From: an uncultured Methanosarcinales archaeon
Lineage (GTDB): Archaea > Nanobdellota > Nanobdellia > Woesearchaeales > JAGLXL01
Reading direction: 5' to 3'
DNA: 49,187 nt
Assembly: GCA_964472345.1 (NCBI GenBank)
Contig: CAYYLB010000002.1
Coordinates: 1 to 49,187, forward strand
Shown: piece after piece, positions 1 to 49,187 of the stretch
Layout: the number at the start of each line of letters is the position of its first letter
Numbering within the stretch: the stretch's first letter is position 1
Made by a program: the position numbers and the translations under genes
The notes under the pieces: model-generated
Told to the model about the DNA's origin: nothing
Seen by the model: the letters and a program-made list of their open reading frames with translations, nothing else
Databases searched by the model: none

Positions 1-193
1 GCTGTAAGGTCACTCCGCTTCGCTGCGTTCCTGAGTTCCTGCAAGCCGGAACCGTTCCCGTAGTGTTGGAAACCACCGCAGTGGTTTCTAACATGCTCAG
101 AAATGCGCGATGCATTTCCGACAGGAGCAACCCCTCGCGACGCCCTCGATGTTTGGCATCAAAAGAATTTCGACCTTAGGGTGCTAAACAAAT
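1..193. mobile_element. MITE/REP-like stem-loop element, left end beyond window
   Basis: 53-138 is near-identical to 19176-19261. 131-193 is homologous to 14689-14750 and ends in the same GGTGCTAAACAAAT terminus. Internal hairpins TGTTGGAAACCAC-cgca-GTGGTTTCTAACA and GAAATGC-n5-GCATTTC. Confidence 0.7.
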
Positions 194-252
194 ACACTTT
201 TTGGAAAAATGTGCGGGGGGTGATGCGAGGAGTGGCGGCGCAGGAATGCCCG

Positions 253-786
253 TCACGGCCGCTTCCATGCGATCTCGTAATAGGTCACGTCGCCTTCATC
301 ATCGGCGATGCCAAGCAGGAGGCGCTTCTTGGTGCTGTGGGCGACGCGGTTCTTTGCGGCGAATTCGTACCAGGTGAGCGTTTCGCCCTCATGGACAGGA
401 TAGACGACCCATTTCGCGTGGTCCTCGCCTGGCTTGATGCCGCGGTCATAGACACGGAAGTCAGCCCCGAACTTCAATGCAGTCTTGACGATGTAGCCGC
501 GGCTGCGCATGTCCTTGAAGACAAGATAGCGGATGTGGAACTTTGGCTCGACTTTCTGCGCTTTCTTGAGGAACGCATCGAAGTCCATCTTCTTGCCGGA
601 CGCGTCCTTGACGCTGAGCTTGCCGGCTTCAAGCAGGTAGAGCCCTTCCAGCAGGGAGAGCTGGACGCGGCCGTTCCCGAGCATTGAGCCGAAGCGGCTC
701 TGGTTGTACAGCTCGCGGGCCGCATCGCTGTTTTCGGTGACGATGCGTTCGCGCCCGAGAACCGCCTTGATCCTGCGTTTTGCCAT
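253..786 (-). CDS. endA: tRNA-intron endonuclease, single-unit alpha type
   Basis: KFGADFRVY...EDHA...STKKRLLLG motifs with Tyr/His/Lys catalytic triad; N-terminal LSLLEGLYLLE; 177 aa. Confidence 0.95.
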   Translation of the reverse strand: MAKRRIKAVLGRERIVTENSDAARELYNQSRFGSMLGNGRVQLSLLEGLYLLEAGKLSVKDASGKKMDFDAFLKKAQKVEPKFHIRYLVFKDMRSRGYIVKTALKFGADFRVYDRGIKPGEDHAKWVVYPVHEGETLTWYEFAAKNRVAHSTKKRLLLGIADDEGDVTYYEIAWKRP

Positions 787-963
787 CAGGCGATGACGCT
801 TTCTTCTGCGGTTAATAAGCCTTTTGCCGGAAATTGCCCGGGAGAGAGGCGCGGCCCCCCGAATCCTGACGCGCGCTCCCTGCGACCAAGGCCATTTTTC
901 TCCTGAGTTTCACCCTCGAAAACTTTATATATCACCGAGCGTTTTGCCTGTGCAAGACTTCCT

Positions 964-1230
964 ATGGCCGGCGAACAAGACAAGAAATTCTCACAGGATC
1001 TGATCGGCAAGACTGTGGTGAGCAAGACCGGAAAGCGGTTCGGCGAGGTCGGAGACATCGTGTTTGAGGTGCGGTCCGGCGAGCTGATCCATATGGTCCT
1101 GAAGAGCCCTACGCCCTACACGGAGAAGCTTGAGCTGGAGAAGGACAAGGAAGGGAACCTGCTGATCCCCTTCTCTGCAGTCATTGCGGTCGGGGACTAC
1201 ATGGTTGTTTCTGAAGAAGATATTATTTAA
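964..1230 (+). CDS. PRC-barrel domain protein (CdpB-like archaeal cell division factor)
   Basis: LIGKTVVSKTGKRFGEVGDIVFE...LLIPFSAVIAVGDYMVV is the PRC-barrel pattern; TATA-like TTTATATA upstream. Confidence 0.85.
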   Translation: MAGEQDKKFSQDLIGKTVVSKTGKRFGEVGDIVFEVRSGELIHMVLKSPTPYTEKLELEKDKEGNLLIPFSAVIAVGDYMVVSEEDII

Positions 1231-1289
1231 CTGTGGTTTATGCTCAGTTGAGGCTCGGATTTCTATAGTGACTGGGAAACTTTGCATAA

Positions 1290-1622
1290 CTAACTAATTT
1301 CTTTTGCATGTATTGGCTTTATCAGAATTCCTTCTGGCTTTTCCTCAAATAGCCCATAATCTCCAGGTTTAATACCAAAATCCTTTATAACCCTTGTCGG
1401 AAACCTCATTACCATTGAGTCACCAAGAACCCCAAATTTCCTGACAAGCTGCCTTCTTCCAGTCTTGATATCAAACTTAATAAGTTCGCTAGAGGTAAAG
1501 TACTCCTCTCCGCATTTAGGGCATTTTAAACAATCTAGAGTAACTCCTTCCTTTACGCATTTGCCTATCCGAACATTTGTTCCGCATTTATAACAGCTTT
1601 TCATGAACTTTTTCATTTTCAT
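1290..1622 (-). CDS. Zn-ribbon (YgiT/MqsA-type) + AbrB/MazE-like DNA-binding protein, putative antitoxin
   Basis: CYKC...CPKCGEEYF ribbon followed by RKFGVLGDSMVMRFP...IKPGD AbrB-like motif; AT-rich; overlaps upstream gene by 4 bp. Confidence 0.7.
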   Translation of the reverse strand: MKMKKFMKSCYKCGTNVRIGKCVKEGVTLDCLKCPKCGEEYFTSSELIKFDIKTGRRQLVRKFGVLGDSMVMRFPTRVIKDFGIKPGDYGLFEEKPEGILIKPIHAKEIS

Positions 1623-1894
1623 TTTGCCTCCAGCTTTTTACTTGTAGGTTTTATATGAATGAGGATCACATTTTCGTGCTCCACATATGATAAGCATAGA
1701 TATTTACCTCGAAATGGATAAAACACATTATACTTATTTTGATTTTTTGATATTAAAATGTGCTCTCCGCCATCAAGTATGTCTAACACAAACTCTAATG
1801 GTTTTCTTAATGTGTCAAACTCTTCTTTAAAATGCCATGTGAATACTACTAGCTTGCCTTTCCAGTATAAATCTTCGAATATTATCTTTATCAC
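1619..1894 (-). CDS. putative toxin (DUF4258/RelE-fold-like)
   Basis: 91 aa, VVFTWHFKEE motif and C-terminal VILIHIKP strand; coupled to the Zn-ribbon/AbrB gene; AT-rich. Confidence 0.5.
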   Translation of the reverse strand: MIKIIFEDLYWKGKLVVFTWHFKEEFDTLRKPLEFVLDILDGGEHILISKNQNKYNVFYPFRGKYLCLSYVEHENVILIHIKPTSKKLEAK

Positions 1895-1901
1895 CTAAAA
1901 G

Positions 1902-1931
1902 ATATCTATAGCAATCAATAGATATTTATAA
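1902..1931 (-). promoter_or_regulatory. TATA box with overlapping inverted-repeat operator of the TA module
   Basis: ATATCTAT-N8-ATAGATAT (1902-1909/1918-1925) overlapping TTATAAAT (minus strand, 1924-1931). Confidence 0.55.
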
Positions 1932-2122
1932 GCTTTCCGCTTTTCTAGGCCATAATTGCGAAAATTTCCCTTAACTGACCTAATTTTGCACAAACCAATG
2001 TCTAAACATTTAATCAGTGCCGTTCTCGGTGCAGGAGCTTGTGGCTTCTTGATGGTGCACCGCAGTGCTCGCGGTGTTTCCTGCCAATTAACTATTTAAA
2101 TCACCTGCTGCTCCCGTGCCAC

Positions 2123-3085
2123 ATGGACGACGAGCATGCGATGTGGACGGAGAAATACCGTCCGGCAACCTTCGATGACATCCGCGGCCATGGGGATATC
2201 GTGCGGCGGGTGAAGGCATTTGTCCAGCAGAGGAACCTGCCGCACCTGCTGTTTTCAGGGCCTGCGGGCGTCGGCAAGACGTCGCTTGCGCTTGTCATCG
2301 CGCGCGCGCTCTACGGCAACGACTGGCGGCAGAGCTTTCTGGAGCTGAACGCAAGCGATGAGCGCGGGATTGACGTGATCCGCGTGAAGGTGAAGGATTT
2401 TGCGCGGACACGGGCGCTGAGCGAGGTGCCGTTCAAGGTCATCTACCTCGACGAGAGCGATGCGCTGACGCGTGAGGCGCAGCAGGCACTGCGCCGCACG
2501 ATGGAGATGTACACGCGCACGGCGCGCTTTGTCCTGAGCTGCAACTACAGCAGCAAGATTATCGATCCCATCCAGTCGCGCTGCGCCATCTTCCACTTCA
2601 AGCCGCTGAAGAAAGCGGATGTCACCGCAATCATCGACACCATCACCGGCAAGGAAGGCCTGCGGGTGGCAGACGACGCGAAGGAAGCGCTGTACCAGAT
2701 TTCCGGCGGAGACTGCCGGCGCGTGGAGAATATCCTCCAGAGCGCGGCAGTTCTTGAGAAAGAGGTCACGGCAGAGACTATCTACACCATCGCATCCGCT
2801 GCGCAGCCAAAGGAAGTGGTGGAGGCGCTTGAGCTGGCGCTGCGGCAGGATTTCCTAGCGGCGCGGGACAAGCTGCTGCAGACAATGCTTGAGCATGGAC
2901 TCAGCGGCCTTGACCTGATCAAGCAGCTCCAGCGGCAGATCTGGAACCTCCACATCGATGATCGCGTGAAGGTTGCGCTGATCGAGAAGTGCGGCGAGAT
3001 GGAGTTCCGCATGTCGGAAGGGAGCGATGAGTTTGTGCAGTTAGAGGCGTTCCTTGCCGCGGTGATGCTTGCCGGGGCGAAATGA
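2123..3085 (+). CDS. rfcS: replication factor C small subunit
   Basis: WTEKYRP, Walker A GPAGVGKT, LELNASDERG, LDESD, QSRC; start set at MDDEH after TATA TTTAAA. Confidence 0.97.
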   Translation: MDDEHAMWTEKYRPATFDDIRGHGDIVRRVKAFVQQRNLPHLLFSGPAGVGKTSLALVIARALYGNDWRQSFLELNASDERGIDVIRVKVKDFARTRALSEVPFKVIYLDESDALTREAQQALRRTMEMYTRTARFVLSCNYSSKIIDPIQSRCAIFHFKPLKKADVTAIIDTITGKEGLRVADDAKEALYQISGGDCRRVENILQSAAVLEKEVTAETIYTIASAAQPKEVVEALELALRQDFLAARDKLLQTMLEHGLSGLDLIKQLQRQIWNLHIDDRVKVALIEKCGEMEFRMSEGSDEFVQLEAFLAAVMLAGAK

Positions 3086-3107
3086 GAAAACTGCGCTGCG
3101 CCTATTC

Positions 3108-4016
3108 CTATTCCAGGCTTTCCTTGATCCTCAGCGACTCCTGAATCACGGTGCGGTAGCGATAGTTCAGCGTCAGCTCGACCTGCTTGGTAAAGAGCTC
3201 GTCCTTGGCAAGCGGCTGCTGGAGCTTGCAGGTGATGACGGCTTTCCCGTTAATGAAGCGCGCCTCATTCTGCCGGCCTGCGCTGCGGCACTCCCATCCC
3301 TGCGGATCGGTCACCATGGCAAAGGCGAGCTGGTCGAAGCGCGCGTTAAATTCTGCGCCGGGCAGGGTAACGCGTCCTGCGCCGGCGTTCTCGATCGTGA
3401 GCAGCAGCACGATGACGCCGCGGCCGGCGACATCCTCTTCGACTTGTGTCACCGTAATCGGGGCGCCGGAGGCAAAGAAGCGCTTGGCTTCCTGCGCTGT
3501 GCAGACGCTGTCGTCCTGCAGGTCCTCCTTGAAGCAGACCTGGGGGATCACAAGATGCGTCTTGTACTCATAGTCAATCGTCGCAAAAATGTCGGGCTGG
3601 AAGAATCCTGTCACGGGAAGCTTGTACTTTGCGTCGCTGCTGCGGGTGAAGTCAAGAGTTTCCTCGCCGCCTTCCTCGTTCAGTTCCGTGATGCCTTCGA
3701 TCGCGCCCTGCGTGGAGAGGGTTTTCGCCTCGATGCCGGTGAAATCGTTCAGGTTGATGCCTTTGAGCGTGACGGTCGCCTTTCCTGCGGGGATGTCCTC
3801 TTCGCCATTGTTCTGCAGAACGACCTCAATCGGAAAACTTTCGGTGTCGAAAATCGTGAAGATGCCGCTCTCTTCAACGCCAAACGGCTCGAAGCGGGCG
3901 ACAAGGCCCTGGGTGCCGCCCTGAAAGACGCTGTCGCCTTGCTGCTGGCCATCTTCCTGCGAGCAGGCGGTAGTGAGGACAAGCAGAATAACCGCAAGAA
4001 GCCACGCTCTTTTCAT
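3108..4016 (-). CDS. putative lipoprotein, paralog of surface-protein cluster
   Basis: Signal peptide with lipobox LTTAC; YEYKT..QVC..C..GAPITVT..IENAGAG..LNYRY shared with neighbours. Confidence 0.8.
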   Translation of the reverse strand: MKRAWLLAVILLVLTTACSQEDGQQQGDSVFQGGTQGLVARFEPFGVEESGIFTIFDTESFPIEVVLQNNGEEDIPAGKATVTLKGINLNDFTGIEAKTLSTQGAIEGITELNEEGGEETLDFTRSSDAKYKLPVTGFFQPDIFATIDYEYKTHLVIPQVCFKEDLQDDSVCTAQEAKRFFASGAPITVTQVEEDVAGRGVIVLLLTIENAGAGRVTLPGAEFNARFDQLAFAMVTDPQGWECRSAGRQNEARFINGKAVITCKLQQPLAKDELFTKQVELTLNYRYRTVIQESLRIKESLE

Positions 4017-4086
4017 GGGGTAAGAGAGTTGTTGAAGGTATATAAAGGTTACTCGCATCAAACTCTATCGGGCTTTTTCGTTTAAA

Positions 4087-5010
4087 CTAGCTCGGCGTGC
4101 GGATAATCTCCACCGGGCGGCGGATGGACTGCATGTAATTGTAATCGAGCTCGATGCGCAAGGGCGTCTCGTACGCCTGCGTGTTTCCGACATCAAAAGT
4201 GCAGACAATCTTGCCACGGTTGTTCGTCAAGCGGGCGACAAAGTCACGGGGCGTGCACTGGATCAGGCGGCTGCCGGACAGCTCAACGCGGTAGCGAACC
4301 TCATCAAACTCGTTGTATTTCAGCCCGACGGGACAATTGCTCAGGCTTGCGCGCGGCGAGACGACACGGCCCGTTCCAACGTTCGCGATGTCAATCTCGA
4401 AGACAGCGCGGCTGCCGACCATGTCCACATTGACAAATGTGACGGCGACGGGAGCGCCCTGGCCTCCAGCAACGCCGGCGTCGCGGACCTCGCATGCTTT
4501 CTGCTCTGCGGTCAGCTCGAAGAAGCGCGGATCGACGCAGACCTGAGGGCTTGCAACCGTCTTGTACTGGTAGCATGCAGTGGCGACGAGCGTCGGCTTG
4601 TAGCGGTCGACATCGCGGGGCAATGAGATGCTGCTTGAGGAGAACTCAACGATTCCAGAGCTGCCTTCGATGCTGAAGACGCTCTTCCCGGGCAGGTCGC
4701 CGCAGAGCTGGCGCGCATTCAGGCTGCGGATGATGCTCGGATCGAAGCCGCCGAGCTGAAGAAAGCATCTGTTGCCACCCAGATCGAAGCTGCCGAGGTT
4801 CCTTATTTCGATCAAGGTGACGAGATCGCCACTGTCGTAAATCTGCAGCGGCGGCAGGTTCTGGGTGAACTGGAGATCAATGCCTTGCGTGCCGCTGCGG
4901 ACGAAGCGCGTGACGGCGGAGACCTGCTGGGCGTCTTTCGGCTGCTGGGCGGCGCAGGCGGTAAGCGCGAGCGTGAGAATGAATGCGAGTGCGAGCGCCC
5001 GGTTTTGCAT
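4087..5010 (-). CDS. putative lipoprotein, paralog of surface-protein cluster
   Basis: Lipobox LTAC; YQYKT..QVC..C..GAPVAVT..IANVGTG..LDYNY. Confidence 0.8.
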   Translation of the reverse strand: MQNRALALAFILTLALTACAAQQPKDAQQVSAVTRFVRSGTQGIDLQFTQNLPPLQIYDSGDLVTLIEIRNLGSFDLGGNRCFLQLGGFDPSIIRSLNARQLCGDLPGKSVFSIEGSSGIVEFSSSSISLPRDVDRYKPTLVATACYQYKTVASPQVCVDPRFFELTAEQKACEVRDAGVAGGQGAPVAVTFVNVDMVGSRAVFEIDIANVGTGRVVSPRASLSNCPVGLKYNEFDEVRYRVELSGSRLIQCTPRDFVARLTNNRGKIVCTFDVGNTQAYETPLRIELDYNYMQSIRRPVEIIRTPS

Positions 5011-5105
5011 CCGGTTGAAGAAGGCGAGTTTCTTTTTAAAGGTTATTGTTAGCAATGGAGCACAAGAGGGGCTGTTCTGCTCTGCCAACTGCCTGTTGTG
5101 AATGG

Positions 5106-5996
5106 CTACCTCTGCGGACGGCGCCTGATGGTGAAAGCGCCCTTCGTGATGGTGCGGTAGGTGTAGTCCACGACAATGGAGAATGTTGTCGTGTAGGGGC
5201 TCTGCAACGGCTCGATGAGCGTACAGGTGACCTTGTTGCTGCCTTCCTGCAGCTGCGCTGCGGTGAGCTCACGCCTGGCGCGCGCGCCGCCGGTGTCGCA
5301 GTCCATGCGCCGATTGGCGAGACGGACGTCCGCCAGCTGCAGGGGGGAAGCAAGCTCGCCGTTACCCCTATTCTCAACCGTGAATGCCACCTGGACCATC
5401 ATGGCGTTTTCGTCAAGAGGGGTTATCACCTGCTCAACGCCCGTGATTGCGATGGGCGCGCCCTGGCTGCCCAATGAGATGCGGCCCTTGGACTTGCAGC
5501 TCTCGGGGCTGCTCTCGAGCTCGAGGACATCTGCGCTGATGCAGACATCCGCCTGTGCGATGGTTTCGTACTCGTACTCAGTGATCACCCAGAATGGCGA
5601 GCGGTATTCCGCGACGCTGGGCGGCAATGCGATGTTGCGGCCGGTGAACTCCGCGACGTAGATGTCACCGGCGGGCGCTTCGAGGCTCCGGCCTTTGAGC
5701 GGGGGAAGCTGCACCTGGTCAAATGCCAGCGGCGTCCATGCCTCGCTCAGGCCTGCGGCCGTGACGGTGCCGCGGCGTGTGTCATACGCCCCGAGATTCT
5801 TGAGCCTGACACCGATGCGGAAAGGGCTGCCCTCAGGAAGCTCTTGGGGGGGCATATTCGGCAGCAGCGTGACTTCCAAGCCCGCGGTGCCGGTGCGGTA
5901 ATTAACCTGTTTGCCTTGCTCGAGAAGGCCCTTGCTGCATGCGGTGAAGAGCAAGGAGATCCCGATGATTGCGATGAGAAGCGTTGTGTATCTCAT
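5106..5996 (-). CDS. putative lipoprotein, paralog of surface-protein cluster
   Basis: Lipobox FTAC; YEYET..DVC..C..GAPIAIT..VENRGNG..VDYTY. Confidence 0.8.
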   Translation of the reverse strand: MRYTTLLIAIIGISLLFTACSKGLLEQGKQVNYRTGTAGLEVTLLPNMPPQELPEGSPFRIGVRLKNLGAYDTRRGTVTAAGLSEAWTPLAFDQVQLPPLKGRSLEAPAGDIYVAEFTGRNIALPPSVAEYRSPFWVITEYEYETIAQADVCISADVLELESSPESCKSKGRISLGSQGAPIAITGVEQVITPLDENAMMVQVAFTVENRGNGELASPLQLADVRLANRRMDCDTGGARARRELTAAQLQEGSNKVTCTLIEPLQSPYTTTFSIVVDYTYRTITKGAFTIRRRPQR

Positions 5997-7945
5997 GTGA
6001 GATCCCCTCCATCCGGCATGGATCCGGGGGCGGCCTGCACATCGATGGGGAAGGATTTTTCCAGCAGGTAATCATAGTTGAGCGTGCCAGTGAAATCGAC
6101 CAGCTTGAATGTTTCCTGCTGACGCAGCGCATCATCCATCTCAAGGATGCAGAGCGGCAGCGGAGTCACCACTTTTTTGCTTTCGGGCGGAGTGATGCCT
6201 TCTTTCGTGAGACGGTTATCCTGCTGCACGTAGCCGCATTCTCCGGGCAGGGCAGTGAGCCTGAGCGGAGGCAGCCATCGGATCTCGACAGCCTTCACTG
6301 CAGTGAGCGTTCCCTTGCCGAGGTTCCTGATGACGGCTCTCAGATGGATATCGTCAGCTGCTTCGATGAGCGGCTCATCGGAAGGGTTGCCTGCAGCGAA
6401 ATCAAGGCGGGCGAATTCATTCGGGCCGAGAGAGCCCGGCATCCCCTGGGGGAAGAAATCCTTGAGAATGTTGTCACGCGTCTGCTGCCCGTACGATTCT
6501 CCCATGAAGACGCGCCGGAGGTTTGAGACTGTTTCGAGATTTTCGAGCTGCGCCTCGACGATAAGGGTGTGCCTGCCATTTGGAAGCGGCGAAGTTGGCC
6601 TGCAGGTGATGCTCACCCTCCTGCTGCCTTGCACGGTGAGCTTCTCGGTACGTGTGGTGCCCGAGATTTCACGCTCACCTTCACCCTCACGGATTTTGAA
6701 GCGGCAGCCTAGGGTAATATCCATCGGCTTGCGGGGGGCGGCTGCCGAGATAGTGAATGGAACCGCCTGAGAGGCTCCACTGATCTGCGTCCCATCGTCA
6801 GCCATGGTGAAGTCAATGGTGGTGAACTCCCTGATGGTAGGGTCAATACCGCCGACGACGTCGAGCTCCTTCTTCTCGCCTTTCGCCACGGCGAGGCAGT
6901 CAAGGTACTCCTGGTTTTTCTCGTCGGGAAGATCAGCATTCCTGAGGTGCTTGCACTTGCTTTCGGCCTGGCGCTGCTTGACGCAGGATTCGATCTGCTG
7001 GGGGTTGCCTACATTATTCCATGTGCAGACCAGGTTCGTGATGAAAGGGTTTTCGCCTCTGGGGATACTTGCCTCAAGCTCCTGCTTCGCTTTTTCAAAC
7101 TGATCGAGCGAGGGAAGGATGCCCTCGTCATGCGCAAGCCGGGGGAGGTTCGGAACCAAGCCAACTGAGAGGACAATGATAAGGTACACCATTGAAACTC
7201 CCTGAAGGATGTTGATAATCGCCGTCCGCCGCTGCGTCTTCCATAACCCATACAGCGACCAGAATGGCAGGAACCAGATGAGGTTCTTAATGACTACAAT
7301 GAACTGGAAGTTGAATTCTTTCACGAGAAGGTCCACAAGGCCGACGTCGAGAAAGAATATCCCCACCGGCAGAAGGGCGTTAAAGAAGTCCTCCGTGACC
7401 AGCGCTGCAAGGCCGATGTCGGTGCCCCGGCCCTTTGCCGAGAACTTGAACAGCAGCATCATTCCGACATAAATCGCGAAAAGCGTGCTCAAGGTGTAGG
7501 GATTCCGCGTTCCGCCAAAGACAAGGTACCATACCACGAACATGATGGTGAAGATGAGGCCTTTCCCCCGCTGGATGAACCAGACGACTGCCGGCAGGAA
7601 GAAAATGGAGTGGATGACCTTGAAGTATACTGCCAGCAGGGCAACAATCTGGAAACTGATGAAGGAGCCGATCACTTCCGCAAAGTAGATGGGAAGCGCG
7701 AAAATGAATAAGAGAAAGCCGGGATCCTTGCCTGTCTCGAAGGCATCATTGGAAAATCCCACGGCACCTGCCCAGCCTGCGGCGCCCTTGAGGCCGGCGC
7801 CGACTGCACCTGCGCCAGAAGCGAGTGCAGGGCTCACCTTGTAGGCGGCCTTTGCGGCTTCTCCGATCACCCGCGGGGCGTTCGTGACTGCTTTGACTGC
7901 TGCGCCGCCCGCTTTTTCGAATGTCGGAAAATACCTGCTCGCCAT
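5993..7945 (-). CDS. polytopic membrane protein with large Cys-containing extracellular C-terminal region
   Basis: Several hydrophobic helices in residues ~75-265; C-terminal IRNLGKG...LNYDY resembles the adjacent lipoproteins; 4-bp overlap with next gene. Confidence 0.75.
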   Translation of the reverse strand: MASRYFPTFEKAGGAAVKAVTNAPRVIGEAAKAAYKVSPALASGAGAVGAGLKGAAGWAGAVGFSNDAFETGKDPGFLLFIFALPIYFAEVIGSFISFQIVALLAVYFKVIHSIFFLPAVVWFIQRGKGLIFTIMFVVWYLVFGGTRNPYTLSTLFAIYVGMMLLFKFSAKGRGTDIGLAALVTEDFFNALLPVGIFFLDVGLVDLLVKEFNFQFIVVIKNLIWFLPFWSLYGLWKTQRRTAIINILQGVSMVYLIIVLSVGLVPNLPRLAHDEGILPSLDQFEKAKQELEASIPRGENPFITNLVCTWNNVGNPQQIESCVKQRQAESKCKHLRNADLPDEKNQEYLDCLAVAKGEKKELDVVGGIDPTIREFTTIDFTMADDGTQISGASQAVPFTISAAAPRKPMDITLGCRFKIREGEGEREISGTTRTEKLTVQGSRRVSITCRPTSPLPNGRHTLIVEAQLENLETVSNLRRVFMGESYGQQTRDNILKDFFPQGMPGSLGPNEFARLDFAAGNPSDEPLIEAADDIHLRAVIRNLGKGTLTAVKAVEIRWLPPLRLTALPGECGYVQQDNRLTKEGITPPESKKVVTPLPLCILEMDDALRQQETFKLVDFTGTLNYDYLLEKSFPIDVQAAPGSMPDGGDLT

Positions 7946-7998
7946 CCTTCCCTCTTTTTACCAGCTTTCACAGCAGAAGAACCGACCGTATAAAAACC

Positions 7999-9195
7999 TT
8001 ACCGCTTGACGAGCAGCACCAGCAGCCGGCGGATGTCCAAGGTGCGCTCGGGCTTGATCTTCACGGAGTTGTCACCGCGCTCGATGTCGGCGGAAATGTC
8101 CTCCTCGGCCGAGAGCTCGCGGGTGTCGAAGCCGGTCAGGCGGCCGTTGACAAACAGGCTGCCCTGCTTGCGGTCGACCGTGTCAACGAAATCGAGGCGC
8201 ACGAGCACGCGCTTGGTGCTGTTCTTCACCGATTTGAACTGCTCTTCGCTGAGGTCGAAGAAGAATACGGGGAAGTCGATCTCCTTGAGCTGGGACTCGA
8301 CGGAGACATGCGAGACGAGGTAATCGCCGCGCTCGATGCTCATGATGAGCTCATTCTGGCCGCTGAGGAAATAGGAAGGGGGGAATTCGACGCTCACGGG
8401 GCCGACGCCACAGTCAGGGACGGCGGAGTAGACATTATACTGGTTGACCCAGATATCGAGCGGACCGGCGAGATCGGGATCACAGTCAGCCTGGAAGCGC
8501 AGCCGCGCCCGGTCAAGGTTGTTGAACTCGACCTGCGAGATGAGGAACACGTTCCTGCTGCGCTGCGCCTGCGTCCGCGTGACGTCTGCGGTCACCTGCA
8601 CGTTTTCGAGGCTGAACTCGTTCGTGCGCCAGAATGCCGCGCCCGGGGAGCTCGCCTGGACATGCAGCACGTTGTCTGCCTTGAGAAGCTTCGGCGGAAG
8701 GTGCAGGGGCGCAATGTTCGGCGTTGTTATTTCACGGTTGAGCAGCTCCTCGCCGTTCAGGGCGATGATCAGGCGCCCTTTCGCCTTGGCAAGCGTAAAG
8801 CTGAGCAGCACGTTCTCGGTATTGGCAAGATCGGCGACGGTGAACGGGAAATCGGCTTCAAGGGAAGAAAAGAGCGTCCGCTTGACGTAGAGGGAATCCT
8901 TCTGCTCGAGGGCAACACCTGCGGTCCGCGTGAACAGGTGGGCCGCCGGAATGGCATGCTCGATGCGCTTCTGGCTCAGGAAGTCGAGCCGGCCTGGCGT
9001 TTCATCGAGAAGGGTAACATTCTTCTCCCTGGCACGGGAGAGGTTCCTGATGCCATCGGTGCCATCCCCATCGAGAATCTTCTCGCGCTCTTCCTGCGGG
9101 ATGAAGAGGATATAGAGAACGATGAGGGCGGCGATGATAGCAAGCAATGCTGCGGCTGCAGCGGCCTGGGCCTTCCTGTTGTGCAGCGCAATCAT
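7999..9195 (-). CDS. secreted/membrane-anchored protein with class III (pilin-like) signal peptide
   Basis: RKAQ followed by hydrophobic AAAAAALLAIIAALIVLYILFI; beta-rich repeated body (G.N.L/V motifs). Confidence 0.7.
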   Translation of the reverse strand: MIALHNRKAQAAAAAALLAIIAALIVLYILFIPQEEREKILDGDGTDGIRNLSRAREKNVTLLDETPGRLDFLSQKRIEHAIPAAHLFTRTAGVALEQKDSLYVKRTLFSSLEADFPFTVADLANTENVLLSFTLAKAKGRLIIALNGEELLNREITTPNIAPLHLPPKLLKADNVLHVQASSPGAAFWRTNEFSLENVQVTADVTRTQAQRSRNVFLISQVEFNNLDRARLRFQADCDPDLAGPLDIWVNQYNVYSAVPDCGVGPVSVEFPPSYFLSGQNELIMSIERGDYLVSHVSVESQLKEIDFPVFFFDLSEEQFKSVKNSTKRVLVRLDFVDTVDRKQGSLFVNGRLTGFDTRELSAEEDISADIERGDNSVKIKPERTLDIRRLLVLLVKR

Positions 9196-9462
9196 GTGCC
9201 GCACAAACATTTATTAATATATAAAGCCTGCGGTTGACGACGAAGAATATGGTAACATCACCGTGCGTCCCGCGCCAACGCTGCGCCTTCCCCGGCTGCA
9301 GCCACTCCGCTTGCGCCCTCTTCCTGCGCCGGCCCCTGTTTTTCCGCCTCTCATCGCGCCCCTGCCTTGCGGCTCCGGCGCTGCTCCTGCTGGGAGAGGG
9401 AGCATAACGGCAGCTCTTACCATAAGTGCCTGGGACAAATAAAGAAAACTGAGGTGCGTTTT

Positions 9463-10521
9463 ATGAAAATCATTGCTTCTGACTTCAAGAAAGGCAGTGT
9501 CAAGATCCGCGTGAGCAGTCCGGAGGATGCATGGCACCTGAGCCAGCTCATTGAGGCAGGCGATGTGGTGAGGGGCAGGACGGTGCGGAAAATAACCATC
9601 GGCGCGGTTGAGGGGAGAACCGCCCGTGTGCAGAAGCCGGTGACGCTTGCGGTTGCGGTTGAGCGTGCCGAGGTTGCGGCGCAGGGGCTGAGGGTCAGCG
9701 GCAAAGTGACTGCCGGGCCTGAGGATGTCCCCCGGGGGAGCTACCATACCATCACGCTCGAGGAAGGGCAGGAATATACCCTGAGCAAGGAGGAATGGCT
9801 CCCGTACCATCGCCTGCAGCTGAAGGAAGCTGTGGAAGCTGCGCCAACCGTGCTGCTGCTCTGCGTGTTCGACCGGGATGAAGCGCTGATTGCGGCGTCG
9901 CGCGCCCATGGGATCGAGATCCTCACGCGCCTGCAGGGAGACCTGCCCAAGAAAGAGGAGCGTGCTTCCGCGCGAGCGGATTTTTACGGCACCATCATCC
10001 GCGCGCTGCAGCAGTACGCGGAGCGCCTGAAGCCTAGCTCGGTCATTCTCGCAAGCCCCGGCTTCTATCAGGAAGACCTTGCACGGCAGATCAATGATCC
10101 GGCATTGAAGGAGAAGCTCGTGCTGGCAACGTGCTCATCGGCGCGGGAGCGCGCTCTTGACGAGGTGTTAAAACGCCCGGAAACCAGGAGCGCGTTGCAG
10201 CATGTGCGTGTGGCGCAGGAAACGGCGCTCGTCGAACGGCTGCTGGATGCACTTGCACGGAACGAGCGCGGCACGTACGGCTTTGCGCAGGTCCAGCGGG
10301 CTGCGGCGGCGGGAGCAGTACAGGACATGCTCGTCACGAATCAGTTCATCGCAGATGCGCGTGCGAGGAAAAGCTTTAAAGAGGTCAATGATCTTTTCAG
10401 GCTGGTCGAGCAGGGGCGCGGCGACATCCATCTCATCGGTTCGCTGCACGATGCAGGCAGGCAGCTGCAGGGACTTGGCGGCATCGCTGCGCTGCTGCGG
10501 TATCACCTTCCATGGCTGTGA
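9463..10521 (+). CDS. pelA: mRNA surveillance / ribosome rescue protein pelota (Dom34)
   Basis: EDAWHLSQLIEAGDVV, LRVSGKV, GSYHTITL, ASPGF, LQGLGGIAALLRY; GAGGTG RBS upstream. Confidence 0.95.
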   Translation: MKIIASDFKKGSVKIRVSSPEDAWHLSQLIEAGDVVRGRTVRKITIGAVEGRTARVQKPVTLAVAVERAEVAAQGLRVSGKVTAGPEDVPRGSYHTITLEEGQEYTLSKEEWLPYHRLQLKEAVEAAPTVLLLCVFDRDEALIAASRAHGIEILTRLQGDLPKKEERASARADFYGTIIRALQQYAERLKPSSVILASPGFYQEDLARQINDPALKEKLVLATCSSARERALDEVLKRPETRSALQHVRVAQETALVERLLDALARNERGTYGFAQVQRAAAAGAVQDMLVTNQFIADARARKSFKEVNDLFRLVEQGRGDIHLIGSLHDAGRQLQGLGGIAALLRYHLPWL

Positions 10522-11132
10522 TCCTCAAAGAGGCAGAGGCGGAAGATTTTCTTGAGAGGCATGATTTTCCGGTTGTTGAGCGGCGCGTGGTGCGGTCGCT
10601 TGCGGGGCTCCGTATTGCGGCGCGGGCGCTTGGCTTCCCCGTGGTGCTGAAGAATCCTACCGCACTGCACAAGACGGAGCAGCGTGCCGTGAGGATGGAT
10701 GTGACGGAAGCAACGCTCGAAGCGGCGTACCGCGCCCTGGGGGGACGACGCGTGCTCGTGCAGCGCCAGCTGCGGGGCGTTGAGCTGCTCATCGGACTGA
10801 AACGGGATGCTGTTTTCGGCGCGGTTGCCGCGTGCGGCCTTGGCGGGGTCACCACCGAACTCTTCAAGGATGTCGCGTTCCGCGTATGCCCCCTGACAAG
10901 GAACGATGCAGTTTCGCTGCTCCAGTCATTGCGCGCCGCGCACCTGTTTGAAGGCTTCCGCGGGATCCGCGCAAGCACAAAAGCGGTTGTCGCGCTGCTG
11001 CTGAAGGTCTCTGCGCTTGCGAAACAGTATCCGGAGCTTGAGGAGCTCGACGTGAACCCCCTCATCGTGACTGGGCGCGAAGCGCGCATTGCAGATGCGC
11101 GGATGGTGTTTGCGCACCTGAGGCGGCGCTGA
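10512..11132 (+). CDS. ADP-forming acetate/acyl-CoA ligase beta subunit (ATP-grasp)
   Basis: GFPVVLK, HKTE, VLVQ..GVELLIG..D..FG, GLGG, ELDVNPLIV, ADARM. Confidence 0.88.
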   Translation: MAVILKEAEAEDFLERHDFPVVERRVVRSLAGLRIAARALGFPVVLKNPTALHKTEQRAVRMDVTEATLEAAYRALGGRRVLVQRQLRGVELLIGLKRDAVFGAVAACGLGGVTTELFKDVAFRVCPLTRNDAVSLLQSLRAAHLFEGFRGIRASTKAVVALLLKVSALAKQYPELEELDVNPLIVTGREARIADARMVFAHLRRR

Positions 11133-11302
11133 CGCGGCTGCCCTCTCCCGGCAGATGGGCGTGGGAGGCTTGTTTATAAATGGCATCGACGAGGGGGGCA
11201 CGGCGGCCCGAGAGAAGAAAACCGTAACATATTAATAGTAGTAGTATTTATTTCCACATCAGTAATAAAAATGCAGCTTAAAAAAAGGAGGGGGTTTTCA
11301 CG

Positions 11303-12115
11303 ATGATCGTCAAGGAGGAGCTCTTAAGCAAGATACGGCGCTATTTTGACCTTAATCTTTATGAAGGCAAGCTATGGACGGCACTGCTTTCCCGCGGCGT
11401 GTCCACTGCAGGAGAGCTGTCCGATATTGCGAATGTCCCCCGCAGCAGAAGCTATGATGTCCTCGAAACCCTTGAGAAGAAGGGATTCGTCGTCATGAAG
11501 CTTGGCAAGCCGATCAAGTACATCGCAGTGCCGCCGACGGAAGTCGTTGAGCGCGTAAAGAAGAACATGAGGATAACTGCGGATGAGAAGATCAAGCGGC
11601 TGGAAACGCTCAAAGAGTCGGATCTGCTCGGGGAGCTTGAGACGCTGCACACCGAGGGCATCGAGCTCGTTGATCCATCGGAGCTGAGCGGGTCGCTGCG
11701 CGGGAGGCACAACCTCTACAACCACCTCGACCTTGCGATCCGCAACGCGAAGAAGCGCGTGACGATCATGACGACGTCACAGGGGCTGCTGCGGAAGATC
11801 GAAGGCCTGAAGGCGACACTGCAGGCGGTGAAGAAGCGCGGCGTTGACATCAAGATCGCGGCACCCATCACGAAAGAGCTGAAGGAGCAGCTGAGCGAGC
11901 TCAAAGGCGTTGCGGATGTGCGCCATACTGACGATGTGAAGGCACGATTCTGCATCGTCGATGGGAAGAACCTCACGTTCATGGTTTCGGATGACAAGGA
12001 TGTGCATGACAGCTACGACGTCGGCATCTGGGTGAACACACCGTTCTTTGCTTCGGCGCTCGAAGAGCTTTTTGACGGCGCCTGGCAGGACATGAAGCCA
12101 TTTGATAAGAGATAG
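11303..12115 (+). CDS. TrmB-family transcriptional regulator (TrmBL2-like)
   Basis: LNLYEGKLWTALL..STAGELSDIANVPRSRSYDVLETLEKKGFV..GKPIKY; PLD-like C-terminal domain. Confidence 0.92.
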   Translation: MIVKEELLSKIRRYFDLNLYEGKLWTALLSRGVSTAGELSDIANVPRSRSYDVLETLEKKGFVVMKLGKPIKYIAVPPTEVVERVKKNMRITADEKIKRLETLKESDLLGELETLHTEGIELVDPSELSGSLRGRHNLYNHLDLAIRNAKKRVTIMTTSQGLLRKIEGLKATLQAVKKRGVDIKIAAPITKELKEQLSELKGVADVRHTDDVKARFCIVDGKNLTFMVSDDKDVHDSYDVGIWVNTPFFASALEELFDGAWQDMKPFDKR

Positions 12116-12144
12116 GTTGCCGGCACACCAGCCTGGGTGCAACC
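12115..12144. repeat. short hairpin related to the internal segment of the 14575-14750 element
   Basis: GGTTGCCGGCACACC-agcct-GGGTGCAACC vs GGTTGCTGGCACACC-n13-GGGTGCATCC at 14653-14690. Confidence 0.5.
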
Positions 12145-12208
12145 GCTATTTCGCGCCAACCCCTGTTCCTGTATACCTTTATAAATCACCCCCTGTTCTG
12201 GATGAGGC

Positions 12209-13750
12209 ATGGCTGCGGGCCCTGATGTGGAGAAGCTCATCGAACGGCTGCACCCCCTTGAGCAGGCGGTTCTTCCGCATCTGGGTGAGAAGCGGCAGCT
12301 GTCGGCGCTGGCTGCGCGCTCGGGGCTGCAGGAAGCGGAGGTCATGCGGGCATTCGAATGGCTTGAGCGCAAGGGCCTCATCACGCTCAAGAAGGTTTCA
12401 CAGCGGATGGCCGTGCTTGGGGCGAACGGCCTGCGCTCGGTTTCTGAGGGACTGCCGGAGCGACGGATGCTTACGGCACTGCAGCGGGGCGCTGCGAGCA
12501 TTGCTGATGCCACGAAGAGCGCTTCGCTGAGCGATGATGAAGTGAAGGCAGCACTCGGCATCCTGCGAAGAAAAAATGCGATCCGCTTTGCACCGCGGAA
12601 CAGGGACTTGCTCGAGCTGACCGATGAAGGCAGGGGTATTGCCGGCCGGAAGCTTGCGGAGGAGCTGCTGCTGCAGCGGCAATTCCCCCTGATGCTTGAT
12701 GAGCTGACTTCCGATGAGCGTGCGCTGGCCGAGGCGCTTGCGCGACGGAAAGATGTGCTCGCCGTGAAAGAAAAGAAAGAGTGGACTGCACAGCTGACAG
12801 CACGAGGGAAGGCTGCGCTTGCCGCAGGCATCGGGCAGAACTCTGCTTTAGGGCGGGTGACTCCTGAGCTCCTGCAAGGCGGAGCGTGGAAAAGCAAGAA
12901 GTTTCGCGCGTATGACCTATCGGTTTCCGTCCCCGCGCGTTATCCCGGGAAGCGGCATTTTGTGAGCTCTGCAGCCGCCTCCATCCGACGCATCTGGCTG
13001 GAGCTTGGTTTCAAGGAGATGACGGGCCGCATGACGCAGACGGCGTTCTGGGACCTTGACGCGCTGTTCGTGCCGCAAGACCATCCCGCACGAGATATGC
13101 AGGATACCTTTTACCTGGAGGAGCCTGCAGCAGGGGAGCTGCCGAAGCTTGCGCGGACAATCAAGGATGTGCATGAATCCGGCGGCGCCACGGGCAGCCG
13201 CGGGTGGGGGGGGCGCTGGAGCGAGCAGGAAGCAAAACGGCTGCTGCTGCGGACGCACACCACCGTCCTGAGCGCGCAGGCGCTTGCGGCGCTGAAAGAG
13301 CCAGAGCTGCCTGCAAAGTTTTTTGCCGTTGGGAAAGTCTTCCGCAATGAAACGCTTGACGCGCACCACCTGTTTGAGTTTTACCAGGTGGAGGGGATTG
13401 TGGTTGATCCCGATGCGAACTTCACGCACCTCAAAGGGTATCTGCGCATGTTTTACACCAAGATGGGCTACTCCGATGTGCGCATCAGGCCAGCACATTT
13501 TCCCTATACAGAGCCGAGCTGCGAGGTTGAGGTTTTTCATCCCGTTGCGCGAAAGTGGCTCGAGCTGGGGGGTGCGGGGATCTTCCGGCCCGAGGTCGTG
13601 AAGCCGCTGCTCGGCAAAGCGGTGCCGGTGCTGGCATGGGGGCTTGGGCTTGACCGCATCATTTCCTCTTATTATGGTATTACCGACATCCGCGATCTGT
13701 ATCGGAATGACCTGCGGCAATTGCGAGAAGCGCCGCTCTGGCTGAGGTGA
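12209..13750 (+). CDS. pheS: phenylalanine--tRNA ligase alpha subunit (archaeal type)
   Basis: FVPQDHPARDMQDTFY, LLRTHTT, FRNETLDAHH..EFYQVEG, FPYTEPS, GIFRPEV, AWGLG. Confidence 0.98.
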   Translation: MAAGPDVEKLIERLHPLEQAVLPHLGEKRQLSALAARSGLQEAEVMRAFEWLERKGLITLKKVSQRMAVLGANGLRSVSEGLPERRMLTALQRGAASIADATKSASLSDDEVKAALGILRRKNAIRFAPRNRDLLELTDEGRGIAGRKLAEELLLQRQFPLMLDELTSDERALAEALARRKDVLAVKEKKEWTAQLTARGKAALAAGIGQNSALGRVTPELLQGGAWKSKKFRAYDLSVSVPARYPGKRHFVSSAAASIRRIWLELGFKEMTGRMTQTAFWDLDALFVPQDHPARDMQDTFYLEEPAAGELPKLARTIKDVHESGGATGSRGWGGRWSEQEAKRLLLRTHTTVLSAQALAALKEPELPAKFFAVGKVFRNETLDAHHLFEFYQVEGIVVDPDANFTHLKGYLRMFYTKMGYSDVRIRPAHFPYTEPSCEVEVFHPVARKWLELGGAGIFRPEVVKPLLGKAVPVLAWGLGLDRIISSYYGITDIRDLYRNDLRQLREAPLWLR

Positions 13751-13757
13751 CCCTTGC

Positions 13758-14573
13758 ATGGAAAACAAACGTCAGGAAACTGCAATCGAAGAGGTTGAAG
13801 AGGTCCTTGAAAAGAAGGTGACCGTCAGCGTGGGGAAGATCCTGCTTGTCCTTGGCACGTGCGCCGTGGTTTTCGTGCTGGTCCTGGGTGCGTTCCTTAC
13901 CGGAAGGTATGTATTTCCCGCGTCGGAATCCCTTGGGGGGACGCTGAAAGCGGCGGGCGAGGCACTTTCCTCCTCGGTCAAGGCGAAGGTAACACTCGGG
14001 ACGAGCGCGACGGCGTTATCTGCGACGGCAAACACGACGCCGTCATCGAATGCCACCGGCGCACAGAATCGCAGCACGACAACCGCGACGACCGGCATGG
14101 CAGCGGGCGCTGCCGGCAGCACGACCGCGAGCGCGTCGAGCGGCACAGGAGCGGATGCGACGGCGCCGGCGTCCGGGGCGGAAGACCTGAGCAACGTGAT
14201 GACGACGGGCTATCGGAAGGTGACGCTCGAGTTCAGCCGCACGCCGATCCATCACTGGTATGGCACCTGGGGGAAGGTTGAAACAATCTATTACCGCATC
14301 ACCAACAACGAGGACTCTGCGATCCTGCCGGCCAATTTTGTGGTCCGGCTGGAAGGATACAGCGACGACGAGGTGCCGCCGCGCGTGAGGGCGGTGCCTG
14401 CATTGGACCAGCGTGTCGAGCCCGGCGAGGTCGCGGAGCATGGGTTTGACGTCGGCGCATCGTTCAACGAGGCAGTGACTGATCCGACAACACTGGAGAT
14501 AACGGTTGACATGAGCGATGCGGACGGCGAGACGATCGCCATCGCGAAGAAAGAATTCAACATGAAGGGGTAA
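13758..14573 (+). CDS. single-pass membrane protein with Thr/Ala/Ser linker and C-terminal beta domain
   Basis: One N-terminal hydrophobic helix, low-complexity stalk with N-x-T/S sequons, Ig-like tail; lies between pheS and pheT. Confidence 0.7.
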   Translation: MENKRQETAIEEVEEVLEKKVTVSVGKILLVLGTCAVVFVLVLGAFLTGRYVFPASESLGGTLKAAGEALSSSVKAKVTLGTSATALSATANTTPSSNATGAQNRSTTTATTGMAAGAAGSTTASASSGTGADATAPASGAEDLSNVMTTGYRKVTLEFSRTPIHHWYGTWGKVETIYYRITNNEDSAILPANFVVRLEGYSDDEVPPRVRAVPALDQRVEPGEVAEHGFDVGASFNEAVTDPTTLEITVDMSDADGETIAIAKKEFNMKG

Positions 14574-14574
14574 T

Positions 14575-14750
14575 ATTTGTTTAGCACCTTCGAAATTCCT
14601 GCCGAAGCCATCAAAGGAGCTGCGTCCCCGGATGGGGTGCGGAGCAATCCGCGGTTGCTGGCACACCGCTCGCTCCGCTCGGGTGCATCCCCCGCGACGC
14701 CCCCGATGATTTGCGTCGAAGGAATTTCGACCTGGGGGTGCTAAACAAAT
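14575..14750. mobile_element. MITE-like element with terminal inverted repeats
   Basis: ATTTGTTTAGCACC-TTCGAAATTCCT ... AGGAATTTCGA-cctggg-GGTGCTAAACAAAT; right end shared with element at 1-193. Confidence 0.75.
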
Positions 14751-14762
14751 CTGAGGGATAAG

Positions 14763-16403
14763 ATGCCGACGGTGACGCTGAATCGCAGGGCGCTTGAGCA
14801 GCTCCTTGGCAGGAAGCTTCCTGAAGAGCAGCTGAAGGAGCGCATCTCGATGCTGGGCACGGACCTGGAGAAGGTCGATCGTGATGAAATCGTCGTCGAG
14901 GTTTTTCCCAACCGGCCGGATCTGCTGAGCGAGCAGGGATTTGGCCGCGCGCTGGCTGCGTTCATCGGCAGCGCGCCGGGATTGCGCGGGTATGAGGTGA
15001 AGCGCTCGGGATGGACGACTCGCGTCGTGAAGACGCTGAACCGCTGGCCGTCCGCCGTAACTGCAGTCGTGCGGGGCCTGTCGCTGAGCGACGAGCGGGT
15101 GCGGGAGATCATCCAGCTTCAGGAAAAGCTTGGCGTGACGCTGCTGCGGAACCGGACGAAAGGGGGGCTTGGGGTGTATCCGCTTGACAGGATCCGGATG
15201 CCCGTCACGTTCACGACGCGGGCTGCGGACGAGATCAGGTTCCGCCCCCTGGAGTTCCCCTCCACCCTCACCGGGCGGGAGATTCTCGAGAAGCATCCGA
15301 CGGGACGGAAGTATGGGCATCTCATCGCTTCCGAGAAAGAGTTCCCGATTTTCCTCGATGCGGCGGGAACGATCCTCTCGATGCCGCCGATCATCAACTC
15401 GCATGAGGCCGGGAAAGTCACTCCCGCGACGCGCGACGTGTTCATCGAGGCGACGGGACCGGAGCTTGGGACGCTGCAGGTTGCGCTGAATATTTTTGTG
15501 ACGGCACTCGCTGATATGGGAGGAGCAATCTATTCGATGAAGGTTGCGTACCAGGAGAAGACGCTCACGACGCCGGACCTGAAGCCAACAGCGATGGCAT
15601 TTGAGCTTGATGATGCGCGGCGGCTGCTGGGGATTGCGCTGAATGAGAAACAGCTTGCCATGCTGCTCGGGCGCATGGGGTACGGCCTTGCCGGGAAATT
15701 GGTGCTCGTGCCCGCGTACCGCGCAGATGTACTGCATTCAGCCGACATCATTGAGGACCTGGCGATCGCGTACGGATACGAGAACATCCCTGAGGAGATT
15801 CCGCGTGTCGCGACCATCGCCGAGGAAGATGCGTTGCAGCGCTTCCTGTGGATGATTGGCGAGCTGCTCATCGGTTTCGGGTTTCTTGAGCTGCAGAACT
15901 ACCATCTTCTTTCCGAGACAGAGGCTGATGATGCAATTGCGCTCCGGAATGCGCTCGGAGAGCATGGCTCCCTGCGAAAGCGCCTGCTTCCCGGATTGCT
16001 GAAAGTGCTCGCGTCAAACCAGCACCAGGAGTACCCGCAGCAGGTGTATGAGGCGGGAGTGGTCTTTTCGCGCGACGCGAAAGCGGAGCATGGGATCCGC
16101 GAGCGGCTGAAGCTTGGCTTGCTGGTGTGCCATGAGAAAGCGGACGTGACAAGCATCCGGCAGGTTGTTGATGCGCTGGAACGCGGGCTTGGCCTGCAGC
16201 TGACGGTTCAGGATGGTGCGGATGAGCTGCTGATCCCCGGACGCGTCGGGACAGTGTTTGCAGGGAAGGAGCAGATCGGCGTGTTCGGCGAGGTGCATCC
16301 CGCGGTGCTCAACCGGTGGAAGCTCGCGATGCCCGCCGCGGCTGCGGAACTGGATGTGGAAGGGCTGTTCAGGGCGGTGAGCAAGCGCCTGCGGAAGGGA
16401 TAG
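14763..16403 (+). CDS. pheT: phenylalanine--tRNA ligase beta subunit (archaeal type)
   Basis: MPTV, NRPDLLS, LQEKL, SMPPIINS, VPAYRADVLH..DIIEDLAIAYGY, FGEVHP. Confidence 0.97.
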   Translation: MPTVTLNRRALEQLLGRKLPEEQLKERISMLGTDLEKVDRDEIVVEVFPNRPDLLSEQGFGRALAAFIGSAPGLRGYEVKRSGWTTRVVKTLNRWPSAVTAVVRGLSLSDERVREIIQLQEKLGVTLLRNRTKGGLGVYPLDRIRMPVTFTTRAADEIRFRPLEFPSTLTGREILEKHPTGRKYGHLIASEKEFPIFLDAAGTILSMPPIINSHEAGKVTPATRDVFIEATGPELGTLQVALNIFVTALADMGGAIYSMKVAYQEKTLTTPDLKPTAMAFELDDARRLLGIALNEKQLAMLLGRMGYGLAGKLVLVPAYRADVLHSADIIEDLAIAYGYENIPEEIPRVATIAEEDALQRFLWMIGELLIGFGFLELQNYHLLSETEADDAIALRNALGEHGSLRKRLLPGLLKVLASNQHQEYPQQVYEAGVVFSRDAKAEHGIRERLKLGLLVCHEKADVTSIRQVVDALERGLGLQLTVQDGADELLIPGRVGTVFAGKEQIGVFGEVHPAVLNRWKLAMPAAAAELDVEGLFRAVSKRLRKG

Positions 16404-16408
16404 CACGA

Positions 16409-16610
16409 GTTGGTGCGTCATTCGCTCACGCGGCACTGCGGTGGCAAGCCAGCACTCCCTAAAGTCGTGCACGTCGGCGCTCCGCTGATTTCCGTAAGTT
16501 CGTTCTATAGTACCCCGCAGTTCTAGTCGAAGGAAATCAGTCCCGGCGAGCCTTGCAAGCAGCGGACAGCGTCGCTCGCAAAGGAAGGGCAGTGCACATT
16601 CCGCACCAAC
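16409..16610. repeat. long nested stem-loop intergenic element
   Basis: GTTGGTGCG/CGCACCAAC, GCACTGC/GCAGTGC and CTGATTTCC/GGAAATCAG nested arms; CATTCGCTCA motif shared with 19121-19130. Confidence 0.55.
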
Positions 16611-16620
16611 CCCCCCGGAC

Positions 16621-16637
16621 AAGAAAGGTATTTAAAC
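16621..16637 (+). promoter_or_regulatory. BRE/TATA promoter of tRNA-Ala
   Basis: AAGAAAGG followed by TATTTAAA about 25 bp upstream of the tRNA. Confidence 0.65.
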
Positions 16638-16660
16638 GCTTCCCCGTGCGTCTTTTTGGT

Positions 16661-16755
16661 GGGCTCGTGGTCTAACGGCTATGACACCTCGTTCGCAACG
16701 AGGAGACTCCGGGTTCGAGGAGGGCACGTTGCTTTCGGAAGTCCCGGCGAGTCCA
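16661..16755 (+). tRNA. tRNA-Ala(CGC) with 22-nt intron in the T loop (16720-16741, position 59/60)
   Basis: Acceptor GGGCTCG/CGAGTCC with G3:U70; anticodon arm CCTCG-TTCGCAA-CGAGG; T arm CCGGG-TTCGAG^T-CCCGG after removal of a BHB intron; CCA not encoded. Confidence 0.92.
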
Positions 16756-16800
16756 CTCTTTTCTTTGCTGCAGCTGAGAAAGAATATTGCATCTGTTTAG

Positions 16801-17487
16801 TCAACCGCTTGTGCCCGTAGAACCAGTGACAAGGGTTAAAACAAAAGTTCCGTGGGCGCTGTTATCACTGCCAACGGCTCGCCACCTTCCCTCAATGCGT
16901 CCGGGCGTACTGAAGTCTGTTCCCATGAGATTGAGTTTTTCGGCCGGAATGTTGGAATAGGAATTCTGTGAAGGCATGAAGGCGCGACCTCCAATAAGAT
17001 TATTACTGGCACGCACAAAGATTTGAACAAAGGGACTATCTGGATAACCTGCCGTACCTATATAACCCGCCGTGTAATAGGCTTCCATGCGAAAAGGTAC
17101 ATTACTGACCGTTGTGTCTTCCAGAGTGCAGGAGCTTGGATAGGCGCTCTGAACATCCACGAGCTCGCTGCCTGAGAATTTCCCGTTGCCGTAGACTGTA
17201 TGAGAACTTAAATCGGCAAGACTTCGACTAATCGCCGAGGCCATTGACGAATCCATAGTCACCGTAAAGCCAAAGTTCTCAATAAATCGCCCATCACAAT
17301 AGGCGTTGCCGCCCTCACCGACAAGTATAGCTTCCCAGACTTCGCCGGCGCCCGCAGGAATTGAAGGAACTGATTCTGAAGTCGTAACGCCGCCTCCTCT
17401 TCCACAGCCCTGAAGTAGAACAGCGACTATCACGGCAACGATAATCAGGAATACTCGATTCGCCTTAAGTTTCAGTTCGGAGCGCAT
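16801..17487 (-). CDS. hypothetical lipoprotein, lower GC than neighbours
   Basis: Hydrophobic signal with LQGC lipobox; atypical codon usage; converges on tRNA-Ala 3' end. Confidence 0.65.
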   Translation of the reverse strand: MRSELKLKANRVFLIIVAVIVAVLLQGCGRGGGVTTSESVPSIPAGAGEVWEAILVGEGGNAYCDGRFIENFGFTVTMDSSMASAISRSLADLSSHTVYGNGKFSGSELVDVQSAYPSSCTLEDTTVSNVPFRMEAYYTAGYIGTAGYPDSPFVQIFVRASNNLIGGRAFMPSQNSYSNIPAEKLNLMGTDFSTPGRIEGRWRAVGSDNSAHGTFVLTLVTGSTGTSG

Positions 17488-17496
17488 ATCTTTACC

Positions 17497-17967
17497 CTAT
17501 TGTGCCGTTGCTTCCTTTTCCTTCTTCGCGGGCCTTGGTTCCGCCGCCGGCTTTGCGGACTGGTCGCCTGGCTTCGGCACTGATGCGGGCGCTTCCTGCG
17601 GCTCTTTTGGGGGTGCGGCAGCTGCCGGCGCGTTCCTTGCTGCCACGGGGCGCTTTGTTCCCTGCTGTTTCACGGGCTTCGCTTTCGGCTTTCTCACGCG
17701 GCGCGGGCGGGGCTTTGCCTGCTTTGGCTTTGCGGTGCGGACGCTCCAGCCCTGCCCATTGAGAAGAGCGGCTATTTCCTCGTGAGAGGCATTCCCGGAG
17801 ATTTCAAGCGTCTGCCCGAGCGGCTCGAGGTGGCGCATGTTGACCTTCCGCCGGCGGGTTTCGCCATCGACGAGGACGTAGTTGTTCTCGAGCGTTTCGA
17901 TGACGACGCAGCGCTTTCCCGCGTCGCGCCCTGCGAGCTTCACGCAGATGCGGCCGACGTCAAACAT
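17497..17967 (-). CDS. rpl14e: 50S ribosomal protein eL14
   Basis: GRICVKLAGRDAGKRCVVI..RRRKVNMRHLEP; Ala/Pro/Lys tail. Confidence 0.96.
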   Translation of the reverse strand: MFDVGRICVKLAGRDAGKRCVVIETLENNYVLVDGETRRRKVNMRHLEPLGQTLEISGNASHEEIAALLNGQGWSVRTAKPKQAKPRPRRVRKPKAKPVKQQGTKRPVAARNAPAAAAPPKEPQEAPASVPKPGDQSAKPAAEPRPAKKEKEATAQ

Positions 17968-18235
17968 GGGTTCCCCTCACCTGCGCCTTGATCCTTGCGC
18001 GCATGCAGCCGCTGCAGAGGACGCCGCCAAACGGGCGCTCAGGCCGCTTTTCTGTTTTCGAGAGCTTGTTGAGCTGCGTGGGGCGAGCGCGTGCAACGCC
18101 TGCCAGTGGCTTCCGGCAGCCTGCGCAGTGGGCCCTGCCCGGCTTGCGAGGGAGGTAGTGTACGACATTCCTTCCGCCCGGTGTTCTCACCTTGATGCGG
18201 CGCAAGGTCCGTGAGCGCTTGTAAGGCTGCGGCAT
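17960..18235 (-). CDS. rpl34e: 50S ribosomal protein eL34
   Basis: RTPGG, CAGC, KRPERPFGGVLCSGC. Confidence 0.96.
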   Translation of the reverse strand: MPQPYKRSRTLRRIKVRTPGGRNVVHYLPRKPGRAHCAGCRKPLAGVARARPTQLNKLSKTEKRPERPFGGVLCSGCMRARIKAQVRGTHV

Positions 18236-18307
18236 GGTGCGCCGTGGCTTGCGGGGGTTTATAAAGATTACCCGGCGAGGGCGGCTCGCGGAGGCGGAAA
18301 CGCGCTT

Positions 18308-19093
18308 CTAGTGCAGCTTCATCAGCTTCCGCAGCACCAGGCTGAAGATGAGCGAGAAGATGATGTACAGGCCGAGCCAGCCTGGCTGCCAGCCGAAGAG
18401 GGAAAGGCTGCCGAGGGGCTTGAGCTTCTCGTAATTGATGGAAATCACTTTCACGGGGCTGTTGCGGAATTGCTTTGCCTGCTCAGTGTACTCGCGCTTT
18501 GCGGTGACGAGGACGCTCTTCTCATGGGACTTGCCGTTTACATCAATAAAAAAGAAGTGCTCGCCCGGCTCAACGGCCTTGAGCGCAAACGTGGCGTGCG
18601 GCGGAGCAGGCGGGGACTGGAGAGAGAGGATGGTTGCGTTTGCGGCTCCGACGACTTCAAGGCCAGACTTTGCGGTGAGCGCGGCGGTGCCCTGTGCGCT
18701 CCCGTCGAAGAGCACGTCAACGGTGAACTGGTCGCCCGGCATGATCGGTTCAAATGCAAGATGGGCGCCGAGCCATGCAAGGACGAGGATGGCGGGGATG
18801 AACGTGACGAGCGTCGGCTTGAAGCTGTGCTTCATATATTCCATGTTCTTCGCCATGGCCTCTTTCTGCACCTGCAAGGCCTGCTCGGGATTCCCGCGCA
18901 GCTCGCGCATGCGTGCCTGGGAGCTCTTGAGCTCGGCGCGCAGGCGCCCCATCTCTTCCTGGTCTGTCAGGAGCTTGTAAATCAGCGTGATGAGCAGCGA
19001 CAGCACAAACGAGGCAACGAGCAGTGCGCCGAGAGGACCAAGTGCCAGCAGCGGGTTGAATACCGGATCGGTGATGGTCTGGATGAAGCCCAT
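18308..19093 (-). CDS. EMC3/TMCO1 (DUF106, Oxa1-superfamily) membrane insertase with extracellular insertion
   Basis: TM1, coiled coil, MKHSFKPTLVTFIP, GWLGLYIIFS; canonical position after secY. Confidence 0.9.
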   Translation of the reverse strand: MGFIQTITDPVFNPLLALGPLGALLVASFVLSLLITLIYKLLTDQEEMGRLRAELKSSQARMRELRGNPEQALQVQKEAMAKNMEYMKHSFKPTLVTFIPAILVLAWLGAHLAFEPIMPGDQFTVDVLFDGSAQGTAALTAKSGLEVVGAANATILSLQSPPAPPHATFALKAVEPGEHFFFIDVNGKSHEKSVLVTAKREYTEQAKQFRNSPVKVISINYEKLKPLGSLSLFGWQPGWLGLYIIFSLIFSLVLRKLMKLH

Positions 19094-19103
19094 GATTATT
19101 CAA

Positions 19104-19326
19104 CTTCATCCAAAAATTCGCATTCGCTCAGGTGAGCATCTTCAAAACCCTCGCTTTTTGCTCTCGAAGGCTCTGCGTTCCCGTAGTGTTGGAAACCACC
19201 GCAGTGGTTTCTAACATGCTCAGAAATGCGTGATGCATTTCCGACAGGAGCGACCCCTCGCAACGAGCTTGCTGGTATCATCGCGGGGGTTTTGACCTTA
19301 TGATGCTCACCACTTTTTGGATGAAG
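19104..19326. mobile_element. MITE-like long stem-loop element flanked by a 15-bp direct repeat
   Basis: CTTCATCCAAAAA/TTTTTGGATGAAG, GGTGAGCATC/GATGCTCACC, TCAAAACCC/GGGTTTTGA; core near-identical to 53-138; TGGATGAAGCCCATG at 19080-19094 and 19318-19332. Confidence 0.78.
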
Positions 19327-19333
19327 CCCATGT

Positions 19334-20728
19334 CTATTCGATGAACTTGCGCAGCATGGGATGCATATCCATGGTATGCTGCTTGGCGATCTCCTCGTAG
19401 AGATTATAGATGATCATGACGGCGAGCAGCAGGCCCGTGCCGCTCGTGAGGGTCCCGGTGACATCGGCCACGGCTGCGATGAGGCCAACCGTCGCACCGC
19501 CGAGCACCGTCAGGGGCCAAATATAACGCTTGAGGATGCTTTCCAGAATGCGGGGATCGCGGCGGAAGCCGGGAATCTGCAGGCCGCTTGCGAGAATCTG
19601 CTCTGCCTGCGAGCGCGCGTCCATGTTCGCGGTCTGCATCCAGAAGACGGCAAAGATGACGGATCCGACGACAAGGATGAGCATATAGATCAGCATGATG
19701 GGCAGGGCCCGGAGGAAGCCTGCGGCGCCTGTCGTGACGAGCGTGCTGATGACATCGGGCGGATTGAGCCATGCGACCAGCCCTGAGACAGGAGTCCCGC
19801 CGCTGAAGGTGCCGAGCAGGGGGCGCCCCCAGCTCTCGAGCAGGCGCCCCCAGAGCTGGATGTTCGCGAGCAGTGCCGCAATCAGGATGACGGGGATGTT
19901 TGATGTGTAGAAGAACTTCAAGGGCCAGCGGAAGCCGTAGCCACGGACACGGCCGAAGCTGAGGGGGATTTCCACGCGCATTGACTGCGTGTAGACCGCA
20001 ACCGCAAAGACGGCGACCGTGCTGATCAGCGCAGCAGCCTGCAGGAGGGCAGTCTGCGGGTCGCCCGCGCTGAGGCTCTGGAAAATCGCGGGAATCGCGC
20101 CGCTTGCGATGTCCGGGTTGGTCGGGCTCGGCAGCGGGTTCAGGGCGCGGACAAAAACCTGCTGGGCGACGTTGGCTGCGATGAAGAGGCTGATGCCCGA
20201 GCCGAATCCCCATTTGGAAATCACCTCATCCATGAACATGATAAGGATCCCGCCGATCACGAGCTGGAACACGAGCAGGAGCTGGATCTGCGTGTAGACT
20301 GCGGTGCCTGCGAACTGCTGCGAGGGAGCGAGCCCGCCCATGAAGACATAAATCGCCGCCTCAAAGAGGATGAAAAAAACCGCAAGGGCCTTCTGGACCG
20401 ACTGGAAGCGCGCCCTGCCTTCGTGCGAGCGGAGATCAAACTTCACGATCTGGGCGCCGTTGAGGAGCTGCAGGACAATGGACGCGGTCACCAGCGGACC
20501 GATGCCGAGGCTGATGATGCTTCCGAAGCTTGCTCCGAGGATGACGGAGAGGAACTCAAACTGCTGCAGGGCGTTCTCACCAAGGCCGAAGAGAGGGATC
20601 AGGCCGAGGATGAAGAAAAGAACGAGCGTCGCGAGCGTCCACTTGAGCTTCTCCTTAAATGAGAGCCTGCGCTGGAGCGGGCCCTTGACTTCCGGCAAAT
20701 TCTTCGTGATGCGTTCCCACCAGGACAT
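19334..20728 (-). CDS. secY: preprotein translocase SecY/Sec61alpha
   Basis: LGIGPLVTASIVLQLL, SKWGFGSGISLFIA, KFFYTSNIPVIL, IPGFRRDP, SGTGLLLAV. Confidence 0.98.
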   Translation of the reverse strand: MSWWERITKNLPEVKGPLQRRLSFKEKLKWTLATLVLFFILGLIPLFGLGENALQQFEFLSVILGASFGSIISLGIGPLVTASIVLQLLNGAQIVKFDLRSHEGRARFQSVQKALAVFFILFEAAIYVFMGGLAPSQQFAGTAVYTQIQLLLVFQLVIGGILIMFMDEVISKWGFGSGISLFIAANVAQQVFVRALNPLPSPTNPDIASGAIPAIFQSLSAGDPQTALLQAAALISTVAVFAVAVYTQSMRVEIPLSFGRVRGYGFRWPLKFFYTSNIPVILIAALLANIQLWGRLLESWGRPLLGTFSGGTPVSGLVAWLNPPDVISTLVTTGAAGFLRALPIMLIYMLILVVGSVIFAVFWMQTANMDARSQAEQILASGLQIPGFRRDPRILESILKRYIWPLTVLGGATVGLIAAVADVTGTLTSGTGLLLAVMIIYNLYEEIAKQHTMDMHPMLRKFIE

Positions 20729-20751
20729 TGTACTCGCTCTTGTCTCCTGCA

Positions 20752-21324
20752 CTAGCCGTTTGACGGCACTTGCGGGTTGCTATAAACCTCTCTTTCGCGC
20801 CCGCGCGGAGCCTTGCTTTGCTGGCCGGCGGCGCGGGGGGCGGCACTCACGTTCGCGGCCTTCCCAGCGCTCTTGGACGCGGGCGCCTCGGTGACCTTTC
20901 CGCCGGCTGCCCTTATCTTCTCGGCCGCTTTCTTTGAGCAGTGGACCGACTCGATGTGCAGTTTCGCATGCAACGAGCCGCTGCCGAGGATCTTCGCATA
21001 CGGAAAGGCACCGGGCTGGATGACATAGGCATCATTCACTTTTCTTATCGTTCCGCCCTGCACGAGCGCTTCGAGGCTGCGCTCGAGCGCTTCGAGATTG
21101 ATGGTTTCACCACGGGAATCACGGCGATGCATGGTGAACCCGCGGTGCCCAAGGAGAATCCCGCGCACGATGAACCATTGCTTCTTGTGGGCCGAGCGCT
21201 TGCCACGGCCTGCATTCCCCCTTCCCGAGCGGTTGCCTGCGCCCCGGTGCTTCTTCTTCGAGCCCCAGCCGTGGGTATGGGAGCCGCGCTGGCGGACGTT
21301 CTTTTTTCTCCGGCGGACTACCAT
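20752..21324 (-). CDS. rpl15: 50S ribosomal protein uL15
   Basis: RGSHTHGWGSKKKHRGAGNRSGRG, KILGSG, KIRAAGG. Confidence 0.95.
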   Translation of the reverse strand: MVVRRRKKNVRQRGSHTHGWGSKKKHRGAGNRSGRGNAGRGKRSAHKKQWFIVRGILLGHRGFTMHRRDSRGETINLEALERSLEALVQGGTIRKVNDAYVIQPGAFPYAKILGSGSLHAKLHIESVHCSKKAAEKIRAAGGKVTEAPASKSAGKAANVSAAPRAAGQQSKAPRGREREVYSNPQVPSNG

Positions 21325-21677
21325 GACGGCATCATCCTCCGCATGAGATCATTGATTTTCGCACCGCGGTAGCCGAGCGCGCCGCCGATGGTGAATGGAG
21401 CCTTAATCCCTTTGCGGCCATAGCCGCCGCGCGGGGGCTGGAGGCGAACGACGCCATCGCGCGCATGAGGAGCGAACTGCTTCTCGACTGCGGGATCGAG
21501 GTCGCCCCAGGTTATGAGATCCTTGACCTTGGCGAGCATCCCGAGCGTTGCCGGAGTCCTGTCACGAATGACACAGTGGTTCTTCTGCTGCAGGCGAAGA
21601 AGGCTGAGCGTGCGCCGCATCTCGGGCTGCACATTGATCGTGCTGCGCACCAAAATCGCTGCGATGCGTTCAGGCAT
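21318..21677 (-). CDS. rpl30: 50S ribosomal protein uL30
   Basis: TLSLLRL..NHCV..GMLAKVKDLITWG, RLQPPRGG, GGALGYRG. Confidence 0.95.
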   Translation of the reverse strand: MPERIAAILVRSTINVQPEMRRTLSLLRLQQKNHCVIRDRTPATLGMLAKVKDLITWGDLDPAVEKQFAPHARDGVVRLQPPRGGYGRKGIKAPFTIGGALGYRGAKINDLMRRMMPSW

Positions 21678-22524
21678 GCTGATCCACCTGCGCCTGCGGC
21701 GCTTTCCCTTCACAAAGGCCAACCTCTTCCTGGTCCTGCGGGTTGACTTTCGTGGTGACGAGCCTGTCGAGCGCATCGACGCAGGCGTAGATAAGGTTCA
21801 GCGTGGTGCGGCTCATGCCAAATGCCTTGCTCCAGACATCACGGATGCCTGCGAGACGCAATATTTTCTGAATCTCTGACTGTGCAACGAGGCCTTTGCC
21901 CTTGGGCGCGGGCATGAGGCGCAGGCGAATGGAGCCGCATCTGCCTTCAACCGCATAGGGGATTGAATGGGGTGCCCGGCAGCCGCATTCCCAGCTGCCG
22001 CAGCCACGGCGGATTTTCCTGATGTTGAGCTTCGCGCGGCGCAGCGCCTTTTCGCGCGCGGGGACTGTTTCCTTGCTCTTGCCATAGCCGACTCCGACGT
22101 ACCCGTCCTTATTTCCGACGACTGCGCAGACGGCAAACTTCGGCTTGTTCCCTTCCGCCGTTTTCTTCTGGGTCTGGCGGAACATGCGGCGCTGGCCGCC
22201 GCCGAATTTTCCTTTTGCCTGGCCGATGAGAAGGAGATCATTCTCAAGGCCCGGCAGGAGCACATCGATGATTTCCGGCTCAAAAATCACCTGCCCCTGG
22301 TCGAGGATGGTCTCGATGGAGGCAATGCTGCCCTCTTTCACTTTTTTTCCGAGTGCGGAACGGGGCTGCCAGCGATCACGTGAGGTTGGTTTAGCAGGAG
22401 GAACCTCACCCGCAGCAACCGGCCCGATGATGGGCGCGGCCGCTTCAGCTTCCGGCTGCAACTCCGCGGCAGGAGGCGCGGCGGGAGATGGATTATCCAA
22501 CGGGGCTTTGTTTTCGGGGTTCAT
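21670..22524 (-). CDS. rps5: 30S ribosomal protein uS5
   Basis: VVGNKDGYVGVG, RGCGSWEC, PHSIP, PAPKGKGL, LAGIRDVW. Confidence 0.97.
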   Translation of the reverse strand: MNPENKAPLDNPSPAAPPAAELQPEAEAAAPIIGPVAAGEVPPAKPTSRDRWQPRSALGKKVKEGSIASIETILDQGQVIFEPEIIDVLLPGLENDLLLIGQAKGKFGGGQRRMFRQTQKKTAEGNKPKFAVCAVVGNKDGYVGVGYGKSKETVPAREKALRRAKLNIRKIRRGCGSWECGCRAPHSIPYAVEGRCGSIRLRLMPAPKGKGLVAQSEIQKILRLAGIRDVWSKAFGMSRTTLNLIYACVDALDRLVTTKVNPQDQEEVGLCEGKAPQAQVDQHA

Positions 22525-23078
22525 GGTGCTTCCTCAATATTCTTTTTGATCTTTGCCACGAGCTGCGCGAGCGTGCGCGGATCTATTTTCTTCTGCTGAT
22601 ACTCCGTGAAGCGCGCATGCGGCGCGGCGCCGGCGGCAATGTGCTCCCCCCGGATGCGATCGCCGCTGGGGAGCTGATCCTCCGCCACGGGAACGCCCAC
22701 GCCTGCGTCGAGCAGGCCTTTCACACATGCATAGATGCGGCTTCCCCTTATCGGGGTCCGCGGCCCTGTGTCGAGAATGGCGCGCGTGATGCCCTTCGCG
22801 ACTGCTTTTTTTCCGAGCAGATATCCGGTGAGATAGGCAGCGGGCAGATTGCCCTTGTGGACGGGATAACCCCGCTCATCGAGCGCATGGGAGTGAACCC
22901 CGGCAAGCACGCGATCGCCTTCCGGGCGGTACTCGATGAGCTGTGCAGTGATGTTCCTGAGCGCGGGGCGTATCACCACGCGGGGAGCGCCTGCCTTGAG
23001 CAGCTCGCGCCGCTTGCGGTAATCCGTCCTGCCTTCACGTTTTCTCCGGAATGGGATGGTACGCAGACGCGAGGTCAT
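22521..23078 (-). CDS. rpl18: 50S ribosomal protein uL18
   Basis: RRKREGRTDYRKR, NLPAAYLTG, GLLDAG. Confidence 0.96.
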   Translation of the reverse strand: MTSRLRTIPFRRKREGRTDYRKRRELLKAGAPRVVIRPALRNITAQLIEYRPEGDRVLAGVHSHALDERGYPVHKGNLPAAYLTGYLLGKKAVAKGITRAILDTGPRTPIRGSRIYACVKGLLDAGVGVPVAEDQLPSGDRIRGEHIAAGAAPHARFTEYQQKKIDPRTLAQLVAKIKKNIEEAP

Positions 23079-23524
23079 TTTTTCATCAGCCCCCGCTCAT
23101 CGAGGTAGAGCCGGATATTGCGGACATTGCGGAAAAATCCCCCTTTTGCCTTCGTGTAGAGCGAGCGGTAGGTTTGCTGATCAATGCGGCTTTCTGCGAG
23201 CAGCCCGCGGATCAGCCGGCGCTGGCTGCGGATTTTTGCAATCCACGCCTCTTTCTTATTCAGACGGGCGCCCCGCCGCCCTTTCCTGCTTCCCTGGCCG
23301 CGGCGCTGACCGCGCTGTTTCTTGCGCGCGAACTTCCGGGCGCGCGCCCGCGAGATACCTGCCACAGGGCGCTCGGCGACCGCACCTTCGCCGATCAAGC
23401 CGCGGAGATCAGCTTTCGTGATGGCCTCCTTGATATCGCCGAGCCGTTCCGGATCGAAGCGCACACGGTGGGGCGAGCATTTCAAGAGCTGTGCGGCAAG
23501 CCGGCGCTGGGTGGCAAGGCTCAT
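23075..23524 (-). CDS. rpl19e: 50S ribosomal protein eL19
   Basis: QRRLAAQLLKC, GSRKG, WIAKIR, YTKAKGGFF. Confidence 0.96.
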   Translation of the reverse strand: MSLATQRRLAAQLLKCSPHRVRFDPERLGDIKEAITKADLRGLIGEGAVAERPVAGISRARARKFARKKQRGQRRGQGSRKGRRGARLNKKEAWIAKIRSQRRLIRGLLAESRIDQQTYRSLYTKAKGGFFRNVRNIRLYLDERGLMKK

Positions 23525-24153
23525 GGAGCTATCATCACCTTTTCCGCTTCGCGGCGCTGCTCTTCACGCTGCTGCTTTTCTCCTTCCTTCGGCTGGATGT
23601 CCTTCGACGGAGCGGGCGTTATTGGTGTTATTGCCTGATCGCGTTTCTCCTGCTTCGCCTTGGGCCTGGGCTGCTGCTTTTCTGCTACTGAAGGCCGCTT
23701 CTGTCTCTCAGCACGCCGCCTCTCGGCACGGATCCGCGAACGCTCTTCCCAGGCTTTCTGAATCTGGACGCGCCGGGAGGCCGGGTCCCTGGCATCCATC
23801 AGTGCGAAGCCTTTCTGCTCTGCGATGGTCAGGAGCGCAAGGCGCTTGCGCGTCCCAAGCGACGCCGCGAGTATGAGCGCGTGCCTTTTCGGATCGAGAA
23901 GGCCGACCTCATGCTGGTTATGCACCCGTACGGGTGTGCGACCATCACCGAGGATGCCGCGCAGCGACTGCGGCGTGCGATAGCCAATGCTGACAACATC
24001 GGGATGGCCCTTGCGGTGCTCGCGCATCTTGGAGTGAATGCCCCTCGGCTTACGCCATTTGGCGCCGAGCCTCTTGAACCGGCCGGCGTCCTGCCTCACA
24101 AATGCGGGCTTCCGCCGCTTCATCATTTGGCTTGTTTCGGGATGCGGTTTCAT
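23521..24153 (-). CDS. rpl32e: 50S ribosomal protein eL32 with long C-terminal extension
   Basis: KPAFVRQD..WRKPRGIHSKMR..IGYRTP. Confidence 0.93.
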   Translation of the reverse strand: MKPHPETSQMMKRRKPAFVRQDAGRFKRLGAKWRKPRGIHSKMREHRKGHPDVVSIGYRTPQSLRGILGDGRTPVRVHNQHEVGLLDPKRHALILAASLGTRKRLALLTIAEQKGFALMDARDPASRRVQIQKAWEERSRIRAERRRAERQKRPSVAEKQQPRPKAKQEKRDQAITPITPAPSKDIQPKEGEKQQREEQRREAEKVMIAP

Positions 24154-24155
24154 TT

Positions 24156-24785
24156 TCAGATGATGGGCTTGCCGTCTTTCCTGGTGAGGAAGATCCCATC
24201 CTGGAAGACACGGCGATCGCGGCCCGTGACGCGCGTGAGCAGCTCGATGCGGGATGCGACGCGGCCTGCGAGCTCCTTGTCGCTGCTCTCGACTCGAACG
24301 ACGTCGCCCTCGACCTTGACGACGGCGCCCTCGGGCAATACCAAGGTGCGGGGGGCATTCTCGCCAAGGAAATTCTTGACAATGAATTCCTTGCCTGCCA
24401 CGGAGACATTCATCGGAAAGTGGACGGAGCAAATTTTCAGCTCATAGGTGTGACCCTCGGCAGCGCCCCGGAACATGTTCCTGGCGTGCGCGGCGAGCGT
24501 GTAGAGCTGCTTCTTTTCCCGCTTTGTTGCGCGCGAGCTTTCCATCACCAGCTTGTTGCTTTCCTTGGTGATGCGCACCAGGGGACTCATCAGGGCGCGG
24601 CGTACGGCGCCATGGGGGCCCTTGGTGGCCAGCCCGCCGCCGGACTTCTGATCCACCTCGACCTGGACGCCCTGCGGAAGCTCGAGCTCGAGGCGAAGCC
24701 CCTGGCTGGCTGGTTTGGCTGGTTTGGCTGCTGCGGCTCCCCTGCCGGACTTCCGGTGCCGGCCGCCTTTCATTGCGCTGCTCAT
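24156..24785 (-). CDS. rpl6: 50S ribosomal protein uL6
   Basis: HARNMFRG, HFPMNV, NFLGE, DRRVFQDGIF. Confidence 0.95.
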   Translation of the reverse strand: MSSAMKGGRHRKSGRGAAAAKPAKPASQGLRLELELPQGVQVEVDQKSGGGLATKGPHGAVRRALMSPLVRITKESNKLVMESSRATKREKKQLYTLAAHARNMFRGAAEGHTYELKICSVHFPMNVSVAGKEFIVKNFLGENAPRTLVLPEGAVVKVEGDVVRVESSDKELAGRVASRIELLTRVTGRDRRVFQDGIFLTRKDGKPII

Positions 24786-24808
24786 CGTGGTTTGTGCGAA
24801 ACTGCCTA

Positions 24809-25201
24809 TCAGTAGCAGTAGGCGATAAGTTTCCACCCCCTATTCTGCTGTTTTGCCTCCTCGTTCGTCATGAGGCCCTGTGACGTGGAGAGGATGAGGA
24901 TGCCAAAGCCCTGCGCAGGCAGATAGCGCTTCTCCCATTTCTCCATTTCCGTGACCTTCGTGCTGAAGCGCGGCTTCACCGAGCCGCACTTGTTCATCGT
25001 CCCGAGCAGATGGACCTTGAGCATGCCGCCGCGGCCGTCGTCGAGCTCCTCATACTTGCCGATGTAGAGGTTCTGGTTCATGATCTCAAGGATCCTCTTC
25101 AGCACCTTCGAGACCGGCGCGAGGGTGCATTCTTTCCTTCCGATCCTCTCTGCGTTGAGAATCTTCGACAATGCTGCGGAAAGGGTATCGTTCATGACCA
25201 T
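24809..25201 (-). CDS. rps8: 30S ribosomal protein uS8
   Basis: NKCGSVKPRF, WEKRYLPA, STSQGLMT, LIAYCY. Confidence 0.96.
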   Translation of the reverse strand: MVMNDTLSAALSKILNAERIGRKECTLAPVSKVLKRILEIMNQNLYIGKYEELDDGRGGMLKVHLLGTMNKCGSVKPRFSTKVTEMEKWEKRYLPAQGFGILILSTSQGLMTNEEAKQQNRGWKLIAYCY

Positions 25202-25207
25202 GGTTCA

Positions 25208-25438
25208 TCAACTGTATTTTTTAAAGCCGATCCGTGAGGCGATCTCTCGGAAACACTGGCGGCACAGGCCAATGCCATACTTGCGGATGTGGCCGCCGAC
25301 GCGATTGCAGCGGTGGCAGTGGCGCAGCGCCAATCCGCAGCTCCGCGCCTTCGGCTTGTTCCATTTCTCGTATTTCTTCCATTTGACTGGCTTTGCCTTG
25401 AGCTGGGCGGAGACTTTTCTCCAGTCGCTGGTTGTCAT
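25208..25438 (-). CDS. rps14: 30S ribosomal protein uS14
   Basis: [25 protein letters not shown]. Confidence 0.95.
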
Positions 25439-25977
25439 GAGGATGCCTCCTCCTGCACCATGCGCGTCTGAAAGCGCTCCTGCATGAACTGCATCACGTC
25501 TGCGGGGGTCGTGCGATGGCGCGCGGGAATCGTGCGTGACATGACTTTTCGCCGCTTGATGTGGAAGCCTGCGCGCCCGAGCGTCACCGAAACCTCGAGA
25601 CCCATCATCTTAAGGTCAGGATCATAGCTCACACCCGGAATGTCGATGTATTCCGCGATGCCGAAGGAAAAATTCCCTTCGCGGTCAAACTGCCCGGCAT
25701 TGAGCTTATTGCCCGCAGCCTCGAGCAGCCGCCGGAGCAGCTCTTCGGCAGCCTTGCCCCGGAGCGTGAATTTGCAGCCGATTGCCAGGCCCGGACGGAG
25801 GCCCCAGGCAGGAATGCGCTTATGGGTCATCGTCTTTTGAGGTTCGACACCGGTGATCTTCCTGAGCAGCGCAATGCCTCGCTTGAGCTTTTCCTCGTCC
25901 TTTCCCGCACCGATGTTGAGGGTTATTTTCTCGACCCTAATCTTCCGCATCGGATTTTTCGCTTCGTCTTGGTTCAT
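25435..25977 (-). CDS. rpl5: 50S ribosomal protein uL5
   Basis: [34 protein letters not shown]. Confidence 0.96.
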
Positions 25978-26683
25978 TGGCAATCTCATTGGTGGTTTCA
26001 TTGGTGATCGTTACCAGCGGCCTGGTCTCGCCCACCGCCATCACATACTCCTTGAGGGTTTCTATCACGCTGTGCTGTGCATCTTCATACATCACTCTTG
26101 CCCCTTTGAGCTGCTGCATGGACCCATGGCTGCCGCGGCGCTTCCCTTCCACCACATAGAGCGGAGCATTCGGCACGAGCCTGAGCACCTTGGTGAGGGT
26201 GCCCTGGGGGAGCGCCAGCACGACACTATCGCCAACATTCGGGGCATTGTCGGTGAGCAGCGTTCTCCCGTCATGCAGTGTCACCTGTATTTTCCCCCCC
26301 CGGATGACCTGCTTTCGCATAATGCGGCACACCTTCACCGCCTGTTCCTGCGCGGGGATGGGGACGAGCTGCAGGCGCCCTTTCCCGTCGAACAGGACGC
26401 GGTAGCATTCATTGAGCAAGGGGATGCCCACCACATCGAAGAGGCCGATGGCCTGGCGCAGATCGTGCGCGGCGGCACCGTCGACGAGGACACTTTTTGC
26501 CCTCAGGATCTTTTTCCCTTCGCGCGCAGACTGCACCTTGCCAAGCACGTCGCGCAGGATGACAATAAGGGGAAGCGAGCGGCGGAGCGGGTGGCGGCCG
26601 GGACTCGGGCGAGAGATGAACGTGCCGGCCTTGCGGCTGAGATTCCAGGTCCGCGGCGCACGCAGGCGCTTGAGATGGCTCAT
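25937..26683 (-). CDS. rps4e: 30S ribosomal protein eS4
   Basis: HLKRLRAPRTW, RPSPGRH, IGLFDVV, LHDGRT. Confidence 0.95.
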   Translation of the reverse strand: MSHLKRLRAPRTWNLSRKAGTFISRPSPGRHPLRRSLPLIVILRDVLGKVQSAREGKKILRAKSVLVDGAAAHDLRQAIGLFDVVGIPLLNECYRVLFDGKGRLQLVPIPAQEQAVKVCRIMRKQVIRGGKIQVTLHDGRTLLTDNAPNVGDSVVLALPQGTLTKVLRLVPNAPLYVVEGKRRGSHGSMQQLKGARVMYEDAQHSVIETLKEYVMAVGETRPLVTITNETTNEIANEPRRSEKSDAED

Positions 26684-27087
26684 GGCGCTGCTTCCCTCAT
26701 TTCCGCTCCTGGGTTCGCCCCGAGCTTCTGTTTCCTGAGCTTGTCGCTGAAATCAAGCTCGATGATCATGACGTTTGACGGGTGAATCGGCGCGAGGAGC
26801 TTCGCTCCGTCTTTCTTGGTGCGCTCGATGCCGGTGAGCTCGAGACGCTCGTTGCGATAGTCGACGCGCTCCACTTTTGCCTCCTTGGAGCGCGCGTGGC
26901 CGCGCATGACCCTCACCCTATCGCCACGCCGGACCGTGAGCGAGCGCCTGCGGTATTTCTTCCGCAGCTCCTTTGAGAGCGCGGCGTGCATGAGCTTCCG
27001 CCGCAGGTGGAGCGGGAGCCTGGCCCGATACTTGCGCTGCTTGCGCGGGCTTGCGCTTGCCTTCCACGAGGGTGAAAATGGTTTCAT
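26680..27087 (-). CDS. rpl24: 50S ribosomal protein uL24
   Basis: PRKQRKY, LSKELRKKY, GDRVRVMRG, IHPSNVMI. Confidence 0.96.
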   Translation of the reverse strand: MKPFSPSWKASASPRKQRKYRARLPLHLRRKLMHAALSKELRKKYRRRSLTVRRGDRVRVMRGHARSKEAKVERVDYRNERLELTGIERTKKDGAKLLAPIHPSNVMIIELDFSDKLRKQKLGANPGAEMREAAP

Positions 27088-27094
27088 GGTGCAC

Positions 27095-27496
27095 CTAGAC
27101 GATGATGCTTGCGAGGCGTGCGACGCCCGGCCAGCGATCCGCTGCCTCCTTTGCTATGGGGCCCTTAATCATCGTCCCCTTGGGATTGCCATCCTCGTCC
27201 TTCAAGACGACCAGCGCGTTGTCCTCGAACTTGACGCGGAGGCCGTCACGCCGCCGGTATTCTTTCCGCTGCCGCACGATGATGCCGAGCACCACCTGCT
27301 TCTTCATGTCCGGGCGGCCGCGCTTGACGCTGGCGAGGACCATGTCCCCGATCCCCGCGGCCTGAATACGGCCCTTGACGGTGTTATGGCCTTTCACCCC
27401 GAAAATCCGGACGATTTTTGCGCCGGAGTTATCGCAGGCCGGGACGTACGCGCCGAAAGGAATTCCCCGCGCGAGACGTGCCTTAATCGCCTTCAT
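27095..27496 (-). CDS. rpl14: 50S ribosomal protein uL14
   Basis: CDNSGAK, FEDNA, PKGTMIKGPIAKEAA. Confidence 0.97.
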   Translation of the reverse strand: MKAIKARLARGIPFGAYVPACDNSGAKIVRIFGVKGHNTVKGRIQAAGIGDMVLASVKRGRPDMKKQVVLGIIVRQRKEYRRRDGLRVKFEDNALVVLKDEDGNPKGTMIKGPIAKEAADRWPGVARLASIIV

Positions 27497-27831
27497 GGGG
27501 ACTTCCGCCTGAGCACTTCGACAATGACAAAGTGCTTGGTCTTGCTGAGGGGGCGCGTGCGCCTGACGCGCACGGTGTCGCCGACCGCCGAGGCGATGCA
27601 GGAAGGATTATGCACATGCATGCGCGAGCGGCGGCGCTCGTAGCGCTCGTACTTCGGGAGATAAAACTGGCGCTCCCATTCGATGGTCGCACTGTTATGG
27701 GAATCTTTCCTGATGACCGCGCCAACGTGCTCTTCGTTCTTCACCAACAGCGCACCGTGCAGGGGGCATTTCTTGTCAGCGCACGCCGCCTGCGATGCGG
27801 GTGCTGCACGCGTGACCGCCTGTTTTTTCAT
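27493..27831 (-). CDS. rps17: 30S ribosomal protein uS17
   Basis: CADKKCPLHG, KYERYERRRS, RPLSKTKHF. Confidence 0.96.
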   Translation of the reverse strand: MKKQAVTRAAPASQAACADKKCPLHGALLVKNEEHVGAVIRKDSHNSATIEWERQFYLPKYERYERRRSRMHVHNPSCIASAVGDTVRVRRTRPLSKTKHFVIVEVLRRKSP

Positions 27832-28091
27832 AAGCGCTCCTCCGGTCTCCTCATCAGCTGAGCAGCAGTGATGGCACGCTGCTCCTGCCGCCCCGCAAGC
27901 TTCAGGGCGAGGCCGGCCTTGTGAATGCGCTTCCGCACGCCGTGGCGCTCAACAAGGAGAGTGTATTTCGTCTCATCGAGGACCTTTACGAGCGCATTCG
28001 CGAGCGCAGGGTGCCGCGAGGCGGTAATGCAGATGCTCTTCCCTATCAGCTCTCCGTGGTATATCTTGGGTTTCATGGCTGTCCTGCTCAT
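27828..28091 (-). CDS. rnp1: ribonuclease P protein subunit Rpp29
   Basis: ELIGK..V.DETKYTL..RPEERL; conserved position between SUI1 and rps17. Confidence 0.88.
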   Translation of the reverse strand: MSRTAMKPKIYHGELIGKSICITASRHPALANALVKVLDETKYTLLVERHGVRKRIHKAGLALKLAGRQEQRAITAAQLMRRPEERL

Positions 28092-28390
28092 CTCACTTCG
28101 ACCGTCTCCCCGGGAAAGCCGAGCTCGAGCAGCGCGGGCTTCATACGCGCCCGGTGGTCGCCCTGCAGCTCGATGTGGTCACCTTTCATTGTCCCGCCGC
28201 ATGCAAATTTCATTTTCAGCTTCCTCGCCAAATCGTTGGTGTCGATTCCCTTTCCAAACCCCTTAATGATGGTATAGTTCTTGCCGAACTTCCGCTTTTC
28301 GAGGGCAACGGTAATTTTTTGGCTCTCCTTCGCAATGGTCTCGCAGACGCAGAGATCCTGCGGGAGGCCGCAGTTGGGGCAAACGTTCAT
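28088..28390 (-). CDS. translation initiation factor aIF1/SUI1
   Basis: CPNCGLPQDLCVCE, KFACGGT, IELQGDH. Confidence 0.95.
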   Translation of the reverse strand: MNVCPNCGLPQDLCVCETIAKESQKITVALEKRKFGKNYTIIKGFGKGIDTNDLARKLKMKFACGGTMKGDHIELQGDHRARMKPALLELGFPGETVEVR

Positions 28391-28623
28391 TGCTTTGCGC
28401 GCCCTCCCCGCTTCCCGGACTGCATGGCAGGGTTCACCGAATCCGCGGCGAGCAGGGCGTTGATGCGTGCAAGCGTCTTCTTGACGGTGCGCACCTTGCC
28501 CGGGTTCTGGATCCCTGCGCCGAGGGCGATCTGCGCGTTTGTCTTGAGGATCTCCTTGCGCAATTCCTGCCGCTTTGCCGCGAGGTCAGTTTTGGGCAGC
28601 GCCCGCAGCTCCTTCAGCTTCAT
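28387..28623 (-). CDS. rpl29: 50S ribosomal protein uL29
   Basis: KELRAL, NPGKVRTVKKTLARINA. Confidence 0.93.
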   Translation of the reverse strand: MKLKELRALPKTDLAAKRQELRKEILKTNAQIALGAGIQNPGKVRTVKKTLARINALLAADSVNPAMQSGKRGGRAKQ

Positions 28624-29416
28624 GAGTGGGTTCCTCCGTCACCTTTTTTCTCGTTTTCGCCGCACGCGGCCTGGCCGCACGCTTGCGCGCCTTCCCGGGC
28701 TTCTCTTCTGCGGGCTTCTCTTCCGCCGCGGCGCCCGCCGTTGCCGGCTGCGCTGCCGGCTGTTCCGACGCTGGGCCGATGCCGGATGCAGCTGCAGGCG
28801 CCTCCTGCGGGGCGGCGGGCTGCTCTTTCCAGCGGATGTCATCAGGCAGGCGGATGTCGGGCGGCATGATGCTCACGCGTATCCCGACAATGCCGGGCTT
28901 CAGCAGTGCGGAGCGCGTCGCCTTGCGGACGGAAACCTGGGCGGCATCGCCGCATTTCTTGACATAACCCTGGTAAAAACGCCAGGAGCGTGCGCGGGCG
29001 CCCGGAAGCTTGCCCGAGAGGATGATCTCAACGCCGCGGGCGCCGGCTTCCATGATCTTCTCAATCATCTTGTGGCCGATGCCCTTGAAGCGGTTCGTGC
29101 CGTAGCGCTCGAGCGATGAGGCAATGCGTTCCGCGACGATATTCGGGTCGAGGAATATGTTGGTCACCTCGCCGATCTCAATCTGTGGGTTCTCGAGGTT
29201 AAACTGCTTCTTGAGCTTCCTCGTCAGCTCCTTGATGTTGGCGCCGCGGCGGCCGACAATGATGCTCGGGCGGCTCGCATAGATAATAATCTTCTCCCCC
29301 AGCGGCGTTTTCTTCATGAGTGTCTGTGAATGGCCGACGTTGCCGAGCGACTGGTCAATAAATTCCTGCACCTGGAATTCCCTCAGCTTCTGTGCGACAA
29401 ACTCACGTTCCATCAT
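28586..29416 (-). CDS. rps3: 30S ribosomal protein uS3
   Basis: TPLGEKIII, GRRGANI, GARGVEIILSGK, GIVGIRVSIMPP. Confidence 0.97.
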   Translation of the reverse strand: MMEREFVAQKLREFQVQEFIDQSLGNVGHSQTLMKKTPLGEKIIIYASRPSIIVGRRGANIKELTRKLKKQFNLENPQIEIGEVTNIFLDPNIVAERIASSLERYGTNRFKGIGHKMIEKIMEAGARGVEIILSGKLPGARARSWRFYQGYVKKCGDAAQVSVRKATRSALLKPGIVGIRVSIMPPDIRLPDDIRWKEQPAAPQEAPAAASGIGPASEQPAAQPATAGAAAEEKPAEEKPGKARKRAARPRAAKTRKKVTEEPTHEAEGAAGAAQN

Positions 29417-29925
29417 GATGCACCACTCCCCCGCGGTGCAGGAGGCTGCAGTGCGGTGCGCGGCCCGGCCTGCTGCTTCCTTTCCGGCTTCTTTTCCTGC
29501 GCACGCTCCTGCACCACAATCTCGATATGCGCCCGCTTCGTGACACGGCCCCGGTGCCGGCCTGCGTGTAGGGGGCGAGCGGCGCGGTGCGCTGCGATGT
29601 GCGCGACGACGAGCTTTGAGGTGTTCATCCCCTTGAATTGCGCGTTCACCTCAACCGACTGGAGCAGGCGCAAAATGGCCCTGCAGGTGCTCACCGGATA
29701 GCGGCCTGCGGCAATGCCCCGCTTGTGCCCCAGGTCCCAGCTGTAGCGCAGGTAGGGAACGGCACGCTGCTTCTTCGCCGCCTGCTCGAGGAGCACCTTT
29801 GCGGCGGAGAGCGGCTTCCCGCGGATCCAGCGGCACACCTCAACGCTGTGCTTGACGCTCACGGGGGCGTCGCGCGCAACGGCGCGTGCGCCTTCCATCG
29901 CTGTCGCATAGTGGTGGGATGCCAT
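29413..29925 (-). CDS. rpl22: 50S ribosomal protein uL22
   Basis: SVKHSVEVC, GRYP, NAQFKG, HIEIVV. Confidence 0.95.
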   Translation of the reverse strand: MASHHYATAMEGARAVARDAPVSVKHSVEVCRWIRGKPLSAAKVLLEQAAKKQRAVPYLRYSWDLGHKRGIAAGRYPVSTCRAILRLLQSVEVNAQFKGMNTSKLVVAHIAAHRAARPLHAGRHRGRVTKRAHIEIVVQERAQEKKPERKQQAGPRTALQPPAPRGSGAS

Positions 29926-30309
29926 TTATTTCACCGAAATCGCCGAGCTTGAGCGCGTGGCACCAATGCCCGGAGCGCTGTGATGGACCCCTTTCCGCGT
30001 CAATGCGAACTCGCCAAGCCGATGGCCGAGCATGTCAAGCTCAATCATGAGGGGAACAAATTCCTTGCCCATGTGGACCTTCACCGAGGTGCCGAGCAGC
30101 GCGGGAACGATCACCATGTCGCGGCAGTGGGTCTCGATGTTTTTCTTTCCGCGCTGGACACGCTTGAGGAATTTCTGCTCTGCGGACGTGAAGCCGCGAC
30201 GCAGCTTGCGGCGCTCACGCGAGGGAACGAGCTTCATAAATTCAGCGAGCTCCATGTGCTGGAGCTCTTCCAAGGTTTTGCCACGCCACCGAAGCTCTTT
30301 CTTGACCAT
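29926..30309 (-). CDS. rps19: 30S ribosomal protein uS19
   Basis: RGKTLEEL, THCRDMVIVP, GHRLGEFALTRK, GATRSS. Confidence 0.97.
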   Translation of the reverse strand: MVKKELRWRGKTLEELQHMELAEFMKLVPSRERRKLRRGFTSAEQKFLKRVQRGKKNIETHCRDMVIVPALLGTSVKVHMGKEFVPLMIELDMLGHRLGEFALTRKGVHHSAPGIGATRSSSAISVK

Positions 30310-30322
30310 TGGTTACCTTTGG

Positions 30323-31027
30323 TTACCTCTTCATGCCCGTGCGGCGCGGGCGCAGTTTCCCGACGTTCCTCCCGGGGGGAGCGTACCGCGGAGCAATGGT
30401 GGGACCGCGCTTTGCGCCGCGCGAGCTGCCGTAGGGATGGTCAACGGCATTCATGCTCACGCCCGAGACGCGCGGCCAGACCTTGTTCTTTGCGCGCATC
30501 GCGTACCAGCGCCGGCCTGCTTTCAGGAACGGCTTCTCGACACGGCCGCCGCCCGCCACGATGCCGATCATCGCCCGGCAGTCCGGGTAAAAGATCTTCT
30601 CTTTCTTTGACGGCAGGCGGATGACAACACCCTGGGGGTTTTTTGCGACAATCTTGGCAAAGGTGCCGCCCGCGCGGACGAACTTTCCGCCATCGCCCGG
30701 CTGCCTCTCAATATTGCAAATCATCGTCCCCTCAGGGATGTCTTTCAGCGTCATGATATTCCCCGGCCGGCTTGCGGCTGCACCTGACTGCACTTCGTCG
30801 CCGATGCGAAGGCCCTCGACGGCAACTGCAAGGCATTCCTCACCATCACCATACATGATGCGGGCGAGCGGAGCGCTGTGGCCGGCGCAATGCAGGAACT
30901 CCGTGATACGGCCCGTGGCATCGCGGAGCGTCGGCTTGAGGCGGGATGCGCCCTGCCAGCGGTGGCTCGGAGCGCGATACGTGCTTGAGCCTTTCCCGCG
31001 CTTTTGCTGGATAATGGTCTTTCCCAT
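30323..31027 (-). CDS. rpl2: 50S ribosomal protein uL2
   Basis: QKRGKG, DGGKFVRAGG, WPRVSGVSMNAVDHP. Confidence 0.97.
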   Translation of the reverse strand: MGKTIIQQKRGKGSSTYRAPSHRWQGASRLKPTLRDATGRITEFLHCAGHSAPLARIMYGDGEECLAVAVEGLRIGDEVQSGAAASRPGNIMTLKDIPEGTMICNIERQPGDGGKFVRAGGTFAKIVAKNPQGVVIRLPSKKEKIFYPDCRAMIGIVAGGGRVEKPFLKAGRRWYAMRAKNKVWPRVSGVSMNAVDHPYGSSRGAKRGPTIAPRYAPPGRNVGKLRPRRTGMKR

Positions 31028-31029
31028 CG

Positions 31030-31290
31030 CTACATCAGCCCCAAATCGGTTGCGACTTCAATCGCCGGCGAACCCCTGTCCAGTGCCACGTAGGCGCGCC
31101 TTTCGCCGCGTGCCGTATTCAGCACGTTCACGCCCGTGACCTTGACCTTAAAGAGCTGCTCGACCGCAGCCTTGATCTCATTGCGCGCTGCGTGCGGAGC
31201 CACGACGAAGACGAGCTTGTTCTCTGCCTGGAGGAGACGGACGCTCTTTTCCGTCGAGAGCGGGTGGCGTATGATGGCATAAGGGTCCAT
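31030..31290 (-). CDS. rpl23: 50S ribosomal protein uL23
   Basis: HPLSTEK, NKLVFVV, IKAAVEQLF. Confidence 0.95.
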   Translation of the reverse strand: MDPYAIIRHPLSTEKSVRLLQAENKLVFVVAPHAARNEIKAAVEQLFKVKVTGVNVLNTARGERRAYVALDRGSPAIEVATDLGLM

Positions 31291-31291
31291 G

Positions 31292-32098
31292 TCAGGTGAA
31301 GAGCCTCTCCTTGCCGAGGCGCTCAATGGCGTGCTCGGTCCACAGCGTTGCACGGCCCGGCATCGCCCCGGGCGCAAGGAGCTGCGCATTCAGCGCAGCG
31401 ACGTGCGCGACGTCGCAGCCGGAGATGTTGCGTGCGGTGCGGAGCAGCGGGCAGTCGCCGCCGACGACAATCAGGATGCCTTTTTTCTTCTTATAGGGAC
31501 GGCCGCGGGCCTTGCCCTTGCCGGCGCGCACCTTTTTCACTGCGGCGCGCTGCAATTCTGCATCAAAGCCGAGCCTGGCCAGGAGCGCAACAACATCCCC
31601 GGTCTTTTCGAGGCTTTCAATCGCAGTATCAATAACAAAGGGGTAGACCACAGGCAGGCGATGCCCGCGCATCGTGACGAGCTCACGGTTGATGGTCGCT
31701 GCGATTGCGCTGCGGATGGCCTTGCGGTTTTCCTTCCTGTTGATCTTCTGCTCCCAGCGCTTGGCCGCTTTTGGGGGATGGGAGCGCCTGCCTTTGTACG
31801 TGCCGGGCGCGAACGCAGCGACCCACGAGAAGCGGGTGCCGCGGTGGCTGAGGATCTTGCGGGGGACGCGGCTGATGCCGATGCCGTAGGAGCCCTTGTA
31901 GTCGCGGCGGCGGCGCGAGAGCTTTGCGCTGACGCGCTTGCCCGCCATGGGGTGCGCGCCGTAGGACTGGCGCTGCCTGCTCTGCACTGCGAGCACCGCA
32001 CGGCGGATAATGTCCGGACGGAGAGGCTCGTGAAACTGCGGCGGCAGCTCGAGCGTGCCCTGCGCCGTGCTGTTCCGGTCAAGCTTGGGGAGTTTCAT
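31292..32098 (-). CDS. rpl4: 50S ribosomal protein uL4
   Basis: RPDIIRRAV, GRRSHPPK, KINRKE, LAPGAMPGR. Confidence 0.97.
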   Translation of the reverse strand: MKLPKLDRNSTAQGTLELPPQFHEPLRPDIIRRAVLAVQSRQRQSYGAHPMAGKRVSAKLSRRRRDYKGSYGIGISRVPRKILSHRGTRFSWVAAFAPGTYKGRRSHPPKAAKRWEQKINRKENRKAIRSAIAATINRELVTMRGHRLPVVYPFVIDTAIESLEKTGDVVALLARLGFDAELQRAAVKKVRAGKGKARGRPYKKKKGILIVVGGDCPLLRTARNISGCDVAHVAALNAQLLAPGAMPGRATLWTEHAIERLGKERLFT

Positions 32099-33051
32099 AG
32101 GACAACGGTGCGGATCGCCGGGGCCTCCTTCGGGATGTTCTTATTCGGACGGATGGGCTGCGTCAGTGTCATGACGCGCTTGCAAGGCCCCGAAACCGAG
32201 CCCTTGACGAGCATGTAGGGATTCCTGATGAGCCCGTAGTGCAGGATGCCGCCGGACGGGTTGATGTCCTTTGCCGGTGCGCCGAGCCTGAGGATCCACT
32301 TGTTGTACTCGGTGCGCTGGTTGTAGCCCATCTTGGCGCTGTGCGGGGCAGTCCACATCTTCGGGCCGGTCCATGAGCCGCGGACGTTGGCGCGGCGCGC
32401 CTTCTCTGACTTGTGGTGGCGGAGCATGACGCCGTGGCGCTTCACCGGGCCCTGAAAGCCCTTTCCCTTGGTGATGGCGTGGATGTCAACCGCCGCGCCC
32501 TCCCTGAAGACCTCATCGACGCGGATCTCCCTGCCGAGCTTCTCTTTCGCGTAGCTGAGCTTCTGCTCCTTCGTCCCGCCGACGGCGAGCTCGGCGAGCT
32601 TGGGCTTTTTCGTCCCTATGCCGGTCGCCCCGGGCTGCGTGTGGACAAGCAGGCGGAGATCATCAAATTCAGCCATGTCTTCGAGCTTTTTCCTGACCTT
32701 CTTCGGAAGCGGGAGAACGCGGCTGAGCTCCTTGTCGGGAGCCGGTGAGAAGATGGTTGCGGCCAGCTGCGGGCCGTTGATCGTGTGCCTGTAGAAATTG
32801 ACGGCAGCGACCTGCAGCGGAGGGCACTCGATGATCGTCGCGGGCAGGGCGAGATCCTCTCCCTTGCTGGGCGACTTGGGGCGGTTGTCGATGGCAATGA
32901 CGTGGCACATGCCGGCCTTGTAGCCAAGGAAGCCCAGCGGCTTCGCATCCTTCTGCTGAGGCCACTGCCTAATCCGGGCGGCCTCGCGCTTCGCTCTGCG
33001 CCTTGGCCAGAACTGCAATGTTCCGTGACGTGGTGCGTGTCTCTTTGACAT
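32095..33051 (-). CDS. rpl3: 50S ribosomal protein uL3
   Basis: PRHGTLQFWPR, GYKAGM, TKGKGFQGPVKR, MGYNQRTEYNK, KGSVSGP. Confidence 0.97.
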   Translation of the reverse strand: MSKRHAPRHGTLQFWPRRRAKREAARIRQWPQQKDAKPLGFLGYKAGMCHVIAIDNRPKSPSKGEDLALPATIIECPPLQVAAVNFYRHTINGPQLAATIFSPAPDKELSRVLPLPKKVRKKLEDMAEFDDLRLLVHTQPGATGIGTKKPKLAELAVGGTKEQKLSYAKEKLGREIRVDEVFREGAAVDIHAITKGKGFQGPVKRHGVMLRHHKSEKARRANVRGSWTGPKMWTAPHSAKMGYNQRTEYNKWILRLGAPAKDINPSGGILHYGLIRNPYMLVKGSVSGPCKRVMTLTQPIRPNKNIPKEAPAIRTVVL

Positions 33052-33070
33052 GGGAATGGGAAAAGGCCCC

Positions 33071-33182
33071 TCAAGAACTTGCGCTGGCGGCTGCCATCAC
33101 AAGCCTTTTGCTGGATTCTCACTCCGCCGACTCGAGAGGATCCTTTTCAGGCTTTCGTACGCGTGATGCAAGCGCTTCTTGA
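33071..33182 (-). promoter_or_regulatory. structured 5' leader of the ribosomal operon (candidate r-leader)
   Basis: Six nested complementary segments; lies between TATA (33219-33226) and the rpl3 start. Confidence 0.55.
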
Positions 33183-33218
33183 TCACGTCGTGAGGTGGGA
33201 GCGCGGGAAGGGAGGGGG

Positions 33219-33226
33219 TTTATAAA
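33219..33226 (-). promoter_or_regulatory. TATA box of the ribosomal operon
   Basis: TTTATAAA in GC-rich context with AACC upstream on the minus strand. Confidence 0.6.
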
Positions 33227-33295
33227 GGTTGTGGTGGTGTGTGTTGTTGCTTTTTAGTAGTTAATTATATAAACACCTGGCTTATCAGTAGCGCG

Positions 33296-33964
33296 ATGGA
33301 GCAGAACGAGGGGGTCGAGGATGGATTTACCCTACGGCTTGAGGCTAGGCTGAGGAATGCGAAGCTTGTGAAGGCGCGGGAAGAGGTAAAGATGCGGTTC
33401 GGGCTAACGGAAAAGGATGTCGCGCGCGGGATGGGTATCTGCTTTACCAGTTTATACAGGTACGAGCGAATGCAGTGCTACCCCAGCCCCGCGACCCAAA
33501 AAAAAATCTGCGACTATTATCGGAAGATGGGGGTTTTCCTGCTTGAGGAAGATATTTTTCCCGAGGAATTAAAGGTGTTTAAGCCGCAACCGAGATACCG
33601 GGCCGAGAGGGTTGTTAAGAAGGAAGTTCTCCTCACTCTTTCAGAAGTTGATCGACGGCTGCTTCCCCCTGCCGAGTACAACATCGGCGACATTCTTCGG
33701 GACAGGGAACTCCGGGAGAGAGTGGATGCTGTTTTGGGCACGCTGACGCAAAGGGAGCGGGAGATCATTTGTATGAGGTATGGCATTGGAACGCCGGAGA
33801 TGACACTCGAGGAGGTGGGGGAGAGGCTGAACATAAGCAGAGAGCGCGCACGGCAGATAGAGTACCAAGCTCTCAAAAAATTACAGCATCCACTAAACTA
33901 CGAAAAGCTTGAGGATTTTTTTGATAGAGAGGGATGGAGAAGGATCGATAGACCTCTTTCTTAA
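33296..33964 (+). CDS. XRE-type HTH + sigma-70 region 4 domain protein
   Basis: N-terminal LTEKDVARGMGI..SLYRYERMQCYPS; C-terminal LTQREREIICMRYGI..TLEEVGERLNISRERARQIEYQALKKLQHP; TATA TTATATAAA upstream. Confidence 0.85.
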   Translation: MEQNEGVEDGFTLRLEARLRNAKLVKAREEVKMRFGLTEKDVARGMGICFTSLYRYERMQCYPSPATQKKICDYYRKMGVFLLEEDIFPEELKVFKPQPRYRAERVVKKEVLLTLSEVDRRLLPPAEYNIGDILRDRELRERVDAVLGTLTQREREIICMRYGIGTPEMTLEEVGERLNISRERARQIEYQALKKLQHPLNYEKLEDFFDREGWRRIDRPLS

Positions 33965-34084
33965 CCAAGCGTGTTCCTTCATTTTGAAGCAGCGGGCTTC
34001 ACCAGCACCGCAGGCGCCACGGCTGATGACTGATCCCATCCCCCACTACCATCTTACCCTTTCTCCCCGCGCGTGGGAGGGCTC

Positions 34085-34190
34085 GCCGAAGCGGGAGCCG
34101 GAGCCGAAGCGGCGCTGGCTGCGGCCCTGCGGATGGCGGCCCTGCGGGAAGCGCCCGCGATCGCCGAAGCGCTGCGGGAAGCGGGAGCTT
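34085..34190. repeat. degenerate GC-rich tandem repeats
   Basis: Recurrent GCCGAAGCG, GCGGCCCTGCGG and GCGGGAAGCG units. Confidence 0.5.
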
Positions 34191-34416
34191 TATATTTCAT
34201 AGATAAAAAACCATTGTGGTGAAACCTACGGGCCGCCCGTCCCCAGCTTTAAAACACACGCCGACTTTTTTATTGCTGACCTGCGAATGCATCCTGTTTT
34301 GGCAGGGCTGCCGTTGAGGGCATATCGTGCAGGAAGCAAATCAGATGACGGGTGGTTTGGTGAGTTCCTGCTCGTGCCGCGATGAGTGGTTGAACACGAC
34401 AGGTAAAAATGAGGTA

Positions 34417-34851
34417 TTACCCAAGCTCTGTACAGCTGCACTCGCAGCTCATCCTGGTCCCGATCGTCGTGCTACCGAAGCCGAAGAGCTTGGGCGGCAG
34501 GCACGCGGTGCCCATCTCGTACTGGCAGGCCTGCCTGCACTGGTCTTCGGCGCAGTCAGTGCATTCCACTGCGGCGCTGCCCTCGCCTTTGGATGTTGTG
34601 GTGTAAGAAAAGGAAGGCTTGCTGAGCGTTTCCTGCTGAGGTGATTCGGGCATCTGCGGCTCAGGCACAGGCTGCGCGACGGGCAGTTGCTCGGCTGCGG
34701 GAGGCTGCGGCTTTATCTGGACGGAGAGAGCGGGGGCCTGCGGCGGCTCGGCCGCTTTTTGCGCCGGCTGCGCGGGAGCGCAGGAAACGATAAAGATGGC
34801 GGCGAGAGCGAGGATGCCCATAACCATTATCCGGGGCGTTGTTTGTCTCAT
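34417..34851 (-). CDS. small lipoprotein with Pro/Gln linker and Cys-rich C-terminus
   Basis: Lipobox IVSC; PQ-rich stalk; CTDC..C..C..C..CECSC. Confidence 0.7.
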   Translation of the reverse strand: MRQTTPRIMVMGILALAAIFIVSCAPAQPAQKAAEPPQAPALSVQIKPQPPAAEQLPVAQPVPEPQMPESPQQETLSKPSFSYTTTSKGEGSAAVECTDCAEDQCRQACQYEMGTACLPPKLFGFGSTTIGTRMSCECSCTELG

Positions 34852-34895
34852 GGGAGAAAGGAGTGAGTGATTGTTTATAAGAGTATCTGATGCCG

Positions 34896-35027
34896 GGCGT
34901 TATTGAAAAGTTCCCGTTCGCTGCGCTCGACCTGATTGTCCTTCGGACTGGCATCGAGCTGGAGCCTGGCAGGCGTCCCGCTTACGCCGGCGCTCACTGG
35001 CCCATTGGCGAACTTTTCAATAACGCC
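34896..35027. mobile_element. 132-bp MITE-like element with perfect 18-bp terminal inverted repeats
   Basis: GGCGTTATTGAAAAGTTC (34896-34913) / GAACTTTTCAATAACGCC (35010-35027); no transposase ORF inside. Confidence 0.8.
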
Positions 35028-35097
35028 GACGCCGTTTCACCACGCCGCAACATTTGCTGTCGAAGAACCGACACCTTTTTATAACGCGAGCGCTTGA

Positions 35098-37422
35098 GTG
35101 CTGCAGGTGACTAGCGTGCGCTCGATCGTCTGGTTCAAGGAGCTACACAAGGATTCTGTCGGTGTTGCCGGCGGGAAGGGCGCGAACCTCGGCGAGATGT
35201 GGAACGCACGGTTTCCCATCCCGCCGGGATTTGCCATAACCGCACAGGCGTATGGCTCATTCATCGAGCAGGCGCGCATCAAAGGCAAGATCCTTGCGCT
35301 GCTGCGGGGGCTTGATGTCGAGGACACGGCGAAGCTGCAGCGGGCTGCGGAGCAGATCCAGAAGCTGATCACTGATTCTCCAGTTCCCGAAAACCTGCAG
35401 GAGGAGATTGCGGATGCGTACGCGGTGCTCGGCGCGGGCCAGAGGACGCAGGCGCAACAGATTGTCAAAGGAGCGGAAGAATTTGTCGCAGTGAGGAGCA
35501 GCGCGACGGCTGAGGATCTGCCTGAGGCGAGCTTCGCGGGGCAGCAGGCAACGCTCCTGAACGTGCGCGGAGCGAAGGCGGTAATCGACGCGGTGCGGGA
35601 ATGCTGGGCGTCGCTGTTCACGGCGCGGGCGATCTATTACCGGCAGAAGAATGATTTCCCCCATGAGAAGGTCCTGATTGCGGTCATCGTGCAGAAGATG
35701 GTGAACAGCGCGAAATCGGGCGTCCTGTTCACCATCAACCCCGCGACCAACGATGAGCAGGAAATCATCATTGAAGGGGCTTTCGGCCTCGGCGAAGCGG
35801 TCGTTTCGGGCATGGTGAGCCCTGACCTCTATGCTGTCGACAAGAGGACGCTGCGGATAACCAAAGTGGAGAAAAAAGAGCAGAAGTTCAAAATCGTGCG
35901 CGATCCTGCGACGGGAAGCAATGTGCACGTGGCGCTCGATGCGAGCGAGGAAAAGCTGCAGGTGCTTTCTGACAAGGAGATCCTGGAGCTGGCGCGCCAA
36001 GGGAAGAAGCTTGAGGAGCATTATCAGCACCCGCAGGATGTGGAGTGGGCGATAGAGGGAGGAAATGTCTTCATCGTCCAGACGCGCGCGGTGACGACGC
36101 TGAAGCGGAAAACGGAAGAGCGCGGGGAAGTGCCGGAAGGGAAGGTGCTGCTGCGCGGGGAGACGGCAAGCAAAGGGGTTGCTGCCGGGCCAGTGAGAGT
36201 GATCCTTGACGCGCGGGAGCTTGACAAGGTGAGGCAGGGCGATGTCCTTGTCACGACGATGACCAACCCGGACATGGTCCCGGCGATGAAGAAAGCAGCT
36301 GCCGTGGTCACGGACGAAGGCGGGATGACAAGCCATGCGGCAATCGTCTCACGGGAGATGGGGATCCCCTGCATCGTCGGAACGGGGCGTGCGACGGAAG
36401 AGCTTCGTGACGGGCAGGTTGTCACCGTTGATGCGGCGCGCGGCGCGGTGTATGAGGGTGAGGTCCACGCCAAAGAAGAGGCAACGAAGGGAAGCATCGG
36501 GGCGGTCGGAAGCGCTGAAGAGCCGGTCACCGCAACGCAGGTCAAAGTAATCCTTGATTTTCCTGATCGCGCGCAGGAGGTCGCGCAGCAGACGCAGGCG
36601 GAAGGCGTCGGCCTGCTGCGGCTGGAGTTCATCATCGCGGGTGGGGGGAAGCATCCAGCGCAGTACCTCCGCGAGAAGAACGATGAGGCATACGTGCAGC
36701 TGCTCGTGACGGAAGTGGCGAAGGTCGCTGCGGCATTCAAAGGCAAGCCAGTGTGGGTGCGGTGCTCGGACCTGCGCAGCGATGAGTACCGGAACCTGAA
36801 AGGCGGAGAGCAGGAGCCTCGGGAGACGGATCCCATGATCGGGTGGCACGGAATCCGGCGGCTGCTGGACGAGCCGCGCATGCTGAAGGCAGAGTTCCTC
36901 GCGGTAAAGCAGCTGCACGAGCAGGGCTTTGCGAACGTCGGCATCATGCTGCCGTTCGTGATCAGCGCGGAGGAAGTCAGGAAAGCGAAAGCTTATTTAG
37001 GCGAGACCGGACTGGAGCCTGGAAAGGATGTTGCGTTCGGCGTGATGATCGAGACGCCGGCAGCGTGCTGGGTGATTGAGGATATCTGCAAGGAAGGGAT
37101 TGATTTTGTCTCTTTCGGCACGAACGACCTGACGCAGCTGACGCTGGGCATTGACCGCAACAATGGACGGATCCAGAAGCAGTTTGACGAGATGCATCCC
37201 GCCGTGCTTGGAGAGATGGCAAAGGTGATCCAGACCTGCAAAAAGCATGGGGTCGAAACATCAATCTGCGGGCAGGCAGCGTCGCGGCCGGAGATGGCCG
37301 CTTTCCTCGTGCGGCAGGGGATCGACAGCGTGTCGCCCAACCCGGACGCAGTGCATGAGATCCGGCACGTGATTGCGCGCGAGGAGAAGAAGGTGCTGCT
37401 GGAGAGGGGGAGGAGGACATGA
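35098..37422 (+). CDS. ppsA: phosphoenolpyruvate synthase (start may be GTG at 35107 or 35116)
   Basis: GGKGANLGEM, VAVRSSATAEDLPEASFAGQQ, GGMTSHAAIVSRE, GVGLLRLE, SFGTNDLTQ, SICGQ. Confidence 0.97.
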   Translation: MLQVTSVRSIVWFKELHKDSVGVAGGKGANLGEMWNARFPIPPGFAITAQAYGSFIEQARIKGKILALLRGLDVEDTAKLQRAAEQIQKLITDSPVPENLQEEIADAYAVLGAGQRTQAQQIVKGAEEFVAVRSSATAEDLPEASFAGQQATLLNVRGAKAVIDAVRECWASLFTARAIYYRQKNDFPHEKVLIAVIVQKMVNSAKSGVLFTINPATNDEQEIIIEGAFGLGEAVVSGMVSPDLYAVDKRTLRITKVEKKEQKFKIVRDPATGSNVHVALDASEEKLQVLSDKEILELARQGKKLEEHYQHPQDVEWAIEGGNVFIVQTRAVTTLKRKTEERGEVPEGKVLLRGETASKGVAAGPVRVILDARELDKVRQGDVLVTTMTNPDMVPAMKKAAAVVTDEGGMTSHAAIVSREMGIPCIVGTGRATEELRDGQVVTVDAARGAVYEGEVHAKEEATKGSIGAVGSAEEPVTATQVKVILDFPDRAQEVAQQTQAEGVGLLRLEFIIAGGGKHPAQYLREKNDEAYVQLLVTEVAKVAAAFKGKPVWVRCSDLRSDEYRNLKGGEQEPRETDPMIGWHGIRRLLDEPRMLKAEFLAVKQLHEQGFANVGIMLPFVISAEEVRKAKAYLGETGLEPGKDVAFGVMIETPAACWVIEDICKEGIDFVSFGTNDLTQLTLGIDRNNGRIQKQFDEMHPAVLGEMAKVIQTCKKHGVETSICGQAASRPEMAAFLVRQGIDSVSPNPDAVHEIRHVIAREEKKVLLERGRRT

Positions 37423-37465
37423 GGGGGCCGGCTGCAAGAGGCTGCCCAGTGATTTCTGCTGCACG

Positions 37466-37897
37466 ATGCGAACACTGCTAGTCGCTTCCATCATCGCGCT
37501 TCTCGCCATTCTGGCGTGCGCGCCGCCGGCTGCCGATACTGTCTGCATCGAAGCCGCGTGCTTCTCCGTCGAAGTTGTTTCAGCGCCTGCGGAGCGTGCG
37601 CGCGGGCTGATGTTCCGCGAGTCGCTTGCTCCTGACACAGGGATGCTGTTTGTTTTTGAGCAGGAAGGAGTGTACCCGTTCTGGATGAAGAATACGCTCG
37701 TCCCGCTGGACATCATCTGGATCAATGCGGAGCGGGAAATCGTGTTCATCAGCGAAGAGACGCCACCGTGCGAAGCGGATCCCTGCCCACGATACAACCC
37801 CGGTGCTGCGGCACGGTACGTGCTCGAGGTGAACGCCGGAGCGGCAGAACAGGAAGGGATTGAGGTTGGAGATACCGCGCGGTTTACGCTTTCGTAA
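37466..37897 (+). CDS. DUF192 family lipoprotein
   Basis: RARGLMFRESL..GMLFVF..FWMKNTLVPLDIIWI..YVLEVNAG. Confidence 0.92.
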   Translation: MRTLLVASIIALLAILACAPPAADTVCIEAACFSVEVVSAPAERARGLMFRESLAPDTGMLFVFEQEGVYPFWMKNTLVPLDIIWINAEREIVFISEETPPCEADPCPRYNPGAAARYVLEVNAGAAEQEGIEVGDTARFTLS

Positions 37898-37980
37898 GGG
37901 GGTTGGAGCGGGATACCCCGCAGTTTATACTTTCATAACACCAAGCAGTAGCACCACCCTTCGTAACATCCACTGCACCA

Positions 37981-38775
37981 CTACTCTCGTTTTTTCAGCA
38001 GATGCTCAAGACCGCCGATTTTTTTCTTCTCGATGAGAACAAGATACAGGAGCGTATAGTAGGTTGTTGTTGTGTAACTGGTGAGGACCAGGAGGAAGAC
38101 GATCCACACGACGAGAACTGCAACAAACGCAGCCGTGCCGAAGATGAATAAGACGAACTGGTCAAGAAAAACAACAGCAAATGTCGCTATGAGAACCAGC
38201 GGCCCCATTCCAATATCATACGCGAGGGCCTCTGGAATGACTTTGATGCTCTCCTTGAGCTGCTTGACGGCCTGAAAGAAGCTGCGTTCGGTGACAATCA
38301 TCGCCGGCAGCACCAGCTGTTTCGCAACGCCAGTGACGAACTCGATGCCGCTGGCGGCGGCTCTCCCTGCAAACCCGCGCCGCCGCAGCCGTGACGCCAC
38401 CAGTACAATCACCACCGATGCGACAGCAAAGAGGACGATGTCAACCGCATTTGCCGCGGCCCGCCGTAATCCAGATGCAACCGTCGCATCCTTGCCCTGC
38501 GCAACTTCATGAACCATCCAGACCTGAATCGAGGAAAGCAGTGTTGTCCAGAGGTATACAATAAAAAGGAACAGGACAATGAGGAAAGATTGATGCACCG
38601 ACGAGAGGGCATTGATATCAAAAGAGAAGTACGCCCAGAAGAGAATGGCAAGAAGCACCAGGCCGCTGAGCAGCTGCACGAGCGGGATGATGGCCAGACT
38701 CTTGTCTTTCTTGAGCAACGCAAAGCTCTGCTTGAAGATACTCCACGCGTTTGCCAGACGTTTCCCAAGGCCCAT
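37981..38775 (-). CDS. membrane protein (DUF6159-like)
   Basis: KQSFALLKKDKSL, multiple TMs, VLPAMIVTE..AVK. Confidence 0.7.
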   Translation of the reverse strand: MGLGKRLANAWSIFKQSFALLKKDKSLAIIPLVQLLSGLVLLAILFWAYFSFDINALSSVHQSFLIVLFLFIVYLWTTLLSSIQVWMVHEVAQGKDATVASGLRRAAANAVDIVLFAVASVVIVLVASRLRRRGFAGRAAASGIEFVTGVAKQLVLPAMIVTERSFFQAVKQLKESIKVIPEALAYDIGMGPLVLIATFAVVFLDQFVLFIFGTAAFVAVLVVWIVFLLVLTSYTTTTYYTLLYLVLIEKKKIGGLEHLLKKRE

Positions 38776-38871
38776 CTGCGGGGGAATGTGCCATTGAAAT
38801 TTAAAGCTTTTGTAGCCCCGCTCGATTCTCGGACACCAGCCAACTGAACGCCCGTTTGGCCACCCACATTT

Positions 38872-39630
38872 TTACCGGAGCCGTAGCACCACAATCTTCT
38901 TGCTCAGACTGTGATGCAGGTAGTAGGTGAATTCCTGCCGGAGCGTGAGTTTCGCCTTCGTGATGAGGTTGCGGTGGTCGCAGGTGCTGGGGAAGCCGAT
39001 GACAGAGGCTGGAATGCGGTTGCGCCTGATGTTGCGCAGAAACGCGAGATAGAGCGAGTCCTGATCAGATGTCAGCACCGTGTTTTTTCCGTAGGGGAGG
39101 TCGGTGACGATGGCCTCGTATGTCCCTGCAAATGATGTTGCATCCTGCTGTTGGAGCTTTACATCCCTAAGATGGAACGAGTCGAGATTTCTCCGTGCAC
39201 GCTGCAGCATCGCCGCGTCGATGTCGAATCCCGTCGCCCGCAGGCTGCAGAGCGCCGCCTCGATCAGGATGCCGCCTGCTCCACAAAAGGGGTCGAGGAT
39301 TTCATGCTTCGCGCGGCTGAGGTTGAGCATCGCTCTCGCAATGCGGGGATGCGTCATGGCGGGATGCGGCGCGGGAAGCAGGTGGGCGCGGCGCTGCTGG
39401 AAGGCATTCTCCTTGGTGAGATTGGTGATGAGTTCCTTGCTGGTGATGCGGCTTCCGCTCCGGGTGACGGTGTAGATGCGCCGGGTAAATGCAAGGCGCC
39501 TCAGCTGAGCAATGTCGCCGGTTTCAGGCAGGAAGAAGCGGCCGATCGCTGAGCCGGAACGACCGGTCAGTGCTGCAATCTCCGCTTCCGCGAGCCTGCG
39601 CTGCCCTTGGTGGAGAAGGAGGCCGATCAT
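38872..39630 (-). CDS. Trm11/TrmG10-like tRNA m2G methyltransferase
   Basis: HPAMTHPRIARAMLNL, ILDPFCGAGGILIEA, IVTDLPYGK, HHSLSK; short N-terminus. Confidence 0.85.
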   Translation of the reverse strand: MIGLLLHQGQRRLAEAEIAALTGRSGSAIGRFFLPETGDIAQLRRLAFTRRIYTVTRSGSRITSKELITNLTKENAFQQRRAHLLPAPHPAMTHPRIARAMLNLSRAKHEILDPFCGAGGILIEAALCSLRATGFDIDAAMLQRARRNLDSFHLRDVKLQQQDATSFAGTYEAIVTDLPYGKNTVLTSDQDSLYLAFLRNIRRNRIPASVIGFPSTCDHRNLITKAKLTLRQEFTYYLHHSLSKKIVVLRLR

Positions 39631-40751
39631 GCTCGCGTGAACACCTGGATGCCCAGTTGTGCGCTGCCGCGGGTGATGGTGCGCTGCTGCTGGAGACGGA
39701 AGCCGGCATCGTGTGCGGGCATGGGCAGGAGCGCGGCTGACGCAACCAGCAAGGCGCCGCTGTCCGCGAGAATCTCCCTCGCCTGCGTGAAGAGCTCTGG
39801 CAGCTGCTTCGCTTCCTGCTTTGTCGCGTAGGCGATAACGATGTCGACCTGCCCCGGGCCATAGGTAACGTCGAGCCATCCGATGTCGAGGCGAGAGAAG
39901 TCGATCAGCCTGTGCACGGCAGCAATCTTGGCGTTCTTCTTGCCGGCTGCGACGTGGCGCATATCCGCGTGCGTGCCCCTGATCCTCGGCTTGGCGTTGG
40001 TTGCGAGGCTGTCGAGCGCATCATAGCATGCCTGCCTGTCGAGCAGCCCGAACTGCGGCAGCTTCCAGCAGAGAAATGCGTCCTTGCGGAAGAAATGCGG
40101 GGAGCGCTGGGCGGCGAAAAGGGCGGCTTCAACCTCAACCATGCCACTCTTGCTGAAGCAGGTGAGAAGCATCTTCTCCTTCGTGTAGCGGGCGAGGCGG
40201 AGCAGCGCGTAGGCAATGGTGCCTTTCAGGGCCGCGGGGTGGGAGAATACCTTGTACTCACGCCTGCTCAGGTCGAAGCCGGCGATGTCGATGCCGACCG
40301 CGAGCGAGTCATCGTGCACAGAGAGAAAGAGCTGCACATCGGGGGAATGGAAGGTGAGCGTGACGGGAATCTGCTGCTTTTCGAGGAGCGCGCGCAGCGT
40401 TGCACCCGCATGCCTTGCGAGATCAGCGCTGGTGAACGCGTGAGTGCCAAGCCGCTCGCAGGCGACGGCAACGGCTGCCTGCGGCGGGATGAAGGACGGC
40501 AGAGCTGCTGCGGCGAGGATGGCAGTGAGCGCGGCAACGCAGTCTTCTGTTGCCGCGGTGCCGAGCAGGAGCAGGACACGGCGCAGCGACTGGGCACGGT
40601 AGGCAAGCGCCAGCAGATCCTCAATGCGGGGAACAGAAAAGCGCACCATGCCGGGGGATTGCTCCGCTGCAATGCCAAGCAGCTCGTGAATCTCTGCTAC
40701 TGCGACGTCCTCGAAGCCCCGCTCGCAGAGCGCTGCGCCGTCATGCGCCAT
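39627..40751 (-). CDS. THUMP-domain Trm14/RlmL-like methyltransferase homolog with degenerate catalytic motifs
   Basis: [41 protein letters not shown]; motif I reads TCFSKSG, motif IV reads IAYAT. Confidence 0.75.
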
Positions 40752-43161
40752 TCTGGACGAGGCGCTCCACGGCGATGAGCTCGTCGCCCTCCTCAAGCTT
40801 CATGATGCGGACGCCCTGCGTTGCACGGCCGATAAGGGAGATGCCCTTTGAAGGGATTCGGATGGCGGCACCTTGCTTGGAGAGGAACATCAGCTCACTG
40901 TCGCCGGTCACGGCCTTGACGCCGGCGACCTTGCCGGTCTTTTCCGTCAATGTGATGTTTGTCACACCTTTCCCGCCGCGGGTGATGAGGCGATATTCCG
41001 CAAGCGGGGTGCGTTTCCCGTAGCCGCGCGTCGTGGCGGTCAGCAGCGTCTTCTGCTCGTCGGCAATCTCCATGGAAACCACCCCATCATCCTGCCCGAG
41101 GGTGATGCCACGGACGCCGCCTGCCGCGCGGCCCATGGCGCGCACATCCTCTTCACGGAAGCGGATTGCGAGGCCATTGCGCGTCGCGAGGATGATCTGC
41201 CGGGTGCCATCGGTGAGCTGCGCGCCAATAAGCTCGTCGCCTGCATCGAGCGTCATGGCCCGGATGCCGCCGCGGCGCGGCCTGCTGAAGGCTGCAAGAG
41301 GCGTCTTCTTCACGACGCCGCGCCCGGTGGCAAAGAAGATTGATGCTGCAGCATCGAACGTGCGGATAGGGACGCATGCCGTGATCTTCTCGGCCTCGGC
41401 AAGGGAAAGCAGGTTGACGACGGGGCGGCCGCGGGCCGTGCGCCCCGCTTCAGGGATCTCAAAGACCTTGAGCCAGTGGACCTGGCCGAGATTGGTGAAG
41501 AAAAGGATTTGGCTGTGGGCGCGTGCGACGAACAGGGATTCGATCCAGTCTTCATCCTTTGAGGTTGCGGCAGTGATGCCTTTGCCGCCGCGGCGCTGCT
41601 GGCGGTATGCATCCAAGCTGATGCGCTTGATGTAGCCGGCGCGGCTCATGGTGACGACCATGTCCTTGTCCTCGATCAGCTCTTCGACGTCAACCGCCTC
41701 TTCGCCGGGGAGCAGGCGGGTGCGGCGGGCGTCACCGAACTCGTCCGCGAGCGCAATCGTCTCCTGCCTGATAATATCAAAAATTCTCTGCTCGGATGCG
41801 AGAATGGCGCGCAGGCCTTCAATCTGCACAAGGAGCTGGCCGTGCTCCGTGCGGATGGCCTGCTGCTCGAGGCTCGCGAGCTTCTGCAGCCTCATCTCAA
41901 GGACCGCTTTCGCCTGCACCTCTGTCAGCTGGTAGGTCCCCCGCAGGAAGCGCTGCGCATCCTCCACCGCCTTGCTTGCGCGGATGCCTGCCACGACCGC
42001 GTCGATGTGGTCAAGGGCGATGAGCAGGCCGGCAAGGATATGGGCGCGCTCCTCCGCCTTGGCGAGCTCGAACTGCGTGCGCTTCCGGATGACATCGCGG
42101 CGATGATCAATGAAATGCTGCAGCAGCGCCTTGAGCGTGAGGAGCCTGGGCTCGTTATCGACCAGCGCAAGAAAGATGATGCCGAAGGTGGTCCGCATCC
42201 GCGAATACTGGTAGAGCTGGTTCAACACGACGGTGCTATCCACCCCCGACTTGAGCTCGATCACGACGCGGATGCCGTCACTGTCGCTTTCATCCCGGAT
42301 GTTGCGGATGCCGTCAATCTTCTTCTCACGCACAAGGTCAGCCATCTCCTCAATCATCTGCGACTTGTTGAGCATGTAGGGGATTTCCGTGACGATGATG
42401 CGGCCCTCTTCCGCGGTCGCGACCGCCTTGACGGTGAGCTTGCCGTGGCCGGTCTTGTAGGCCTGCTCGATGCCGGAGCTGCCGGCAATCACCGCGCCCG
42501 TGGGAAAATCCGGTCCTGGAAGCACCGCCATGAGCTGGTTGATGTCGGCAGCGGGGTTTTCGATCAGCATGAGCATGGCGGCACATACCTCGCGGAGATT
42601 GTGGGGCGGAATGTTGGTGGTCATGCCAACGGCGATGCCTGAGCTGCCGTTGATGAGCAGATTGGGAACCTTGCTGGGCAGCACTGCGGGCTCCTTGAGC
42701 GAGCTGTCATAATTAGGAACGAAGAGAACCGTCTCCTTGTCGAGGTCCTGCAGCAGCTCCCCGGCAAGCTTCTTGAGGCGCGCTTCCGTGTACCTCATGG
42801 CTGCAGGGTTGTCGCCGTCGATCGAGCCCCAGTTGCCCTGGCCGTCGATCAATGGGTAGCGCAGCGAGAAATCCTGCGCCATGCGCGCGAGCGCGTCATA
42901 GACCGCAAGGTCGCCGTGCGGATGCGTCTCGGCAAGCACCTTCCCCACGATGTGCGCGGATTTCTTGAATGGCTTGTTGTGGAGCAGGCCGCTGTCGTGC
43001 ATCGCGTACAAGATGCGCCGGTGCACCGGCTTGAGGCCGTCGCGGACGTCCGGCAGCGCGCGGCCGACGATGACTGACATGGCATAATCCACATAGGCCT
43101 GCTTCATCTCCTGCTCAATCACGCGGTGCACGATGCGTTCGGTGCCGGTTCCTTCAGCCAT
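40741..43161 (-). CDS. gyrA: DNA gyrase subunit A
   Basis: [36 protein letters not shown], GyrA-box QRRGGKG, pinwheel repeats. Confidence 0.98.
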
Positions 43162-43277
43162 GGTTTTGGTGAGGAGAAAATGAGGTTATCCTCGGCAAAA
43201 AGGGTGTGGCTGACATTTATAATGGTTGTGATAGAAACCAAGCGTTATAGGCTCTTATGGGCCAGAATTTGAGGTTT

Positions 43278-44060
43278 TTAGGGGGTTGGTGCCTCATGCG
43301 GTGCTTCCGGCGGAGAAGCGGGCTTTTCCGTGTCATGGGGCGGCTGGGCGGCTTCTGCTGTTTCAGCGTGTTCCTGCTCATCAAGCTCGTCCGCAGCCTC
43401 TTCCGCGGCTTCTTCAACGCTCTTCTCCGGCTCGGGCTTTGCGGCGGCCTGCTGCGCCTGCTTCTGCCGCGCGCGCTCCGCGAGCTCCTTTTCCTGGTCG
43501 CTGATCTCCTGCTCTTTCTGCTCGATCTCCTTCTCAGTCTGCTCGACATCCCGCTGGATCTCCGCCGGGATAACCTTGCGAAAGGCTTCCTTGGCGTCCT
43601 TGCTCGGCAGATCGAAATACTCGAAGAACTTGTCCGTGAGCTTGATCCTATAGGTCCTGCCGGAGCGCTCTTTGGCGACAAACCCCCGATCCTCGAGCAG
43701 CTTCATATGGTCGTAGGCCTTGTTGTGGCGGATCCTGATGACATCAGCCTGCAGCACCGGATACTTCCAGGCGATCACGGCAAGCGTCTCCATCGTGCTC
43801 TTGTCGAGCTCGGTGCTCTCCACGAGACTGGTGACAAGCGGCAGGTACTTATCTTTCACGGAGAACTTCCAGAACCTGCCTTTCTCCTGCAGCATGAGGG
43901 CGTTGTTCAGGCTGCTGTTGTATTCCTGACGGAGTTCGGTGAGGATGGCGAGCGCCTGCTCAGGGCTTAGGCTGCACAAGCCTGCGATGTCCTCAATGGC
44001 AATGTCCCTGCCAACGGCAAAGAGCACCGCCTCAACCTTGTGATGGCTCTCGGTTCTCAT
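43278..44060 (-). CDS. scpB: SMC-Scp complex subunit ScpB
   Basis: VEAVLFA, ETLAVIAWKYP, IR..AYDHMKLL, TDKFFEYFDL; acidic tail. Confidence 0.92.
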   Translation of the reverse strand: MRTESHHKVEAVLFAVGRDIAIEDIAGLCSLSPEQALAILTELRQEYNSSLNNALMLQEKGRFWKFSVKDKYLPLVTSLVESTELDKSTMETLAVIAWKYPVLQADVIRIRHNKAYDHMKLLEDRGFVAKERSGRTYRIKLTDKFFEYFDLPSKDAKEAFRKVIPAEIQRDVEQTEKEIEQKEQEISDQEKELAERARQKQAQQAAAKPEPEKSVEEAAEEAADELDEQEHAETAEAAQPPHDTEKPASPPEAPHEAPTP

Positions 44061-44673
44061 CTTTGAGTGTGTAGAGCTCGCCTTCCATCAGCAGCCTGCC
44101 TTCGTCAATCAGGGTGTCGAGGAAATCCTCAAGGCTTGCCGCATCGACGCCCGTCAGGCTGCTGAGCTGCTGCGCGGTGAGCTTCTTCTTCGTGAGCAGC
44201 AACGTGACATAGTTACGGAGCAGGGATTTGGTGCTCTTGCGCAGGAAAAGCACCTCGGTCTTGAGCTGCTTGGCGAGCATGTCAAGCTGATGCAGGCGGG
44301 ACTGAAGGTCGTTGAAAAACTCCGTGAGGTCGTCGTTCTTATAGTGGATGCCTGCCGGCTCGACGATCTCGATGGAGGCAGGCATGTAGTCGAAGCAAAA
44401 ATAGGTCAGCGCCATGGGGGTGCGGACGAGCATGTCGAGCTCCGCAAATGTCGACCAGAGCTCCTGGATCATCCCCGGCTGGTCGGCTTTCGTGTCGAGC
44501 TTCTTGATGGCGGCGAGCTCGTCGTGGAGGACTTCAATGTCTTTCTCTTCCCTGATCTTCCCGATGTACTGCTTCATGGTCTGCTCGATGTGCTCCTTGG
44601 GCTTGCCGATCAGCTCAATCACGACGGTGCAGCGGAGCCAGCCTTCCGCGAGGCGCTGCTTGACATCTGCCAT
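44032..44673 (-). CDS. conserved archaeal hypothetical protein with C-terminal wHTH-like segment
   Basis: IELIGKPKEH, WSTFAELD, FDYMPASIEIVEP, NDL..RLH; overlaps scpB. Confidence 0.75.
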   Translation of the reverse strand: MADVKQRLAEGWLRCTVVIELIGKPKEHIEQTMKQYIGKIREEKDIEVLHDELAAIKKLDTKADQPGMIQELWSTFAELDMLVRTPMALTYFCFDYMPASIEIVEPAGIHYKNDDLTEFFNDLQSRLHQLDMLAKQLKTEVLFLRKSTKSLLRNYVTLLLTKKKLTAQQLSSLTGVDAASLEDFLDTLIDEGRLLMEGELYTLKDENREPSQG

Positions 44674-44698
44674 GCTGCTGCCCAAACGACCGCTGCTT

Positions 44699-47203
44699 TT
44701 AAAGCTTTTTGAAGATAACGACGACGGCAAGCAGCGAGAGTGCGGTGATGAAAAACCAAGGTGCGAGCTCGCGGGCCTTCCACGAGGAAGATTCGTAGAT
44801 CACGCGGCCGGGCTGCGGCGCGCTCCCGCGGAGCGCCTTGAGGCGGTCGCGCAGGAGCTGCTCGCTTTCCGCGCGCAGGTCGATGCGCTGCGCCACCTCG
44901 CGCACCTCCCCGTTCTCATAACGCACAGAAAGCTGGGAGACGTCAACGATGTTGCTTTCCTCATCGAGGAGCTTGGCGAAGAAGATGTTGTTGGCCTCGA
45001 TGAGCGGAACGTGAAAGGTGGCTTCGCTGCTGTTGACGGGCTGCTGCTGCTCGCCGAAGAATGATACCAAGCCGAGCGTGTGGGTGGGAGGAGCCTCCGC
45101 CCTGACGCTGAGCATGGTGCTGTTGCCATCGGTCTCAAGCAGCTCAAAGTTGGTGATTTTTCCTGCTGCAGCAGTGATGGTGATCGGCTCGGTGAGCTCC
45201 TGGGCCGTCTTTTGGCCGTCCTTGCGGAGCCTGAGCTTCAGCTGGTAGTGGCCCGGCTCAAGGTCGCTGTCCAGCATGACGGGAAGCGTGACGTGCTTCT
45301 CTTCCCCTGGGTTGAGGTGAACAGTTTTCTTGTTCTGCTCGCGCTCGCCGGAGTAGCTTTTTGAGCCGCGGAAGGCGTAGGACCATACCTCAACATCGTG
45401 CTCCTTGTCATCACCGGTGAGCCTAAGCTGCACGTCGAAGCGCCGGCCGCTCGTGAGCGTGCGGGGGAGCTCCTGGAGCTCGAAGGAAAACGCGCTGCGC
45501 TGCGCGGAGCGCTGCTCCTGGCCGCAGGCAGCACGATCAAAGCCGGCAATGGTGATGCGCTCCTCGTCCCGCTTGCCGAGCCCCTCGAGTATGAGATGGT
45601 ACGTTCCGTCGGGAAGCGTGCGGCCGCAGTTGCCGAGGAGCTGCACCGGCAGTGTGGCGGTGAGGTTGGTGAAGTCTTCCACAAGGCTTACCTTCGTGAC
45701 GCGGCTCGCTTTTCTCTCGCTGCTGTCCTCGAGCCAGAGCTGCGCAGTTTCCTTGGTGTCGTTGCCCTTGTAGAGCGAGAGCTTGACGCGGAAGGTGTCG
45801 CCCCATTCCGCCTTGCCGTCATTGCCGAGGTCATAGATTTCCCTGATCTCCAAGGAGGGCTCTTCCTGGCGGTAGTGCGGGCTTACGGTGATGGCGGTGC
45901 TGTCGGCGTTGTCCGCAGGGTTGTCATCGGCGCAGCCGAGCTGATCGATCCAGAAGCGGATGATATAGGTGTCCTGCGCGAGGTTGGGAGAGAAGCTCTG
46001 GGTACGTGTGAGGGCAATGGTCTCGTTTGTCCACGGCTGGTACGTCTTGACGACACGGCCGAAGGGATCTTCGATCATGCCCTTCACCGTGGCGGTGGTG
46101 CTGAGGCCGTAGTTCTTGCGCACCGTCACGTCCCATGTGAGCGCGTTTCCTGCGGTGAAGACTGCCGCAGCGGGGATGACATCAATGCGCCAGTCGCAGC
46201 TGGCCTGCGGGGTGTTGGGGGCGCCTGGTGTCGGCGCGGTGAGCGCCCAGATGCCGCTGAGGTTGCTCCAGCTCATGCCGTCGGCGCTGCCGGAGTAGCT
46301 GGTGCTGGTGATGAGCGCCTGCCGCGAGCTGTCAGCAAAGAGGCGCACTTCATCGTAGCCGTCGTTGTTCAAGGCAAAGTCGCTGTCGCCGCTGCGATAG
46401 ACGACAAGGTAGCTGCGCGGGGGGATGACAGTGCCCGTGAGCGTCTTCGTGTCGCTGATAAAGAGCTCGTTGTCATCGTTGCTGTCGTACAGCACCAGGC
46501 CGCGCGCGTCAACCGGGGTGCTGCCGGGGTTGTAGAGCTCAACCCACTCGCCCTGTGGCATTGGAGCATCGTCGCCGCCGATGGGGCTTGGGAGGAATTC
46601 GGTGATGGCAAGGAAGGCGGTGTCGTTGCTCAGGCCGGCGATGCTGTTCACTGCGCCGGGGGTGCCGTGCGCAACAAGGCTCTCGCCCCAGTAGCTGCCG
46701 CTCCATTCGAGGGTCTTATTGTTGTTCGATGCGCCCTGGCTGCTGCTGTAGCTGACTGTTTCCATGACTGTGCCAGAGCTGTTGGTGAGGGTGAGCGCGC
46801 CGCTGCTTCCGAGGCCGCCGCAGAGGCTGCCCGCGTCAACGTGCAGCGCGAACGCCGCAGGGCTGACCGTGAAGAAGTTGTAGACGTCGGTGCCGGAGTT
46901 GCCATCGGTGATGAGCGCGAACGCGTCCGGCGGGAGAAGCAGCGTGGTGTTTGCGAGCAGCTGGCCTGTGGCGTGCGAGACGAAGCCTGGCAGAAGCGTT
47001 TTATTGCAGAGCTGCCAGCCGGTGAGGTTGAGCGTCCCGCTGTGATCGCTGGAAAGCTCGATCCATTCGCAGAAACTGTCGCTGCACTCTCCCGGGTCGT
47101 ACATGATCTCGCTGATGAGGGCGCTCGCGGAAGCGGGAATGAGGGATACCATCATTATGAATGGGAGCGCACGCAGGGTGAACGGATGATCGATGTGCGG
47201 CAT
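44699..47203 (-). CDS. lamin-tail-domain surface protein with C-terminal membrane anchor
   Basis: Two LTD motifs (ISEIMYDP..EWIEL..GTPG; ITEFLPSP..EWVELYN..PTPG), Ig-like domains, C-terminal TM; start uncertain. Confidence 0.85.
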   Translation of the reverse strand: MPHIDHPFTLRALPFIMMVSLIPASASALISEIMYDPGECSDSFCEWIELSSDHSGTLNLTGWQLCNKTLLPGFVSHATGQLLANTTLLLPPDAFALITDGNSGTDVYNFFTVSPAAFALHVDAGSLCGGLGSSGALTLTNSSGTVMETVSYSSSQGASNNNKTLEWSGSYWGESLVAHGTPGAVNSIAGLSNDTAFLAITEFLPSPIGGDDAPMPQGEWVELYNPGSTPVDARGLVLYDSNDDNELFISDTKTLTGTVIPPRSYLVVYRSGDSDFALNNDGYDEVRLFADSSRQALITSTSYSGSADGMSWSNLSGIWALTAPTPGAPNTPQASCDWRIDVIPAAAVFTAGNALTWDVTVRKNYGLSTTATVKGMIEDPFGRVVKTYQPWTNETIALTRTQSFSPNLAQDTYIIRFWIDQLGCADDNPADNADSTAITVSPHYRQEEPSLEIREIYDLGNDGKAEWGDTFRVKLSLYKGNDTKETAQLWLEDSSERKASRVTKVSLVEDFTNLTATLPVQLLGNCGRTLPDGTYHLILEGLGKRDEERITIAGFDRAACGQEQRSAQRSAFSFELQELPRTLTSGRRFDVQLRLTGDDKEHDVEVWSYAFRGSKSYSGEREQNKKTVHLNPGEEKHVTLPVMLDSDLEPGHYQLKLRLRKDGQKTAQELTEPITITAAAGKITNFELLETDGNSTMLSVRAEAPPTHTLGLVSFFGEQQQPVNSSEATFHVPLIEANNIFFAKLLDEESNIVDVSQLSVRYENGEVREVAQRIDLRAESEQLLRDRLKALRGSAPQPGRVIYESSSWKARELAPWFFITALSLLAVVVIFKKL

Positions 47204-47367
47204 CTGGCGGGGAGTGCTGCAGCAGTAGAAATAGTTTTCGTGCTGGCTGGCTTTTTTGAATCGTTCTCCTTTTTATGAAGTTATCCAGCTTTCACTCCTC
47301 TTGAATACTCACAAAAGTTTTAATAATGCTCCTCATTTAAAAAGCAGAACCTATCGTCAGGGGGACT

Positions 47368-47778
47368 ATGGCACTACGGTTATTCGGGTTCAAGGAGCGG
47401 ATGCGCGGGCTGGACATGCCGATTCCGCCGCCGCCTGAGGAGCTGCCGGAATTCCCCGCACTGCCGGCAATGGATGAAGAACCGGAGGAGGAGCGCTCGC
47501 TTGTCGAGAAGTTCCGCTCCAAGGCTGTCGCGAAGGAAAAGCAGGAGCTTGAAAAACAGGCATCGGAGCCGGTTTTTCTCAAGGTTAAGGCATTCAAGGC
47601 AGTCGTTGCTGAAGTGGGCCAGATCCGTGAGCATGCCGGGCGGGGGGAGAGCATGCTGAGCAAGCTCGAATCGCTGCAGCAGGAAGAGGAGCGGGCGCTC
47701 CGCCAGTGGCGCGAGGCTGCGCGCGAGCTGCATGAAAAGCTGATTTTTGTCGATGAGATGCTGTTCAAACGAGGGTGA
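47368..47778 (+). CDS. small coiled-coil protein (cluster member 1)
   Basis: PVFLKVKAFKAVV..EEERAL..W..KLIFVDEMLF; paralogous to next gene. Confidence 0.75.
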   Translation: MALRLFGFKERMRGLDMPIPPPPEELPEFPALPAMDEEPEEERSLVEKFRSKAVAKEKQELEKQASEPVFLKVKAFKAVVAEVGQIREHAGRGESMLSKLESLQQEEERALRQWREAARELHEKLIFVDEMLFKRG

Positions 47779-48011
47779 TGCGCATGCCTGAAACACCATT
47801 GTTCGTGAAAATCGAAGAGTACAAAGACGTGCTCGATGTGGTGAACATGATCAAGTCGAAAATCGCGGATGCGAAGCGGACGCTCGGCAAGATCAACGAG
47901 CTGAAAAACGAGGAAGACACGGAGCTCGAGTCGTGGCGGAACACGCTCGAGGAGATGGAGCGCAAGGTCGAGTTTGTCGACAAGGCGCTGTTTGAGCCTG
48001 AGGCGGTGTAA
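47775..48011 (+). CDS. small coiled-coil protein (cluster member 2)
   Basis: PLFVKIEEYKDVL..EEDTELESW..KVEFVDKALF. Confidence 0.8.
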   Translation: MMRMPETPLFVKIEEYKDVLDVVNMIKSKIADAKRTLGKINELKNEEDTELESWRNTLEEMERKVEFVDKALFEPEAV

Positions 48012-48469
48012 TGGCGCGAAAGAAATCCCGTGCGAAAGCTGCCGCAAAGGCAACGGAGGCAGAGGAAGTCTTTTATGTCGGCGTGCAGGATCCGACCGAG
48101 GTGCGGCGCAATGTCCTGGAAAGCTACCGGGATGCAGTCCATTTTCTCCAGCAGCATGGGAAGCTGAAGGCCCTCCGCGCGCAGAAGGCGCAGGCACTGG
48201 AAGAGCTGCGGGCGGACGTGCGGGAGCTGAAGAAGCTAGTTCTGAAGATGAAGCGAGTGATGCCGAAGACGAAGCTGCGGGTGAAGCTCAACGAAGAGCA
48301 TCAGGAAGCGAAAGCGCCTGCGGAGAAGAAGGCTGAGGAGAAGCCGAAGAAGAAGGAGAAGAAGAAGCGGCACGAGAAACAGCCGAGGCCCGCGAAGGAC
48401 GGGAGCGAGCTCGAGCAGCTGGAGAGCGAGCTGAGCGAGATCGAGCACAAGCTTGAGAAAATCGCGTGA
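48011..48469 (+). CDS. Lys/Glu-rich coiled-coil protein (cluster member 3)
   Basis: FYVGVQDPTEVRRNVLES, C-terminal ELEQLESELSEIEHKL; start overlaps previous stop. Confidence 0.78.
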   Translation: MARKKSRAKAAAKATEAEEVFYVGVQDPTEVRRNVLESYRDAVHFLQQHGKLKALRAQKAQALEELRADVRELKKLVLKMKRVMPKTKLRVKLNEEHQEAKAPAEKKAEEKPKKKEKKKRHEKQPRPAKDGSELEQLESELSEIEHKLEKIA

Positions 48470-48503
48470 GTTTTATATAGTCCTGTTTTCTGAAGAAGCG
48501 CAT

Positions 48504-48641
48504 GTGGGCGTGCCGGAGCGGCCAAACGGGGCAGACTCAAGCTCTTGAGTGCTGAGGTTGCCAACGGCGAACGATGAGGAACACTCTGATGAGCCATCTG
48601 CTGGCTTAGTGCCTCCGCAGGTTCGAATCCTGCCGCCCACA
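48504..48641 (+). tRNA. tRNA-Leu(CAA) with 54-nt canonical intron (48542-48595)
   Basis: Acceptor GTGGGCG/CGCCCAC; anticodon arm GCAGA-CTCAAG^A-TCTGC; long variable arm; GCAGG-TTCGAAT-CCTGC; BHB central helix CTCA/TGAG. Confidence 0.93.
48542..48595 (+). ncRNA. candidate intron-encoded box C/D guide RNA targeting C34 of host tRNA-Leu
   Basis: TCTTGAGT antisense to ACTCAAGA; CTGA at 48552; ATGAGGA at 48574; CTGATGA at 48586. Confidence 0.5.
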
Positions 48642-48717
48642 TTCTATTGCTCCTCTTTTCTGGCGGCTTCGGGCTCCGACGGCAATCATCAACCATGGCG
48701 GCAGGAACATTTAAATA

Positions 48718-48731
48718 TATGTTTAAACATA
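48718..48731. promoter_or_regulatory. palindromic operator next to TATA of the vapBC module
   Basis: Perfect palindrome TATGTTTAAACATA immediately after TTTAAATA. Confidence 0.6.
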
Positions 48732-48739
48732 CTTGCATC

Positions 48740-49003
48740 GTGGCCGTCAAAACCATCACCATCACGGAAGAAGCGTACAACACCATCCGCGGACTGAAGG
48801 AAGAACACGAGAGCTTCAGCAACCTCTTCGTACGCCTCGGAAAGCGTTCCCTCACATGCAAGGATATTATTGGCATCCTCAAGCAGACGCCGGAAGAAGC
48901 GAGAGAGCTGGCGCACCGTGTCCACGTGGTTCATGAGCGCCTTGGCCAGGGTCTTGGACGGAGGGCTGCAGATGTTCGTGCTCGACTCCAGCGCACTCAT
49001 TGA
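48740..49003 (+). CDS. VapB-type antitoxin (DUF217-like)
   Basis: KTITITEEAYNTIRGLK..ESFSNLFVRL; overlaps PIN toxin gene; GTG start. Confidence 0.85.
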   Translation: MAVKTITITEEAYNTIRGLKEEHESFSNLFVRLGKRSLTCKDIIGILKQTPEEARELAHRVHVVHERLGQGLGRRAADVRARLQRTH

Positions 49004-49187
49004 GCTGATCAACGGCGGGCCAAGGGCTGCGCGGGTGCAGGCGCTCATGGGCGATGCTCCGCTGGCCACCACAAGCATTTCCATGCACGAGGTCCTGATC
49101 GGCGCACGCTCCGAGAAAGAGCGATTCGTATTCGAAGGGATGTTCTCGTCGATGAGTGTCCTTGCGCATGACGCACGTGCGGCGCTC
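48972..49187 (+). CDS. VapC PIN-domain toxin, truncated by window end
   Basis: Own translation MFVLDSSALIELING...TTSISMHEVLIG shows the PIN acidic motifs. Confidence 0.85.
   Translation, partial: MFVLDSSALIELINGGPRAARVQALMGDAPLATTSISMHEVLIGARSEKERFVFEGMFSSMSVLAHDARAAL

Follow-up and report, generated by a model that had tools for sequence, protein, structure and literature searches.

Transcription in archaea depends on TBP and TFB, and archaeal regulators with bacterial-type helix-turn-helix (HTH) folds mostly act on or beside promoters. Sigma-70 genes have been reported in DPANN archaea, and in Woesearchaeota in particular (fam00359; Castelle et al. 2021, PMC8204110), with their function left open by the authors in the portion of the report considered here. 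Neither that portion nor the other literature searched describes a protein in which an XRE-type HTH is joined to sigma region 4; the fam00359 supplements (PMC8204110) may list such members. Sigma parts in Woesearchaeota are known; the XRE plus region-4 architecture appears undescribed in the literature searched. We analyzed a protein with this architecture, P0001, encoded in a 49,187-nucleotide stretch of DNA (the window) from an uncultured archaeon of the order Woesearchaeales, whose genome (G000) comprises 1.26 Mb in 120 contigs with 56.9% GC and a completeness of 100. P0001 shares its organism group and its region-4 domain with the fam00359 sigma-70 genes, as presented in the same portion of PMC8204110. 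Unlike the DPANN sigma-like proteins, which carry region 2 and mostly region 3, the P0001 family has region 4 only, combined with an XRE domain.

The P0001 gene (33296..33964, plus strand) was delimited by its ORF, translation, Pfam matches and full-length family alignment, and its uninterrupted frame encodes 222 aa. We preferred the ATG at 33296 over a possible longer start, the GTG at 33239, because the family alignment starts near M1 and a TATA-like box lies inside the extension. This box, TTATATAAA (33265-33273, plus strand), is centred 27 nt 5' of the ATG, which bears out the statement of the first-pass annotation that the gene has its own TATA box; at this position, P0001 mRNA is probably leaderless or near-leaderless. 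A TATA-like hexamer was present at -40..-18 in 12 of 18 family genes, versus 4 and 3 of 18 in two control windows, and was often preceded by a purine-rich stretch. This pattern fits archaeal promoters and leaderless mRNAs. The GC content of the gene (52-53%) is 8-10 points lower than that of its flanks (60-65%).

The gene lies head to head with rpl3 (32095..33051, minus strand; Ribosomal_L3, 212 bits), as originally described, and the two are separated by a divergent intergenic region of 244 bp (33052..33295). Starting at 33051, rpl3 is the first gene of an archaeal ribosomal superoperon that occupies the minus strand from 17960 to 33051, and it serves here as context only. The superoperon encodes L3, L4, L23, L2, S19, L22, S3, SUI1, S17, L14, L24/L26 and S4e, followed by L5, S8, L6, L32e, L19e, L18, S5, L30, L15, SecY and further genes on to L34e. 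Within the intergenic region, a second TATA-like box, TTTATAAA (33219-33226), is inverted with respect to the first and lies 43 nt from it; the two correspond to an inverted repeat (I3; 33215-33224 and 33268-33277) that is 90% complementary. We infer a promoter role for TTTATAAA, which could drive the leftward rpl3 operon and give it a ~145-nt leader. The minus-strand stretch 33049-33200 is likely the 5' leader of the rpl3 superoperon; it is GC-rich, folds as a long hairpin (-52.9 kcal/mol, z -2.43, with 3 of 200 shuffles folding as well) and has no Rfam match. Nothing in the window matched Rfam at the gathering score, the only signal in 32950-35150 being a chance-level sR19 match (E 0.15), and no tRNA was found in the window.

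Sequencing-run contigs were compared with this region; no RNA run was listed among those that contain it. One Logan contig from run X1 (32761-33337) runs from rpl3 across the spacer into the P0001 gene, of which it covers the first 42 nt, and it does not count as independent support since X1 may be the window's source sample. Contigs from runs X2 and X4 depart from the window past 33122, indicating that a related population differs upstream of that point. A low-depth X4 contig (depth about 3, so that errors are possible) shows eight differences from the window within the gene (33728-33892). Three of these are synonymous, and the rest alter three codons (A145, Q152 and Y190) at positions that vary in the family; the change Q152P restores the commonest family residue. 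On the other side of the gene, a 144-aa ORF (34417-34851, minus strand) is convergent to it and has a lipoprotein-like N-terminus (a hydrophobic stretch, then Cys) and a Cys-rich C-terminus, with no Pfam or PADLOC match. Just upstream of a PEP synthase gene lies a MITE-like element of ~135 bp (34893-35028) with 18-bp terminal inverted repeats. By blastn, full or partial copies of it occur on about 22 other genome contigs, and in four runs it showed raised depth, with contig loose ends on both sides.

The C-terminal part of P0001, aa 127-210 (33674..33925, plus strand), is a sigma-70 region 4 comprising 4.1 and 4.2, as assigned by VIA-align, PDB sequence alignments and hhalign. Pfam places Sigma70_r4 (PF04545) at aa 146-198 with 68.8 bits against a cut-off of 24.1. 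This match alone is unremarkable, as the same model also matches in all four archaeal control genomes; what is remarkable is the RpoD-level identity. In a PDB sequence search, aa 137-210 corresponded to the C-terminal ~75 residues of RpoD/SigA and extended as far as their acidic end (residues 538-612 of 613 in E. coli sigma70). P0001 has the same fold as region 4 of the primary sigma factors and 36-48% identity to solved SigA/RpoD chains, reaching 59% over 79 tree columns with the metagenome sigma factor P0005. With VIA-align, the top three fold matches of aa 127-210 were all primary sigmas, including SigA (7vpd_F, Z 13.1, rmsd 1.1 Å over 81 aa) and RpoD (7ye1_F, Z 12.4). The tetra-helical fold is shared with LuxR/GerE/NarL-type and ECF-type sigma-4-like HTHs (Z 7.3-10.6). 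Unlike for the LuxR/GerE proteins, primary-sigma models score far better on P0001, and GerE is absent from the five Pfam families that match at E <= 1. The initial assignment of the domain to primary-sigma region 4, as opposed to a generic LuxR-type HTH, thus stands.

No other part of a sigma factor was recognized. Sigma70_r2 and Sigma70_r3 gave no match to P0001 in Pfam at E <= 1, and the NCBIfam models for RpoD, RpoS and other sigma factors matched only about aa 120-211, with scores far below their whole-protein cut-offs. When a family profile of 115 members was aligned by hhalign with 23 RpoD-type proteins (rows from two unpublished genomes included), only the last 93 columns matched (probability 99.8%, E 1.8e-29), and no part of P0001 resembled regions 2 or 3. 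The absence of regions 2 and 3, noted from the sequence at the outset, was thereby corroborated. Unlike a primary sigma factor, P0001 therefore lacks regions 1.2, 2 and 3, which excludes a function as a sigma factor.

The recognition helix of region 4.2 spans aa 182-196 (RERARQIEYQALKKL; 33839..33883, plus strand), as located by alignment to 1tlh_B. When aa 138-210 are mapped to E. coli sigma70 residues 539-612, R182, E183, R186 and Q187 align with residues 584, 585, 588 and 589, which we take to be those that read the -35 hexamer. As in primary sigmas, these equivalents are kept in P0001 and the alignment reaches the C-terminus, in agreement with the first-pass claim of a -35 recognition helix. 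Among the 115 aligned members, the P0001 residue is conserved in 56 (R182), 77 (E183), 92 (R184), 88 (R186), 92 (Q187), 97 (I188) and 100 (A192). We searched for the corresponding DNA element. TTGAC/GTCAA is absent from the 244-bp spacer (33052..33295), and TTGACA/TGTCAA is not enriched in the intergenic DNA of the genome (72 versus 62.2 expected, z 1.25, rank 279 of 2080, in a count that rests on crude gene calls), where TATAAA is the most over-represented hexamer. TTGACA being unenriched and TATAAA ranking first, nothing here points to a layer of bacterial-style promoters. No operator for P0001 was found by looking for TTGAC in its own upstream region and TTGACA in intergenic DNA. If the sigma-4 module keeps its specificity, predicted sites would be few.

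The N-terminal domain, aa 10-108 (33323..33619, plus strand), was defined by AlphaFold secondary structure, VIA-align and Pfam. It consists of an XRE/lambda-repressor-like helical core (aa 17-92) flanked by strands at aa 10-17 and 101-108. Both HTH_3 (PF01381; aa 34-76, 25.7 bits versus a cut-off of 23) and HTH_31 (27.0 bits versus 27) were matched. With VIA-align, aa 17-92 superposed on 28tn_A (Z 8.8, rmsd 1.9 Å over 66 aa), P22 c2 (Z 8.5) and the N-terminal domain of CapH (Z 8.0), with ImmR, SinR, DdrO and the 434 repressor also among the matches. Since helical domains commonly give Z values of about 8, we base the XRE assignment on fold and Pfam score jointly. P0001 resembles XRE regulators such as P22 c2, 434 repressor, SinR, ImmR, DdrO and CapH in this core (Z 7.3-8.8); unlike them, it has an extra two-stranded sheet and an unusually conserved first helix, and its sigma-4 module takes the place of the usual dimerisation or sensor domain. 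Residues 32-35 (KMRF) are an insertion found in 1 of the 115 aligned members. We also considered whether the N-domain might be a decayed sigma region 3. Foldseek aligned ~190 columns, but with an rmsd of 18-20 Å; hhalign gave no match, and VIA-align places aa 17-92 with XRE domains, so this reading was rejected.

The two domains are connected by a linker, aa 109-126 (33620..33673, plus strand), characterized by lower pLDDT and by the conserved residues L112, L115 and L123-P124. In the AlphaFold model, pLDDT was 91-98 over aa 11-110 and 77 over aa 111-130. The whole model had a pLDDT of 90.3 and a pTM of 0.55, and the latter would fit two domains that are not fixed to each other. The proposal that P0001 combines two HTHs, one of XRE type and one an RpoD-type region 4, is accordingly upheld by two domains that each pass their Pfam cut-offs and by a confident model.

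The gene had been treated as singular in the first pass, and this view has to be revised, given a sizeable family and the Woesearchaeota sigma-70 genes already in print (PMC8204110, in the portion considered here). At least 127 sequence clusters have the full architecture, counted as those of 268 collected proteins that cover the family profile from position 30 or below to 185 or above; they include most of the best 150 representatives from an exhaustive search. That search, on representatives at 50% identity, returned 32 at E <= 1e-30, P0001 itself included, and a word-index protein search gave two other full-length relatives among the 120 matches listed. The first family alignment was too diverse for locus finding, for which a subset of nine rows served. 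P0001 shares 30-51% identity with 114 aligned members, over both domains and the linker. Helix 1 is the most conserved part (N21 in 109, L24 in 104, A27 in 100 and R28 in 107 of 115), and other strongly conserved places are E57, Y62-P63, F88-P89, L92, L123 and the region-4.2 helix. The XRE recognition-helix positions (aa 50-55) are variable across the family. Judged from these sequences, variable aa 50-55 together with a conserved helix 1 would also fit a protein-binding role. Variant members carry a second XRE domain (P0166), a second region 4 (P0182) or a tail of ~100 aa.

Where cellular copies could be placed, all were in Woesearchaeota/Nanoarchaeota-type genomes; titled GTDB records with the family comprised three of Candidatus Woesearchaeota and one of Nanoarchaeota. 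Full-length matches occurred in 4 of 401 genomes sampled from the order of the window's genome (G000, G077 with two copies, G178 and G279, the last of these an unpublished genome), in 4 of 401 sampled from the phylum (G000, G077, G453 and G512), and in none of eight searched genomes of its own taxonomic family. Another 14 loci were found in metagenomes with a motif of the closest relatives. A tree built from region 4 alone (104 rows, 80 columns) had 4 well-supported branches out of 99 inner ones, and family rows interleave with archaeal sigma rows, so it shows no origin for the module. As built from these sequences, the tree cannot separate a resident archaeal sigma factor from a bacterial or a viral source.

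Region 4 itself is more widespread. A region-4 match (E <= 1e-10) was detected in 97 of 401 genomes of the order, about a quarter. Among the non-family region-4 proteins from the 25 of 27 returned loci that were scanned (L052 and L054 were left out), 24 also had region 2, most of them with 1.2 and 3 as well, and four of these 24 came from unpublished genomes (G190, G120, G251 and G139). In the remaining one, region 4 is joined to the alpha-CTD of a bacterial RNA polymerase (L057:895-2043, in G202 of the same order). Among the metagenome proteins P0235, P0216 and P0247, region 4 occurs in seven tandem copies, in an r4-alphaCTD-r4 arrangement and with RQC and HTH_40 domains. Region 4 thus turns up in other proteins as a freely combined module. 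The window's genome holds a second sigma-like gene on another contig (G000:C52:5806-6255; locus L002:1462-2160, minus strand). Its 233-aa product looks ECF-like, given a Sigma70_r2 match (37 bits) and a GerE/region-4-type C-terminus, and this gene holds the sole region-2 match in the genome. The presence of bacterial RNA polymerase was judged on the alpha-CTD marker (PF03118), which had no match in G000 and matched 10 of 10 bacterial control genomes; in contrast to the setting of a primary sigma factor, the host thus lacks this signature.

We compared the neighbourhoods of the cellular copies. Those outside the window have TGT upstream (G178 and G077), an ORF without name followed by a nucleotidyl transferase (second copy of G077), LeuRS upstream (L024), EF-1alpha upstream (L027, L075), aIF2-beta divergent with RPA and MCM downstream (L065, L066), an unnamed gene upstream and RPA downstream (L063, L070), or DnaJ or an unnamed gene upstream with L10e as second neighbour (L026, L069). 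The G512 copy is divergent from (head to head with) rps13-rps4 and has DUF655, Rpb4 and L21e downstream; the others adjoin a PD-(D/E)XK nuclease next to fibrillarin (G453), Peptidase M3 and aspartokinase (L071), neighbours without name (L067, L073), or RusA, SSB and an alpha-CTD-like gene (G279). Where nameable, the neighbours at the metagenome loci are archaeal (aIF2-beta, RPA, MCM, L10e, EF-1alpha), and the neighbours of the cellular copies are archaeal chromosomal genes, for example also S13/S4, Rpb4 and fibrillarin. Neighbours are common within lineage groups only, where the position of the copy is stable, and no partner gene is conserved across lineage groups among the placed copies. None of the 13 other cellular contexts shows adjacency to rpl3, and in five genomes of the same taxonomic family, different genes lie upstream of rpl3 and a full-length homologue is lacking. 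The rpl3 adjacency, in which the first-pass annotation had seen a possible link to the ribosomal operon, is therefore particular to G000, and the operon-regulator idea is left without support from synteny. A translation gene is the direct neighbour in 6 of 14 cellular contexts (L3, S13, EF-1alpha, aIF2-beta, LeuRS and TGT), which gives a binomial p of 0.027 if a base rate of 18%, assumed and not measured, is used. With the base rate assumed and the classes set after the fact, this excess is a hint only.

Viral relatives were then sought. A first scan of IMG/VR with the motif of the closest relatives gave no match, and a degenerate motif scan gave 25 loci, one of them with a full-length member (family HMM E 1.2e-42). 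It lies on a 42-kb contig with small and large terminase, portal/head morphogenesis, tail fibre, HNH and Sak4-like genes, where it follows the HNH gene in a rightward block; its recognition helix is altered. The divergent early spacer of this contig (L114:8100-8200) contains three TTGACA/TGTCAA hexamers within ~45 bp, which could be host-type -35 elements or operators, and has one sigma-70-like promoter match per strand. Over the whole viral contig, sigma-70-type promoters are not enriched (20 versus 21.3 expected). With the RpoD-type recognition helix as query, 114 of the 119 IMG/VR loci listed had a region-4 ORF, and at least 14 of these ORFs match the family N-domain weakly (E 6e-10 to 6e-4). 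An XRE-type HTH was recognized by Pfam in 2 of 13 scanned viral ORFs (HTH_3/HTH_31 in L121, YdaS in L140). In the ESM Atlas, the closest clusters (score 0.96; 197-201 features in common) consist of Sigma70_r4 proteins of ~200 aa with HTH_3 on 12-95% of members and Viruses, mostly Uroviricota, at 75-100%; the viral labels come from the few members with a record, and these rows, having no alignments, are leads only. P0001 is like these ~200-aa viral HTH plus Sigma70_r4 proteins of the ESM Atlas and IMG/VR in length and domain order, with one clear member in IMG/VR; unlike it, most of the viral look-alikes are weak at the N-domain, and the clear member has a changed recognition helix. Among GenBank phages, none of 39 matching records covers 80% of the query, the matches being to region 4 only. 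PADLOC matched only the tail of MzaA, the sigma factor of the MZA anti-phage system, with P0001 aa 136-210 aligned to the last 76 of 683 profile positions. Given this partial match and no defence genes seen nearby, we do not count P0001 as an MzaA.

Taken together, several roles can be weighed for P0001. The viral relatives raise the possibility that it is a virus-derived immunity or switch regulator, acquired repeatedly by Woesearchaeota-type lineages and used in virus-host conflict rather than on host genes. Such an origin would account for the full-length member on the tailed-virus contig, the viral labels of the nearest Atlas clusters and the weak N-domain matches in 14 of the 114 listed IMG/VR ORFs, as well as for the patchy family (4 genomes in either sample of 401), the low GC of the gene (52-53% against 60-65% in the flanks) and the G279 copy beside RusA, SSB and an alpha-CTD-like gene. 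However, no virus genes were seen in the window and the other 12 cellular contexts, copies keep their position within lineage groups, the first IMG/VR scan was empty, no GenBank phage reached 80% query cover (0 of 39), and the Atlas rows, without alignment, are leads; we regard this origin as rather unlikely. We give still less weight to a dedicated regulator of the ribosomal superoperon or of translation genes acting at the back-to-back promoters in 33052-33295. The head-to-head arrangement with rpl3, the two inverted TATA-like boxes 43 nt apart, the G512 copy head to head with rps13-rps4 and the translation genes in 6 of 14 contexts (p 0.027 at the assumed 18% base rate) would all suit it. 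Yet rpl3 adjoins none of the other copies, the five genomes of the same taxonomic family have no full-length homologue, and about 99% of the sampled phylum genomes run their ribosomal operons without a P0001-type protein; moreover, the context classes are post hoc, and such small genomes are rich in information-processing genes.

The sigma-4 module might instead make protein contacts, docking on a flap-like element (of archaeal subunit B or the beta-flap of a bacterial partner or prey) and so tethering or blocking polymerase. The region-4 match takes in both 4.1 and 4.2 and ends only at the C-terminus of primary sigma, and it superposes with an rmsd of 1.1-1.9 Å on sigma-4 in holoenzyme and sigma-4/flap-tip chimera structures. 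This is compatible with such docking, but without region 2 a sigma factor does not bind core polymerase. As G000 has no bacterial alpha-CTD, its only region-2 match belongs to the ECF-like gene on another contig and no signal peptide was seen in P0001 (in the sequence, by eye), we consider this role improbable. An equally speculative extension is that a virus-linked module was taken up several times and that its sigma-4 still reads a bacterial or viral -35-like element. P0001 might then recognise, silence or exploit foreign DNA with bacterial-style promoters (viruses, bacterial partners), or couple this recognition to the expression of translation genes; we attach little probability to this scenario.

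The reading we favour, with slightly better than even confidence, is that P0001 is a stand-alone two-HTH, sequence-specific DNA-binding transcription regulator that is itself transcribed by the archaeal machinery. It draws on what was observed directly for P0001, namely architecture, fold, family, distribution, promoter signal and the lack of conserved synteny, and from these we infer DNA binding, mode of regulation and targets. In the proposed mechanism, the archaeal machinery would transcribe the gene from a BRE/TATA promoter of its own, and the mRNA would probably be leaderless. The encoded protein would join an XRE/lambda-repressor HTH through a short conserved linker to a region-4 module that presumably descended from primary (RpoD-type) sigma factors. 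In a cell without bacterial RNA polymerase, sigma-4 would act only as a DNA-reading module, with its putative -35-contacting residues kept, and P0001 would probably act by occupying promoters or adjacent DNA. The family occurs both in some lineages of Woesearchaeota type and in at least one tailed virus, with chromosomal places that differ by lineage.

The role of sigma-factor parts in archaea has been a question since the 2021 report of DPANN sigma-70 genes. P0001 represents the simplest form of that puzzle, an isolated -35-reading domain together with a second HTH, and it is small enough for expression and DNA tests. If a binding site for P0001 were defined, it would tell whether the bacterial specificity of region 4 persists in an archaeal setting. 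The connection with tailed viruses, in turn, hints at one way in which transcription modules of bacterial type may have entered these archaea.

Follow-up and report, generated by a model that had tools for sequence, protein, structure and literature searches.

The wobble base of tRNA-Leu(CAA) and tRNA-Leu(UAA) as well as of tRNA-Met and tRNA-Trp is the target of four C/D RNAs in Pyrococcus, of which only the Trp guide, sR50, is intronic (PMC7994747). Together with its counterpart in Haloferax volcanii, this pre-tRNA-Trp guide is the closest described system: it is carried by its own target, in the 37/38 intron, places its antisense element 5' of a D-type box with C34 at the fifth position, carries two guides (for C34 and U39) and two box pairs (C/D plus C'/D'), and depends on L7Ae, Nop5 and fibrillarin, while guide pairing and splicing fold are mutually exclusive (PMC4090602, PMC7994747, PMC11408192). 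The Trp intron was termed 'a unique example' in 2014 (PMC4090602), and in a 2024 article the tRNA-Trp of H. volcanii and further Euryarchaeota is the only one named as having a self-guiding intron (PMC11408192). C34 of tRNA-Leu(CAA) itself is addressed in Pyrococcus abyssi by sR47, the product of a separate gene that acts in trans and whose reconstituted RNP methylates a tRNA-Leu(CAA) transcript (PMC5558902, PMC7994747), and in P. furiosus it has been predicted to be a C/D site (PMC7668247). With regard to architecture, the two-motif organization was described in 2006 as 'absolutely conserved' in natural complexes, and synthetic single-motif 'hemi' RNAs were found to assemble with the core proteins and to methylate in vitro with loss of site specificity (PMC1635284); a half-mer C/D RNP with bound target has been crystallised (PMC6239191). 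In eukaryotes, the same nucleotide of the same tRNA is converted to m5C34 by Trm4/NSUN2 in an intron-needing reaction (PMC4090602, PMC11408192), which, as a protein-only base methylation without guide RNA or kink-turn, is an analogy and not a homology to the element described below. Our literature search, in which few subscription journals were covered, found no description of intron-borne guides in tRNA-Leu or tRNA-Met, or from DPANN archaea.

Within the window, i.e. the whole stretch of 49,187 nucleotides that was analysed, an earlier note had read the intron of a tRNA-Leu(CAA) gene (Table 1) as a self-targeting, single-guide C/D-like element for the wobble base of its own host. The Rfam tRNA model scores the gene with 39.8 bits (gathering score 29), and aragorn with introns allowed (-i) called Leu(caa) with a 54-nt intron, while no tRNA was called in the window by ARAGORN at default settings. 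By manual numbering, G37 corresponds to 48541 and A38 to 48596; upstream of the gene, TTTATATA may by its position serve as promoter element. The 5' end of the intron reads C-TCTTGAGT-G-CTGA, in which TCTTGAGT is the exact reverse complement of ACTCAAGA, nucleotides 31-38 of the joined exons, with a T48543:A38 pair that is possible only after exon joining. G48547 lies opposite C34 and is the fifth base 5' of CTGA. When the intron was shuffled 100000 times by mononucleotides, complements of at least 8 nt occurred with a frequency of 0.00047 and those of at least 6 nt with a frequency of 0.025. The octamer and its D+5 register, the hairpin, the ATGAGGA and CTGATGA motifs, and the 13 nt that would separate CTGATGA from the downstream CTGA after intron circularisation were all found as the earlier note had described them.

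Table 1 Features of the tRNA-Leu(CAA) locus and two further genes of the same genome. Positions refer to the window unless a contig is given.
Feature	Position	Strand	Remarks
EndA gene	280-540	-	within the window
TTTATATA, TATA-box-like	48472-48479	+	~25-32 nt 5' of tRNA start; read directly
tRNA-Leu(CAA) gene	48504-48641	+	Rfam tRNA, aragorn -i, orthologues
5' exon	48504-48541	+	
Anticodon CAA	48538-48540	+	aragorn, manual numbering; C34 = 48538, proposed methylation target
Canonical 37/38 intron	48542-48595	+	54 nt; able to form hBHBh' splicing motif (by inspection)
Antisense element TCTTGAGT	48543-48550	+	conserved core TTGAGT 48545-48550, complementary to nt 31-36
D'-like box CTGA, non-bulged kink-turn strand	48552-48555	+	G48551 = spacer base
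C-stem hairpin of kink-turn	48556-48572	+	17 nt; six pairs, one G-A mismatch, AAC loop
Kink-turn bulge and C'-like box	48573-48580	+	GAT 48573-48575; ATGAGGA 48574-48580
CACTC, intron-internal partner of GAGTG 48547-48551	48582-48586	+	
CTGATGA, box C look-alike	48586-48592	+	unconserved
3' exon	48596-48641	+	
tRNA-Trp(CCA), same genome	G000:C14:13108-13231	-	46-nt intron tcg-TGGAGC-g-ATGA-hairpin-gatGACA

The segment CTGA-[17-nt hairpin]-GAT-GAGG reads as one kink-turn with the hairpin as canonical stem; T48553-G48578 and C48552-G48579 prolong the non-canonical stem, and from the kink-turn consensus tandem sheared pairs would be expected between G48576 and A48555 and between A48577 and G48554. 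C stem, three-base bulge, tandem G-A and NC stem can all be recognised at the level of sequence, and the topology corresponds to a box D'/C' pair whose antisense element is located 5' of the D-type box. For comparison, 56 distinct modules from orthologous introns were delimited with the guide and the first RTGA as the only anchors, and 52 were aligned after dropping four that ended inside the hairpin. RNAalifold returned a 5-pair stem with two-sided changes at each pair, in 3, 20, 27, 12 and 8 sequences, respectively. The five stem pairs of the hairpin alone were 93.9% paired, and the named 7-pair structure (hairpin plus two NC-stem pairs) paired in 84.8% of cells compared with 29-50% for slid partners; its covariation score of 0.583 (0.04-0.17 with the partner slid) was reached by 0 of 500 shuffles. 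A separate count, likewise anchored on guide and first RTGA only, gave pairing of 96, 86, 91, 80 and 75% at stem positions 1-5 (slid: 0-75%). In the aligned orthologues, pair 4b:4n varies, being CG in 16, AU in 10, UA in 3, GC in 2 and other in 21. The K-turn that the earlier note had suggested for the box C-like ATGAGGA and CTGA is, judging by the C stem that covaries in the 52 orthologues, real, and it would be expected to bind L7Ae. Among the kink-turn introns, the D'-like box is ATGA in 39, CTGA in 14, CAGA in 7 and TTGA in 7, besides others; the invariance of its GA is not independent evidence, since the kink-turn detector required GA at this place. The C'-like box follows the consensus (G/A/T)ATGA(A)(G/A), and the C-type box departs from RUGAUGA at the fifth position and in many orthologues at the sixth as well.

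The orthologous introns were collected in two ways. BLAST of the tRNA-Leu(CAA) gene against 60 relatives and its own genome gave matches in 57 of 61 genomes, several of which ran through the intron with 72-80% identity. An exon-anchored scan of public contigs (ACTCAAG followed, after 30-60 nt, by the 3' exon, with the guide not required) yielded at least 119 stretches, of which 80 were made into loci; the contigs carried the labels Woesearchaeota, Nanoarchaeota, Nanoarchaeia, Micrarchaeota and Pacearchaeota, with some third-party assemblies labelled Methanosarcinales. From the 110 loci of both sets, 101 Leu(CAA) introns (97 distinct) from Woesearchaeota-type genomes were obtained among the matches listed, and 85 of these 101 were kink-turn-like by the detector. 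No kink-turn is present in the short introns from Micrarchaeota (five), Pacearchaeota (one) and 'ainarchaeum' (one). Among the matches listed, TTGAGT stood exactly at positions 2-7 5' of the box in 57 of the 85 kink-turn introns, with at most one mismatch in 66 and with two or more in 19; the window itself is not among the 57, its kink-turn having been mis-placed by the detector, and by eye it would be a 58th. As the exact hexamer is missing from 28 of the 85 among the matches listed, the kink-turn outlives the guide in some lineages. A free-standing replacement guide was found in none of five genomes with an antisense-less Leu(CAA) intron, three of which are 83-86% complete.

Across the Leu(CAA) introns, the six guide positions are 79-91% conserved, compared with 54-62% for the leader directly 5' of them. 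The comparison accordingly supports the core of the earlier note's reading, in that hexamer, NNGA-box spacing and kink-turn recur in Leu(CAA) introns across many families. One part of the proposal, the junction-spanning pair, was not supported: complementarity in most orthologues extends over only 6-7 positions (nt 31-36 or 31-37), and nothing therefore demands the spliced tRNA as target. Matches to a strict Leu(CAA) pattern were present in 88 of the 401 genomes of a phylum-wide sample, compared with a single match for the reversed-pattern control; of these 88 genomes, 86 fall among the 278 of the same order (own genome included, by manual count) and only 2 among 123 genomes of the class that belong to other orders. 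Two of the 88 (G277, G352) are flagged as unpublished, G352 being also the source of one of six clean Leu(UAA) hits described below, and sequences of flagged genomes were left out of alignments and intron counts.

The antisense element proved to follow the anticodon loop of its host. In the same genome, the 46-nt intron of tRNA-Trp(CCA), which matched no Rfam family, carries TGGAGC antisense to G31-A36, with the G opposite C34 again at the fifth base. From 30 Trp loci in relatives, 18 genes were parsed and 12 were left unparsed by the pattern; 16 of the 18 contain a kink-turn intron, all with TGGAGC, and two are intronless. Two Trp genes of different families (L214, L219) show TGGAGG together with C31 instead of G31, a compensatory change. 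A guide-blind search for TGAG, hairpin space, CRATGA and T arm had hits in 29 of 61 genomes and none in the control, and its 30 loci comprised 14 Trp, 7 Leu(CAA), 4 Met, 3 Leu(UAG), 1 Cys and 1 Ser gene, eleven more listed matches lying outside this tally; 25 of the 30 kink-turn introns thus reside in Trp, Leu(CAA) or Met. The kink-turn intron of the Ser(GCU) gene (L209) has no visible target.

With a Met(CAU) pattern, 66 matches in 61 of 251 genomes from the order were obtained, compared with 4 in the control. Of 26 matches examined, 20 were located in elongator tRNA-Met genes (14 recognised by pattern and 6 by eye, with two identical sequences from one genus) and 6 were chance hits outside tRNAs. 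The elongator introns carry ATGAGT or ATGAGC, and the base opposite nt 31 is complementary in 20 of 20, as A31:T in 13 and G31:C in 7. The Leu(UAA) pattern was noisy, with 42 matches in 35 genomes and 25 in the control; six hits showed the full layout, and all five that were fetched proved to be tRNA-Leu(UAA) with TTAAGT and an A opposite U34. The D+5 register and the one-base spacer are kept in the Leu(CAA), Trp, Met and Leu(UAA) introns, and the antisense covaries with its target in three ways, involving nt 31, nt 34 and nts 35-36, respectively.

The same bases also take part in the splicing fold, which by inspection is an archaeal bulge-helix-bulge at 37/38 with two three-base bulges and a 4-bp helix. 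C32-A35 pair with 48593-48590, T48543 with A48589 and C48544 with G48588, and the splice sites lie in the bulges A36 G37 C+1 and C-2 C-1 A38. The alternative pairing of GAGTG (48547-48551) with CACTC (48582-48586), raised as a caveat in the earlier note, is real: this helix is part of the regular bulge-helix-bulge fold and sequesters the guide. An ACTC occupies the CACTC position in about half of the Leu(CAA) orthologues and is absent from the 'GCATTTGAGTG' group. The splicing structure as named has a computed energy of -16.5 kcal/mol (MFE -19.5), and MFE folding indicated a stability like that of shuffled sequence (z = -0.40; second fold 0.11).

In comparison with box C/D guides, the intron holds one box C and box D pair (CTGA with ATGAGGA) and an antisense element directly 5' of the D/D' box with the target at the fifth base. 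The second box pair of the C/D plus C'/D' architecture is absent, no box C was found in the intron 5' of the guide, and RTGATGA or CTGA in the intron tail was found in 0 of 85 kink-turn introns among the matches listed, a count that mis-read the window itself. Because the second box pair is missing, we class the element as working like a C/D guide and not as a plain member of the family. The duplex comprises 6-8 bp only, where 10-12 bp are usual for C/D guides, and the hexamer duplex in trans is computed at -4.7 kcal/mol. Rfam C/D models remained far below threshold on the Leu intron (sR10 17.9 bits, threshold 45; sR19 13 bits). A search for double-box C/D RNAs of the canonical type by a strict regular expression gave 0 hits in the genome, which cannot be read as absence since the shuffles also gave 0. 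A genome-wide kink-turn-hairpin scan gave 43 hits compared with ~10 in shuffles, mostly in apparent coding regions, and missed both intron modules. A TGGAGC-G-GAGA stretch 5' of tRNA-Gln (G000:C30, ~6776-6815) was set aside as a probable chance occurrence.

With the pre-tRNA-Trp guide the Leu element shares the location within its target's 37/38 intron, the address C34 and the mutual exclusion of guide pairing and splicing fold, and the dependence on L7Ae, Nop5 and fibrillarin is proposed for it likewise. It differs in its host, which is Leu(CAA) here and in relatives also Met and Leu(UAA), next to equally reduced Trp introns; in having one kink-turn and one antisense element without a U39 guide; in its lineage, which is Woesearchaeota-type and not euryarchaeal; and in its length of 54 nt, the H. 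volcanii tRNA-Trp intron measuring ~100 nt. sR47 shares the target and the use of a guide RNA, but has the usual two box pairs, whereas the guide considered here lies inside the intron of its target and has a single kink-turn. The synthetic hemi and half-mer RNPs resemble it in combining one kink-turn with one guide; they are, however, laboratory constructs, while the single-motif form described here occurs in nature, is conserved and is linked to its target via the exon-intron junction.

The proteins that such a guide presupposes are encoded in the genome, as the earlier note had proposed to check, with scores of 269.5 bits for fibrillarin, 159.2 bits for a Nop-domain protein and 100.7 bits for L7Ae; EndA (Table 1) and RtcB for splicing are encoded as well. 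The Nop-domain protein is short at its N-terminus, comprising 246 aa and the Nop domain alone, while the corresponding open frames of 22 relatives measure 64-369 aa, in most cases 310-369 aa. About 85 extra N-terminal residues are present in the Nop-domain proteins of two translated relatives and missing from the 246-aa protein; the N-terminal region of Nop5 binds fibrillarin.

Overall, we consider it probable that the intron carries a single-kink-turn, C/D-type guide for Cm34, an assignment based on comparative sequence analysis that bears out the self-targeting element of the earlier note, with methylation itself as the predicted outcome. The kink-turn formed by the D'-like CUGA, the closed hairpin as C stem, the three-base bulge and the C'-like AUGAGGA would bind L7Ae, upon which Nop5 and fibrillarin would be recruited. 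UUGAGU 5' of the D'-like box would then pair with A31-A36 and present C34 at the fifth base for methylation of its 2'-OH. The target may be the same pre-tRNA, via a 6-bp hairpin closed by G37 and a 3-5-nt leader, or another molecule. Subsequent refolding would pair the anticodon loop with the 3' end of the intron and the guide with its internal decoy, giving the bulge-helix-bulge, followed by cleavage by EndA and exon joining by RtcB. Nop5/fibrillarin assembly, methylation, action in cis or in trans and the order of these events are presumed steps of the model. The guide reading is supported by the conservation of guide and register, the three covariations with the target, the covarying kink-turn and a host set that equals the known wobble targets. 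Counting against it are the missing second motif, the short duplex, the lineages with a kink-turn and no antisense, and the short Nop-domain protein.

According to the main rival explanation, the kink-turn is an L7Ae-binding structural module for folding or for presentation of the bulge-helix-bulge, and the antisense forms a stem or masks the anticodon loop with no methylation involved. The persistence of the kink-turn where the antisense has decayed (28 of 85 without the exact hexamer, among the matches listed), its presence in the Ser(GCU) intron L209 without a visible target, the ability of the window's guide to pair with the internal CACTC in the regular splicing fold, the departure of a single kink-turn from the two-motif rule (PMC1635284), and a Nop-domain protein without the N-terminal part of its relatives would all be accommodated. 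A stem, however, should covary with its partner in the intron, whereas the hexamer is fixed while the 3' partner differs between groups, and it changes only with the anticodon loop of the host, nt 31 included. Moreover, a folding helper would have no need for the one-base spacer and D+5 register found in four tRNA species, and these four hosts are the very tRNAs whose wobble bases are named as C/D targets in Pyrococcus (PMC7994747). We therefore regard a purely structural role as unlikely.

The earlier note had further considered a circularly permuted two-box C/D RNA, with the 3' CTGATGA as box C placed 13 nt 5' of the D box upon circularisation. The motif and the spacing are present in the window, and in archaea both tRNA introns and C/D RNAs can take a circular form (PMC7994747); however, among the matches listed only 2 of 101 introns, namely that of the window and one 16-nt intron, have TGATGA within their final 16 nt, and by eye the listed Trp introns show no conserved box there. 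The 3' CTGATGA is also largely accounted for by the splicing motif, which needs its bases, in that TGAG (48590-48593) and GA (48588-48589) belong to the bulge-helix-bulge strand that pairs with C32-A35 and with intron positions +2 and +3. As this motif is unconserved, the permuted arrangement is disfavoured, and we hold it to be very improbable. An ordinary tRNA intron with box-like words arising by chance, which the shortness of CTGA and ATGA, the sub-threshold Rfam C/D scores and the fold z of -0.40 would allow, is refuted to a practically negligible residue by the recurrence of the module in 88 of 401 genomes with 1 control match, the covarying stem and an antisense that covaries with four anticodon loops, besides the rarity of the 8-nt complement in shuffles.

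What is new relative to the described systems is that the self-guiding principle would reach beyond tRNA-Trp, to Leu(CAA) here and to Met and Leu(UAA) in related genomes, always with a single kink-turn. Tentatively, and somewhat short of calling it probable, we propose that natural single-kink-turn ('hemi') guides form a regular class in Woesearchaeota-type archaea, residing in introns of no fewer than four tRNA species and acting on their own pre-tRNA via a switch between guide and splicing fold; position 39 may be the target of a second subclass that pairs across the 3' splice junction. If this is true, Nop5 and fibrillarin would act site-specifically without a two-motif guide, perhaps through the tethering of the guide to its target, and wobble-base methylation would be one selective reason for keeping these tRNA introns. 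Provided that the module works as read, it would widen the known uses of tRNA introns, offer a natural test case for the specificity of half-sized C/D particles, and supply a sequence marker that predicts wobble methylation in uncultured small-genome archaea.

The single-kink-turn module of the tRNA-Leu(CAA) intron, in which an antisense to the anticodon loop is followed by a one-base spacer, a D'-like box, a hairpin and a C'-like box, recurs in the tRNA-Trp(CCA) gene of the source genome (G000), whose intron has the layout TGGAGC-g-ATGA-hairpin-gatGACA. An Rfam search of this tRNA-Trp(CCA) gene returned no family matching the single-kink-turn intron. The same module was also observed in elongator tRNA-Met and tRNA-Leu(UAA) genes of archaea belonging to the same order, each with its own antisense. 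Coordinates and loci are compiled in the table.

Features of the window, of contigs C6, C10, C14 and C30 of G000, and of related tRNA loci (L-numbers)
Feature	Location	Strand	Description
EndA (tRNA splicing endonuclease)	window 280-540	minus	98.3 bits; 218-aa open frame
67-aa frame	window 48733-49187, 3' of tRNA-Leu(CAA), ahead of PIN-domain frame		no Pfam match
PIN-domain frame	window 48733-49187, after 67-aa frame		25.4 bits; extends past window end
RtcB	G000:C6:6347-9169		single 994-aa open frame
Nop5 homologue	G000:C10:11819-12559		246 aa
tRNA-Trp(CCA) (L035/L036)	G000:C14:13108-13231	minus	46-nt intron
Intergenic TGGAGC-G-GAGA	G000:C30:6776-6815		tRNA-Gln ~70 nt downstream
Elongator tRNA-Met, same order as G000	L190-L192, L224-L243		antisense ATGAGY; base opposite nt 34 fifth upstream of D'-like box
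tRNA-Leu(UAA), same order as G000	L244-L248		antisense TTAAGT; same register

Other kink-turn introns differ in what precedes the D'-like box. By eye, in three cases, namely two tRNA-Leu(UAG) loci (L204, L223) and one tRNA-Cys(GCA) locus (L205), the stretch 5' of the D'-like box complements the last two intron bases together with nt 38-40 or 38-41, which places C39 at the fifth position from this box. These three introns may represent a second subclass that would be aimed at position 39 and span the 3' splice junction. In the kink-turn introns of L209 (tRNA-Ser(GCU)) and L218 (tRNA-Leu(UAG)), no antisense to the anticodon arm was evident; the upstream stretch of the former complements the tail of the same intron, and in the latter the splice site is followed almost at once by the kink-turn.

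Many tRNA-Leu(CAA) orthologues (L009, L011, L013, L014, L016, L022, L023, L025, L026, L028, L029, L031, L032) contain inserts besides the 37/38 intron, either within the D loop or directly before nt 31, after the 5' strand of the anticodon stem, and some (L012, L032, L033) carry a T-arm insert. In the G000 assembly, only about 15 tRNA genes were detectable despite a completeness rating of 100%; either the assembly lacks many of the genes, or their interruptions are too extensive for the finders used. On contig C30, the intergenic stretch continues with AATGACA after a weak hairpin; it may represent a free-standing guide of the Trp type or, more probably, a chance resemblance.

The G000 homologue of Nop5 consists of the Nop domain alone, and the open frames in relatives mostly comprise 310-369 aa, with approximately 85 additional N-terminal residues. 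The Pfam NOP5NT model detected nothing in G000, and all control genomes likewise fell below the cut-off for this model. RtcB of G000 matches its profile as two segments, one covering profile positions 1-55 and the other 49-426, which lie approximately 1.5 kb apart within one open frame; this looks like an intein-type insertion. Downstream of tRNA-Leu(CAA) in the window, the arrangement of the 67-aa and PIN-domain frames resembles a VapBC-type toxin-antitoxin pair.

Within the splicing motif, the group of introns with the 3' end GTAAGTC (L008, L009, L012, L019, L031 and others) shows a C34-A mismatch in the central 4-bp helix, and C34 is likewise unpaired in the central helix of many Trp introns (3' ends GAAGAT, GTAGAT and GTTGAT). 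The splicing fold tends to be weakest at the proposed target base, C34.
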